The notes under the pieces were generated by a model, which was not told the origin of the DNA, searched no databases, and saw nothing but the letters and a program-made list of their open reading frames with translations. A program made the position numbers and the translations under genes. A DNA stretch of 47,554 bases, counting the filler, from Jimgerdemannia flammicorona (lineage: Eukaryota), in NCBI GenBank assembly GCA_003990765.1. It is 2 parts of 2 records of this genome, joined end to end, with 100 filler letters (N's around TTAATTAATTAA, not from the genome) between each part and the next. Parts side by side here need not be neighbours in the genome. Positions count along the whole stretch, not along the records: positions 1 to 23,728 come from RBNJ01001072.1; positions 23,829 to 47,554 come from RBNJ01001073.1. The stretch is one strand, 5' to 3'. Positions 1-47,554 of the stretch are shown here, piece after piece. Within the stretch, counting starts at the first letter, position 1, and each line of letters starts with the position of its first letter.

Positions 1-125
1 TTGAACTTCTGGCTGGTGCAGTTCATGGGGGTGGATGAAACAATATCATGTGTGTGTCAAACAATATCATGTGTGTGTCAAACAAAGTGTCAATAGGTGT
101 CAATAGGTGCGTCTTAATTTTTTAC

Positions 126-355
126 CTGCAATAATTACAAACAACATCATCTCCTATCTTAGTACAATGTTGCCAGATTTCGGAGCGAGGATTGCGTGGA
201 AGGTGTGGAACTATCAGGGATGTTTGACTTGAAGCATCATCGGTACTGTGAACTGTTGAAGACTGATCTGTCGACATGTGTGTTTGCATGTTTGCATGTG
301 CATGTGTATGCATGTGTGTGTGTTGTGTTGTGGATGCGTCCGGCATATGAGTCAT
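126..355 (-). CDS. First exon of a hAT-type transposase with the start of a BED zinc finger
   Basis: Translation ...PRSEIWQHCTKIGDDVVCNYCR matches the BED motif S-x-[IV]-W-x-H...C-x2-C. It is followed by donor AG|GTAAAA at 125. Confidence 0.7.
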
Positions 356-364
356 GTGGAGGAT

Positions 365-765
365 TTGGATTGGAGGATTCGGTTGAAGGATTCGGATGAG
401 GATTCGGATTGAAGGATTTGAATTGGAGGATTTGAATTAGAGGATTCGAATTGGAGGATTCGAATTGAGTGATTCGGATTGAGTGATTCGGATTGAGTGA
501 TTCGGATTGAGTGATTCGGATTGAGTGGTTCGGATTGGAGTGGTTCGGATGGGTGATTCGGATGGGTGATTCGGATGGGGCGATTCGGATGGGGCGATTC
601 GGATTGAGTGATTCGGATTGAGTGATTCGGATTGGGGTGGTTCGGATGGATGATTCGGATGGGGCGATTTGGATGGGGCGATTCAGATTAAATCTGAGTT
701 GATCTGGATGGCTTCGGATTTGAGATTCGAATCAAACCGTCATGTGACGAATCGAATCCGGATTT
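365..765. repeat. hAT subterminal tandem array of ~13-15 bp units (GATTCGGATTGAGT and variants)
   Basis: Many consecutive gattcggattgagt / gattcggatggggc / gattcgaattggag units directly inside the terminus. Confidence 0.9.
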
Positions 766-793
766 GATTCGAATTGACTCGTTCGGAGCACTA

Positions 794-3700
794 CCCACCA
801 CCAATATACTGCCATCAAAACCCAGACCCCTAGGACCTGACCTAGGCCATCCCAGATATCTCCTATCACCAGTGCTTGACCACCAGACTGATGGGATCTC
901 CTGTTCTTCTACCTGCAGGGCTCCAGTAATCTTCCAGATACTGCCAAAACCCTTCAACACCAGGGCAGGCTGCCAGAACATACTCCACTGACTGAACTAT
1001 CTTACCATCCACCTCACTACACCACTTGCAGTCCTGACAGCCATCTACCTCCATCCATTCTGATACCCCAATATCACATTTCTTCTCAAGAAGTGCCACC
1101 ATACAACCCAGTACTTGGGGGGTACCACCTTGAGCAAGAAGGCTCTCCAACTCCAGATTTGGCTCCACTCTCAGCCTTCACCCAATCCTGCCTTCTGCCA
1201 ACCTGCTGGCCATCTCTCCAGAGGGCCAGGCCTGATCCACTCCATCACCTCAATCAGTGAGTACTCCTTCAGACTATGACCACCAATATGGAGGTCTCCT
1301 AATCACCACCATCTCTGCTCAGAATCCTCACCAACCTCCATCTCTGGCCCTGCCAACCCTATGGCCAGCCAGGCCTCTACCATGCCCCACCAGAACCCCT
1401 TATATTACAGTTGACTGACATTCATAACCTGAAGCAAACCCCACATATCCTTCCAAATCTCACCATAGGGACAGAACTGAATCTCCCAATTGTCCATCAC
1501 CAGTCTGCCCCAGCCCCCTTCACCTAGTTCAGCAAATCAGTACCCCCACCAACTCCTAAGTACTTTCAGCCATCACCTGAAGTCCACCAACCCCAGGCTA
1601 CCATCAGTTGTCTGCATCACTAATGTGTCCCACCCAATCTGTGGCTGCTTTCAATACCATAACCAGTCTTCTACAATCTTCTTCAGCCACTACACTATCC
1701 ATCCCAGAAAATCCAAGTGATACTCTAAATATCACAATTTTGGTAGCCAATATACATTCAAGACTACAATCCTACCTTTCAAGGAGAAACTCCTTCCAGA
1801 CCAATCAGTCAAAGTGCCTTCCAACTTCTGAATAATACCACTCTACCACTCCTTCAGCAGGACTGTTCCATATACTGAGAACCAAATACCCAGATACTGA
1901 ACAGCACTTCCAGTGGCCACCAATTGTCCAAATTGTCCATGTTTTTTTTTTTTTTTTTTTTTTTTAATGGACTCATGTCCCACGGAATTTTATTGGAAGG
2001 GAACCTAGACTATATAGGCCAAAACCCTCCCCCACCACCCACCAAGCACTGCCCCCCCATTAACCTAGGCTAGCTATTGTCCAGCAGCTCAACCATGCCA
2101 GGCACAGCAGGGCCGATATAGGCCCACACCTCATTCTGCACACCATGCTCTCTCTACCACCAGGGGAAACCCAACCATATGCCAATGACCGAAAGCGTAT
2201 ACCTGAGAACCCAACATATGTACAAGGCCATGCCCAAGCCAAATAGAATAGCCCCTGCCACCCCAAAGAGAATAACAGGCAAAGAAAAACCCTCATCAAA
2301 GCACAACATGGTGGGTAGGGCCTGGTTCTCCCAGTTGAGGTGAGTAAAGGACTTATATGTAAGGTGGGAGGAAACCCCCAATACCCCACTACTCAAGCCT
2401 GCAGGCCTCAATCATGTTTCCATGTTAGCTCCCGGTTCCAGTTGAGTGCAGCCAAGATGCCTGAAATGGGTAGCCTCAGGCCTCCTGACCCCTCCTGATG
2501 ACTGGGGCCCAACCCTGCTGACTGCCAAAAGAAGCCAATAGTGACACCTAACACCTAACTGCACCACACCAATCAAAAGGCCCCACCAAAGCAGCACCTG
2601 CTCCAGCCCCGATGACTACCCCCAGTCTGGCACCCCACTGGTTTACCGTAATCGCCCTTCCTCCTATCTGTGATGGCCATCTCCCCTCCCATTCTGACAA
2701 CATCCGAAAAACAGTCACCTATGCCAGAACCATGCTCGCTGGGAAGCTCGCCAAAGCCAGAGGACCCCACTACAGGCACTGAAGACCTACAGGTAACCTA
2801 CACTGAGCACTTGATGCCCAAGGTTAGCTGACTCCCTACATAGCCCGAGACACACTGAGACAACTCCTTGTTGGTGACGGCAAAAGGAAGAAGGTGCTGC
2901 ACCAAAATGGGTACACCCCAGATGCAGCCAAAGGTACCAGAATCTGTGAAAAAGTGGAGGAAGCACTGATCTGATACTGATAAAGGGGCAACTCATCACC
3001 ATTGCCCTCCTCCCACCATGCCCTTGCAGGCACAGCAAACCAACCCGAGGTAGAGGGGGTAATAATAGGGGAAAGGAGACTTGGAAGGTTGCCTACCAAA
3101 CCTTGTGATCAGTAAGGTAGCGGAGAAAGGGGCATCTGACAAATTGTCTATGTTCCCCCAGACCAGCACCAAGTTCTGTTGTCTCACACTTGCCCCAATT
3201 TAGCTTTGCCTCTGCCAGTCTCTCATACTGTCCAACCCCTTCCTGCATCCTCTATACTACCCAACCCAACCATCATGTCATCTGCAAAGGCACCTAGCTT
3301 CCAGACTACATCACTCATTTGCAGTCCAGAAAGCCACTCCTTTAGCCATACCAGTAATAGCTCTAGAGAGAGTATATAAAGGAGGGGGGAGAGAGGGTCT
3401 CCCTGTGGCACACTGCACTCCAAAGCAAACTCTAGGCCACTCTATCCATTTATCATAACTACTGCTCTATATCTCTGTACTAAGCCCATCAATCACTCAC
3501 TTCTGCTACTCCAAATCCAACTCTCCTCAGAACAGTCTCTAAGTAAGTCTACTGCACTCTGTCATAGGCCTTCTCTTGATCCAGAAAGACCATCCTACCA
3601 TCCACCTGTCAGCTCCTACATTCTTCCAAGACATTCTGCACCCAAGCCATACTATCTCTAATCTGCCTTCTCTTAACAAAGCCTCACTGCTCTTTCCCCA

Positions 3701-5272
3701 CTAGCATACCAATATACTGCTGCATCCTCCCTGCCAGAATCTTTGAGACCAGCTTTCTATCCATATTCAGCAGTATAATGGGGTGCCAATTCTGCCACAC
3801 CTGCTGATCACCTTTTTCCTTATATAGGATAGAAACTAATTCCAAAGAGTCATTACCAATCCAGCTGCCCTCCTTCAGAACAAAGTTGGCCATCTCTACC
3901 AACCAGCCACCAAACTCTGCCTGGAACTCCTTCTAGAATTTCTAGGGCAGCCCATTCTCCCCAGATGATGAACTAGTCTGTGTCTTCTGCAATACCTCCA
4001 AAACTTCATCCAAAGATACTTCACCCATCACTGCTCCCCCTATCTCAGGTACCCCCATCACTGGCCAATTGTTCACCATATTGTCATCATTCTCCCAGAG
4101 CACTACATCCTCCGCATGCTCCCCTCTATTCTGCCAGAGAGCCTGCCATTGTCCTGAGACCTCTCCCAACATATTGGCAATCTCTGAGACCTCTACCCCA
4201 TCTTTGCGCAATACTGAGGCCCAGCTATGTTGCACTCTGCCACCTCCCCTGCCAACCAATGGTGCATCTCTCCAGACAAGTTCCCCCCTTCCATTAGTTT
4301 CAATTGCCATCTCAGTCCCTTCTCTACCCTCCTTTTCTTGTCCTTCTGCTCCTTTCCAGCCACTTCACCAATATCCCATCGGTAAGCATTAGTCAAATAT
4401 TTGAATTTATCCCACCATTCCACTATTAACTGCCCATCATTCTGCCAACATGCTACTTCCTGTCACATAATGTCCACAAACTATTCTCTCTCCTTCTTTC
4501 TTCTGAGTAGAGCCATGTTAAGGTACCAGTGCTCTCTACCACAGCCTGCTACTTGGAATCTGCCACACACCTCCACTCTCTAATGATCTGACCAAGGGCA
4601 CCAATGCACCTCTACAATATCCAGTATATTACCCCAACACTCAGCTACCAGCACCCAATCAATCTGTGTCCCAACCAATCTATCACCAACCAGGTGCCAC
4701 TGGGTGAAAGATCCTGACTCATCCCCCTGATGCTGATGGACACCATCCACCAGTCCTATATCACACTCTACCTGAAGCCACTAAGTTAGTCCAGAGAATA
4801 CCACTATGCCTGTCCCACCATCTGACCTATTCAGTGTCTGATTATACACCATATTAAAGTCTCCCCCCAGAATGTTCAGTGCCACCATCTCCCAACCTTC
4901 CCAAGCCCACCAGTCCTCAACCCATTGCTTTTGCTCTCTGCCAACTATAGGGAGATAAACCAAGCCAACTGCTAAACTATCTCCTGCCCCTCCTTTCAGC
5001 CTTCCCTACACCAATCTATCACCATAGACCTTGACCTCTACCAGCTCACCTTTACCTATACCAACCAAGATACCCACCTGCTTGTTCCAACCCATTCCAC
5101 CACACCATTCTTTACTCCACACCTCAAAGTCTTACTCCCCATAAGCCCAAACATTCTGAAGAAAAACAATATTATATCTTCTGACTTTAAGCCATCGAAA
5201 CAGCCTCTGCCTCTTAACACCATTACACAATTCATTGATATTGATCAATAAGATGTGTAAACTGTTCATCAT
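794..5272 (-). pseudogene. LINE ORF2 (AP endonuclease + reverse transcriptase), many stops and frameshifts; span includes the nested insert at 1942-3139
   Basis: ATG near 5272 (MMNSLHILLINI...), GGDFN ~4860, LLNMDRK ~3770, QGDPLSP ~3400, FADD ~3280. Confidence 0.88.
1942..3139 (-). mobile_element. 5'-truncated LINE (~1.2 kb, ORF2 C-terminus + 3' UTR + poly(A)) nested in the RT of the older LINE
   Basis: T-run at 1942-1965 is the poly(A) tail. TSD CAAATTGTCCATG (1929-1941) / CAAATTGTCTATG (3140-3152). The host RT sequence rejoins across the insert. Confidence 0.85.
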
Positions 5273-5344
5273 TATCAAAGAAAATGTTTAAAGCTCATCT
5301 GGGACTGCCACCACTTTCTTGGCCCTTCCTCTAATGATCTCTTA

Positions 5345-7150
5345 CTAGTTCTTGCAAATCACCCTCCAGATTTGATCACTATTCACACTGCTGCAAAAAA
5401 GATCCACTCTTTCTGCTACTACCTTCCTGATGTCTGCCATCCTGCTCTCATCAACATCATATCCTTCATCATCCAGAAGAGCTGCTACCATTGCCATCAC
5501 CAGCTTAAGCCCCTGTATTGCAATATTGAGAAATCCTTTCCATGTCTCCTGAGATTCATGAAATATGTCCACTTCCTTGATGTCTTCCTCAGCAAGTTCC
5601 TCAAGCACTGCCTGATACCAGCTCTCTGCCATCATCACCAGAGGCCCAGGAGTCAATGGCCTGGGGGTCCTGCTCTGCTCTTGCAGTTGCTCCCTATCTG
5701 TCAACACATCTGAAGCCATATCTACCAGCTCATCCTCCTCTGCAACCTTCTCCAAATGTACTACCTCACCAGCCTCAGGACACTCCCAATGGACATTTGC
5801 TGCCCCAGCCATATGGGTGTCCTCCACCTGAGTCTCTGGCACTACTTCAAAATCCACCTCAAAGTCTCCTTCACCCACCTCCTCCTTATCTGCCCACTTT
5901 CCTCTCACCAGTGCATATATTGAGCTCTCTACACCACCCAGCTGGGAGAAGGATACCTATGCTGCTTCCACTCCTTCTATCTAATTATTAGCTGCCTCTA
6001 CTCTCACCTTCTCTTCTACGGCTGCCCCCTGAAGAGCCACCTGCAGATGCTCCCAATTCTCTTTCCTCTATCTCTTCCACTTGCCATCTGCCTGAATTCA
6101 GACCCAATCCTTAGCAAACTCTTCTCACTTCCTCTTTTGCAACTCCTTTGCAGCCTCTCTCTTCTCCAGAGCAATTGCCAACTCTTCCTCCTTCTGTTCT
6201 GCTCCCTTCCTCCTCTACACCTTACACTCTTGCCCTCCAATTCAAATTCCCTCAGGCCAATCTTGTCTCAGCCCAGTTGCCTCCTTGCCTTCCAGTCACA
6301 GCATCACCTCGCAGTTGCTATTTCTCAATTTGGTGTCCTCCCAGAACATGAACCCGAAATCCACCATCTCACCATAGCCACCCAGTGTCTCCACCACCAT
6401 CTCCTTGGTCTCCTGTCTGCCCAGAGTTGGCAAACCCTCCACCACCAGCTGAACTGCATACAGGTCCCACCTCAAACACCTCACCATCTCAATTCAGATA
6501 CCCTTGACAGTCAACCCCTTCTTTAGTGCCTTTACTATTGCATCCTCCTCCACAAATCCAATCTCTACAGCCTCTACTAAAGGGATGAACTTCAAGGATT
6601 CTGCCCCAGCCACTTCCTCCCCCACTAGCCTCAGAACCTCCCTAGCTGATATTGCCAATCCCAGGAAGTTTGCTGAGACCACCCATGTCGATACTGATTT
6701 GTGAAAGAAGGGCCTCACCACCAACTTGCCTGTCTCAGTTGCCAGAGTCACCTTTCCTTTGATCCCAGAAACACCAGCAGTTATCTCACCAGTCATAGCT
6801 GCACTACCAGCAGTCCTCTTCCCAGCCACCAGCCTAGCTGCAGAAGTACCAGTTCTCAGCATCATACCACCAGACCCCTGTCCCCTGCCAGCCACCTGAC
6901 CTGTCACCTGACCCATCACCTGACCCCTCCCCCTATCAACACTATACCCCCCCTGCTCCACCCCCAAGGGCCTGGCTACAGCCCTCCTGCTTTCCACCAC
7001 AGTATGCTAGGCCTCAATTCCACCAGATCTCCCCTGACCACCAGCCCCTCCAGCAGCCATACCAGCCCCTGCAACAGCTGCAAAGCTCTTGGAAATACCC
7101 AGACCAGGTCTCCTCCTCTCCAGATGCTCAGAGCTAGAGGAACCTTGACT
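5345..7150 (-). pseudogene. LINE ORF1 (RRM-like, coiled-coil/acidic C-terminus), disrupted
   Basis: ORF-track pieces 6494-7000, 6296-6487 and 5345-5908 lie directly upstream of ORF2 and are homologous to the copy at 7311-7934. Confidence 0.75.
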
Positions 7151-7259
7151 AGTTATATTACCAAAACTTGATGGTTTTCACCAAAACTTATTGTGCCTTA
7201 TAGATAGACTCCTGCCACACAATGTACATCAGTATGTTCGAAATAAAAACTTGAAAACA

Positions 7260-7962
7260 TGTTGTCTTTCACTGAAAGATGTCTATGTGGCTTAGCTTGC
7301 TCTGAGTGGTTTGAGCAAAAGAAGTCCTAGGGGGAATACTGGTGGACATACAGTGGCTGGAGAGGTGATAGCTGAAGTTTCTGAGAATAAGAGGAAGGCT
7401 ACAATAGTGGTAGGCTCTGGTGAACTGATGGTGTGCCCCTTCTTTCACAAGTCAGTGTCGATGTGGGCTATCTTGGTGAATTTTTTGGGACTGGAGATGT
7501 CTGCCAGAGAGGTCTTGTGGCTAGTGGGAGAGGAGGTTGCTGGTGCAGAGTCTCTGAAGTTTATCCCATTGGCTGAGGCAGTTGAGATAGGATTTATAGA
7601 GGAGGAGAAGATGGTAAAAGTCTTGGAGAAAGGGTTGGTCATCAAGAATATCAAGGTTGGCATGGCAAGGTGCCTGAGGTGGAATCTGCATGCTGTATGC
7701 CTGGTGATTGAGGGGCTGCTAATATTAGGGAGACAGGAGACTAAGGAGATTGTAGCAGAGGCACTGGGGGCTTTTGGTGAGATGGTCAACTTTGGGTTTA
7801 TGTTCTGGGAGAGGACCAAGCTGAGGAATGACAACTGTGAGGTGATGGTGAGGCTGGAAGGCAAGGAGGCCATGGGGCTAGAGAGGGACTGGCCAGAAGT
7901 GATTTGTGTCAGAGGGCAGGAGTGCAAGGTGTAGAGAAGAAAAGGTTCTAAACAGGAGGACC
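7260..7962 (+). mobile_element. LINE ORF1 fragment (same subfamily as the 794-7200 LINE), opposite orientation
   Basis: PFFHKSVSMWAILVNFLGLEMSAREVLWLVGEEVAGAESLKFIP... is nearly identical to the ORF1 at 6296-6740. Confidence 0.85.
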
Positions 7963-7963
7963 A

Positions 7964-9050
7964 GGTCCTCCTCCTCCTCTACACTCTTCTTTACTCTCAT
8001 CACCTTGCAGATAAATATACCCCACATCAATACTGAGGGCCAGTCCTACAGTTTCTCTATAGCCTCCTTCCCAGTGAGCTGGAGCCTAATATCTACATCT
8101 CCTGTTTTGAATGAAGTCTCCTCCCAGACCTGGAAACCAATATCAACCACCTCACCATACTTAGCTATAACCTCCTCTACTCTCCTCCTTGTCTTGACCA
8201 TTGTCACTATAGATACTCTCTTTACCAGTAGCTAGACCACTCTGGGGTCTCATCTCAGATAGTAAGCCATTAGAACTACTATTTCACCTATAGTCAAACT
8301 CACTTTCATTGCCTCCTCCAAGAGAGCAGTCTCCTCAAAACCCATCTCAACTCCCTCAAGCCCCTTTAGAAACTTCACTGAGGCAGCTTCAGCCATCTGC
8401 TTTGAGATTAGCCCTAGTACCATCTTTCTCATCACTGCTAAGCTCTGGAAGCATAATGTGACTATAAACTCCAAGATCAATTTCTTGAGTAATGGGGCTA
8501 CTGCTAGACCCATTATACTATTAGCTAAGTCCCCCTGTCTCTGTTGGTCCTCCTGCATAGCTCCACTATCAGCTGTTACATCTTTTTTTTTTTTTCCAGA
8601 TTTCCTATCACACCTCTATCAGCAGTTACACCACTGCCCCCAGCCACAGTCTCTCCTGTCCCTATGTTCACTTCCCTAGACATAGGACCCTCTATCCTCT
8701 CTAGGTTAGCCTTGTCTTTCTTCTCAGCTATGACAGTCCAAGCATTCACCAGCCATTCTCTCTCCTTCACCCTGTCAGAAAAACTAGGAGACCCAGATCT
8801 GCCCTCATTTCTACCAGATACAAGCCCTTCTCCACACCCTTCTCTATCATTCATACCTCTAAAAGCACCCATTCCCAGGCCATAACTCCTCCCCTCATAC
8901 TACCAGCTGAATGCCTCAGGTCTATCTGACCCAGTATGCCTGTCTGTCAGGACTCTTGCTCAATGACATATTACTAGTACCTTTTCTCTGAGTTGTGTCG
9001 AAAAGTATTGCTTAAAGTTTGTATAATGTAAATTATATCAGAGAAAAGTA
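7964..9050 (-). mobile_element. LINE 5' end/ORF1 fragment (subfamily of the 32.4-38.5 kb LINE)
   Basis: LLKKLILEFIVTLCFQSLAVMRKMVLGLISKQMAEAASVKFL matches LLKKSILEFVVTLCF*GLVVIMKIVLGLIAKQMSDIVSVKFL at ~32900-33030. Confidence 0.8.
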
Positions 9051-9084
9051 TGTATCATTATTTATTACCAAACCAATCTATATA

Positions 9085-9240
9085 TAGTACTCTGAATGGA
9101 TTCAATTTATCTGGATGAGATTTGATTTAGATTTGTTATGTGATAGATTTGAATCAACTCAGATTAGTCTCATGATCTAATTTGGATTAATCTAGATTGT
9201 GATTCAGATTGATCTGGATCATTTAAAATATTTGATGACG
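9085..9240. mobile_element. Decayed hAT terminus (probably the opposite, 3' end of the family)
   Basis: TAGTACTCTGAATG is TAGTGCTCCGAACG with three C->T/G->A changes. It is followed by degenerate gattc/gaatc subterminal motifs. Confidence 0.6.
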
Positions 9241-9520
9241 TCACTCTTTCTTTGTTCTTTTTCTTTTTTCTGATGCTTCTTTTTGTTTTTCCTGCTATAT
9301 TATAAATAAATAAATAGTAGCTCTTAATTATATATTGGTCTACTTATTTTTTTACCTATTTAATAATTGTTAAAAGAGAAAATATTCAAGATAGAAAAGC
9401 ACTCTCTGCTGACAATGTTAAGTTCTTTCTCATATGGGTAGTATAAAAGCTACTCATCAAGAGCCAAAGTGGTGGTGGTGGTGATAATGGTAATAGTGAT
9501 AGTAATAGTGATGATGATAG

Positions 9521-11028
9521 TGTAACAAACCAAACATACTACCCAAATTATAACTTAGTCAGATGATATGAACAATTAGCATACTTAACCAAATGATGTG
9601 GGCTCCCAGTATAATATCCAGTATATTATAGTTACTCATGCTGTCACACTCATAATTAGCCAGATATGCCAGATAGGGTCTGTTTACCTGTATAGACTCT
9701 GTATACTATACAGACTCTATATACTCTATAGGTCCTATACACTATATAGACTCTGTATACCTGCTATAAGTAGCAGATCTATAGTTAGCCACATAGTAAC
9801 CAGATAGCAACCAACTTGTATAAATTACCCCAGAGATAAGAGTGAATAAACCTCAGTCCAAAATATAAACCAAAGAAGTCTCTAAAGATTGAGCATTGGT
9901 CCCCTTTTCACTCCAGTCTACTTTCCAATACAAAGCTTGAAGATTTTGCCACCAAGTTCAAGTGAAGAACTTCACCACCTTTTGAAGAGAAACCTGTCAC
10001 TTAAGAAATAAGCTGCACTATTGGTTTGCTTGTCAGATAAGCCTGAAGTTTGCCACTAAGTTCAAGAAAGAACTTTGCCACTATTTCTAAGTTATTCAAT
10101 GTATTCCCAGAAAGCTGCCTTGTTTAAGCCAGTTTCTGATGCAACTTCACAGTGAGCCATTTGTGCAAACAAAGCCAGTCTTTGATGCAACTTTGCCAAG
10201 AGACCCTTTCTAAGAAGCTGCCAGCAGTATTCTCAGTTATTCGAATTATTCACACCATCTGAGTTATTTCTCAGAAGCCCGCTAATTTAGGAGAATCTAC
10301 ATCATCTACCACTTCTAAGTTATCTGCATTCCCAGAATCTGTGCCATCATATTCCCAGAAGAGCCCACCAATTCAGGAAGAATCTGCACCATCTGAGTAG
10401 TATTCCTAGTTGAAACCGCCAATCTAGGAAGAATTCATGACATCTGAGTTATTCATTATTCTCAGTAAGCCTGAGAAGAACCTGCCACCAGTATAATTCC
10501 CAGTAAACCATCCCAGGAAGAACCCACACCATCCTCTATTCCCAGTGAGCCAAATCGAGTTATCTGCTAGAAATCACATACTTTTGGAAATCATCATGCT
10601 ATATGGAAATCATCACACAGAGATTGCCATCACCCAAGAAGGAAAACCACTAAATTGACAGACCATCACATATAAGGAACCCACACTACACAAAGATTGT
10701 TACACTATACAAGATCACTATACTCAGAAATCACATACTTTTGAAGATCATTACCCAAGAAGGAAACCACTCACACTACATATGAAATTCTACCAATTCC
10801 CAGTTGATCCAAGAAGGAAAGATACAAATTACCACTACACCCAGAGAACTATTCCAATAAGGAAATTGCTCACAGATATCTAGCTTTGACTATTATACCA
10901 CTAAATATCAAGGACCTCAGAAATCTTAGAACATTTTGTTGCTTTTTGACAAAGTAACTGAGGGCTCAAGCCAAACTACATCAACCCCCAACCTTGTGAT
11001 TTGCCTCCATTGAGCCAGGCATGTTACA
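9521..11028 (+). repeat. 5' LTR (~1.5 kb)
   Basis: TGTAACA...TGTTACA. TATAAA ~9818 and AATAAA ~9845. From ~9655 onward it is homologous to 18690-19901. Confidence 0.85.
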
Positions 11029-11030
11029 TT

Positions 11031-11048
11031 TGAGGGCTCAACTGGGAA
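11031..11048 (+). promoter_or_regulatory. Primer-binding site, tRNA-Pro-like (decayed)
   Basis: TGAGGGCTCAACTGGGAA, 2 nt after the LTR, versus the known tRNA-Pro PBS TGGGGGCTCGTCCGGGAT. Three of the five differences are G->A/C->T. Confidence 0.6.
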
Positions 11049-11063
11049 GATTTCAAAATCAAC

Positions 11064-12650
11064 ATGACTTTTCAGCTCACAGAACCCACAGTCAAACTGG
11101 ATACATTTGATACAACACCAATCTCTGCCACCACAGGAGAACTAGTTATTACTAGCATCTGGACAGAAAGAGAAGTAATCACCTCAAGACTCACCAACTA
11201 CCCAGCATCAGAAGGATTCCAACCAGAAGGCAGTATAGCCCAAAACTCTTGACCAGATCAACCAGACAATACAGGTGGCCCTGTTGGAGATTTTGAAGAA
11301 CTTGTACAAGAACTAGAAGATCTTATTACACAAGCCCGAGATCTTACAGCCAGATACCCCATACCAGTTCCATCAATCTCATCAATAGAACCTTTACCAC
11401 AAGCCCTTGCAGAGTTAGAAGTAGCTCCTACAAGAATACCTAGGCTCATTCCACTTCATCCAAGGTCCAGAACACCATCCTCAGGATACCCAGGCACCCC
11501 CATCTCTAGTGACAGCTCAGAAAGCGATTCAGAATCAGAATTCAGACCAGAACCAGAATCAGAAGAAAGTGATGATGAAATGGCCACCTCATAGCCAACC
11601 TTTGCAGAATACTCAGAGGAAGACCCCAGGGAATTCCTTGATGGAATTGAAGAAATTGCAGCCCTGAGGAATCTCTCAGATGAAAGAAAAATTGCCATCT
11701 ACAAGGCTCAGCTCAGAGAACCAGCTAGAGGAATTTTCCACCAAACAGCAAATGACCCAAATTCAGAACTGGCGAGACAGATACAAGCAGCAATGTCTTA
11801 TGAGCTAAAATATGTGGCCATGGTCCACTGGCTCATTGGAAAGTATGCAGGAAATGAAACCTGCCACAAGGCTCAAGAATCCATCATGGGGATGAAGATG
11901 AATCTTGGAGAATTACCCAGAGTCTTCTTCATAAGAATCCAGAAGAGAATGTATGCAGCTGGGTTCAATGCCACCAACCAGGACATCATAGGTCCAATGA
12001 CCTTCATGAACAGAATTCCCCCAAACATTGCTCAGCATGTCTGCACTCTAGTCATCAGAAGGTCTGAAGAGCAAGTAGATATAGCTCAAGGATTCTTCAA
12101 TATCAGACAAGAAACTACCTGGAGTGATTATGACAAGAAAGAAGATAAAGAAGACATCTTGGTCAAAGCCCTACAAGGACTCCTTCAAGAACAAGAAAGA
12201 TCTGAAGAAAGAAGGCCAGTCAAAGAAGGAAAGAAGAACAGAAGCAAAATCCAAGACCTCAGCTCTAAGTTGGACCGATTGGTTGGACAGATTGAAAAAC
12301 TCACCACATGTGAAAATCAGAGCTACCAAGACAACAGAGGATACCCACCACAGAGGAGCCAAGGTTATCCACCAAGAGATAACAGGAATTACCAGTAAGA
12401 AGAAAGAAGATACTCTGTCTGAGATAGAGCCCAAGTCCAATGCTTCTACTGTGGACAATTCAGATACTATGCCACTGAATGTGACAACAAAAGAAGTGAC
12501 TGAAGGGACTCAGAACTACCAAACCAAAGGAATGACACTCAGTATAAGAAGACTGAAGCCCATCCTGTTGAAGATTTCGAGGAAGTAAGTAACAGTGAAG
12601 ACTACAGTGACCTAGACTTATACCCTACCAAGATTACCACCTGAAAAACA
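11064..12650 (+). pseudogene. gag: Gypsy gag with CCHC zinc knuckle (disrupted)
   Basis: Capsid-like PTFAEYSEEDPREFLDGIEE. VQCFYCGQFRYYATEC at ~12435-12482 is CX2CX4HX4C with H->Y. Confidence 0.8.
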
Positions 12651-13079
12651 GTCTACCCAGCAGAGAAAAGGAAGAGACCTGTAGGAAGACCATCCAGGAA
12701 TATCAGCAGAAGAATCATCCAAGAGGTAGACAAAGAACATGAAGAGGAACAAGTAGAAATACCTCCCCAGACTCCTTCACCTTTTGTCTCTGAGACAAAT
12801 GAGCTGTCACCAGAAGATGAAGAAATGGAACAAGAAGAATGGAAACCTGCTGCCCCAAAGCCCAAGAAGAAGTACACCCCAAAGACCATGCCCAGAGACA
12901 TCTACAATGAAGCCTGGCAGAAGATTCAAGAAGTCAAGATGGAAGTCCCTCTCCTGCAGTTCCTGCAACTGACACCAGCTGGAGTCTGAAATAAATTGCT
13001 GAGAACAACCAGGTCTAGCACTGGCCAAGTTCTAATCCCACAGCAAGAACTAGTTCCCATCTCTGTCCAAGCAGCTGAA

Positions 13080-13450
13080 AGACATTTCAGCACCTACATA
13101 TATGGAGATATTGGAGGACAAAAGGCAAAGATCCTTATAGACACAGGAGCAGCTGCCTGTGTCATTGCCAAATGATTTCTGGACACCCTCCAATAGCCCA
13201 TTGATGGACCATCCAACCTCAGTATCATAGTAGCAGATGGAGCCCAAACTCAACCCCTTGGAGAAGTACAAAATATCACCATCTCTCTTAGACACATTCA
13301 GTTCTCCATCCTGAAAGCTATTGTCACTGAAGCTGTCACCTATGACATGATTCTTGGCACCAACTGGATGAAGGAAATGAATGAAGTTGTTGACATTGGT
13401 CAACAGGTACTCAAGTTTGACTATCAAGGCAAAAAGTATAGAGTTAAGGT
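13080..13450 (+). pseudogene. Retropepsin aspartic protease domain
   Basis: KILIDTGAAACVI (~13128-13167) and MILGTNWM. Confidence 0.9.
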
Positions 13451-14754
13451 GACCAGCTATGAGCAATCGAAGAAGAAGAAGAAGGTCATTATTCAGGAGG
13501 AATATATCAGTAGTGAAGAATCCACCACAGAAGAAGAGAAAGAATCTGAAGATGGAAATGATCCCAGACTCAATCCCTAAATTAATCTGGTGAATGACAG
13601 ACCAGAAGACAATGTGTGGGCTAAGAACACCATCCCTATTACCATTGGAGCCATTGTAGGAGAAATCAAAGGATGCCATACCTGCCTCAAGAGATAATAG
13701 TGTCCCAAGCATTCCTCCAAGATCATGGGAATAAGTAAATCGCCTGGCACAGCCTGCCCAGAGTGCAGAAGGAAGAAGAAGAAATACAGACATATTCCAG
13801 AAACACCTGCAGCCAAAGCTGTAGAAGTGCAAGAAATATGGAGACAAGAATTATCTGAAGAAGAAGAAGTTCCTGACCAAGAAGTTCTTGAACAAGAAGC
13901 ACCCAAAAAGGAAGAAGTCCCTGAACTCATTCCCTGGGATGACCCTTGCTGGACACCTCCTGAAGACAATGACCCTTGGAATATGGAAGAAGGACTCAGT
14001 ATAATCACCATTATCTCCAAGAAAGAAACTAACCAAGAAAAGGCTTTTTGGCTAGGAAGATGTCCACACCAAATGGTCTTCCACTCTCCCTGAAACTACT
14101 GCTATCAGTGCCATCTACTAGACCAACAGAAAAGACAGAGACCCCAGAGACCAGAACCTCCAAACATAGTTGCACAGTCAACTACCTTCCAAGAAGTTAC
14201 CACTAAGTTGCAAAGCTGATTCAGAGAACAAGACCTCTTCATCTGGACAGAAGTATACCCCTTGTCTACTCTTCTACCAACTTATGACCAAGATGGGTAC
14301 CAATTCCCAAGACAACAAGAGATCAACAACCAGGAACATTATTTCTGAGCAATGGAATATTGCAACCATAGAAGACACCCAGACTGCTGAGACTGCAGGC
14401 ATCAGAAGATCCATCTCAGTCATGATGTTGCAGTCCATACTTTGAAGAGAGGAGATAACCGAAACCATATCCAAAAAAGCCAGACCAAAAAGCCAGGAAG
14501 AAGGACCCTCAAGATCTACAATTTAGGAGAAGACATCCTAGCTCTCATCAGACATGCAACCCACCAAGAATGGATAGAAGATGCCACCAACTTCATAGAA
14601 ACCCTAGACCCTACAGGAAGAAGAGGAATCAACTATCTCTGAGATCCTTCTACTGGAGCCAGATGGCCACACCTCAACCTTAGAGCTTGGAGGCTCTTTG
14701 CTAGTAGAGCTTTAGCCTCAGGTCAGCCTGAACTCAGCAAGGATATTGCCCAGT

Positions 14755-15152
14755 ATGTCCTGCTACATCCCAAGGCCAAACCCCCAATCAAAGCACACCC
14801 AGAAGATATAGGATATGATCTTCACAGTCTAGAGGATGAATCCATCAAGCCTGGAAAATCATTCATGATCAGAACTGAACTAGTCATGCAGCTACCTCAA
14901 GGAACTTACATATAATTGATCTCAAGGTCTGGACTTGCCAGACAAGGAATAACCATAGAAGGAGGAACCATTGACCCAGGATATACAGGTGAAATCAAGG
15001 TCATCCTACACAATAGCAGCACAGAGTGGCACTGAATTATTAGAGGACAGAAGATTGCCCAAGCAGTCTTCATGAAGGTCAAGACCCCACAATTACAAGA
15101 AGTCTCCAAACTAACTAAAGGAACAAGACAAGCCAAAGGATTTGAGAGCTCA
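14755..15152 (+). pseudogene. dut: dUTPase domain within Gypsy pol (two in-frame stops)
   Basis: All five trimeric dUTPase motifs are in order: IGYDL, SRSGLA, GGTIDPGYTGEIKV, QKIAQ, TRQAKGFESS. Confidence 0.92.
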
Positions 15153-15559
15153 GAAAAGAAGGAAGTACATCTCCTTCAAGTCAGCCACCTCAAGAGAAAT
15201 ATCTCCCAGCAAGTGTACTACCAACCAGTCAAACTGCACAAGAATCTCATCCTGGAGCCTGGAGAGCAAAGCACCTTCAAAATCTTTGTACCACTGACCC
15301 CAGAAATCTCTTCTTTGAACCCAATGAAGATATCCCACACCTGGACATAGAAGGACACACATTTCCTGACAATATGAATCCAGTACACTCCTGAGCAACC
15401 AACCAAAGTTGGGCGATCATCATCTTGCCAAAAGGAACCATCATAGGACACCTGGTGCCTTTTCTCAGCCGAACTCATAGGGAAGTTTATGAACTAAACT
15501 TGTTGGGAAATGGCAAAAGGTCTCAGAAGAAAGAAAAGGCCCCTCTGTGACCCAAGAGA

Positions 15560-16976
15560 CAGTGAAGCCTTCTACTAACATTGGAGAAGAATTGATATCT
15601 CAACAACAGCAACAACTAGTAGAACTCCTCAACAAATATCAAGATATCTTCACTACTGATTATGGAAATCTGCCATATAACCTATCATATCACTATAGCA
15701 TAAATACAGAAAATGCAACACCCATCTGGCAGAAACCCTATAGAATACCCCATCACTTAAAAACATTCAAAAAGGAGCACATTCAAGAACTCTTAGACAA
15801 TGGAGTCATCTGACCATCTACCAGCCCTTGGGCCAGCCCTATACTTATTGTGGCAAAGAAAGGAGGATGGAGACTCTGTGTAGATTACAGGAAATTCAAT
15901 TTAGTCACTGAAAAGGATGCCTATCCTTTGCCCAGAATTGATGACCTTTTGGATCAGTTATAAGATGCCAGATACTTCAGCAGTATGGACCTTTTTGCAG
16001 GATTCCATAAGATCTCTATGAACTCCAAGGACATTCAAAAGACAGTCTTTCTTGCTCTAGGAAAACTGTTCAAATATCTCTGAATACCCTTTGGACTTTG
16101 CAATACACCCCCCACCTTTCAGAGGATGATGAATTCAGTTTATGTCCCCTTGATCCACCACTGCCTGATTGTATACATGGATGATTCCAATGTCTATTCA
16201 GCAAATTTTGAAGAACACCTACACTACCTAGAGGAATTCTTCAAGCTCACCTGAAAAAACCACTTAAGACTGAATGCAAAGAAATGTTACTTTGGGAAAC
16301 AGAAACTTGAATTTCTTGGATTCATAGTTTCAAAAGAAGGAACCCATGTAGACCCAAAGAAAACTGAAAAGATCAACATTGGCCAGTATCCAAGACCTCA
16401 AAGAAAACATTATCATTCCTGATACTGGTATCCTACTACAGAAGGTTTATCAAGGACTTCACCCAAATTGCTGCCCTAATTCAGATCCTTCTCAAGAAAG
16501 GAGTGTCATTTAAATAGACAGAATCACAAGAAACAGCCTTCAAAGAACTCAAGAACTGCATGACTACAGCACCAATCCTTGTGTGCCCCAATCTACAGAA
16601 GCCATTCATCTTGTATACAGATGCTTCCAAAGATGGCCTAGGAGCAGTTCTAGCCCAAGAAGGACCTGACCAACAACACTATGGGATAGCTTATGCAAGC
16701 CGAGCTACCAATCAGCAGCAGATGAACTATGGCAGCATCAAACTAGAATGTCTTGCAGTCATATGGGTGGTCACCCTGTTTAAGTATTACCTTATTGGAA
16801 AAAGGTTCACCCTGATCACAGACCATGCAGTCCTCAAATGGCTATTCAACTACAAGGAACTCACCAGAATCCTAGCCTGCTGGATCCTTATTCTTCAGAA
16901 TTACAAAATCACCATCATCCACAAAGTAGGGAAAGCCAACAACAATGTTGATGTACTTTTCTGCCAGCCCCAATGA
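15560..16976 (+). pseudogene. pol: Gypsy reverse transcriptase + RNase H
   Basis: [51 protein letters not shown] (~16173), FILYTDASKDGLGAVLAQ, FTLITDHAVLKWL. Confidence 0.95.
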
Positions 16977-16989
16977 ATCAGAAGAAGGG

Positions 16990-18053
16990 TGTCCCAAGAA
17001 ACTATACTCTAAAGGAAGCTCCTCAGACCATCAAGGCACAAGAAGATCTCATCTGAAAAGAACATCAGAAAGCCCACCAGAGACAGGCAAATATAGAAGA
17101 GAAGCTGCAAACAATACACCAACATTGGCTCAACCTCAGAACACAAGTCCAGGACATACTCAAGAAATGTGACACCTGCCAGAAGTACCAAGGAAGAAGG
17201 AATTATCAAGCACCACTGTAACCAATTACACCACCAGACAACATCTTTCAGAGATGGGGAGTAGATATAATCAGACCCCTACCAGTTACACCAAAAAGGA
17301 ACAAATACATCCTTATATTTGTAGAATATCTGATAAAGTGGTCCAAGGCTTTTCCAATGGAAATTGCAGATGTCTTAACCATTGTAGACTTTCTCCATAG
17401 ACTCACACTCAGATATGGACCCCCAGAAGAACTCATCTCTGACCAAGGCATAGAATTCATCAATAACATAATCACAAGTTATGCCTGAATTCATAAGATC
17501 CACCTCAAATGGACTACATCATACCACCCTCAGACCAATGGCATAATAGAAAGAATGAACCAGATCATCAAGAAAGGACTTGCCTGAGGTAATCCTACAT
17601 ATCAATTGGGACCTCTGCTTACCTGAGATCCTATGAGAAATCCAGAACACCCCTGCTGCCTCCACCAAACAAAAGCCATTCGAAATGATGTTTGCCAAGA
17701 AAACCAGAACTGCTGACCATGAGAATCTCGGAGACCTCCTTAAGAAGGCAGAACAGGTATGTAATTAAGCCCAAGGTCAGATTATCAAATCCCAAGAAAG
17801 ATAAAAAAAGTATTATAATCAGAAACAGAAGGATCAGGAGATTAAGATTGGAGATCAAGTACTAGTTTGGAGAAGCATGATTGAAACAAATTTTTCTGCC
17901 AAATTAAAACCCAAATGGGAAGGACCTTATCTTGTATACAATATCAGAGGAACTAGTATCTATTTAAGAAGTATGGATGGATGAACCCTCAGGACACCAG
18001 TATATATCAACTGCCTCAAGATATACCTCTCTCATCATGAACCAGACAATTGA
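16990..18053 (+). pseudogene. Gypsy integrase (HHCC remnant, DDE core, GPY/F)
   Basis: CDTCQK, FQRWGVDII, LISDQGIEF, YHPQTNGIIERMNQ, KLKPKWEGPYLV. Confidence 0.92.
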
Positions 18054-18585
18054 CCAGTACCTCCAGACCCTTGTTCTGAGTTTATTCCAATCACTTCCAG
18101 TTTGCCTTCCACAATTCCAATAAGCCAATGGAAACCCCCTTTGGTAAATCCAGACCCATCAAGAGAACTTCACTTTGGCCAGACATTTACTACAAGTACA
18201 TCAGCTACAGGTCTACTATGCAATTGGAGAACAGTTACAGAACCTTCCAGTAGCAGACCTGACCTACATCAGAAACTCCACTGGCCTCATCTGGAAAAAT
18301 ACCACTGCTGCAGACAGATTGTACACAATCTACAAATGAAATGTCCCAGCCTTGACACAAGCACAATTCCTTTTGAATGATATTCATAATATGAATCCTG
18401 CTACTTACTGGAGCATCATCAATAATATTGAAATCCTGTTTCCAGAAGAAGAAGAAGAACCTAGTGGAGTGACTCTGACCCCAATGAAGATATTGGTTCA
18501 AATATTGATGCTGAAGATGCTTATGCATATTGGAATGATGACTAAAGGATTGTCTGAGGGCAGACCATCCTTTAGTAGAGACTGA
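18037..18585 (+). pseudogene. Extra ORF3 between integrase and 3' LTR, unknown function
   Basis: A single frame of ~182 codons from ATG 18037 to TGA abutting the LTR. Its three internal stops (TAA, TAA, TGA) all revert by C->T. Similar to the ORF at 24150-24794. Confidence 0.7.
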
Positions 18586-19901
18586 TGTGATGAGCAACAG
18601 AATTGTACTACTGAAATCATAAATTAGCCACATACTATATCTAGTACACTAAGTAACCAAGACTGCTTTACTATGCCAACCTGTATATTTAGCCAGAGAT
18701 ATCAGAAACAGTGTGTTTACCTATACCCTCAAGGTATACTATACCCTTAAGAAACACTTGCCATAGTTAGCAATCTATAGTTAGCAACATAGTAACCCAT
18801 AGCAATCACAACTGTATAAATTACCCCAGAGATAAGAGTGAATAAACCTCAGTCCAAATTGAAGTACAAACCAAAGAAGCCTCTAAAGGTTGAGCATTGG
18901 TCCCCTTATTCTCACTCCAGTCTACTTTCTGATACAAAGCTGATTTTGCCACCAAGTTTGAGTAAAGAACTTTGCCACCTTTGGAATTATTGGTATGCTT
19001 GCCAGACTAAGCCTGAAGAATCCGAGTTTGCTGCCCAAGTTTGAGGAAGAACTTCACTACCATTTGAGTAATCCACCACTTAAGAAATAAGCTGCCATTT
19101 TCAAGTTATCTGCATTCCCAGAGAGCCTAAGAGAAAGCCACCTTGCTCAAGCCAGTTTCTGATGCAACTTTGCAGTAAATCTGTTTGTTCAAATGAAGCC
19201 AGTCTTTGATACAACTTTGCTAAGAGACTCTTTCCCAAAAGCCACCCATTATATTTCCCAGTTGAAGCCGCCATTTTCAAGAAGTCTGCCAATTTAAAAG
19301 AATCTACAATATCTGAGTTATCTAAATTATCTGCACCACCCAAGTTATTATTTCCAGAAGCCTGCCAATTCAGGAAGAATCTGCAACATCCAAGTTATCT
19401 GAGTTATCCATGACATCTGAGTTATTCATTTGTTCCTAGTAAAGAATCCACCATCAGTATAATTCTCAGTAAGCTGCCATTTCAGAAGAATCCATATCCC
19501 AAATTGAGTTATCTGCCAAATTACATAAGGAGAACTACCAAATTACCAGATTGTCATGTATAAGAAACCCATCATGCTATACAAGATCATCACCCAGAAT
19601 TTGCATAAGGAACCCACTGTGCCATACAGAGACCATTGTGCTACATATGAAATTCTACCAATTTCCAGTTGACCTAAGAAGGAAATCTATTTACACACAA
19701 ATTGCTGCTACATCTAAAGAACTATCTCAATAAGGAAATTGCTTGCAGATATCCAGCTTTGACTATTATACCACTAAACACCAAGGACCTCAAGAATCTT
19801 AGAACATTTTGTTGCTTTTTGACAAAGTAACTGGGGGCTCAAGTCAAACTACACCAACCCCCAACCTTGTAATTTGCCTCCATTGAGCCAGATATGTTAC
19901 A
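18586..19901 (+). repeat. 3' LTR (~1.3 kb)
   Basis: Starts TGTGATG after a GTCT-GAGGGC-AGAC hairpin and weak purine tract. Ends ...CATTGAGCCAGATATGTTACA like the 5' LTR. Confidence 0.8.
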
Positions 19902-19902
19902 A

Positions 19903-22890
19903 TAGTGCTCAATTTGAATCAAATCCAGATTTGATTTGTCACATAATGGTTTGACTCAAATCTCAAATCTAAAATAATCTGAATTAACTTAGATTAATCT
20001 GAATCACTTCATCTAAATTACTCAATCTAAACTACTTAATTCAAATTACTCAATCTGAACTACTTAATCTGAACTACTCAATCCAAACCACTCAATCCAA
20101 ATTACTCAATCTAAATCACTCAATCCAAGCCACTCAATCCAAATCACTCAATCCAAATCATTCAATCTGAATTCTTTAATCTGAATCATCTAATTTGAAT
20201 TATCTATATGACTTACAGTGATAGCCAAAAGTAAATTAATATTTAGTTTTTATAAATATTTAATTATATTATAATTCTAATATAAAATATTTTAAATTAG
20301 AATTTAACCATTAATAGACTAGTGTCTGAGTTTTGAATAGTATATTTTTATTTTATTTGGATAATTATGAATATTAATATAACTATTTTAAGTTAAATTA
20401 TTCATTGATATACTTTTGAATCTTTTTGGTATATATATAAACCTTTTTTTTTTTTTTTTAGCATATATATTTACATACTGTTAATATTCAAATTTTCATC
20501 ATTATTGTTTCAGACATTCTTTACAACTCTATGTAATATTAATTTAGTTCTATTGTTCTAATTTTCAGATTAGACTATAAATGTTTTTCTCAATAACTTA
20601 GTGAGTTTTCAGTTGATTTTGATGATCTTGATGTCTTTGAAAAATCATTCTTGAGAGCTTTTCAAAGATCCCAAGAATGTTAAATCAGAAGAAAATTCAC
20701 CAAGTTGTCAAGGAAATCATCTAACTCACTAATTCTGAAATGAATGTTTTTCTCAAAATCTCAGTGAATTTTCATTCAATTTTAATATTTATGATATCAT
20801 TGTGAAGCTCTCTATAATAGCTTTCCAATGGTATCAAGATCATCAAAATTAGATAAAATCTCACTAGTTGTTAAGGAAAACATTTGATAGTCTAATTGGT
20901 AAGATAAGTATCAGTATAGTAAAAAGAACTTTCAAAAGACAGATAAAGATAAGTATCAATATGGTAAAAAGAACTCTCAAAAGACAGATATATATATGAA
21001 AGTAAAAAAAACCTCAAGGCACAATACAAATTTCATTGAACTATCCATAATGGCCATAAATGAATATAGCACAACCCCAAAACTGAACTATATACTAGAA
21101 CTCTAAAATTCAATTGCTCAATAACTCAGTGAGATTTCATCTGATTTTCATGATCTTGGTGTCATTGGAAAGCTTTTATAGAGAGCTTCATAATGATATC
21201 ATAAACATTAAAATTGAGTGAAAATTCACTGAGATTTTGAGGGAAATGTTTATTTCAAAATTGGTGAGTTAGATATTTTCCTTGACAACTTGGTGAATTT
21301 TCTTCTGATTTTAACACTCTTGGTATCTTTGGAAAGCTCTCGAGAACGACTTTCCAATGACACCAAGATCATCAAAATCAACTGAAAATTCGTTAAGTTA
21401 TTGAGGCAAACATTTATGGTCTAATTTGGAAATTAGAACAATAGAACTAAATTGATATCATTCAAAAACACTGTAGAGTTGTAAAGAATGTCTGAAACAA
21501 TAATGGATATTGATAGTATGTAAAATGTATGTACTAAAAAAAACAAAAAAGATCAAAAGTATATCAATGGATAATTAACTTAAAATAGTTCTATTAATAT
21601 CTATAATTATCTAAATAAAATAAAACATATACTATTAAAAAGCTCAGTCACTAGTCTATTAATGGTTAATTCTGATTTAAAATGTTTTATATTAGAATTG
21701 TAATATAATTAAATATTAATAGAAACTAAACATTATTATAGTTTTGGCTATTACTGTATATACTAGATATAATTCATTATATATAATATATATATATGTA
21801 AACATATATATATAATTACATATATTCAAATATACAAACACATATATTAATAGATCAGTCTTCAATAGTTTATAGTACTGATGATGCTTCTAGTCAATAG
21901 TTCCATACTTTTTACATAATCCTCATTCTGAAATCTGGTAATATTGTGTTAAGACTGAAGATAATATTATTTGTAATTATTACAGGTAAAAAATTTAAAA
22001 AAAGAAGATATATTTATAATACAACTGATACTTTTATTAGATATATACATAATATTATTTCTACTAATCTCTTATACTATATAGCCAGAAGTTTAAAATA
22101 CTTAGTAGTTCAACTTCAAACATATACTAACATATAAGACAAACACTCTGACAAAATCAAAAAGAATATAGAAATAAATAAAATTGATATCCAAGCTGTG
22201 GTGGGGTACATTTATCTGATTGCTCAACTATTTCTATATCAATAATCCTATTTAATCAAAAAATATTTAGCCATATTCTTCAAAATTGACTCATTTACTA
22301 GATTATATATACAGACCAACTATTCACAATCATCAAGAGCAATTAATTGTATATTACAAGTATGATTTATATCTGCCAAGTTCCAATACTATTCACAAAG
22401 ATATTCTGGAAGTCTATAGGAAGGAGCATAATAATCTTCACTAAACACTTCAGATAAAATAAATAAATGAGAACAATACTGTGACTATTGTTAGCTAAAT
22501 TTTATATATATATAAAAAGAGCTCACCAATTTAATCTTACTTTCAATAAACAGAATTCAGCAGATAGAATTTTATTTATAATTGATCAATATATGGATAT
22601 CCTCTAATGTAATTTCATTTCTGGACATTACCAGTCATTGAATTAATCTCAATTGGTAACTTAAATCTCTTACTCTTGACTTTATCAAACTTGCTAATTT
22701 TTATTCTGGAGAAAATATCATATATATTTTTATTAGTTGTATTATAAAGAGAGAGACATTTTATTGAAGTTATATAGGTCATATATTTCATGCATTACAG
22801 ATGAATGATATAAAATTGATAGAATGGTTTAATTACATATTGACATATCAAGTTGCTATCCCAATACTCCTACTCAATGAGATATATATC
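19903..22890 (+). mobile_element. Heavily C->T-mutated copy of the hAT element seen at 1-793 (terminus, subterminal array, BED exon, transposase remnant), interrupted by a foldback element; right boundary approximate
   Basis: TAGTGCTC...AATTTGAATCAAATCCAGATTTGATTTGTCACA aligns with the reverse complement of 720-793. 21898-21990 aligns without gaps to the reverse complement of 121-213. Confidence 0.85.
20216..21756. mobile_element. Non-autonomous foldback/large MITE with ~650-bp terminal inverted repeats, Tc1/mariner-type ends
   Basis: TA|CAGTGATAGCCAAAA ... TTTTGGCTATTACTG|TA. 20216-~20870 is the reverse complement of ~21115-21756. Short non-coding spacer; TA TSD. Confidence 0.88.

Positions 22891-22892
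<2 letters not shown>

Positions 22893-22956
<64 letters not shown>
22893..22956 (+). repeat. Poly(A) run (~64 nt) at the hAT/Copia junction
   Basis: Homopolymer; no flanking TSD identified. Confidence 0.9.
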
Positions 22957-22958
<2 letters not shown>

Positions 22959-23728
22959 GTATTAAAATATAGACTAGAAATATACAAACTAACTAAGTAA
23001 ATTGATTATTAATCATAAAAACTACATATAAACTAAAGAAAAACTACTTATACCTACTTAGAGAATAAGAAATCTAGTGAAAATACAGGATATAGATCAA
23101 AGATATAGTAGAAATATTCATAATATCCACTCATAAAAATGAGAAATATGGTAAGAAAGCAAGATATAAATATAGATAATGCAAATATAGTAAGGGAGGC
23201 TTTTGAGGATCTGAAAAATATCCAGTAATTATTTGCTAGACTTTACTAAAACACTGGTGTAGAGAGTACATTATCTCATAATATTCAAAAAGAGTTTTAT
23301 TTCTTTAATATATTACTCAAACTTTGCCTTTAAAAGGGCTTTCATAAGTAAATCAGTGATTATGTACTCTGTGGGAATGTATTCCAAGTATATAGTACTA
23401 TTTTCTATACATTCGTATATAAAATAATATTGTATATTGATATGTTTTATTTTACTGTGATGTATTGGGTTCTTGGTAAATGTTATTCAATTGATTGTCT
23501 TGCTTAATTAGTGTAGAGTTCTTTTGAGTAAAGTCAAGCTCTTTTAATAGTTCATAGAGCCATATGTTTTTTTTGTTGCCATTTATAATGCTTGGTACTC
23601 TATCTATATTGATGATGTTGCTATGGAACACTGCTTATATATTTATCATAAGATAACTTCTTTGTCATTTTTGCCAATGTAGAGAAGGTACCTAGTTTGT
23701 AGATTGATAGTTATTGAGATCAGGGGGG
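22957..23728 (-). mobile_element. Ty1/Copia 3' end (RNase H remnant + probable 3' LTR), heavily mutated
   Basis: Minus-strand KQCSIATSS..EYQAL, WLYELLKEL, DNQ, KNPIHHSKIKHINIQYYFIYE and LEYIPTEYIITDLLMKAL are decayed Copia RNase H motifs (HHxRTKHIDIRYHF, ADxLTK). Confidence 0.85.
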
Positions 23729-23828
23729 NNNNNNNNNNNNNNNNNNNNNNNNNNNNNNNNNNNNNNNNNNNNTTAATTAATTAANNNNNNNNNNNNNNNN
23801 NNNNNNNNNNNNNNNNNNNNNNNNNNNN
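23729..23828. other. Assembly gap with artificial six-frame stop linker
   Basis: N44-TTAATTAATTAA-N44 (100 nt). Confidence 0.97.
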
Positions 23829-25276
23829 CATATGAGATGAGCAATGATGACCAACTGTGAGTCATTGTGACCACAGTACAAGCATCCTGAAGAATATAAA
23901 AGAAGGATCAAGGAACTGCAGTAGCAGCAACCAACAAGAACCACCAATCCCAAAATAGCTCAAAGACTTACCACAAATGAAATACCTGCTGCCCACCAAA
24001 CCTCAAGGTCAAGGAATCACCAAGATATCTTGGTCGAGAAAAGGATGTTCCAAGACATCAGAAGAGCCATAGGGACCTACTCAAGAAGGACTCTTAGTGT
24101 TAACCTGGGTACTGCAGACTCTTATTACTTCATTCTCTACTACTGTAAAATGGAAACAAGGATCACTATTGCTACCAAATGCCTTCAAATATAGCAGGAG
24201 TATAAAATAGGAAATCTCCTCTATCAGGAGTTCCCACAGGCCAGCACTCAAGAGCTATAAGATGCCACTCCTATGGATATATGCAAAACAAGGATAGCTA
24301 AGAAGATCCATCAGATCTTCAGGCATACACCATGGTCGATCCCCAACTTGAAGTATGTCAGAGTCTCAGACTTCAGAGATCTATCATCCCACCATATCAA
24401 TGCACTAGAAGCCAGGGTGGCTACAGAAATCCAGTCCACTATCACTCTCAACAGTGAAGAAGTAGAAGACTTCTGGCACTCTATTCTCTAGGACAACTCA
24501 GACCAATTTCTGTAAGGATTGATCTCAGTATTCCAAGGCCCAAGCATCCAGGTTAGACCTCCCCAAGACCTCACATTTATTCCCTATTTTGTGGAAGAGA
24601 ACCTCATAGACTGGAGAGCTCCAGATCTTGTTCCCAATTTCCCTACTGAACATGATGATGTCATCGGTAATGACATCATCCTACGTGACATATGCGAAAT
24701 GTGTGACCTACACGATGAGTTCATGGATCTCATCTCCTTCAGTGATGATGATGATGAGGATGAAGCTCCCATAGTCCTGAACTTTCTGCTCTAAGTTCTT
24801 TGTTATACTAAATAATACCAGTACTAGTATTCTCATGTAACACTGGATAATGTCAGCACTAGTATTCTAAGGTGATGCAAAATTGTTCCAGCAATGGCAT
24901 TTTGATGTTACACTAAATAATGCCAGTATCCTGAACCTGTACAACCATCAGTGCTAGCCCTGGAACTTAGTAGTTTCAGTTATTGGAATTTATATTTAGC
25001 TTTATATCTTAGCAACCATTGAATTATATTTTGTATAAATACTCCTCTTATTTCCTCTGAAATAAAGTCAGTTAAGTTTCGGTTTCACTTATATACACTT
25101 CCTTGTAAGCAATCTAAGAGATAACAAGATAGTTAAATATAAGAAGTTTGAGGACTATAAGACCTTGGGAAGGCACTCTAATAAGAACTTGCTTATAACA
25201 AACTTGAGTTAGTCTAAGAGATACACCTTGAAGAGAATCTGACATATTTGAAGAACTCAGTGACCACTACGTAACA
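23829..25276 (+). mobile_element. 3' end of a second LTR retrotransposon (probably Gypsy): accessory ORF and LTR ending ...CGTAACA
   Basis: Its ORF resembles ORF3 of the 9.5-19.9 kb element. TGTATAAAT...AATAAA at ~25032-25066 has the same spacing as in the first LTRs. Candidate LTR starts TGTTA at 24098, 24801 or 24907. Confidence 0.65.
24150..24794 (+). pseudogene. Accessory ORF3-like frame (~214 codons, internal stops), acidic C-terminus
   Basis: ATG 24150 is in frame with track ORFs 24273-24491 and 24519-24794. Motifs YKIGNLL...RIAKKIHQIFR...VSDFRDL. Confidence 0.6.
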
Positions 25277-26455
25277 ATATATATCTATTTTCTTAGAAAA
25301 GTATGGTAACAAATTGGACTTGCATATCTATATTTATTCTTATAAGTTTGAAGTATTAGTCTAACTAAAAAGTCCAGATATGTATCAGTAAATAGTTTTC
25401 TATAGTAACTATATATTAAAAATATTAAGCTTAAGTAGCTTAAAACTAATAAGTATAATTATAAAGTAAGCTACTATGGCTATACTTTTGTTTTCTAATA
25501 TTCTAGTTATAGTTATAGATTTCAGATCTAATATATTATTGTAATAATTATTCCTTTTAGATCAATCTATAGTTCTGAATCTATATCTTCTATTATAGAG
25601 AGATCTGAATAATTAGCTAGTTCTTCAGAGTTCATTTTGGATTTATATAACTAGTTGTAACTGATTTCTAAATTTATATAAGGTTTCTTAATAAAGCAAG
25701 ATATAACTTTATCACTACTATCAAATATAACAGTTCTAATTTCTTTAAAAAAAAGTAGCTTAAATCTGAAAGATTTTAGTAGGTCTAAAGTATACTTATA
25801 GATTTAAGTAGTTTTAAAGAGTTTCTAAAGAAAATATTCTGAGCTTTATTCAAGTAAAGAAAGAGGATATTTATATAAAATCTAAAAGAAAGACCAGGAA
25901 GAATTTTAGAAATAAAAAGAAAAGCCAAGAAAGTAGTTCTTAATAAAGATGATTAATAAGATTTTACAATATACTAAGATAAGATACTTAATATTAAGAA
26001 AAGACAAGAATATTCTGATAAAGTCTTAGTGCCAAGAAAGAATTTCTAAGTATTCAGGAGATGCTGAAACATTGTGGAATAGACAAGAAAAGATAAAAAA
26101 AGACTAGAGAAAAAATATGAAAATATACTATAAATAAGAAATTATTATAATGTATTTATTATAATAATAATTTATGTTATAAATATTTAGAATTAACATA
26201 TTAAGGAACTTTTGAAAATAGTATAATCAGATTACTATCAGTTCTTATATTATATATTTAAGATAAAATTATCAAAAAAATATATATTAATTTTAATAAG
26301 TTTATTATTTGATATATATTTCAATTTATATCATAAATTATATTATTTATGAGACTTAAAATCTGTTAATGTATTATAATAGCAATAAAATATTATATTG
26401 TGATAATATATACAAATACAAAATATTTTAAAATACCATTATTTTCTACTGCTAA
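25277..26455. repeat. Extremely AT/TpA-rich relic of an unidentifiable repeat
   Basis: Essentially CpG-free and TpA-rich, with an abrupt return of CpG at ~26458. Confidence 0.5.
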
Positions 26456-26796
26456 TACCGACATACATATCGCAGATGGTCACATTACCAGTTCCCCGAG
26501 TTTGCCGACAAATAGAGTATTCAGACGATTTAAAGAGAGAGAGAATTCGATGACACAACAGAGCAAAAGCGAACAAATATCAACATTAGCAGGCGATCAA
26601 GTTGCATGTGAAGAATGGTGCGTGGATCTGATGCAGCCGACAGCCAGCCAAGCTTCCAAGCAGCCAAGGGATCGAGCGACATTTGGTGTGCTTGCATGTA
26701 ATACGGAATCGGATCCATGAAAAAATGGGAGATGATAAACTACGCCCTTTCAAATGTCGTATATACCGACCCTGAAATGATCAGACCAATTGAATC

Positions 26797-26859
26797 TTTA
26801 TCGCAATTGTGGGATTTATCGCAATTGTGGGATTTATCGCAATTGTGGGATTTATCGCA
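26797..26859. repeat. Perfect 18-bp tandem repeat x3.5 (TTTATCGCAATTGTGGGA)
   Basis: Direct reading. Confidence 0.95.
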
Positions 26860-27121
26860 TGACCAAGATTTAAAATGCACGCAGCATACATGCACCGTGT
26901 GCGTGTATTTAAATCTATGAACCTGCGTGCAAGCGATGGCGAATCAAACGCATCTGATTATCAATTCCACCGGTTATGCTCGCCTCTAACTTGACGTCGT
27001 CGAACATGAATATGCACCCTGATGCCATTGTAGACGGTGAACACCATCATGTAGCCAAATCATTATAAAATATTTGTAATGCCATCAAAGTTCGGTTTAT
27101 AAATATACAATCGACCTAACG

Positions 27122-28534
27122 TCACTTTAAAAAGGTGAAGAACTCCTTAAGTGCACGAATCCCCGCTCTCCTTCGAGTCCGCTTCGGGGTCCCTATCGTA
27201 GTAGATAAGACCGGCTTGTCTTCTCCAGATGAATCTACATACTTCGGCACCGATTCCTCTCTCTGCCTTTTCCACGTGTTTCGTCGCACGTACTGAAACC
27301 CATTCAATTTGATCCATCTCTCCACAGCCAGCGCCAGATGGTCGGGAACTTCTATCTGCTCGAGATTTGGGCATTCACAAATGACCCAGACCACAAAAGT
27401 TTCGGCTAGATTGTAGCACCCGGAAAGCGACAGCGTCCGTAGCTCTGGCCAACCCCTGTGGACATACGAATTCAAATTGGTGATCCTCGTCAAGCACTGG
27501 CATTCTATGAAATCGATATGCTCGAGCTTGCGACCGTGCGCAAGCAAGGTCTCAACCAGTGTTCCGTCATGGACCCAGCTGATTCGCACCAAGCGGAGAC
27601 GTTTCAATTCCGTACAGCTGGACAGGAGGGAGTCCACGGCGCCGACGGTGACGGCCGTATAGTGTACCGCCCCCCCGTTGACGAGAGTGAAGGAGTTGAG
27701 CAGCGTGCACGAGGCCGCCAACGCATGGATGGTGCGGTCGAAGCAAGGTGATCTTCCGTGCATGTAGCAAAACTCGCGCAAGTTGGACCACGATGGCAGG
27801 ACCGTCGCCAGGCCGTTTTCGGGGTCATGGATGCGGATCATGTTCACGTCACGAATGCGCGAGCAACGGCGCAGGGCGTCTTGAGTCGCGTGGGTGATGG
27901 CATAATTTGTCAGGGTGAGGGATTCGAGAGTCGGACTGAGGATGGTTAGGAGGGTGTCAATGTGGGTGTGGTGCGCCGGGTGACTGCCGCCTCCGTTGAA
28001 GCTGAAGCGTCTGATTGGCGGCCAGATGGGTTGCAGGCGATTGAAGAGGTTGTTGAGGTGATCGAGGGGACAGGCACGAGCGGTTGCGAGATATGTGATG
28101 TCAATTTCGAGGTCCGTGAGGTTGCGTGGGCGGAGTTTAAAGAACGTTTCGAGGGACTCAGTCATGGATTCGACCCGGTTGCGACTCATGCAGCGGACGT
28201 CGATTTTCACTTGTTCGATGAGTCCAGGGGGATCAAAGCCATTGTGCCGAAACTCGACGAGTAGATTTATGTACCGTTTCATTTCAGCGACGTCGAAACG
28301 GTTATCGTAGACGAGCGTTCGGAACAAGTCAAGTTGGATCCTGTTGTAAAGGAAAGGGCTGGCTTCTTCGTACCAGCTTCTGCAAACCATCGAGCTGGCG
28401 ATAAGATCCCAGGGCGCTTCCGAAAACGTGGTGGCATGGTGTGAGGGAACTAGGTATAAAAACACCAAGTGTAGAATGTCCGGGACCAAAAGTGGTGTAC
28501 GGTAGCGGGGATTTCTGAGTATCCTAGTGGGCAT
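27122..28534 (-). CDS. F-box / leucine-rich repeat (RNI-like) protein, 470 aa, intronless
   Basis: N-terminal LVPDILHLVFLYL...SSMVCRSWYEEA F-box-like motif. Cys-containing LRRs (CTELKRLRL, LRTLSLSGCYNL, CPNLEQIEV). Confidence 0.85.
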   Translation of the reverse strand: MPTRILRNPRYRTPLLVPDILHLVFLYLVPSHHATTFSEAPWDLIASSMVCRSWYEEASPFLYNRIQLDLFRTLVYDNRFDVAEMKRYINLLVEFRHNGFDPPGLIEQVKIDVRCMSRNRVESMTESLETFFKLRPRNLTDLEIDITYLATARACPLDHLNNLFNRLQPIWPPIRRFSFNGGGSHPAHHTHIDTLLTILSPTLESLTLTNYAITHATQDALRRCSRIRDVNMIRIHDPENGLATVLPSWSNLREFCYMHGRSPCFDRTIHALAASCTLLNSFTLVNGGAVHYTAVTVGAVDSLLSSCTELKRLRLVRISWVHDGTLVETLLAHGRKLEHIDFIECQCLTRITNLNSYVHRGWPELRTLSLSGCYNLAETFVVWVICECPNLEQIEVPDHLALAVERWIKLNGFQYVRRNTWKRQREESVPKYVDSSGEDKPVLSTTIGTPKRTRRRAGIRALKEFFTFLK

Positions 28535-29288
28535 GTCGACGTATGGTAATAATGGAGTGTTAACACCAATTTTCTATTGAAGGACGCTTGCAAGAGAAGT
28601 CGATCTCAGATGATTGGAACGGTAGGAAGTCAATATTTATTCCGAGTCATCAAACAGGTGGTAAACTCCGGAGACGGCGAAACATGTAACAAACAAAGAG
28701 TCAGCATCTCACCTATTGTCGTGCGTACAACCGCTTTTGTACGAATGCACCTATAGCCGGACTGCCTTTCCGAGGCGAGGCATGTTGAGCCATTCCCCAA
28801 AATCATTGTCACCAGGGTATTATTCAGCGTTGTTTGCTGACGTATGGTATGAAAAACAATGTCAACACTCGTCAGCTCATTCTCGGCACACAGTATTATT
28901 AAACAAAGAAGAGTGTTGCAAAAAAGCGGGCATGTTTTTGTTGAAGCGTAGCAGACTATCGCCAACGCCTTTAAACAATTGCCGCAACAAAGGACGGAAA
29001 GGACAAATAGAACGATTTGACCAGCAAGGATTTGAGTTCTCGGCGGTCATGATGGGTGGGTTATATTTTAGGGAGGACGCAGATTTGTTTGAAGCACATT
29101 GATTAGAAACGAGATTAATTTGTGAATTTCATCCAACCACCGGTACAAAACCTGATTGCACCCCTGAATGAAAGAGCTGGGAAAAGATCGGATTAGTCCA
29201 ACATGCGAGTGTACTTATTGTTTTTTCGACGAATAAAAACATTACACGCTCCGGAGAGTGAGACTAGTGCCTCGGCTTCACGGATACG

Positions 29289-29323
<35 letters not shown>

Positions 29324-30281
29324 AATTGGTTGACTCTCAGGACGCAATCCAATCAACGTAGCTTGAACATGTGTCTTCCCAGCGGCAGTGAGGAAGAGGA
29401 AAACAAAAAGCCATTCTTTTAGCAGCAATAATAACCTTTTAGTTTTCCCACTCTCAAGTCGGCAAATGGACACTGCAACTCCCAAGTTAGGATTTGTACC
29501 TAGCCCCTCATATCAAGGCGCACGGTCTGTGATAATCGTTTAATAATAAATTCGGACGAATTTAGAAAGTCCATCGATGCATGCGTGAGACCCTCCACAT
29601 GGTGCTGTACTACGATATCCTTGTCTGAGTCCGTGGCACCAGAATCATTGCGCCTACGATCAGCAGGGCGAGCTGATCGACGCCACGATTCCTAAATGTA
29701 ATTAAGTAATAGTCGTCCGAGAATACACGTGTTCGCCACTGAAGCAATAAGCTTTCCTGCCAGGCGCACTTTCCGCGTCCGACTCAAGAATCTGACGGTC
29801 GATGGAGAAGACTGACATGCTGTGTGCACAATGAAATTCGAGTCGCCGTATCCTAAGATTACCCATGTTGGGTAATACGCGCCATCAAAGCGATACAATT
29901 ATGGACTAGTGGATGGAAGTTGCGTGTGAAAATCTTTCCAGATAAATCGGTACCGACGTCGGGACTACATGAGGTTCGGTGTGTTGTCTTACTATACGTA
30001 ACTGAGGTAGCGTTTTGAAATCTACAGCGACGTTGACAGCTATGAGGAAATGGTAAATGTTCGTTTGCTGACCGTTAAAAAGATATTTTTTTGAGGTAGA
30101 TGCACTTTGCCAAAGAAGATGGGCGTAGCGACGGTTGTGACAAATCGTGGGGCAAGAAAAATTTCGCGACGTGGGGATTTGGACGGCCATATTTATTGAG
30201 ATAATTACATAAATAAATAAATTGTGAATAAATTTCCCTCCACACAAGGTCGTATATTTCAAGCTACGTGTTATTCTTGTT

Positions 30282-31316
30282 TCATTTAGACACGCGACCC
30301 GACACCCGCTGGGTAATCCAAGACCACACGCCGTTCAACCAAGACGCCCCCTCGGATTCGGACGGCAGCTGGGACGCCTGGTCAGCGTCATCCGTCCATC
30401 TGGAATACTGAGCCTGGTACAGGGGCGGCCACGCAGGGAGCACCGAATATAGGGTGTCGACTTTGTAGTAGGCGGCGTCGCGGATGCGCTGGACGGCCGG
30501 GTCATAGTTGTGCGGGTTCTGCGTGACGGCGCGTGAGCAGTGGGCGGCGATTGTAGCGAGGATGATGTCGGACTGGATCTCTGGACAGTTCTGGAGGCGG
30601 AGACTGCAAAGCGTGCGGCCGTAGGTGCGAAGGAAGGCGGCGAATTCGGCGACGGGGATGTGGTGGACGTGGACGAGGCGGAGGTCGGTGAGCTTGGTGA
30701 GAGAAAACATGCGGGAAAAGTTGTAGGGGATATCTTGTTTGGCGTTTGGGGAGGTGGCATTAGTGATGTAGAGGGTGCGGAGGGAGGGTGGCAGATGTCG
30801 GAGGACGATGTCGCCCTCCTGGCCGGAGTTGGCGAAGCTGGCGATGATGAGGTGGCGCAGATTGCGGGTTAGGTGAGGGAAGACGGTGGCCAGTAGATGG
30901 CTGGTGTCGAGGTCTGTGCTCCCGAAGCGGAAAATCAGGTGAATCTTGCGGAGCTGTTCGGGGGAGAGCAGGTTGAGGAGGGAGGCTGCCGCCTGGGCCC
31001 ATCCCGGCTCGGATGGCGGGAGTGTTAAAGAGATGGTCGTGACATAAGCGATGCTCTGGGTTATGCGGCAGGCAAAATCGGGACGCGAGTTGGTCATAGA
31101 CCGGCGCAAACTCTCGATGGTGTGCTTTTCGAGCATGGTGTCGAAGCGTAGGGTGGACCAGACCAAGGGGAGGGCGGCGGCGCGCCAGTCTTTTGAGACG
31201 AGCGAGCAGTAAAACAAGGTAGAGCGGGGTCGACAGTGGAAGAGGAGGTCATCAGGGTGGGGGAAGTAGGTGAAGATGTTGGTCAGGGTTTCGTGGGGAA
31301 GTTGTGGGGAAGGCAT
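30282..31316 (-). CDS. F-box / LRR protein, 344 aa, intronless
   Basis: LPHETLTNIFTYF...CSLVSKDWRAAALPLVW F-box. LRRs LRHLII, LRTLYI, LTDLRL, LCSLRLQNC. Confidence 0.85.
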   Translation of the reverse strand: MPSPQLPHETLTNIFTYFPHPDDLLFHCRPRSTLFYCSLVSKDWRAAALPLVWSTLRFDTMLEKHTIESLRRSMTNSRPDFACRITQSIAYVTTISLTLPPSEPGWAQAAASLLNLLSPEQLRKIHLIFRFGSTDLDTSHLLATVFPHLTRNLRHLIIASFANSGQEGDIVLRHLPPSLRTLYITNATSPNAKQDIPYNFSRMFSLTKLTDLRLVHVHHIPVAEFAAFLRTYGRTLCSLRLQNCPEIQSDIILATIAAHCSRAVTQNPHNYDPAVQRIRDAAYYKVDTLYSVLPAWPPLYQAQYSRWTDDADQASQLPSESEGASWLNGVWSWITQRVSGRVSK

Positions 31317-32364
31317 TGTGGTGATACTATCGAGGGGGGATTTGTGGCTTTGGACCCCTATCTACGACTCATGCGATACACGTGATTGGTTATCGCCCTT
31401 TCTTGTCGTATTGTGTAAGCAGTTCCGTTGTATTGGGGTATAATTATATCCTGACCGCTCTCCCAACCCCACTCTACACCTGCATGTGTGTGCGTGTGTA
31501 TCCTGGCCCTTCAGCGTGTCCCATAACCCATCTAATTAATTGGACAGACACGTCTACGTGTTCTCTCCTATAAATTAGATTTGATGGTTCCATACAACAG
31601 AAATGTATCAGAAGCTCTCTTTGGTTTTTGGTATACAATAAAAATAGTGGTCGACAGCTACCATAGCATCATCAGGCCAAAGAACAAAAAAAAAATTACC
31701 TACATTTGGGTTCCGTGTGAAACCAGGCCACATTAGTATTTTGCTCTGGCGAGAGTTCATAGAACTCGATGACGAGAAAAAAATGATGTAACGAAATCCT
31801 AGCAAGTCAGATTATTTTATCACTAGCCACCTCTCCTTGACACCTCTTTCACGATAAACCTCCAACATCCGCAGTAGGCTGAGTAACCTTCCTACTAGTC
31901 CGTCACAAAAGTGTGAGCATTGATCACCCCTCATAGGATTCCCGCTTTCCGCTGACAAACATCCTCGTTGACATAGGCCATCCCATCAAAGCCATCCGCC
32001 ATCCAACCTCAAAGTGGACAAATTCAACTTTACTCTAGTTCACGGTTACCCGTTGACTTCTACAACATTGGCGAACAGTATAAAATGGACAGGCATGATC
32101 ATGGAGTTCGCCGCGGTGCCTGTGAAAGACACTGTATGACGTAAACTAGGCCGTGAATATTCTCCGCTTGGCCACCCGCCCCCTTCGTGGCCTCTCGCAT
32201 TTTGTCACTATTGCTCTATATGATGCGGATCAGTAACCATTCGACCCGAGTTTTGTGTAGCTATATGACGATCACTCGACATTCAGATCTTTGTCGTTGA
32301 CGACGGTTCCCATTTTTGTGATGGTAAAGCAATATTTGGTGCGCGACAAAGCAACACCATGGCA

Positions 32365-35300
32365 CGATCGCTCTTCCTGATACACCTCACATTACACAAA
32401 CACATATCAACTACTTTTACACCATTCTTTGGAGAAATGTCTTAAGAATATGTTCTTGAATCAGAGTTCTACAGAGTGTACTGGGCAGGGTGGCCCCAGT
32501 GTATTCAGATGGCAGCATGTGGGGAGGGGTCAGGGAGGGTTGGGGATGCCAAGCACTCTATTGGGAGGAAGGAGGGTCAGCAGCAGTGGAGGAGGAGGTG
32601 TGGTGCAGCCAGGGGGGAAGCAGATGAGCTTTGCTGAGAAGATCAAGTAGGGGGATATGGTGGCTAGACTGAATGAATGGCTGTAGGAAAGACTACTGAT
32701 GGGAGGTCAAGAGAGACTTCCTTGGGAGTATTGAGTGGTAGGGCTGGTGGTATAGTGGCTGGGGGTGTGACTGCTGATAGAGCAGTAACTGGCAATCTGG
32801 AAAAAAATCCAGATATGACTACTGATGTTGAGGCTGAAAAGATGGGGCCTGGATGGTTGGGAGATCTGACAGATGGTATGACAGATCTGGTAGTAGTCCT
32901 GTTACTCAAAAAGTCAATTTTAGAGTTTGTAGTTACTTTGTGCTTCTAGGGCTTAGTAGTGATAATGAAAATAGTCTTAGGGCTAATTGCTAAACAGATG
33001 AGTGATATAGTATCTGTAAAGTTTCTGAGGAGTTTAGAAGAGGTGGAGGTAGACTTTGAGAAGGCTGGGCTATTGAAAAATGCACTAAAGACTGAACTGA
33101 CTGTTGGGAAGAGATGTGTCCCAATAGTGTATTGCTTGAAGTGGGACTCCAGAGTAGTATAACTTCTAATAAAAGAAGTATCTATAGTGACTACTGTAGA
33201 TATGAGGAGAAGAGTTAAAGAGGTTATAGCTGAGTATAGAGAGGTGGTCAATGTTGGATTTCAGGTCTAGGAAGAGACCTCATTCAGGATCAGAAATGTT
33301 GATATTTGAATTTAGTTGGCTGAGAGAGAGACTACTGAAAAAACTTATGATTGACCATCAGTGATGATATGGAGAACCTTTATATATAAGATAATGAGAG
33401 TGAAGGTGAGTGAGAAGGAGGAGGAGAATTTGTTGGAGATACTGAAGGAACTAAGTGATATAATAGAGTAATAGGTAAAGACTTAAAAGATATATATAGA
33501 GTCAATATATTTAGAGATAGTGGATGGGAAGTGTATCTGTATTGATAAGGAGCTATAAGAGAGATCCCAAGAATAGAAGAGGCAGAGGGAGTTGCTAGTA
33601 AGTCTGGAGAGAAAGGCAAAGAGGGATACTGGTAGCATTGAGGGTACTGGGAGAGCCAAAGCAAGTATCTGAGCCAGCAAAGATGGAGAGAATATAGAAG
33701 AGGGTCTAGAAGAGATCAGGAAGATATCAAGTAAAGACCTATATACAAATAGTACTTTTGAAGTCTAGGAGGATACTCCTCCTCTTATCAGAAGAGATTC
33801 AGTCTTGAGAAGCTAAGTGATGGAGGATATACCTATGTGAGGAGCCCAGTGAGTATACTTTGGAGTTTCTGAGATAGCAAAAAGGAGACAAGTAGTGACA
33901 GCTGATGAGAATGAACTAGTAGATATCTCTGAGGAGAAGTGAGATGAGACTGCAAGTGTGGGGGCTAATACTTTAATGTTGAGAGAGGAGAGATCATTGA
34001 CTCCAGATAGAAAGAAGGTGGAAAACCTATAGTGGATATATCAGATAATGGACAACTTAGCAGCTGAGAAGTTGGATAATATAGATCTAAGAGTACTTAG
34101 TAATGATCAATGAGTATGAATCTTATATGAAGATGGAGTAGTGGAGGCTCTAAAGGTAGAGGTGCTTATAGTTTTCTTGGAAGAGAAAGGATATGAGATT
34201 GATAAGGTAAGGGAGACAAAGCTAGTGGTTGTTGCTGAGGAGTGGGCTGCCCTCTAGTGGGTAGAGAGACATGGATTGCAGTTCTGATAAGAAGCCTGCT
34301 TGGAGTATTATAAGGACTTTGAGGAAAAAAAGGATAGAGAGCTGGCTGAACTTCTGGTAAGATTAGAGGCTAAGAGGATTGAAGAGGAAAAGATGACTAA
34401 TAAATGTAATTTGGACTTAATATGGAAGGAGATGAATGTGGAGTTATAGAGGATATATGTGACTTTTAATATTATTTCTTATAAATAATATAACAAATAT
34501 TTTTTCTTTAAACATAAATGGGCTACAGAGTTTGGCTTGACATTAGACCATTTTTACTTAGCTGAAGAGTTTGGAGGCTGATCTCTTTCTTTTGCAAGAT
34601 GTTAGATATAAAGATAATTTAAATAGACTAAAATAAATAAAGGAATGAGGAGGCAAGGTAGTTTAGAGAGATAAGGTTGGAATTCTGGTCTAGAGAGATA
34701 GAGGGGAGATATAAGATGTGAGGAGCTAGAGAGACAGGCTGGTTTGAGGAGAGTGGATTTGACCAGATTAGGAGCTAGTTACAGTGAGTTTCTGCTACTG
34801 CTCTACTATATAGAGTGAGTAAGTAGAATAGGTGAAGAGACTCCAGGAGAGTAGAGCTCTTATAGAAACTAGAGTGGATATTCTTGGAGGAGACTTTAAT
34901 ATAGTCCAAGATATATTAGTGAATAGAACTGATAGAGAGTAGGGGGCTGAGAGTAGAAGAAGGGGCCTGGAGACATAAGAGGATATAGAAAGGCTAGGCT
35001 CTCTAGTGGATACTGAAAGAAGATTCTAAAGAGAGAAGAATATATATATATAAATAAATGACCTGGGAATAAGGATTGACTAGATGCTGATGGTAGACTG
35101 CTGGGGTTTAGATGTTTGGAAGTTGCTGGAGGCTGAGTAGTATCTATGATCTGATCATTAGGGGCTGTTGGGACAAAGTTATTTTGGGGAGAGTGGGAAT
35201 GGGTCTGGACATTGGTGCCTCAATTTCTCTTTATTGGCTAAGAAGGCATTGTGGGACAAATGGGCTATAGATATTCAGCAGAGAGTAGAGAGTTGGATAC

Positions 35301-38300
35301 AAGAGGGTGTCCCAGTTGATGTCTGATAGATAAGATTAAAGGAGACTGCTAGGATTTATTGGAAGGAGGCTAGCAAGGTAGCTGATAGGCAGAGGAGAAA
35401 GAGAGTGTCCTGGGCTTCTGCTAGATTAGCTAGACTTTTGAAAAATTGGACAGATCTTTTGGCCCTAGAGGGGGTGGAGGACTGGAGATTGATATGGGCT
35501 AAGCTAGAGGTTGCTGAGTTACAACAGATGTTGAGAGAGGAGAAGAAGTTACAGGTGTAGAGTTTGGCTGCTCAATTATACTGGCAGAGGCTGAAGGAGG
35601 AGGAGAGGCCCTCTAAGTATCTTTTGAGAATCCTTTGGACAAAGATAGTGAGGCAGAGATGAGAGAGGGTATTGAATTCAGATGGGCTACTGGTGTACAT
35701 ATGATCTACAGGATATTCTAGGCTCACTAAAGGAGAGGTGGAGTAGTTTGTAGAGTGAGGAGGAGGGTGGGGTAGATATTGCTATCATTGAACATGTTTT
35801 GGAGAATTAGTACCTACTGCAAGTAGATAGGTTGGGCAGCTTAGTGATACCTGTACAGAAGAAGAAGATTTACTAGGTTCTTGTCACAACTATACTAGAC
35901 ATAATACTAAGAGAGGATGGTCTGCTCTGGGACTTTTGAAAGAAGATGCTGGGAGTCTCTAGTGTGCTGGAAGAAATAATGATACTATATAACTTGGTAC
36001 TATAGTCAGAGAGATAGGTAGAGGAGTAAGATCTGGGACTAATAGTACTACTTTGTAAGAATAAGAGCAGGAGAGAGGACTGAAAGAACTTGTAGCCTAT
36101 TATGCTTCTGAATATGGACAGAAAGTTGATCACCAAGGTAGTGGTGGCAAGACTGCAGAAGGTAGTATAGCAAGTCTTGGATGAAGAGCAATAAGGCTTT
36201 ATAGGGGGCCAACTTATTAGAGATAGTATAGCTTGAGTATATAGAGTCATTGAAGAGACTCAAGCCTGTAAACTAGATGGGAGATTGGTCTTCTTAGATC
36301 AGGAGAAGATATATGATTGTATTTGGTAGGTCTGATTGACAAAGGTACTGGATAGGATTAGTATTCCTCAGCAGTTCCAAGTAGCAATGATCAGTCTACT
36401 GGAAGGAAGTAGAGTAGTGTTCATATATAATAGGCATCAAGGGGTAAAGAAAATCTGTAGGCAGAGTGGGGAGAGGATTGGAGTAGTGGATAGTAAGGTA
36501 GTATTCAAGTATAAGAGTATTGAGGGGGGCTCTACTATGGGGATTGGGTAGTGGGAGGTAATACTGTAATTATATTGATAGACTGGTAATAAATAGTAAA
36601 GTCTGAGTGACTATAAAAAAAAAAAAAAAAAAAAAAAAATGTACATCAAGGGGTGGTGTTTCCTCTAAATAGGAGTATTCCTCAGAGAGATCTACTGTCT
36701 CCTATTTTGTATACTTTATCCTTAGAGCTCTTGGTGGACAGGATTCAGTAGAAGGTAGTTGGGCTCTTAGTATTTGGAATTATGTGGAAAGTTGGAGTCT
36801 TTACAGATAATATGGTAGTTGGTCTGAGATTAGTTGCTGATATCAAGGAGCTTCAGAAAATAGTAGAGTAGTATGAGATATACTCTGGGACTAAACTCAA
36901 CTGGCATAAGTATGAAACAATAGTATTGGGCAATAGCCTAGTAAGAGGAGATGTTATTGGAACAATTGTCTCTACTAGAGAGACTGTGAGATATTTGGGC
37001 ATCTATCTTTCAGTATATGAGTCAGTTCTATTACAACCTTAGTGAGAACAGTGAGTGGCTATCTGGGGGGAGGCTCTGTGGAGTTGAAGAGGCCATTACT
37101 TATCTTTAGTAGGATATGTTTAAATTTTGAATATCTACTGACTGCCAAAGTTATAGTATTTAGCATATTATCTAGATTTTTCTATCTAAGTAGTAAAGAG
37201 ATTATTGAAGCTGGTCAAGAGTTGGATCTGGACTGAGAGGAGGAGTCAGATTAGTTAGGAAATCTTGTTATTACTGGTGGCTAGAGAAGGTCTGGAGCTG
37301 GTTGACTTCCCAAAGAGGCTATTTTGTCTATGAGTATAGTAGCTAAAGAGAGTGATAGAACTGAGGGATAATAGCTAGATCCCTCTAATGAAGAAGGTCT
37401 GGGAGATGAGATTCTCACCAAAAGGCTCTACAGGAGATCTACTGTCCTTAGTTGGACTTCAGAATAGTGGGCACATATAGTATAAGAGATTCTGGTAGAG
37501 AGTAGTTGATGGGACACACTATATTGGTATTTTCTGGTAGAGGGCTGAAGGAGAGATATCTTGGAGTCCAGTGATGTAGAGATAAGATCAAGTATTATTA
37601 GAGAGTACTCCCCTAATTGACTTCAATATTGGTAATGGGGTTGAGTACCAGAGAGAGTTGGAATAGGATGTTTGGCCTAGTAATTAGCAGGTGGGTATTG
37701 GAGAAGAGTAAAATTGAAATGAGGTCTGGGTCTGAAGTACAGAGGTATAGCTATAGCTGCCACCTAAGTATTGGATGTTTTGGTGGTGTATACTGCAGAG
37801 AAATTTCATACTCAACTTTCACTCAGACCATCTAGTGGAGGGGAGTAACTTTAATTATAAGAAGTATTATAATATAGGACAGGAAGGGGGATTTGTACAA
37901 ATGCCAGAATATTGGCTGGAAGAGTGTGAAGTACTGAGTGACTTTTGGTTAGTAGTTGGGAATCAGTTGGGTGTTGTGAGGAGGGGAGATAGTGAGAGGG
38001 GTTGATGGGAGGATCTGAGAGTTAGATTGGTAGGGGGGATTGAAAAGAAGTAGCTTACTTTGGATTGAGTTTTGGCTGTATGGGTGGGGCTGGTGAGACA
38101 CTGGTTATTTATTTTTGAGGAAGAGAGGTATTTGGGATTGGAGGAGCAGCTGTTGCAGTGGGAAGGGTTGATGGAGGACATCTTGATGGGCTGGTGGCTG
38201 AGATGGGGTCTATAGGGCAGTTGGAGATATTATTTGGTAGAGAAAATTTGTGAGCAAAGTGGAGAGAGGGTTGGGGTAGTGGGTGGTAAGGTGGTGTTCA

Positions 38301-38407
38301 AGCATGAAGGTGTGGGTGGAGGGCCCTCTAGGGGGATTGGGTAGTGGGAGGGAGTGCTGTATTTATATTTGATAGACTGGTAATAAATGGCAAAGTCCAA
38401 GTAACTA

Positions 38408-38482
<75 letters not shown>
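32365..38482 (+). mobile_element. Full-length, inactivated L1/Tx1-like LINE with poly(A) tail and 17-bp TSD
   Basis: TSD AAAGCAACACCATGGCA at 32348-32364 and 38483-38499; A-run 38411-38485. ORF1 remnants, APE (LGGDFNI, SDH) and RT (LLNMDRKLITKV, FLDQEK, FTDN<-FADD). Confidence 0.92.
36446..36637 (+). mobile_element. ~190-bp 5'-truncated copy of the same LINE family nested in the host RT
   Basis: Matches 38240-38410 plus poly(A). TSD AATAGGCATCAAGGGGT (36429-36445) / AATGTACATCAAGGGGT (36638-36654). Confidence 0.88.
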
Positions 38483-38486
<4 letters not shown>

Positions 38487-38493
38487 CAACACC

Positions 38494-39770
38494 ATGGCAA
38501 CTACACACATCTCATTATACCGTGCATTTTACACCATCCCAGCTGACGGCTGAAGCTTACCATCTCAGGCGCCAGTGCACACGCCCCCACCGTATTCTTG
38601 CAGCTAGCGCTCGGCCCACAGCCACCTTCCGGCCGGCGCACGTGACGACGAGATCCAGCAAGATGGTTCTCCGTGAAGGAGTCGACGTTCTTGCCAGCTG
38701 ACGAGTGCTGAGGGCTCAATCTCCCTCAGCATCCTACGGAAGAGAACACCGTTCAGCTACCCACGTTGGCACCTAAAATTATGAAGGCTCGCCGTCGGGG
38801 CCCAAAACATCTTTCTAATGGCGCGTCCCCGCGGCTATAAATCAGTGCTGCTACCTCGTCTCACAGTTCCACAGATTTCATACGTCGCGCCGTTGGATGC
38901 GTTCCGCCAAGATTTGTTTCCTGTCACTCTCAACGTGCCAATGGATGACAGATGTTCGGACGAGGTCGAAGAAATCTTTGGGGTCATGGATTGCGCTAAA
39001 TTCTCGGTGCCTATCGGAGATCCGAAACTTTATCGAGCTTTCAACTTGTCAAAGTATTCCCAAAATCTGCGAGGACGAATGTGCACCACAATCGCCCCTA
39101 CAGCCAACAATGCATCCTTACCAATTGGGGGGCAGAAACACACAAGCACCAAACCGGTGAAGTTTTTCTGGGATCAACATCGTTCTCAACTTCCATTACG
39201 TCGGAAATCGCGTCTTACAAGATCAAATTTCCTCGACGAATTCCCCGTTCAACAGAACATATTCTAATCACCGTAGCAGGCGAGATGATAAATCCTGACG
39301 TAGCCGTCGGATCCGCAGACATCAGTTTCGAGGGCTATGACTAGCAAGATCGTTCCTCCTCATAAAACATTCAGGGATGGTATACAGTCGGGAGGAAAAC
39401 TTTGTGTGCCGTGCAAATTTTTTTGCTGAAGATGCCTCAACTGTCTTCACCGGCAGCCTAGGCGCTTCATTTAAAGCTTCAGCAGCCATCACAACGGTAC
39501 AAGAAGGAAACATAGGCAACCCGACGAGCAATTGCCAATAAAATTGCTCATTACCACCGGTTCTTGGCTTTGCCCTCTCTGCCACACCGGCTTACTGCAA
39601 GAGATCCTGGATAACAAAGAAGCCCCCGCGTTTCTACCTCCACGTGGCGAATGTGGATGGAGAGGCACCGAATTAACAGCCAAGATGTCAAATGATCCAC
39701 CACCAATAAGATCCGCTTTCCTGGCAAGTACTGCCCCCTTTGAGGCCTCAGCCCATTATCCATATGTATG
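38494..39770 (+). pseudogene. Possible fragmented gene of unknown function immediately downstream of the LINE insertion
   Basis: Coding-like GC-rich composition with overlapping + strand ORFs (38818-39267, 39081-39344, 39532-39882). No recognisable domain. Confidence 0.3.
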
Positions 39771-40294
39771 TAGAACGGTGGTATCTTGCACTATACGGCA
39801 CTTTAAAACTCAGAGGATACAATATTGTTTCTTCCTCATCGATTTTCTTGCCCAACCCTCCTCCATTCCTTGTCGATACTGACTAACCGAGCGCATTACA
39901 TGCATTAGGACCAAATAAACGTTAAATCTATTCGCTATATATCACAGCGGATATTACAAAACGATACCATTGAGTTTCATTCAACACGGTTGCATCAATG
40001 GTTTCAAAACAAAAAACAAAAAACAATAAATAAAAATAAAATCACCGGATCCCAATGGCTTCAATTTGCACAAGTGATGTGCCTCATACAGCACACCAGC
40101 ATTTGAGCATAGGTCACTAGACGTATTTCATGGATCCTTTTTTTCACCAATGAGTTTTGTTTATTTGGGCGCCTTTTAGGTTTACAACGTTTGGCAACCA
40201 CTCACGATCATGTAACAATTTCTAATATTTAAAAAAAGGACCTAATCGTTTTAAATAAAAATGATAACAAAAAAAAACCCCCCAAAACAAAACA

Positions 40295-40900
40295 TCATCC
40301 AAGCAAGACTTGAAGATTGGTGTAAGAAAAATTGGCGACATTCTGCTGGCCAGCGTCGCTAGGGTGAGGTCCGGCGCCCTCGAGGTAGTCTGTGGCATTG
40401 AGCCATCCGGTGATTTCGGCGAAAGTGAGTGCGTTGTCGTCGGCGGTGTTGCGCCTGGCAACGGAGGCGACGATTTCGGTCTTGTAGTAGCCGCAGAATG
40501 TGCGCAAGCGGATACTTGGCGCAGATGCCGGTGAGGAACGTCGTGAGGGTCGACTGGAAGAGCGCGCTCGGGGCTGGGTCATGGCCGCGGTCGTTTTGGC
40601 CTGCGGGAATAATGGGGGATGGAGTGGTTGGGTTAGCGATATGTTGTGATTCTCGGGCTTGGGTATCGTTTGCGATGGATGCCATTCTTACCAATCATGA
40701 TGGACACAGCTTCCGCTTTGTATTTGCTAAAGTCCCACTGGCCGGCGTGCAAAACAGAGCATTGCAGAAGCTAAGGTACTGACTTGATATTCGGATCGGT
40801 CGGCGATCCATCTCCATTCGCCCTTCGAGCAAGCGCGAAGCGGAGACAATGGTCGCGAAGGCCGTCGCCAGGATGGCTAGAGTGGGATATTGAAGAGCAT
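40295..40900 (-). pseudogene. Pseudogene of a secreted SGNH/GDSL esterase (CE2-like), internally deleted and frameshifted, one intron (40601-40691)
   Basis: Signal-peptide-like TLAILATAFATIVSAS. WDFSKYKAEAVSIMIG|QND (block III GxND, split by a GTAAG...GCTAAC...CAG intron). GPHPSDAGQQNVA (block V HP). Block I GDS not found. Confidence 0.7.
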
Positions 40901-43589
40901 GACCAACGATGTTGGAGAGGTTCTGATATGATGAGTCGGTGATTTCAAGCTGAACAAAACGATGTTTCGACGATCGAAACATGGCTCTTCGGGGAGGGCC
41001 CGATCGAGTATAGGCGGGTTCTTGTCAATTCTTGATGGTGCAACACGGACAGATGGTCGATCGTAAGTCGAGACAGTCTCCGTCAAACGCTACAACGTTG
41101 TTAATTACGGGGTGGGATCTCCAACTATGCATCCTTGGATAGACTTAGGCCGAAGTCATTTCCAAATCAGTGTGCGCGATCGTCCAAAGGAAATTAATTT
41201 ACGAAAGAATCCCCTAAAGTCCAAATCTCCTTAAGGAAGCAATGAGCTTTTCATGACCAAGCGGTTATTTTCGAATATACTCTGTCCTAACGAATAGCAG
41301 CCCATGGTTAGGTATAGGTTTTCTGAGATCACATTGCAAGATCGCCTCAGAGGAAATACTACGGAAACGGGGCCGAGCCACCAAGGGAAAATTATGCGTA
41401 GTGTCATAAGGATGCTTAAGATTTGAACGTAATTTATTTTTTCGGTGCGCTATCTACTGTCACCACGTGTGCTATAAATCGTATGCACATTCAGTAGACC
41501 ATGAGAAAGTGAAGATACTCACGCAAAGAATACTTTGTAAGGAGCCTTAGATTCGCTATGGTGAAAACACAGATCCTGTTGTTGTGGCGAGAGAAAGCCC
41601 TAATTTCGGAGAATAGATAACCACAGACAACCTTTGCCCATATGTGGGTAGATAAAAAAAAATAAAAAACAGTGGGGTCGTGTGCGCGTCGGAGAGGTGG
41701 GAGAAGATGCAGAGACTAATATGAGGGAATCCGTCACCAGTGGGAAAATGCGAGTGCCTCAATATCTAAGCAGCATTTTAAAAAATAAAATAAAATAAAA
41801 TGGAGGTGGATGTTGTGGTCTCGAGAGTGAAGTGATACTCAATATACCGACTATTAAGCTCACGCGCTATGTGCACGCGCGGTTAGAGAGGGTACGCGAT
41901 ATCGGACTATGCGATGCACATCCTATGTGACGAGGCACGCTTCGTTCCAAATCGAGCGAATTGATGGGATGTCCCTCATTGTTATACAAAACCGGTAATC
42001 CCCCGCCGATGCCGGGCTTTGTGAATGCAGGGTCTGGGCTCTAATTCTCATCGATATTTTAATACAAGCCATTTTCTTGTTTAATCGAGTTGTACCAGCT
42101 AGAGGAAACTGTTTGTGGCACCGAAAAAATTATCGTGTCTGGATTGTGCGCAAGACGTCAGTCGACACGGCCGGCCGATTCTGGTAAGGACCTTGGTAAC
42201 GTAGCCTTGAATCCTCACTGGTTGGGATACGATCCTATTCCATACATGATTAAACGTATAGACGAATCAGTAAACATCAATTGATCCTGAACCTCTCTAC
42301 TTCTAAAATTTGGGCACCGTTTCCTTATCATAAAGCACCGGTATGACGAGAGAATTTCGTTGGCGAACTCTTATTGCTGTTTTATTCTCTTCTGCTTTTT
42401 CTTCTCTGGATTCCCGCGATCTGTTGTTTGCCGGCCGAACTGAAGCGACACGATCGTCGGTATTCCACGAAGGAACCAACCAACCAACCATCATACGCGC
42501 ATCCAACCACTTGCAGATGGTTACACGTGTATTATGGTTTAACTTGGAAACGAGATGACCTAAAAATCTTAAAATTCAAACCCTAAAATCCCTTGATCGG
42601 CAGCATGGATGTAACTCCATTCCAGTTGTTGCTATCCCTAATCAAACAAGGTTCCAGCCGAAACCATTTCGGTGAGTAATTACGAATTGGGCAGGCACAT
42701 CCATGTGCTGCTACTTGCCGTAGATCAGCTGTATGAAATTCGCACCACCTTATTGTCAATCGTGCATCGCTGCTCTGAGTTTCGGAAATCGTGCATAAAT
42801 CACTGCCAATTGCACAGTTCGGATGATGCCGCATGACCTATCTGTGTGTGAGTGAGAGCGGGCAGCACTTGATTATCACGTAACCCTTAATGTGCCGCTT
42901 ATATATATTAAAGTGTTCTTCGAAAATGTAACGCGCATAAGAAAGGGACAACGAAAAAAACCAACGCTAAATCGACATTCTCGGTTCAGTGATGTTCGAT
43001 TTCAGTAAGCAAGTCCTTGGCCGGAAAACTAGTAATCGGAACCATCTGTATCAAATTCATCTGCAAAACACGAGCATTTGGATTCGTGAGGGTCGGAAAT
43101 TTTAATGCATTGGCCTTGAGCGCAAACCTATGTCAGAATTATTGTTAACAGTGTGCATCGCGACTAGGTGAAGTGCATTGTTTGTGTGCGCATAATACAA
43201 TCGCGAAGTTGAACTGGTTCGAGAATCTTGCGAAACATTATGGTCAACGCCAACTTACGTAAGGTATCCTTGCGCTAAGCAGTAGGGTCGACTTTGTAGG
43301 ACGCCATTTGGATCCTATACTGCACTCGGAAGATCCCAATTTCAAGTGTGTAAGCATTAGCAATTTAAGGAAGTTTATTGTGTTTAGGCATAGAATTGCT
43401 ACCACCAATGCGAGCAATGGAGTAATGTATTTGTGTTTGTCAAATAGCGGGATGAGAGCAAGAAAATGGGTGGCGCAAAGCAAAACTTGGATTATAGTGA
43501 TTTATTGTTCGCTATGGCCAGCATTGTCGACCGATTAAACAAGCTTGTTAGATTGCTGATGCCCTCGATACCATAGAAACCAAACTCCG

Positions 43590-43603
43590 CGATGACGTCA
43601 TCG
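43590..43603. promoter_or_regulatory. 14-bp perfect palindrome containing a CRE/ATF site (CGATGACGTCATCG)
   Basis: TGACGTCA core ~65 bp upstream of the F-box ATG at 43666. Confidence 0.45.
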
Positions 43604-43665
43604 TCACTAATGATCATGAATTATGCGTCCTAGTTACCATCAGCCCCATCAGCCACCACGTCGTC

Positions 43666-44538
43666 ATGTCCTCCCTCGTCTCGTTCGCACGAGACTTACA
43701 AGGTCTCCTTGCCGGTACCGCCATCCCATTTCGAACCCCGAAAAACATCATCGCCCCACCCAACGCAACACCCATCCCAGATGCCACCGAGTCAGCAAAT
43801 TATCCCCGAGCAGTATCACTCCCGCCCGAGATCATCCGCCTCATCCTCTCCCACCTCGGAAGGCACGGCGACATCCGTAAGGTGGATTGGTTACAAGCCC
43901 TGACTTTCTCGCTCGTCTGCACAGCCTGGTACAACGAGGCGCGCGCCTTGCTCCCAGACTCCCAATTCCACACCCTATCACTCCACCGCCTCGACCCGGC
44001 CAACGAAAACCACCCGACGGACCTTCCACGGTTCTCAAGGCTTCTCTCGCTCTCGCACGCTCTGGGACTCCCATACGCGGGGCTAATCGAGCACGCCGAG
44101 CTCTACATGACCCAGCTGTTGGTGCTATACGAATTCGGGCCCGGTGGCGAGGTGTTTCTGTATGATCGGGACATCGAGGACGCCGTCGTGACAGTGTTAC
44201 GGCTGGCGGCGCCCACGCTATGCTCGCTGACCGTGCGAGTCGATTCGTATGAGCGGGCACCGGCGGCGCCGTTCCGACGCATGTTCACGCGAATTGCCTC
44301 TGACTTGTTCCCGCGTATCGGGAGGCTGAGGCTACGTGGCTTGTATGCTTATAGCGGGTGCGTGAAACAAGAGATGCCAGAAGTGGCGGATTTCGTGGCG
44401 CGACTGGCGGGGAAGGTCGAGGTCGTGGAGTTAGAGCGTGTGTGGGTTAGTAGGAGGCTGAATCGGGCTCTTAGAAGGTGCGAGGCGAAGGGGGCTTCTG
44501 TGGTTGTGAACACGTGGATGGGCGAAGTTCCGTTTTGA
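43666..44538 (+). CDS. F-box-like protein, 290 aa, intronless
   Basis: SLPPEIIRLILSHL...FSLVCTAWYNEARALL F-box. Degenerate LRR-like C-terminus (LCSLTV, IGRLRLRG). Confidence 0.8.
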   Translation: MSSLVSFARDLQGLLAGTAIPFRTPKNIIAPPNATPIPDATESANYPRAVSLPPEIIRLILSHLGRHGDIRKVDWLQALTFSLVCTAWYNEARALLPDSQFHTLSLHRLDPANENHPTDLPRFSRLLSLSHALGLPYAGLIEHAELYMTQLLVLYEFGPGGEVFLYDRDIEDAVVTVLRLAAPTLCSLTVRVDSYERAPAAPFRRMFTRIASDLFPRIGRLRLRGLYAYSGCVKQEMPEVADFVARLAGKVEVVELERVWVSRRLNRALRRCEAKGASVVVNTWMGEVPF

Positions 44539-44908
44539 AGTGTTTGTGTGCGGGGGCCTTGCCTTCGCGTTTGACAATTATCGGCTGGTCGTTTGTTGCT
44601 GAATTCAATGAAACGTTATTGCGGACACCCATTATTGTAGCCTCACTACAATGATAATCTCATTTCGATTTGATGTCTTTGTTTAGGGGGTTTAGTGGGA
44701 CGAATTTTCATGCAACTCTCTTCACGGCCCAAACGCGTTGCTAAAATAACGAACCGCTTGCCGGATGTCATAATACGAAGCGTACGTCGAACTAGCGCCT
44801 AGCATCCGTAATCTCATAGTTTTGTCGAGGATCACGTAGCTAACAAACAAACAAGATAGCGCACTTGCCCTTACACGAATATTTCGCTCCCCCGTCAGCC
44901 AGTTAAAG

Positions 44909-44955
44909 CCGCCCATCGGATTACGTCCCGCCCATCGGATTACGTCCCGCCCATC
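44909..44955. repeat. 19-bp tandem repeat x2.5 (CCGCCCATCGGATTACGTC) upstream of the arrestin gene
   Basis: Direct reading. Confidence 0.9.
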
Positions 44956-45284
44956 AGGCCCGGAGAGCGTTCGGATTATAGCCATAAGCAAGCACATACA
45001 CACACCAGTAGGCGCCTGTTACATGTGGATCGGTGCGTTATTAAATTTCCCGGCACGATTGCCTGTTGGCGCGAGGTGCATGCCCCCGGGTGGTCATGCG
45101 ATGCCCAGAAAGGGAGTCGGAGATGGGACCCGATCGGGGCTCGTGCGACCAGTCACGTTACACGCCGGGAAATGGGCAATGAGCGCGACGACACGTGGCT
45201 GGACCCTTGCCCTCCCCTCCCAACATATATATCTCCAATCCTGTCTTTACTCCAACATCAACCCTCTAAACCGCCCCGCTCGAA

Positions 45285-46514
45285 ATGAGGGAAATCATTG
45301 CCGTAGACGTCCTCCCCTCCGTCGATGCCATTGAACTCCTCGGCCCTGGATCCGCCATGACCGGCGCCCGCACCTACACGCTACGCGGGACGGTGCGTGT
45401 GGTGCTCTCGTCGACACTGAAGATTAAGCGTCTGGATCTCAAGTTCTCAGGTGTGAACCGGCTGTTCACGGGCATGTTCCCTGAACTGTGCCGGGAGGAG
45501 CAGGAGGGGAGCGTGTTTGTGTTCGGCAGCGGCGTGGTCGAGATGACGGTGCGCGCGGGGCGAACGACCGTCCAGTCCGCAACAACGCTCGCGGCAGGTG
45601 TGACGGATCTGCCGTTCACGATGGAGATCGAAGCTGGTATCCCTCCATCCTATAATATTGAGATGGCGTCGCTCGAGTACGCCCTCACCGCTATTGTCAT
45701 ACCGGCAGCGATGCTCGCAAAATCTGATAGGTTTAAAAAAGTGGTTGCAGTGAGGAGGCATTTGATGCCTGGAGTTGTCGGCGCGGAATTTAGTGAACTG
45801 AGGGGGCAGTTTGGCGGGAGGAAGGAAGGGGTCGTTCAGTGGCAGGTGGACGTGCCCAAGGTGATTTGCGTGGACCAGGAGAATGCGACGGTGTTTGTCA
45901 AGTTGGATATTTTGGCATATCACGGGCGGCCAAGAGAAGTAACTGTCGTGTTGGAGCAGTTGATTGATTGCAGGTAAGATGCGCTTTTGTGTGTTCCACT
46001 TTACACTCCTTCGCACCGTATCTCCCGAATACTTAATTTTTCTCTCCCATTCAGAATTTCCTGCAAAGACAAACCGCGTCCAACACCTCCAACTCCCACC
46101 CTCTCTAACAAACACACCACCACCATCAGCACGACCTCACGCACGCTCCCTTGCATCGCCTGGCCTGCCCTCGGGCCGACCAACATCACAATTCCTCTCA
46201 GCCTCCCAGAGCGCCTACACCCGGATATGACAAGCCCGCTAGCGGATCTACGGCACCGGCTTCGAATCACCGTGGCCTTCGTCGATTCGTCCAAGAGCGA
46301 CGTCATCGTCGTCTTCCCCGTCACAGCCACCACTGTGCCTGCCTTACCACCCGCACTAGGGCCACCCAGGATTGAGGGCGAAGGGAACGATGGGGATGGG
46401 GAGGCGCCGGAGCATGTGATAGTCGAGTTCGATATCGGCGCATTGCCGACATATCAGACCGTGTTGCAGGATCCGGTTATGGAATATCGGCTGTTACCGT
46501 CTGTTTGTGGGTGA
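45285..46514 (+). CDS. Alpha-arrestin-like protein, two exons (45285-45973, 46055-46514), 382 aa
   Basis: Arrestin-N pattern LRGTVRVVL...IKRLDLKFSG...LPFTMEI..IPPSY...LEYALTA. GTAAG...TACTTAAT...CAG intron restores the frame. Arrestin-C LRHRLRITVAF and C-terminal LPTY motif. Confidence 0.85.
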
Positions 46515-47554
46515 GGGGGATAAAATTCTTGTACTGTCTCTTTGTTTTGCGAAGTGTATCATAAGCTTGTTTTCAGATTGTTGATATATTCTATTACGTT
46601 TCTGTATATTATTTTTGATTTCAAATATCTTTATGTCATGCAGTTTTTTCTTCTTCTGTCATTTCTGTTCGAGCGACATACTTTCTTGACGGTTCACCCC
46701 TTCTTTGAGCTCGTCGAAGCGATCAAAATGATATGCTTGACATCGTCTTTCAATCTCGATCAAGCCGCTAACACGGCGACACGGCGAGCCCCGACCGCTA
46801 CGATTATAGAGCGGAGCTCAAAACAGATAATCTGAGTGCGAACACAAGACGAGAGTGACCATTTGCCTGCATGAAACCCGCGGTGGCTTTTTATCTCGCG
46901 TTAACCAAAATTACTCTTTTTGGATTTTGACAAGGACACTCAGGGAGATTTTAACTTCCTTTGTGCTTTTTCTGCCGTGGCTGGACTCCTGTTGAGTCAA
47001 GTATTTATTGCTCAGGTTTATTCCACATTAAGCGATCAGCAGTCTCCATCCACACAGCCAAGACGATCGATGGTGTTGCCGATAACATATATGTATCTCT
47101 ACTGGCAGAACCATCCCACCGTGTAAAAATGTGTGAGAAAATGAATAGATATATCATGGAAACGGTCAGACAGTTGCGCAGGCGGTAGAAATGGGTACAT
47201 CTTCAAATAGCCTAGAAGATAAAAACAGAGTGTTATTCACTACAACAAAAGAAAAGAAAAGCAACGAAGAAATAATATAATCATTCAATAGATGGCGCTA
47301 TACATCCGCTGTATCGTAGCCTGGGTACAAGCGCGTCCATCGAATATTCCTCTTCCGATGAGATAACCAAATCTTAATGTTATCTCACATGATGATGCAA
47401 ATGTCAGCTCGGGTAATTTTGCCACAATGTCAACGGGTTCCTTGTCATCAAAGCTTGTTGAAAGTGCATGCCATTACGAGACGAATTGAAATGTCTTTTG
47501 TTGATTCGCAACTACCTAGTCTTGAGTCAAATGTTGACTTGAGCCACTTTTTTT

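Follow-up and report, generated by a model that had tools for sequence, protein, structure and literature searches.

To our knowledge, genes beyond gag-pol are rare in LTR retrotransposons outside env, and in fungi almost none has a known role. In plant Ty3/Gypsy elements of the Tat, Ogre and similar lineages, gag-pol is flanked by small ORFs that are specific to a lineage and have no known function. The env genes of errantiviruses and retroviruses and the env-like ORFs of Athila are placed between pol and the 3' LTR. For fungal Gypsy elements, a figure legend in Novikova et al. (2010; PMC2864245) lists an additional ORF ("add. ORF") of unknown function, and the same source includes dUTPase-bearing basidiomycete elements such as PosPlaTy3-5, in which the dUTPase lies between protease (PR) and reverse transcriptase (RT). 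In bdelloid rotifers, Rodriguez, Kenefick and Arkhipova (2017; PMC5408684) described non-env ORF3s that follow pol in Gypsy-like elements with a dUTPase. In their account, ORF3 types are lineage-specific, can be common to unrelated elements, are typically expressed from a spliced message, and encode a GDSL lipase, a DEDDy exonuclease, or TM or coiled-coil proteins.

The window analysed here, a stretch of 47,554 nucleotides from Jimgerdemannia flammicorona, contains two decayed ORFs, which we call ORF3-A and ORF-B. ORF3-A belongs to an element (element A) with the layout of PosPlaTy3-5 (PMC2864245), and occupies the same post-pol, pre-3' LTR position as env. In contrast to env, the A and B proteins are only 170–270 aa long, acidic and cytosolic in character, with no signal peptide or TM segment. 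For the fungal additional ORF, the available part of PMC2864245 gives no sequence or family that could be compared with ORF3-A. Unlike the rotifer ORF3s of PMC5408684, ORF3-A and ORF-B match no family, and they come from a different host group. The additional ORFs of plant Tat and Ogre elements, from different hosts again, resemble A and B by description. We consider it probable, at roughly 60%, that ORF3-A and ORF-B each represent, in decayed form, a real, lineage-specific family located in CpG-depleted repeat DNA, and that the two families are separate, with ORF-B repeat-borne. The features of element A are as follows.

9640–11041, plus strand: 5' LTR, start approximate; pieces match 18685–19912 at 68–86% identity.
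13104–13373, plus strand: aspartic protease domain of pol (Pfam gag-asp_proteas, E 7.3e-10).
14784–15152, plus strand: dUTPase domain in the PR–RT interval (Pfam dUTPase, E 1.8e-25).
15856–16329, plus strand: reverse transcriptase (Pfam RVT_1, E 2.5e-26).
16518–16904, plus strand: RNase H (Pfam RT_RNaseH, E 9.8e-33).
17036–17593, plus strand: integrase zinc-binding and core domains (Pfam Integrase_H2C2, E 0.0042; rve, E 5.2e-06).
17601–18053, plus strand: integrase C-terminal tail, to the pol stop at 18051–18053 (frame translation and alignment with the pol end of metagenome copy L001).
18037–18483, plus strand: main reading frame of ORF3-A, opening with the ATG at 18037 and interrupted by stops at codons 29, 37 and 101 (A-family profile positions 1–143, E 5e-72).
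18459–18545, plus strand: acidic C-terminal tail of ORF3-A, in another frame after a frameshift, stop at 18543–18545 (A-family profile positions 139–166, E 9.4e-06).
18546–18603, plus strand: spacer with a purine-rich tract, a possible polypurine tract from reading of the sequence.
18604–19912, plus strand: 3' LTR (LTR–LTR match), its start provisionally placed at the TG... matching the 5' LTR.

Element A is a decayed Ty3/Gypsy (Metaviridae) LTR retrotransposon bearing a dUTPase. Its Pfam domains follow the order PR, dUTPase, RT, RNase H, IN, which is the Ty3/Gypsy order plus a dUTPase insertion, and its LTRs match at 86% identity (10776–11041 with 19641–19912) and 68% identity (9759–10506 with 18756–19472). 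The Integrase_H2C2 and rve scores are both under the curated cut-offs in the decayed window copy; an intact counterpart of these domains was found in L001. The integrase tail gave weak matches to SH3_Tf2-1 and MLVIN_C. No chromodomain was detected in the forward frames of 10801–20003 (E<=0.01) or in the integrase tail (E<=10), indicating that element A is no chromovirus. No matching 4–6 nt target-site duplication was seen at the putative ends, and no primer-binding site was identified.

On the sense strand, ORF3-A (18037–18545) is flanked by the pol stop upstream and by the 3' LTR, from ~18604, downstream. In L001, ORF3 follows pol directly, its ATG overlapping the pol TGA as ATGA. A search with the A-family profile, covering proteins of 55–321 aa (pol-fused forms fall outside that range), returned 15 database relatives at E<=1 among 2024 candidates. 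Four of the 15 are full-length and intact, with lengths of 169–183 aa and a common end. The start Met is kept in 11 of the 13 alignment rows covering that site, and is present in L001 as well. Comparison of the window copy with L001 gave 28, 23 and 61 differences at the first, second and third codon positions (of ~117 each), and the pol tail gave 19, 7 and 38 (of 111). The ORF3-A frame is thus conserved, with purifying selection among copies shown by the 15 relatives and the third-position excess of differences. We conclude that ORF3-A is a true post-pol accessory ORF3 of a Gypsy element.

The initial annotation had translated both ORFs as single frames, and these translations were reproduced; in each case the frame chosen contains fewer stops than any of the other five (4 versus 6–14 for A, 5 versus 8–24 for B), and both frames are intact ORFs in database relatives. 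Both are genuine coding frames that point mutations have degraded. Its proposal that the stops of ORF3-A are revertible through transitions holds only if Q, R or W was the ancestral residue at each, the three internal stops aligning with E/Q, K/R/Q and R/W/Q in relatives; there is, moreover, an additional frameshift. The ORF had been drawn to 18585, but its last ~100 nt (18484–18585) are out of frame, and the real C-terminus lies at 18459–18542.

ORF-B lies beyond a junction at which the window joins two contigs.

23729–23828, no strand: contig-join linker, N44-TTAATTAATTAA-N44, read from the sequence.
23982–24794, plus strand: full extent of ORF-B, with 271 codons and an ATA in place of the start codon (aligned with relatives P0005, P0014 and P0015; B-family profile positions 1–273, E 5e-133).
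24795–26450, no strand: CpG-poor, AT-rich DNA downstream of ORF-B, which may be an LTR (only 2 CpG in 24795–26458, dense CpG afterwards).

The alignment with relatives moves the start of ORF-B from 24150, as first given, to 23982, 153 nt past the linker; this start position is common to 3 of 8 relatives. Searching with the B family yielded 6 proteins at E<=0.01 among 35 candidates, plus 3 more-divergent cluster representatives. The eight relatives span 138–342 aa and are 29–80% identical to P0005, and the full-length members (P0003, P0004, P0005 and P0015) have 215–342 aa. As had been claimed, the stops are revertible: all four internal stops, which lie inside 24150–24794 and align with W or Q in relatives, fit G>A or C>T, as does the ATA start. 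Immediately upstream, another frame ends with TGA at 23978–23980, one base before the ORF-B start. No integrase signal was found in the 153 nt before this start or the 321 nt before 24150, no Pfam pol domain in any frame of 20001–27204, and no Pfam match in the DNA of 24795–26450. The claim of two different LTR elements is therefore borne out for element A, with its LTR pair and pol domains, but not for a second element, no pol or LTR being visible around ORF-B.

Searches of Pfam, PDB sequences and solved folds gave no match to either family, so that neither corresponds to an already described domain, and a Pfam scan of the B representatives P0003, P0014, P0015 and P0016 gave no family match. 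In 10 relatives, the highest 19-residue Kyte–Doolittle mean is 0.48–1.36, with no TM-like segment, in agreement with the earlier judgement that these are not env proteins. The relatives have a pI of 4.1–5.9, and structure models of A and B are helical, at low confidence (mean pLDDT 50–53). Both are soluble, acidic proteins, predicted to be mostly helical, whose acidic tails, already recognised as acidic tracts toward the C-terminus, are conserved and contain aromatic residues.

In the reading that we prefer, of two separate families, ORF3-A is an accessory gene of ~170 aa that takes up all of the sequence from the pol stop to the putative polypurine tract and 3' LTR. Its start codon lies at the pol stop or no more than 17 nt away, and its product could arise through ribosomes that re-initiate once pol has terminated, or could be translated from a spliced or subgenomic RNA. 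ORF-B, of ~270 aa, would represent a separate family of similar style, in which a helical core lies between a basic N-terminus and an acidic tail; its carrier element was probably cut off by the contig end. Both proteins might act as adaptors, the helical core binding element proteins or self-associating, and the acidic tail recruiting a basic host partner. The nucleic-acid-binding or anti-silencing role proposed initially gained no support from the analysis. ORF3-A is a well-defined case, with a conserved frame, a fixed start and stop, a tight junction with the pol stop, no known fold and relatives in soil data. It thus gives practical access to the question of how genes of this kind serve an element whose host genome both methylates its repeats and mutates them.

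Alternatively, A and B could have diverged within a single accessory ORF3 family that follows pol in two Gypsy lineages and retains a common helical core, including the segment Y-x-I-G ... A-[AK]-[KR]-[IL]-[YH]-x-[LIV]-[FY]-[KR]. We regard this as plausible, at somewhat less than even odds. The absence of DNA-level similarity noted initially was confirmed, since blastn and tblastx of 23829–25100 against the window returned only the self match. At the protein level, the register first aligned by eye came out on top in BLASTP (16/56 identities, E 0.004 for a single comparison), and was also the best register in hhalign with a deeper profile and in HMMER in both directions. Smith–Waterman shuffles reached the observed A–B score in 5 of 500 cases. 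HMMER gave per-comparison E values of 9e-5 to 0.048 for 10/10 B proteins and 2e-4 to 0.13 for 16/16 A proteins, and its shuffle controls reached the scores in 0, 0 and 2 of 1000 and in 2, 3 and 5 of 1000. Deepening the A profile lowered the hhalign E value from 0.019–0.021 to 0.0063 and shifted the signal to this register, with 3 of 200 column shuffles reaching the score. Three of four sub-profile pairs, built from separate subfamilies, also placed it on top. Both low-confidence models appear to contain a parallel run of six helices, and acidic tails and similar pI are common to A and B. The TGA at 23978–23980, followed by the B start at 23982, resembles the stop–start junction of A.

Against a single family, the profile–profile comparison reached an hhalign probability of only 2.3–6% (6% with the deepened A profile; pairwise E 0.006–0.02), so that the by-eye alignment is reproduced in its register but weak in its support. 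The sub-profile pairs gave E values of 0.0043, 0.087, 0.31 and 0.31, and the pair containing the window subfamilies shows nothing in the register concerned. A B-profile search of 1.84 billion proteins returned 5 representatives and no A-family member, and none of the 15 proteins found with the A profile at E<=1 belongs to the B family. In a six-frame search of the window, each profile's best non-self match fell on the other ORF, and in that ORF's frame, but at E values of 0.21 and 0.72. A D-Q-x-L-Q-x-L..F-Q motif is N-terminal in A and follows the core in B; the motif and core similarities are not collinear, so at least one of the two must be due to chance. Moreover, simple shuffles flatter helical proteins rich in Q, L and E, and the pair was originally picked for looking alike. 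The claim of one conserved family thus keeps a register reproduced by three programs and better than most shuffles, but lacks library-wide cross-detection. From sequence comparison, a common origin is weakly suggested, tentatively and with less than an even chance, and if it exists would be limited to a helical core of ~55–100 residues.

It is unlikely, at perhaps one chance in four, that ORF-B belongs instead to the host, or to a non-LTR or DNA transposon, and simply neighbours AT-rich DNA. The lack of any pol, LTR pair or polypurine tract around it fits such an origin, as do its relatives: 0/5 representatives are fused to pol domains, and 0/4 of those scanned have a Pfam match. A comparison of the downstream DNA with the beginning of element A's LTR was likewise not significant (score reached by 187/1000 shuffles). 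On the other hand, ORF-B has a CpG observed/expected ratio of 0.14, like the transposon parts of the window (0.00–0.14 across A and B) and far from the 0.99–1.11 of the neighbouring, gene-bearing parts. It is a dead copy with transition-type stops and adjoins a contig break, as repeats do, and the contigs on which its relatives turned up all measure 778–1625 nt.

A more far-reaching reading, which we think quite improbable, makes A and B two branches of an undescribed superfamily of accessory proteins that several Gypsy lineages in basidiomycete-like soil fungi would carry directly after pol, with initiation at the junction of pol stop and ORF3 start. Such proteins would combine a common six-helix core, a relocated D-Q-x-L-Q helix and an acidic tail whose aromatic anchors recruit a host factor, for example against methylation-linked silencing. 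It is very unlikely that 18037–18585 is a C-terminal extension of integrase/pol or a non-coding leader to the 3' LTR left open by chance: the pol frame does stay open for 105 codons beyond 18053 in the window, and stops are scarce in each of the three forward frames of this A-rich, T-poor DNA, but the frame that relatives keep, from a common Met to a common stop, is that of ORF3 and not that of pol, L001 has its pol stop exactly at the ORF3 ATG, the third-position excess lies in the ORF3 frame, and the longest of the 15 relatives is <=183 aa (search range 55–321 aa).

The initial annotation had assumed a genome that hypermutates its repeats. Classical RIP in repeats is marked by a TpA/ApT ratio above ~0.89 together with a (CpA+TpG)/(ApC+GpT) ratio below ~1.03. 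Neither locus has such indices: the internal region of element A gave 0.66 and 1.59, with a CpG observed/expected ratio of 0.04, and ORF-B gave 0.66 and 1.55. The decay of these repeats looks like CpG-directed loss rather than classical RIP.

The linker at 23729-23828 of the window (N44-TTAATTAATTAA-N44) reads as a contig joint, and the window is two contigs joined end to end; the stretch at 24150-24794 therefore starts only 321 nt inside the new contig, and nothing spanning the linker counts as contiguous DNA. Ahead of the joint lies a decayed element (element A), whose LTRs show 86% identity between 10776-11041 and 19641-19912, and 68% identity in a more decayed part (9759-10506 versus 18756-19472). 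These matches put the two LTRs at approximately 9640-11041 and 18604-19912, each ~1.3-1.4 kb long. Pfam analysis with stops read as X gave the order protease, dUTPase, reverse transcriptase, RNase H and integrase between them, and by these predicted domains element A is of Ty3/Gypsy type with a dUTPase inserted between protease and reverse transcriptase, an arrangement also reported for basidiomycete elements (PMC2864245, PMC5408684).

14784-15152: dUTPase domain of element A, between protease and reverse transcriptase (Pfam E 1.8e-25)

No chromodomain was found in element A by Pfam. The frame of the integrase tail, a kind of tail named the GPY/F module, closes at the stop at 18051-18053. Arrays of 14-nt tandem repeats are present at 387-716 and 19968-20205, the latter opening ~55 nt past the 3' LTR.

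The post-pol frame of element A (ORF3-A) begins with an ATG at 18037, overlapping the pol end by 17 nt, and on its 3' side stops ~60 nt short of the 3' LTR. It fills precisely the interval from pol to the putative polypurine tract and LTR, with its ATG on or beside the pol stop. Translations of 18037-18585 and 24150-24794 in the initial annotation were reproduced as written, and the frame chosen for the former has 4 stops, the fewest of six (6-14 elsewhere). A search with the window copy returned 5 proteins at E<=0.01 among 61 candidates, and a family-profile search 15 proteins at E<=1 among 2024 candidates. Four relatives are intact and full-length (P0010, P0011, P0017 and P0018; 169-183 aa), with the common end ...IDAEDAY.(Y/H)W(N/D)DD, and 11 of the 13 rows aligned over the initiation site keep the start Met. 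Scans with the family profile found no relative in IMG/VR and only one 1569-nt locus in metagenomes.

A metagenome contig, L001, carries an integrase core and tail followed by an ORF3-A relative, in which the pol TGA and the ORF3 ATG overlap as ATGA; this ORF3 copy is also broken, by three stops. At the pol/ORF3 junction, compared in these two copies only, the window lacks 4 nt directly before the ATGA, and pol consequently reads 14 nt longer than in L001. Differences between the two copies at codon positions 1/2/3 number 28/23/61 in ORF3 (354 nt) and 19/7/38 in the pol tail, and this third-position excess points to purifying selection acting on the ORF3-A frame. On the evidence of sequence comparison, ORF3-A is a real gene family with a selected coding frame. 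The relatives also revealed a frameshift in the window copy near 18459-18483, with the true acidic C-terminus in another frame at 18459-18542, closed by a stop at 18543-18545 (profile match E 9.4e-06). Of the single frame originally drawn across 18037-18585, the main part is kept in relatives, while the final 100 nt belong to the wrong frame. Its three internal stops, proposed to be reversible by C>T/G>A changes, stand opposite E/Q, K/R/Q and R/W/Q; such transitions explain them only if certain of the possible codons were ancestral.

The frame just past the contig joint (ORF-B) likewise has the fewest stops of six in the reading chosen for 24150-24794 (5, versus 8-24 elsewhere). Searching with the window copy gave 6 proteins at E<=0.01 among 35 candidates, and its profile found 5 among 1.84 billion cluster representatives, including the divergent members P0014, P0015 and P0016 (29-47% identity). 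All relatives are free-standing ORFs of 138-342 aa, 0 of them fused to pol domains. Three start ~56 residues upstream of the Met first assigned, where the window codon is ATA (23982), which extends the full ORF-B to 23982-24794; the annotated frame is thus kept in relatives and its start is displaced. At each of its four internal stops the relatives read W or Q, as expected of the transition-revertible stops proposed for this frame, and the start loss ATG>ATA is likewise transition-type. Judged from its homologues, ORF-B is a real protein family.

Six-frame searches of 20001-27204 found no pol domain, and the 321 nt upstream of 24150 gave no integrase signal, in an assay of low power, whose positive control, element A's own tail, reached only E 0.15. 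ORF-B DNA had no LTR partner within the window, its post-ORF DNA was no more similar to the LTR start of element A than expected by chance (187 of 1000 shuffles reached the score), and family-profile scans of IMG/VR and metagenomes returned no relative. Indirect signs in the sequence, namely the contig break, a CpG observed/expected ratio of 0.14 and a CpG-poor block extending to ~26450, suggest that ORF-B lies in repeat DNA. A TGA of another frame at 23978-23980, one base ahead of the ORF-B start position, recalls the pol/ORF3 junction of element A and proves nothing.

Pfam cut-offs were reached by no member of either family, agreeing with the view that neither is an already described Gypsy domain. 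Ten relatives contain no TM-like segment, with pI values of 4.1-5.9 and 6-18 acidic residues among the last 40, which bears out their description as non-env proteins with an acidic C-terminal part. The AlphaFold model of A (mean pLDDT 53) is all helix to residue 134, followed by a low-confidence tail; in that of B (mean pLDDT 50) the core is helical, confidence rising locally over residues 100-160, and leads into a short hairpin, beyond which the acidic tail is disordered. Foldseek comparison of these low-confidence models, which are too weak for a result to carry meaning, gave no match in the PDB at E<=0.001, and top ESM Atlas scores were 0.86-0.87, under the 0.9 lead level. PDB sequence profiles gave nothing for B; for A, two coiled-coil entries at chance level (E 0.11-0.38) were set aside, as were the single Pfam matches of family members, all sub-threshold, among them ATG5_HBR in 3 of 9 B members (best E 0.051).

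The initial annotation had joined ORF3-A and ORF-B into one family on a by-eye alignment. BLASTP of the two window copies reproduced its register (16/56 identities, E 0.004 as a single comparison), and this frame pair was the best of 36 (score 46 versus at most 36), with 5 of 500 shuffles reaching 46. With a deeper A profile, hhalign aligned 60 columns in the same register at E 0.0063; the score was reached by 3 of 200 column-shuffled B alignments, and reversed alignments scored 17.6-17.8 versus 26.3. Per-comparison HMMER E values were 9e-5 to 0.048 when the A profile was run against 10 B proteins, and 2e-4 to 0.13 when the B profile was run against 16 A proteins. These scores were matched by 0, 0 and 2 of 1000 shuffles and by 2, 3 and 5 of 1000, simple shuffles being a lenient control for helical, Q/L/E-rich proteins, and the pair having been picked for likeness beforehand. 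In a six-frame search of the window, each profile, its own ORF aside, scored best on the partner ORF read in that ORF's coding frame, and the two models share a parallel six-helix run (mean pLDDT 53 and 50).

Against kinship, the hhalign probability was 2.3-6%, and the window-wide cross matches (E 0.21 and 0.72) fell at non-collinear places. Sub-profiles of separate subfamilies gave E 0.0043, 0.087, 0.31 and 0.31, with 3 of 4 top matches in the proposed register, and the window's own subfamily pair gave no match in that register. Across the 1.84 billion cluster representatives, no A protein was among the matches of the B profile. The motif D-Q-x-L-Q-x-L..F-Q is N-terminal in A and behind the core in B, the likeness being either chance or a moved helix. 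In its longer form, D-Q-x-L-Q-x-L..S.F-Q..P, it is invariant in both families (18037-18093 and 24480-24560). A non-significant profile-profile comparison was the refuting outcome that the initial annotation had set for itself, and by it the shared-family claim was not upheld. We put common ancestry of the two, over a core of ~55-100 residues, at roughly 40%.

Re-initiation where the pol stop meets the ORF3-A start could yield the protein, or a spliced or subgenomic RNA could serve as its message; PMC5408684 calls the latter route typical of ORF3s. The product would be a small soluble adaptor, whose helical core may bind element proteins or itself, and whose conserved acidic, aromatic tail may engage a basic partner from the host. 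Nothing in these results pointed to the nucleic-acid-binding or anti-silencing role first proposed.

A figure legend in PMC2864245 notes additional reading frames of unknown function in Gypsy elements of fungi, and PMC5408684 describes diverse non-env ORF3s shared among rotifer retroelements. Literature searches on extra ORFs, or ORF3, of LTR elements in fungi gave no account of the A and B families, a point on which the supplementary table of PMC2864245 may bear. The kind of ORF is thus known already, and A and B are new members without an assigned family. ORF3-A offers a clean, testable accessory gene of a fungal retrotransposon; one family common to two elements, the striking part of the original claim, is unproven.

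No RNA run was among the sequencing runs listed as sharing this sequence. In one soil-metagenome DNA run, 9% of sampled words were present, and short contigs matched 16000-19950 in 1057 records, 80-99% alike, indicating that the element family, or relatives of its host, are present in soil. Among the 40 best-supported differences, 29 were T/A in the window versus C/G in the contig; across all listed places the changes were near balance (T>C 86, A>G 52, C>T 101, G>A 61). Over the same interval, the contigs contained no joints bearing on splicing.

A and B have TpA/ApT of 0.65-0.66, (CpA+TpG)/(ApC+GpT) of 1.55-1.59 and almost no CpG, values unlike classical RIP, and their decay fits deamination at methylated CpG. 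CpG observed/expected is 0.04 in element A and 0.14 in ORF-B, versus 0.99-1.11 in neighbouring F-box-like/arrestin-like ORF regions; across the window it is 0.00-0.14 in repeat parts and ~1.0 in the gene-bearing 27101-33000 and 38500-47554. This pattern suggests methylation-linked CpG decay of repeats. Three long open frames with F-box-like/LRR and arrestin-N matches, most below Pfam cut-offs, are probably host genes and would suit a fungal, basidiomycete-like host:

27125-28573, minus strand: long open frame
30285-31361, minus strand: long open frame
45270-45974, plus strand: long open frame

The blocks at 1001-7000 and 33001-38300 show extreme GC skew of opposite sign (~-0.45 and ~+0.45), with CpG observed/expected at 0.00-0.08; they may represent some other repeat, copied on opposite strands. 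Three long open frames listed with the first block gave no Pfam match:

5348-5956, minus strand: open frame
5924-6523, plus strand: open frame
7296-7931, plus strand: open frame

Poly(A) runs of ~65-70 nt occur at 22892-22956 and 38414-38485, and a 134-nt direct repeat with 78% identity (36443-36576 and 38236-38369) lies ahead of two A-rich runs 1.8 kb apart; these runs may mark the tails of non-LTR or SINE-like elements.

Follow-up and report, generated by a model that had tools for sequence, protein, structure and literature searches.

CpG erasure in repeats and directional C-to-T decay of an old transposon-like copy in a Jimgerdemannia genome segment

Introduction

Two copies of one transposon-like element, a young copy of ordinary composition and an AT-rich old copy, are found in a 47,554-nucleotide stretch of fungal DNA (filler included), which is referred to here as the window. 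The question raised by this locus is what converted C to T in the old copy, and whether the process is repeat-induced point mutation (RIP) or something like it, as an initial annotation of the window had proposed.

Host and organization of the window

The host had been guessed to be Endogonales-like, and the guess was right. The open reading frame at 27125-28573 on the minus strand matches an NCBI protein that carries the name Jimgerdemannia flammicorona, with 99% identity across 97% of the frame, and from this match the source is taken to be J. flammicorona itself or a nearly identical relative (Endogonales, Mucoromycotina). An Atlas look-alike search did not discriminate between phyla, with clusters from Mucoromycota, Basidiomycota and Ascomycota equal at a score of 0.96. 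A Pezizomycotina host with ordinary RIP, which the initial annotation had set as the case against its own proposal, is not what was found; the host belongs to the Endogonales instead. Three features define the general layout:

27125..28573, minus strand: F-box-like/LRR gene in CpG-normal DNA, the basis of the host identification
23729..23828, no strand: assembly gap in the AT island, made of two N runs around the TTAATTAATTAA linker; contiguity across it is scaffolding only
9001-9499 and 19903-26440: AT-rich island, GC 0.22-0.27, except for a piece of GC 0.42 at 23829-25000

The unique intergenic DNA of the window has a GC of about 0.44 and a CpG observed/expected ratio (o/e) of about 1.1-1.2. 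A Pfam search for coding relics in the AT island, using six read-through frames of 21990-26491 with stops as X, gave no families in five of the six frames; the AP3D1 match in the sixth (E=0.04) lies on a poly-A tract, is at chance level and was rejected. The L1-type LINEs of the initial annotation were not confirmed, as Pfam on 93 ORFs from the GC-skewed and CpG-void blocks gave a single match, an RVT_1 relic.

The element and its copies

The element and the repeats that surround it are arranged as follows:

1..793, minus strand: young copy, GC 0.45, CpG o/e 1.29, running off the left window edge
357..689, no strand: tandem array within the young copy, subterminal, built of a 14-nt unit x24 with one CpG per unit
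9085..9222, plus strand: third copy of the terminus (TAGTACTCTGAA...), AT-rich and more diverged, just upstream of the Gypsy element
9500..19901, plus strand: Ty3/Gypsy-type LTR retrotransposon with RNase H, protease-like and dUTPase-like domains; its 5' limit is approximate
19903..20195, plus strand: old copy, terminal part, GC about 0.28-0.30, aligning to young 793/777-480
20196..21776, no strand: inverted-repeat insertion of 1.58 kb, AT-rich (GC 0.14-0.32), splitting the old copy
21777..22096, plus strand: old copy, interior part, aligning to young 357-1 and including 21898-21990

Judged by these alignments, 19903-22096 and 1-793 hold copies of one DNA-transposon-like element, the former old and the latter young and inverted. 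The stretch 19903-21990 had been taken for a single continuous old copy; it is in fact the old end, followed by the inverted-repeat insertion at 20196-21776 and then by the old interior. The young copy lacks anything corresponding to this insertion, whose arms (20196-20878 and 21776-21114) are 82.7% identical by blastn. The terminal part of the old copy adjoins the 3' LTR end of the Gypsy element (..TGTTACA at 19901); in the young copy, the terminus reaches 793 and reads TAGTGCTC... on the minus strand. The third copy has the orientation of the old copy, and the young copy is inverted relative to the old. In the old copy the tandem array spans 19996-20173 with 12.7 units, and the consensus has TpA in place of CpG.

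Elements of the hAT type are characterized by a transposase with a dimerisation domain and a BED finger, an 8-bp target duplication and short YARNG-type terminal inverted repeats. The TAGTG... terminus, common to the three copies and accompanied by subterminal short repeats, fits the YARNG motif, and the element is a candidate hAT element, with a single end of each copy in view. Pfam detected no transposase domain in the window part of either the young or the old copy, the six read-through frames of 21990-26491 included. Scans of metagenome contigs for further element termini gave 0 loci, both with the exact terminus and with Y/R at CpG positions, and the divergence of the third copy at 9085 is too high for polarising the changes by three-way alignment. 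In a purine/pyrimidine self-search of the window, the young and old copies were the only hidden hypermutated pair.

Mutation spectrum of the old copy

The alignment on which the initial annotation was built can be reproduced in full. Positions 21898-21990 match the reverse complement of 121-213 without gaps (73/93 identical, 20 differences). C>T or G>A in the AT-rich copy accounts for 17 of these differences, nine of them in CpA/TpG, three in CpG and five in other contexts. From young to old, the changes are ten C>T, seven G>A and one each of A>G, T>C and A>T. This stretch lies within a blastn match of 116-297 to 21995-21824 (76% over 182, E=1.5e-33), and a second match joins 484-777 to 20188-19909 (E=3.5e-35). 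Identity in the second segment rises from 72% in four letters to 96.3% (301 columns) when a purine/pyrimidine alphabet is used, in which transitions do not show. The homology extends to window base 1 in the young copy and 22096 in the old, and the match is not a chance one. The reported change of a CA-rich tract into TATATA is also present, at about 270-345 in the young copy and about 21845-21780 in the old; this microsatellite-like stretch is excluded from the strict counts.

The 282 strict columns contain 47 GC>AT transitions, 4 AT>GC transitions and 4 transversions (Ts:Tv 51:4). Changes in the old copy fall on 47 of the 115 G:C sites and on 4 of the 167 A:T sites (p=3e-17), a per-site GC>AT to AT>GC ratio of about 17. 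About 40% of the G:C pairs are now A:T, and the GC of the aligned parts goes from 0.40-0.42 in the young copy to 0.24-0.25 in the old. Every aligned CpG is lost (29/29), with 12 now TG, 11 CA and 6 TA, and without strand bias. Outside CpG, the strict set has 22/47 CpA sites mutated against 10/42 for CpT and CpC together (5/23 and 5/19; Fisher p=0.029), and the per-site fraction in CpG (15/26) is as high as that in CpA. Such a CpA excess, about 2-fold in this set with p of about 0.03, is modest. The extended alignment gives larger counts (CpA 63/113, CpT+CpC 34/103), which come from a transition-blind alignment and a tandem array where homogenisation of units may have spread one change. When the non-CpG sites of the extended alignment are divided by their 5' base, the mutated fractions are 36/67 for A, 18/40 for C, 16/30 for G and 27/79 for T; among the CpG trinucleotides they are 17/30 for TCG, 11/21 for CCG, 8/8 for GCG and 2/5 for ACG. 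Strand-coordinated runs of changes, a test for single-strand patches, do not go beyond composition (P=0.41 and 0.56).

The old copy also has too few transversions for its load of transitions. Its overall Ts:Tv of 51:4 compares with 2.3 in seven control repeat pairs (range 1.3-4.3; p=9e-5), and the non-CpG ratio of 36:4 compares with 520:224 in the same control pairs (p=0.006) and with 91:38 in the Gypsy LTR pair (p=0.012). The 4 transversions in 282 columns (95% interval roughly 0.4-3.6%) are set against 10 expected at the rate of the LTR pair (P=0.029). The evidence for hypermutation comes from a single copy pair at one locus, with about 280-620 aligned bases.

CpG erasure across the repeat blocks

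The loss of CpG reaches far beyond the old copy. Two domains are nearly or entirely without CpG:

786..26440, no strand: CpG-void repeat domain 1, 58 CpG against 974 expected, o/e 0.06; it holds the AT island
32370..38520, no strand: CpG-void repeat domain 2, 0 CpG against 190 expected over 32481-38520, o/e 0.00

The last CpG before domain 2 is at 32369 and the next one after it is at 38521. Along the window, the CpG o/e of successive domains is 1.29, 0.06, 1.08, 0.00 and 1.11, where the normal domains (1.29, 1.08 and 1.11) are the young copy and the genes, and the voids are repeat blocks. The borders are sharp, within less than 200 bp; on the young side, the CpGs stop at 784, and the terminus of the element is at 793. 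In the void block at 1-20 kb, CpA and TpG have an o/e of 1.1-1.8, an excess expected of the products of CpG decay. In the void at 33-38 kb, TpG/CpA is only 0.65-1.07 without any excess, so CpG was either lost there very long ago or was in part already missing in the ancestor of the family. The initial annotation had treated CpG loss as secondary, while CpG eradication in all repeat blocks is the dominant process of the window, and the old copy is its extreme case.

The Gypsy element provides an internal control for the mutation spectrum, since it is CpG-void and yet has a GC of 0.41. Its LTRs (9759-11041 and 18756-19901) are 84.4% identical, with 18 CA/TG double mismatches between them. In the last 150 columns of the LTR next to the old copy, C>T is not in excess (5 versus 7). 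Other copies of the Gypsy family, represented by contig ends from runs X1 and X2, keep CpGs at places that lack them in the window copy, so the CpG void is derived; stretches not covered by X1 or X2 are uninformative. Context was compared in four control repeat pairs, and none of them has a CpA preference (odds ratios 0.83-1.49). When the repeats of the window are compared with other copies in X1, transitions number 147 and 152 in the two directions, with no net shift towards AT, and repeat blocks with a transversion divergence of 7.9-9.2% still have a GC of 0.44-0.51. Because repeats can be CpG-void and normal in GC without CpA preference or AT shift, the non-CG component is not general and must be local or episodic, and this is not predicted by a passive methylation model alone. 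A selected sample of 40 listed out of 626 differences at positions 1-20000 includes 26 with A/T in the window and G/C in the other copy, of which 11 are TpA in the window against about 20% expected (p=0.012). The root metatranscriptomes X3 and X4 matched 1-20000 with 3 and 1 short contigs, all below 95% likeness, and gave no evidence on habitat or expression.

Tests for canonical RIP

Among repeat copies in the window, dominance of C:G>T:A holds for the young/old pair only. The composite RIP index is above zero in 3 of 48 1-kb windows, all three in CpG-void DNA. Canonical RIP leaves TpA/ApT high and (CpA+TpG)/(ApC+GpT) low in its products. The classical thresholds of the RIP indices are 0.89 and 1.03, and both are reached in 2 of the 48. 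Depletion of CpA/TpG is absent from the AT island at 20-24 kb, where (CA+TG)/(AC+GT) is 1.28-1.47. Mutation has not struck all the copies present together: the young copy is spared (CpG o/e 1.29, GC 0.45) with two decayed copies of its terminus no more than 22 kb away, although timing could explain this. With the young copy intact, the control pairs free of CpA bias and the RIP indices mostly negative, a repeat-induced (homology-triggered) defence is not borne out. What survives of the claim of RIP-like CpA/TpG and CpG hypermutation is the directional C>T load, the complete CpG loss and the roughly 2-fold CpA excess; canonical RIP is not supported.

In the literature, RID-1 is described as confined to Pezizomycotina by PMC9963178, which also reports DIM-2-like homologs in Endogonales and Glomeromycota and DNMT1 in some other early-diverging fungi. 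J. flammicorona is entered as 'no_rip' in a kingdom-wide k-mer screen, with n_noncoding 23, n_repeat 0 and n_both 0 (S14 Table, PMC12543289). This entry is weak evidence, since Leptosphaeria maculans is given the same pattern (45/0/0) in that table. The design of the screen is blind to the contrast between repeats and non-coding DNA in a genome that is mostly repeats. The survey text places RIP-like signatures only in Ascomycota classes (PMC12543289), and in the literature searched there was no description of CpG depletion or RIP-like mutation in Endogonales.

Proposed mechanism: methylation followed by deamination

The best reading of these data, with a probability of about 0.5, is that the repeats are targeted by cytosine methylation, in CG and in some non-CG contexts, and that deamination follows; the mechanism is inferred from the mutation pattern. 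In this scheme, 5-methylcytosine would mark the repeats, with a DNMT1-class enzyme maintaining CG methylation, and some repeats would also receive non-CG methylation from a DIM-2-like enzyme, whose link to Endogonales is one sentence in PMC9963178. Deamination of 5mC, either spontaneous or promoted by an enzyme as in Zymoseptoria, would convert CpG to TpG/CpA and then to TpA, and in heavily marked relics the same process may strike CpA above CpT or CpC. Such a process would be independent of RID and would not require the sensing of pairwise homology. In Phycomyces, also in the Mucoromycotina, DNMT1 occurs with a DIM-2-type enzyme and CG methylation exceeds non-CG methylation, as reported in PMC7862722. 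In Zymoseptoria tritici, Dim2 is reported to drive C>T at CA in methylated transposable elements during mitosis, with more than 98% of the C>T changes at CA and CG sites spared (PMC8016269). That Dim2 spares CG there, while CG is eradicated here, counts against the methylation-deamination reading. The data point to mutation of repeats linked to methylation, in a lineage of fungi from which such a process has not been described.

Alternative explanations

A RID-independent, homology-triggered hypermutation resembling RIP, perhaps acting through the DIM-2/heterochromatin route, is an unlikely alternative. On this view the AT-rich island was made in a single episode or a few, which hit the old copy together with neighbouring repeats such as the third copy at 9085 and the internal tandem or inverted repeats, and the young copy came later or escaped. 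Linked duplications are preferred targets of RIP, and two termini of the same orientation stood close together before the Gypsy insertion. The mutational load, with 41% of the G:C pairs converted but 4 transversions where 10 were expected, is far above the transversion 'clock', and the preference for CpA over CpT/CpC, the progress of 6 of the 29 CpGs to TpA, the sharp edge of the AT island against an LTR without excess C>T, the three positive RIP-index windows in CpG-void DNA and the TpA tally (11/26 in the selected sample of 40 among 626 differences, p=0.012) all fit such an episode. It is opposed by the unmutated state of the young copy despite at least three family copies within 22 kb, by the lack of strand-coordinated runs beyond composition and of CpA/TpG depletion at 20-24 kb, and by CpG being struck at least as hard as CpA, unlike in Neurospora-type RIP. 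Both arms of the inverted repeat are AT-rich and differ by only 7.9% transitions (51/647), so their AT-richness is mostly shared and not independently acquired. The report of RID only from Pezizomycotina (PMC9963178) and, as weak evidence, the 'no_rip' entry of the species (PMC12543289) add to this side.

Plain age, in which a much older copy drifts to a low equilibrium GC under ordinary GC>AT bias and CpG decay, is quite improbable, even though GC>AT mutation bias is general in eukaryotes, the transversion count is small (4, with its interval of roughly 0.4-3.6%) and the island holds other AT-rich DNA without a recognisable coding relic. The sharp edge at 19901/19903 would also be explained if the Gypsy element had entered an island that was already AT-rich. 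The usual GC>AT bias in fungi is 2-3-fold, however, far below the per-site ratio of about 17 in the old copy, and the Ts:Tv of 51:4 is well away from the 2.3 of the seven control pairs (p=9e-5). Since unique intergenic DNA has a GC of about 0.44, with a CpG o/e of about 1.1-1.2, a GC of 24% is not the general equilibrium, and blocks with 7.9-9.2% transversion divergence keep a GC of 0.44-0.51. It is very improbable that the element was edited, independently of methylation, by a single-strand DNA cytidine deaminase of AID/APOBEC-like type, for instance while it transposed or replicated. Families of this kind have been reported from fungi and the changes are almost purely C>T/G>A, but neither a 5'-T or 5'-C preference nor strand-coordinated clusters are seen, and CpG voids with domain borders would be left unexplained.

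Comparison with known systems

The present case shares features with several known systems and differs from each. Like canonical RIP in Neurospora and other Pezizomycotina, it has near-exclusive C:G>T:A change in a repeated element, CpA favoured among non-CpG sites and an AT-rich, CpG-free relic. It differs from canonical RIP in that the host is in Mucoromycotina while RID is found only in Pezizomycotina, CpG is struck at least as much as CpA, for which the preference is just about 2-fold, neither the young copy nor the other repeats are affected, and the RIP indices are mostly negative. The 'mitotic RIP' described for Z. tritici (PMC8016269) is similar in its repeat-restricted C>T, its CpA preference and its not needing RID; Dim2 mutagenesis there is linked to methylation, and a DIM-2-like gene is reported in Endogonales (PMC9963178). 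Here, unlike in the Z. tritici account (PMC8016269), all CpGs are destroyed and CpT/CpC are mutated at 22-26%, and the comparison is between sequences, while that work reports mutation-accumulation experiments.

Decay of 5mCpG, as in the DNMT1/DNMT5 systems of Basidiomycota and in vertebrates, is likewise confined to repeats with CpG-normal genes, and the TpG/CpA excess in most void blocks and the sharp domain borders fit it. What differs is the extreme depletion here, with an o/e of 0.06 across 25.6 kb and of 0.00 across 6 kb, and the additional non-CpG load of one relic. PMC13297926 sums up early-diverging fungi as relying mainly on 6mA and not on 5mC. The TpCpG hypermutation of Pucciniomycotina, as presented in PMC3318451, is also a RIP-like C>T change on CpG-containing sites outside Pezizomycotina; it occurs in another phylum, and its TpCpG specificity is absent here (TCG 17/30, GCG 8/8). 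Zoophthora radicans (Entomophthorales; PMC10515909) offers a RIP-like hint in composition in a non-Dikarya fungus with a genome inflated by transposable elements. The hint in that report comes from dinucleotide indices only, whereas here most such indices are negative and an alignment of copies at one locus supplies the evidence.

Biological implications

A broader proposal, which is doubtful at present, is that Endogonales, taken to lack RID, carry out a RIP-like, repeat-directed C>T hypermutation at CpG and CpA, probably by way of a DIM-2-type methyltransferase and heterochromatin, that erases CpG from all repeats and turns some relics into AT-rich islands. If true, it would be the first case outside Dikarya to be backed by an alignment, and methylation-coupled mutagenesis of repeats would predate the origin of RID. 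In this species, entered as 'no_rip', the window has complete, domain-sharp erasure of CpG in its repeats and one relic whose deamination-type load is far above its transversion age. Whether RIP-like processes existed before RID is a question that is directly testable with assemblies already public. The marking of repeats by 5mC in Endogonales has probably been strong and long-lasting, and methylation-linked mutagenesis may help explain how a genome of 230-240 Mb, more than 77% of it repeats, tolerates its transposons.

Element copies and their neighbours

The element occurs as a GC-richer young copy, an AT-rich old copy and a third copy of the terminus, arranged as follows.

1–793 (−): young copy; terminus reads TAGTGCTC...; continues beyond the window edge
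357–689: subterminal tandem array of the young copy; 24 units of 14 nt, one CpG per unit
9085–9222: third copy of the terminus, AT-rich and more diverged, immediately upstream of a Ty3/Gypsy-type element
19903: start of the old copy, with the terminus of the young copy, two bases past the Gypsy 3′ LTR end (..TGTTACA, 19901)
20196–21776: AT-rich inverted repeat of 1.58 kb that splits the old copy
21777–22096: resumed part of the old copy

Since the third terminus copy and the old copy flank one Gypsy, the two decayed copies were neighbours in AT-rich DNA before its insertion. The terminal motif fits the YARNG rule of hAT termini; hAT identity is a guess that goes as far as this motif, because no transposase domain was found in the six read-through frames of 21990–26491 and each copy has a single end in view within the window.

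The inverted repeat is a near-palindrome with arms of about 680 bp (82.7% identity by blastn, 89% by gapped local alignment) and internal repeats of about 45 and 150 nt; candidates for its identity are a foldback-type element and a local inverted duplication. In the Gypsy, a weak dUTPase match (15036–15347 (+); PF00692, with an E of 7.6e-5 that is marginally above the curated cut-off) lies between the protease-like and RNase H regions. The AT island around the old copy is interrupted at 23729–23828 by two N runs either side of a TTAATTAATTAA linker, and because of this join the adjacency of 20–23.7 kb and 23.8–26.4 kb is not sequence-proven. Within the island, 23829–25000 (GC 0.42, CpG o/e 0.12) has one frame almost open for about 900 nt; its ORFs 23925–24191, 24261–24488 and 24516–24791 (+) gave no Pfam match, and it probably derives from a decayed, unclassified element. 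Two uninterrupted poly(A) stretches, each about 65 nt or longer, lie at 22892–22956 in the island and at 38416–38485, where the second CpG-void block ends on its 3′ side; they are possibly retroelement tails.

The Endogonales-like host proposed in the initial annotation is borne out by the F-box-like ORF 27125–28573 (−), which over 97% of its length matches an NCBI protein carrying the name Jimgerdemannia flammicorona at 99% identity. The genome is given as about 231–240 Mb with more than 77% repeats (PMC10386755, PMC7928374; S1–S2 Tables of PMC12543289).

Mutation spectrum of the old copy

In this Endogonales genome the old copy is a genuine transposon relic with hypermutation of the deamination type. 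RIP-like (repeat-induced point mutation) change had been proposed from 93 nt: 21898–21990 aligns ungapped to the reverse complement of 121–213, with 73/93 positions identical and the 20 differences originally counted. From young to old, C>T accounts for 10 of them and G>A for 7, with A>G, T>C and A>T occurring once each, and the recount of contexts (9 CpA/TpG, 3 CpG, 5 other) reproduces the first figures exactly. When the window is compared with itself, the stretch falls within two matches, 116–297 / 21995–21824 (E=1.5e-33) and 484–777 / 20188–19909 (E=3.5e-35). The second match is 72% identical in four letters but reaches 96.3%, over 301 columns, in a purine/pyrimidine-collapsed alphabet where transitions are invisible; young/old homology then extends as far as window base 1 / 22096.

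A strict set of four-letter alignments (116–297 and 664–777, 282 columns) leaves out the tandem array and a microsatellite-like tract. It holds 47 GC>AT transitions, 4 AT>GC transitions and 4 transversions from young to old, so that 47/115 G:C sites are changed against 4/167 A:T sites (p=3e-17); conversion of this one relic was directional and of deamination type. The Ts:Tv ratio is 51:4, against 520:224 pooled over seven other repeat pairs of the window (individually 1.3–4.3; p=9e-5). Outside CpG it is 36:4 (p=0.006 against the seven pairs, p=0.012 against the LTR pair), this non-CpG component being evidenced at one locus. All 29 young-copy CpGs aligned to the old copy are destroyed, giving 12 TG, 11 CA and 6 TA. 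Per-site rates in the strict set are 15/26 for CpG, 22/47 for CpA, 5/23 for CpT and 5/19 for CpC, a modest CpA preference over CpT+CpC (odds ratio 2.8, p=0.029). The longer transition-blind alignment gives 63/113 vs 34/103 (p=0.001), counts that weigh less because they include the (CA)n/(TA)n tract and the tandem array, whose units may have passed a single change among themselves. This longer alignment shows no TpCpG preference.

CpG-void repeats and CpG-normal genes

The setting of the relic is a striking mosaic of CpG-normal genes and CpG-void repeats, blocks nearly without CpG, and these voids are a larger signal than the hypermutation of the old copy. CpG loss is complete and found in repeats only.

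CpG census of the window (o/e, observed/expected)
Positions; observed; expected; o/e
1–785; 40; 31; 1.29
786–26440; 58; 974; 0.06
26441–32480; 386; 356; 1.08
32481–38520; 0; 190; 0.00
38521–47554; 599; 540; 1.11

Domain borders are sharp on a 200-bp scale, and the first matches the end of the young element (final CpG at 784, terminus at 793). CpA and TpG are in excess in the 1–20 kb void (o/e 1.1–1.8) and not in the 33–38 kb void (0.65–1.07). With contigs of runs X1 and X2 aligned to 1–20000 at 80% likeness, family copies elsewhere retain CpGs at positions that are CpG-less in the window copies, and transitions in the two directions, window vs other copies, number 147 vs 152 (X1) and 147 vs 208 (X2). 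These near-equal counts and retained CpGs indicate that the GC-normal repeats of the window are typical of their families and that the void is derived. Contig depth is very uneven, reaching several hundred (e.g. 2002–3335 and 19344–20000), and joints that jump about 9 kb between LTRs (9583>18768, 9824>18822) are consistent with solo-LTR or other family copies elsewhere in the genome.

By classical RIP indices most of the sequence is negative, with the composite above 0 in 3/48 1-kb windows (25–26, 36–37 and 37–38 kb) and (CA+TG)/(AC+GT) at 1.28–1.47 in the AT island at 20–24 kb. Dinucleotide indices are clearly RIP-like in 25001–26440 alone (GC 0.22; at 25001–26000 TA/AT 1.32, (CA+TG)/(AC+GT) 0.69, composite +0.63), a stretch that lies just upstream of CpG-normal genic DNA and has no homolog to align within the window.

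The voids are also skewed. GC skew is mostly −0.23 to −0.50 in 1001–9000 (+0.23 at 7001–8000) and, with opposite sign, +0.41 to +0.51 in 33001–38000; the blocks share inverted homology (7968–8521 / 33426–32873 and 3562–3793 / 36316–36085). Their 93 ORFs yield a single Pfam domain, an RVT_1 relic at 3226–3441 (−), whose strand, taken with the skew, would make the sense strand rich in G and poor in C.

Mechanism and rival explanations

The main rival to a methylation-linked origin is a homology-triggered RIP-like process. Deamination-type load and modest CpA preference speak for it and sustain that part of the initial interpretation, but the relic does not pass several of the tests that define canonical RIP. 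The Gypsy LTR pair (1068 columns, 84.4% identity) has symmetric transitions, 65 vs 64, with 38 transversions, and after removal of 18 CA/TG double mismatches, marks of ancestral CpG, its CpA odds ratio is 1.03, no preference; three further repeat pairs give 0.83–1.49. The LTR end adjoining the old copy has no C>T excess (5 vs 7 over the last 150 columns). The arms of the inverted repeat (GC 0.22 and 0.25) differ by 51 transitions in 647 columns, so their AT-richness is mainly shared, which counts against independent hypermutation of the whole island. A true RID-independent RIP-like system behind the relic is unlikely, at perhaps a quarter of the chances or somewhat less.

An APOBEC-like deaminase, which would also give C>T changes, is less likely; the transition-blind alignment shows no 5′-T or 5′-C preference, and changes in the young/old pair are not clustered by strand above base-composition expectation. 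Plain drift is less likely too. Transversions stand at 1.4% in the young/old pair vs 3.6% in the LTR pair (P=0.029 for so few), by which small counts the former is no older, and repeat pairs at 7.9–9.2% transversions retain GC 0.44–0.51; age alone, as far as small transversion counts go, does not explain the AT-rich state.

CpG decay in the two LTRs (9759–11041 and 18756–19901) has opposite strand bias: 15 of the 18 double mismatches are CA in the 5′ LTR and TG in the 3′ LTR, and 3 are the other way round (binomial p=0.0075). Transitions outside CpG lack this asymmetry (CT 31, TC 29, GA 15, AG 16).

Under methylation-linked mutation, repeats of J. flammicorona would be cytosine-methylated, now or over a long past. 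CG maintenance methylation followed by 5mC deamination would have erased CpG, and non-CG methylation, or a reaction promoted by an enzyme, may have added CpA-biased C>T changes in some relics. Published work makes this plausible. RID-1 is described as reported from Pezizomycotina only, and DIM-2-like homologs as present in Endogonales and Glomeromycota (PMC9963178). Phycomyces is described with DNMT1, a DIM-2-type enzyme and CG-biased methylation (PMC7862722). In Zymoseptoria tritici, functional Dim2 is reported to increase C>T at CA within methylated TEs during mitosis, an effect termed by the authors a mitotic version of RIP (PMC8016269).

A k-mer screen of 1,239 genomes reports RIP-like signatures in four ascomycete classes only (PMC12543289). 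Its S14 Table scores J. flammicorona 'no_rip': enrichment is listed for 23 k-mers in its non-coding DNA and for 0 in its repeats, and the screen gives TATA as 4.0-fold enriched. Leptosphaeria maculans is likewise 'non-coding only' there (45/0/0), so in our reading this category is compatible with past hypermutation in repeat-dominated genomes. Indices are reported to hint at RIP in Zoophthora (PMC10515909). Our literature search, which did not extend to the Endogonales genome paper, turned up no publication that describes either CpG depletion or RIP-like mutation for Endogonales. The old copy is best filed as a case of methylation-linked repeat mutation in a lineage new for it.
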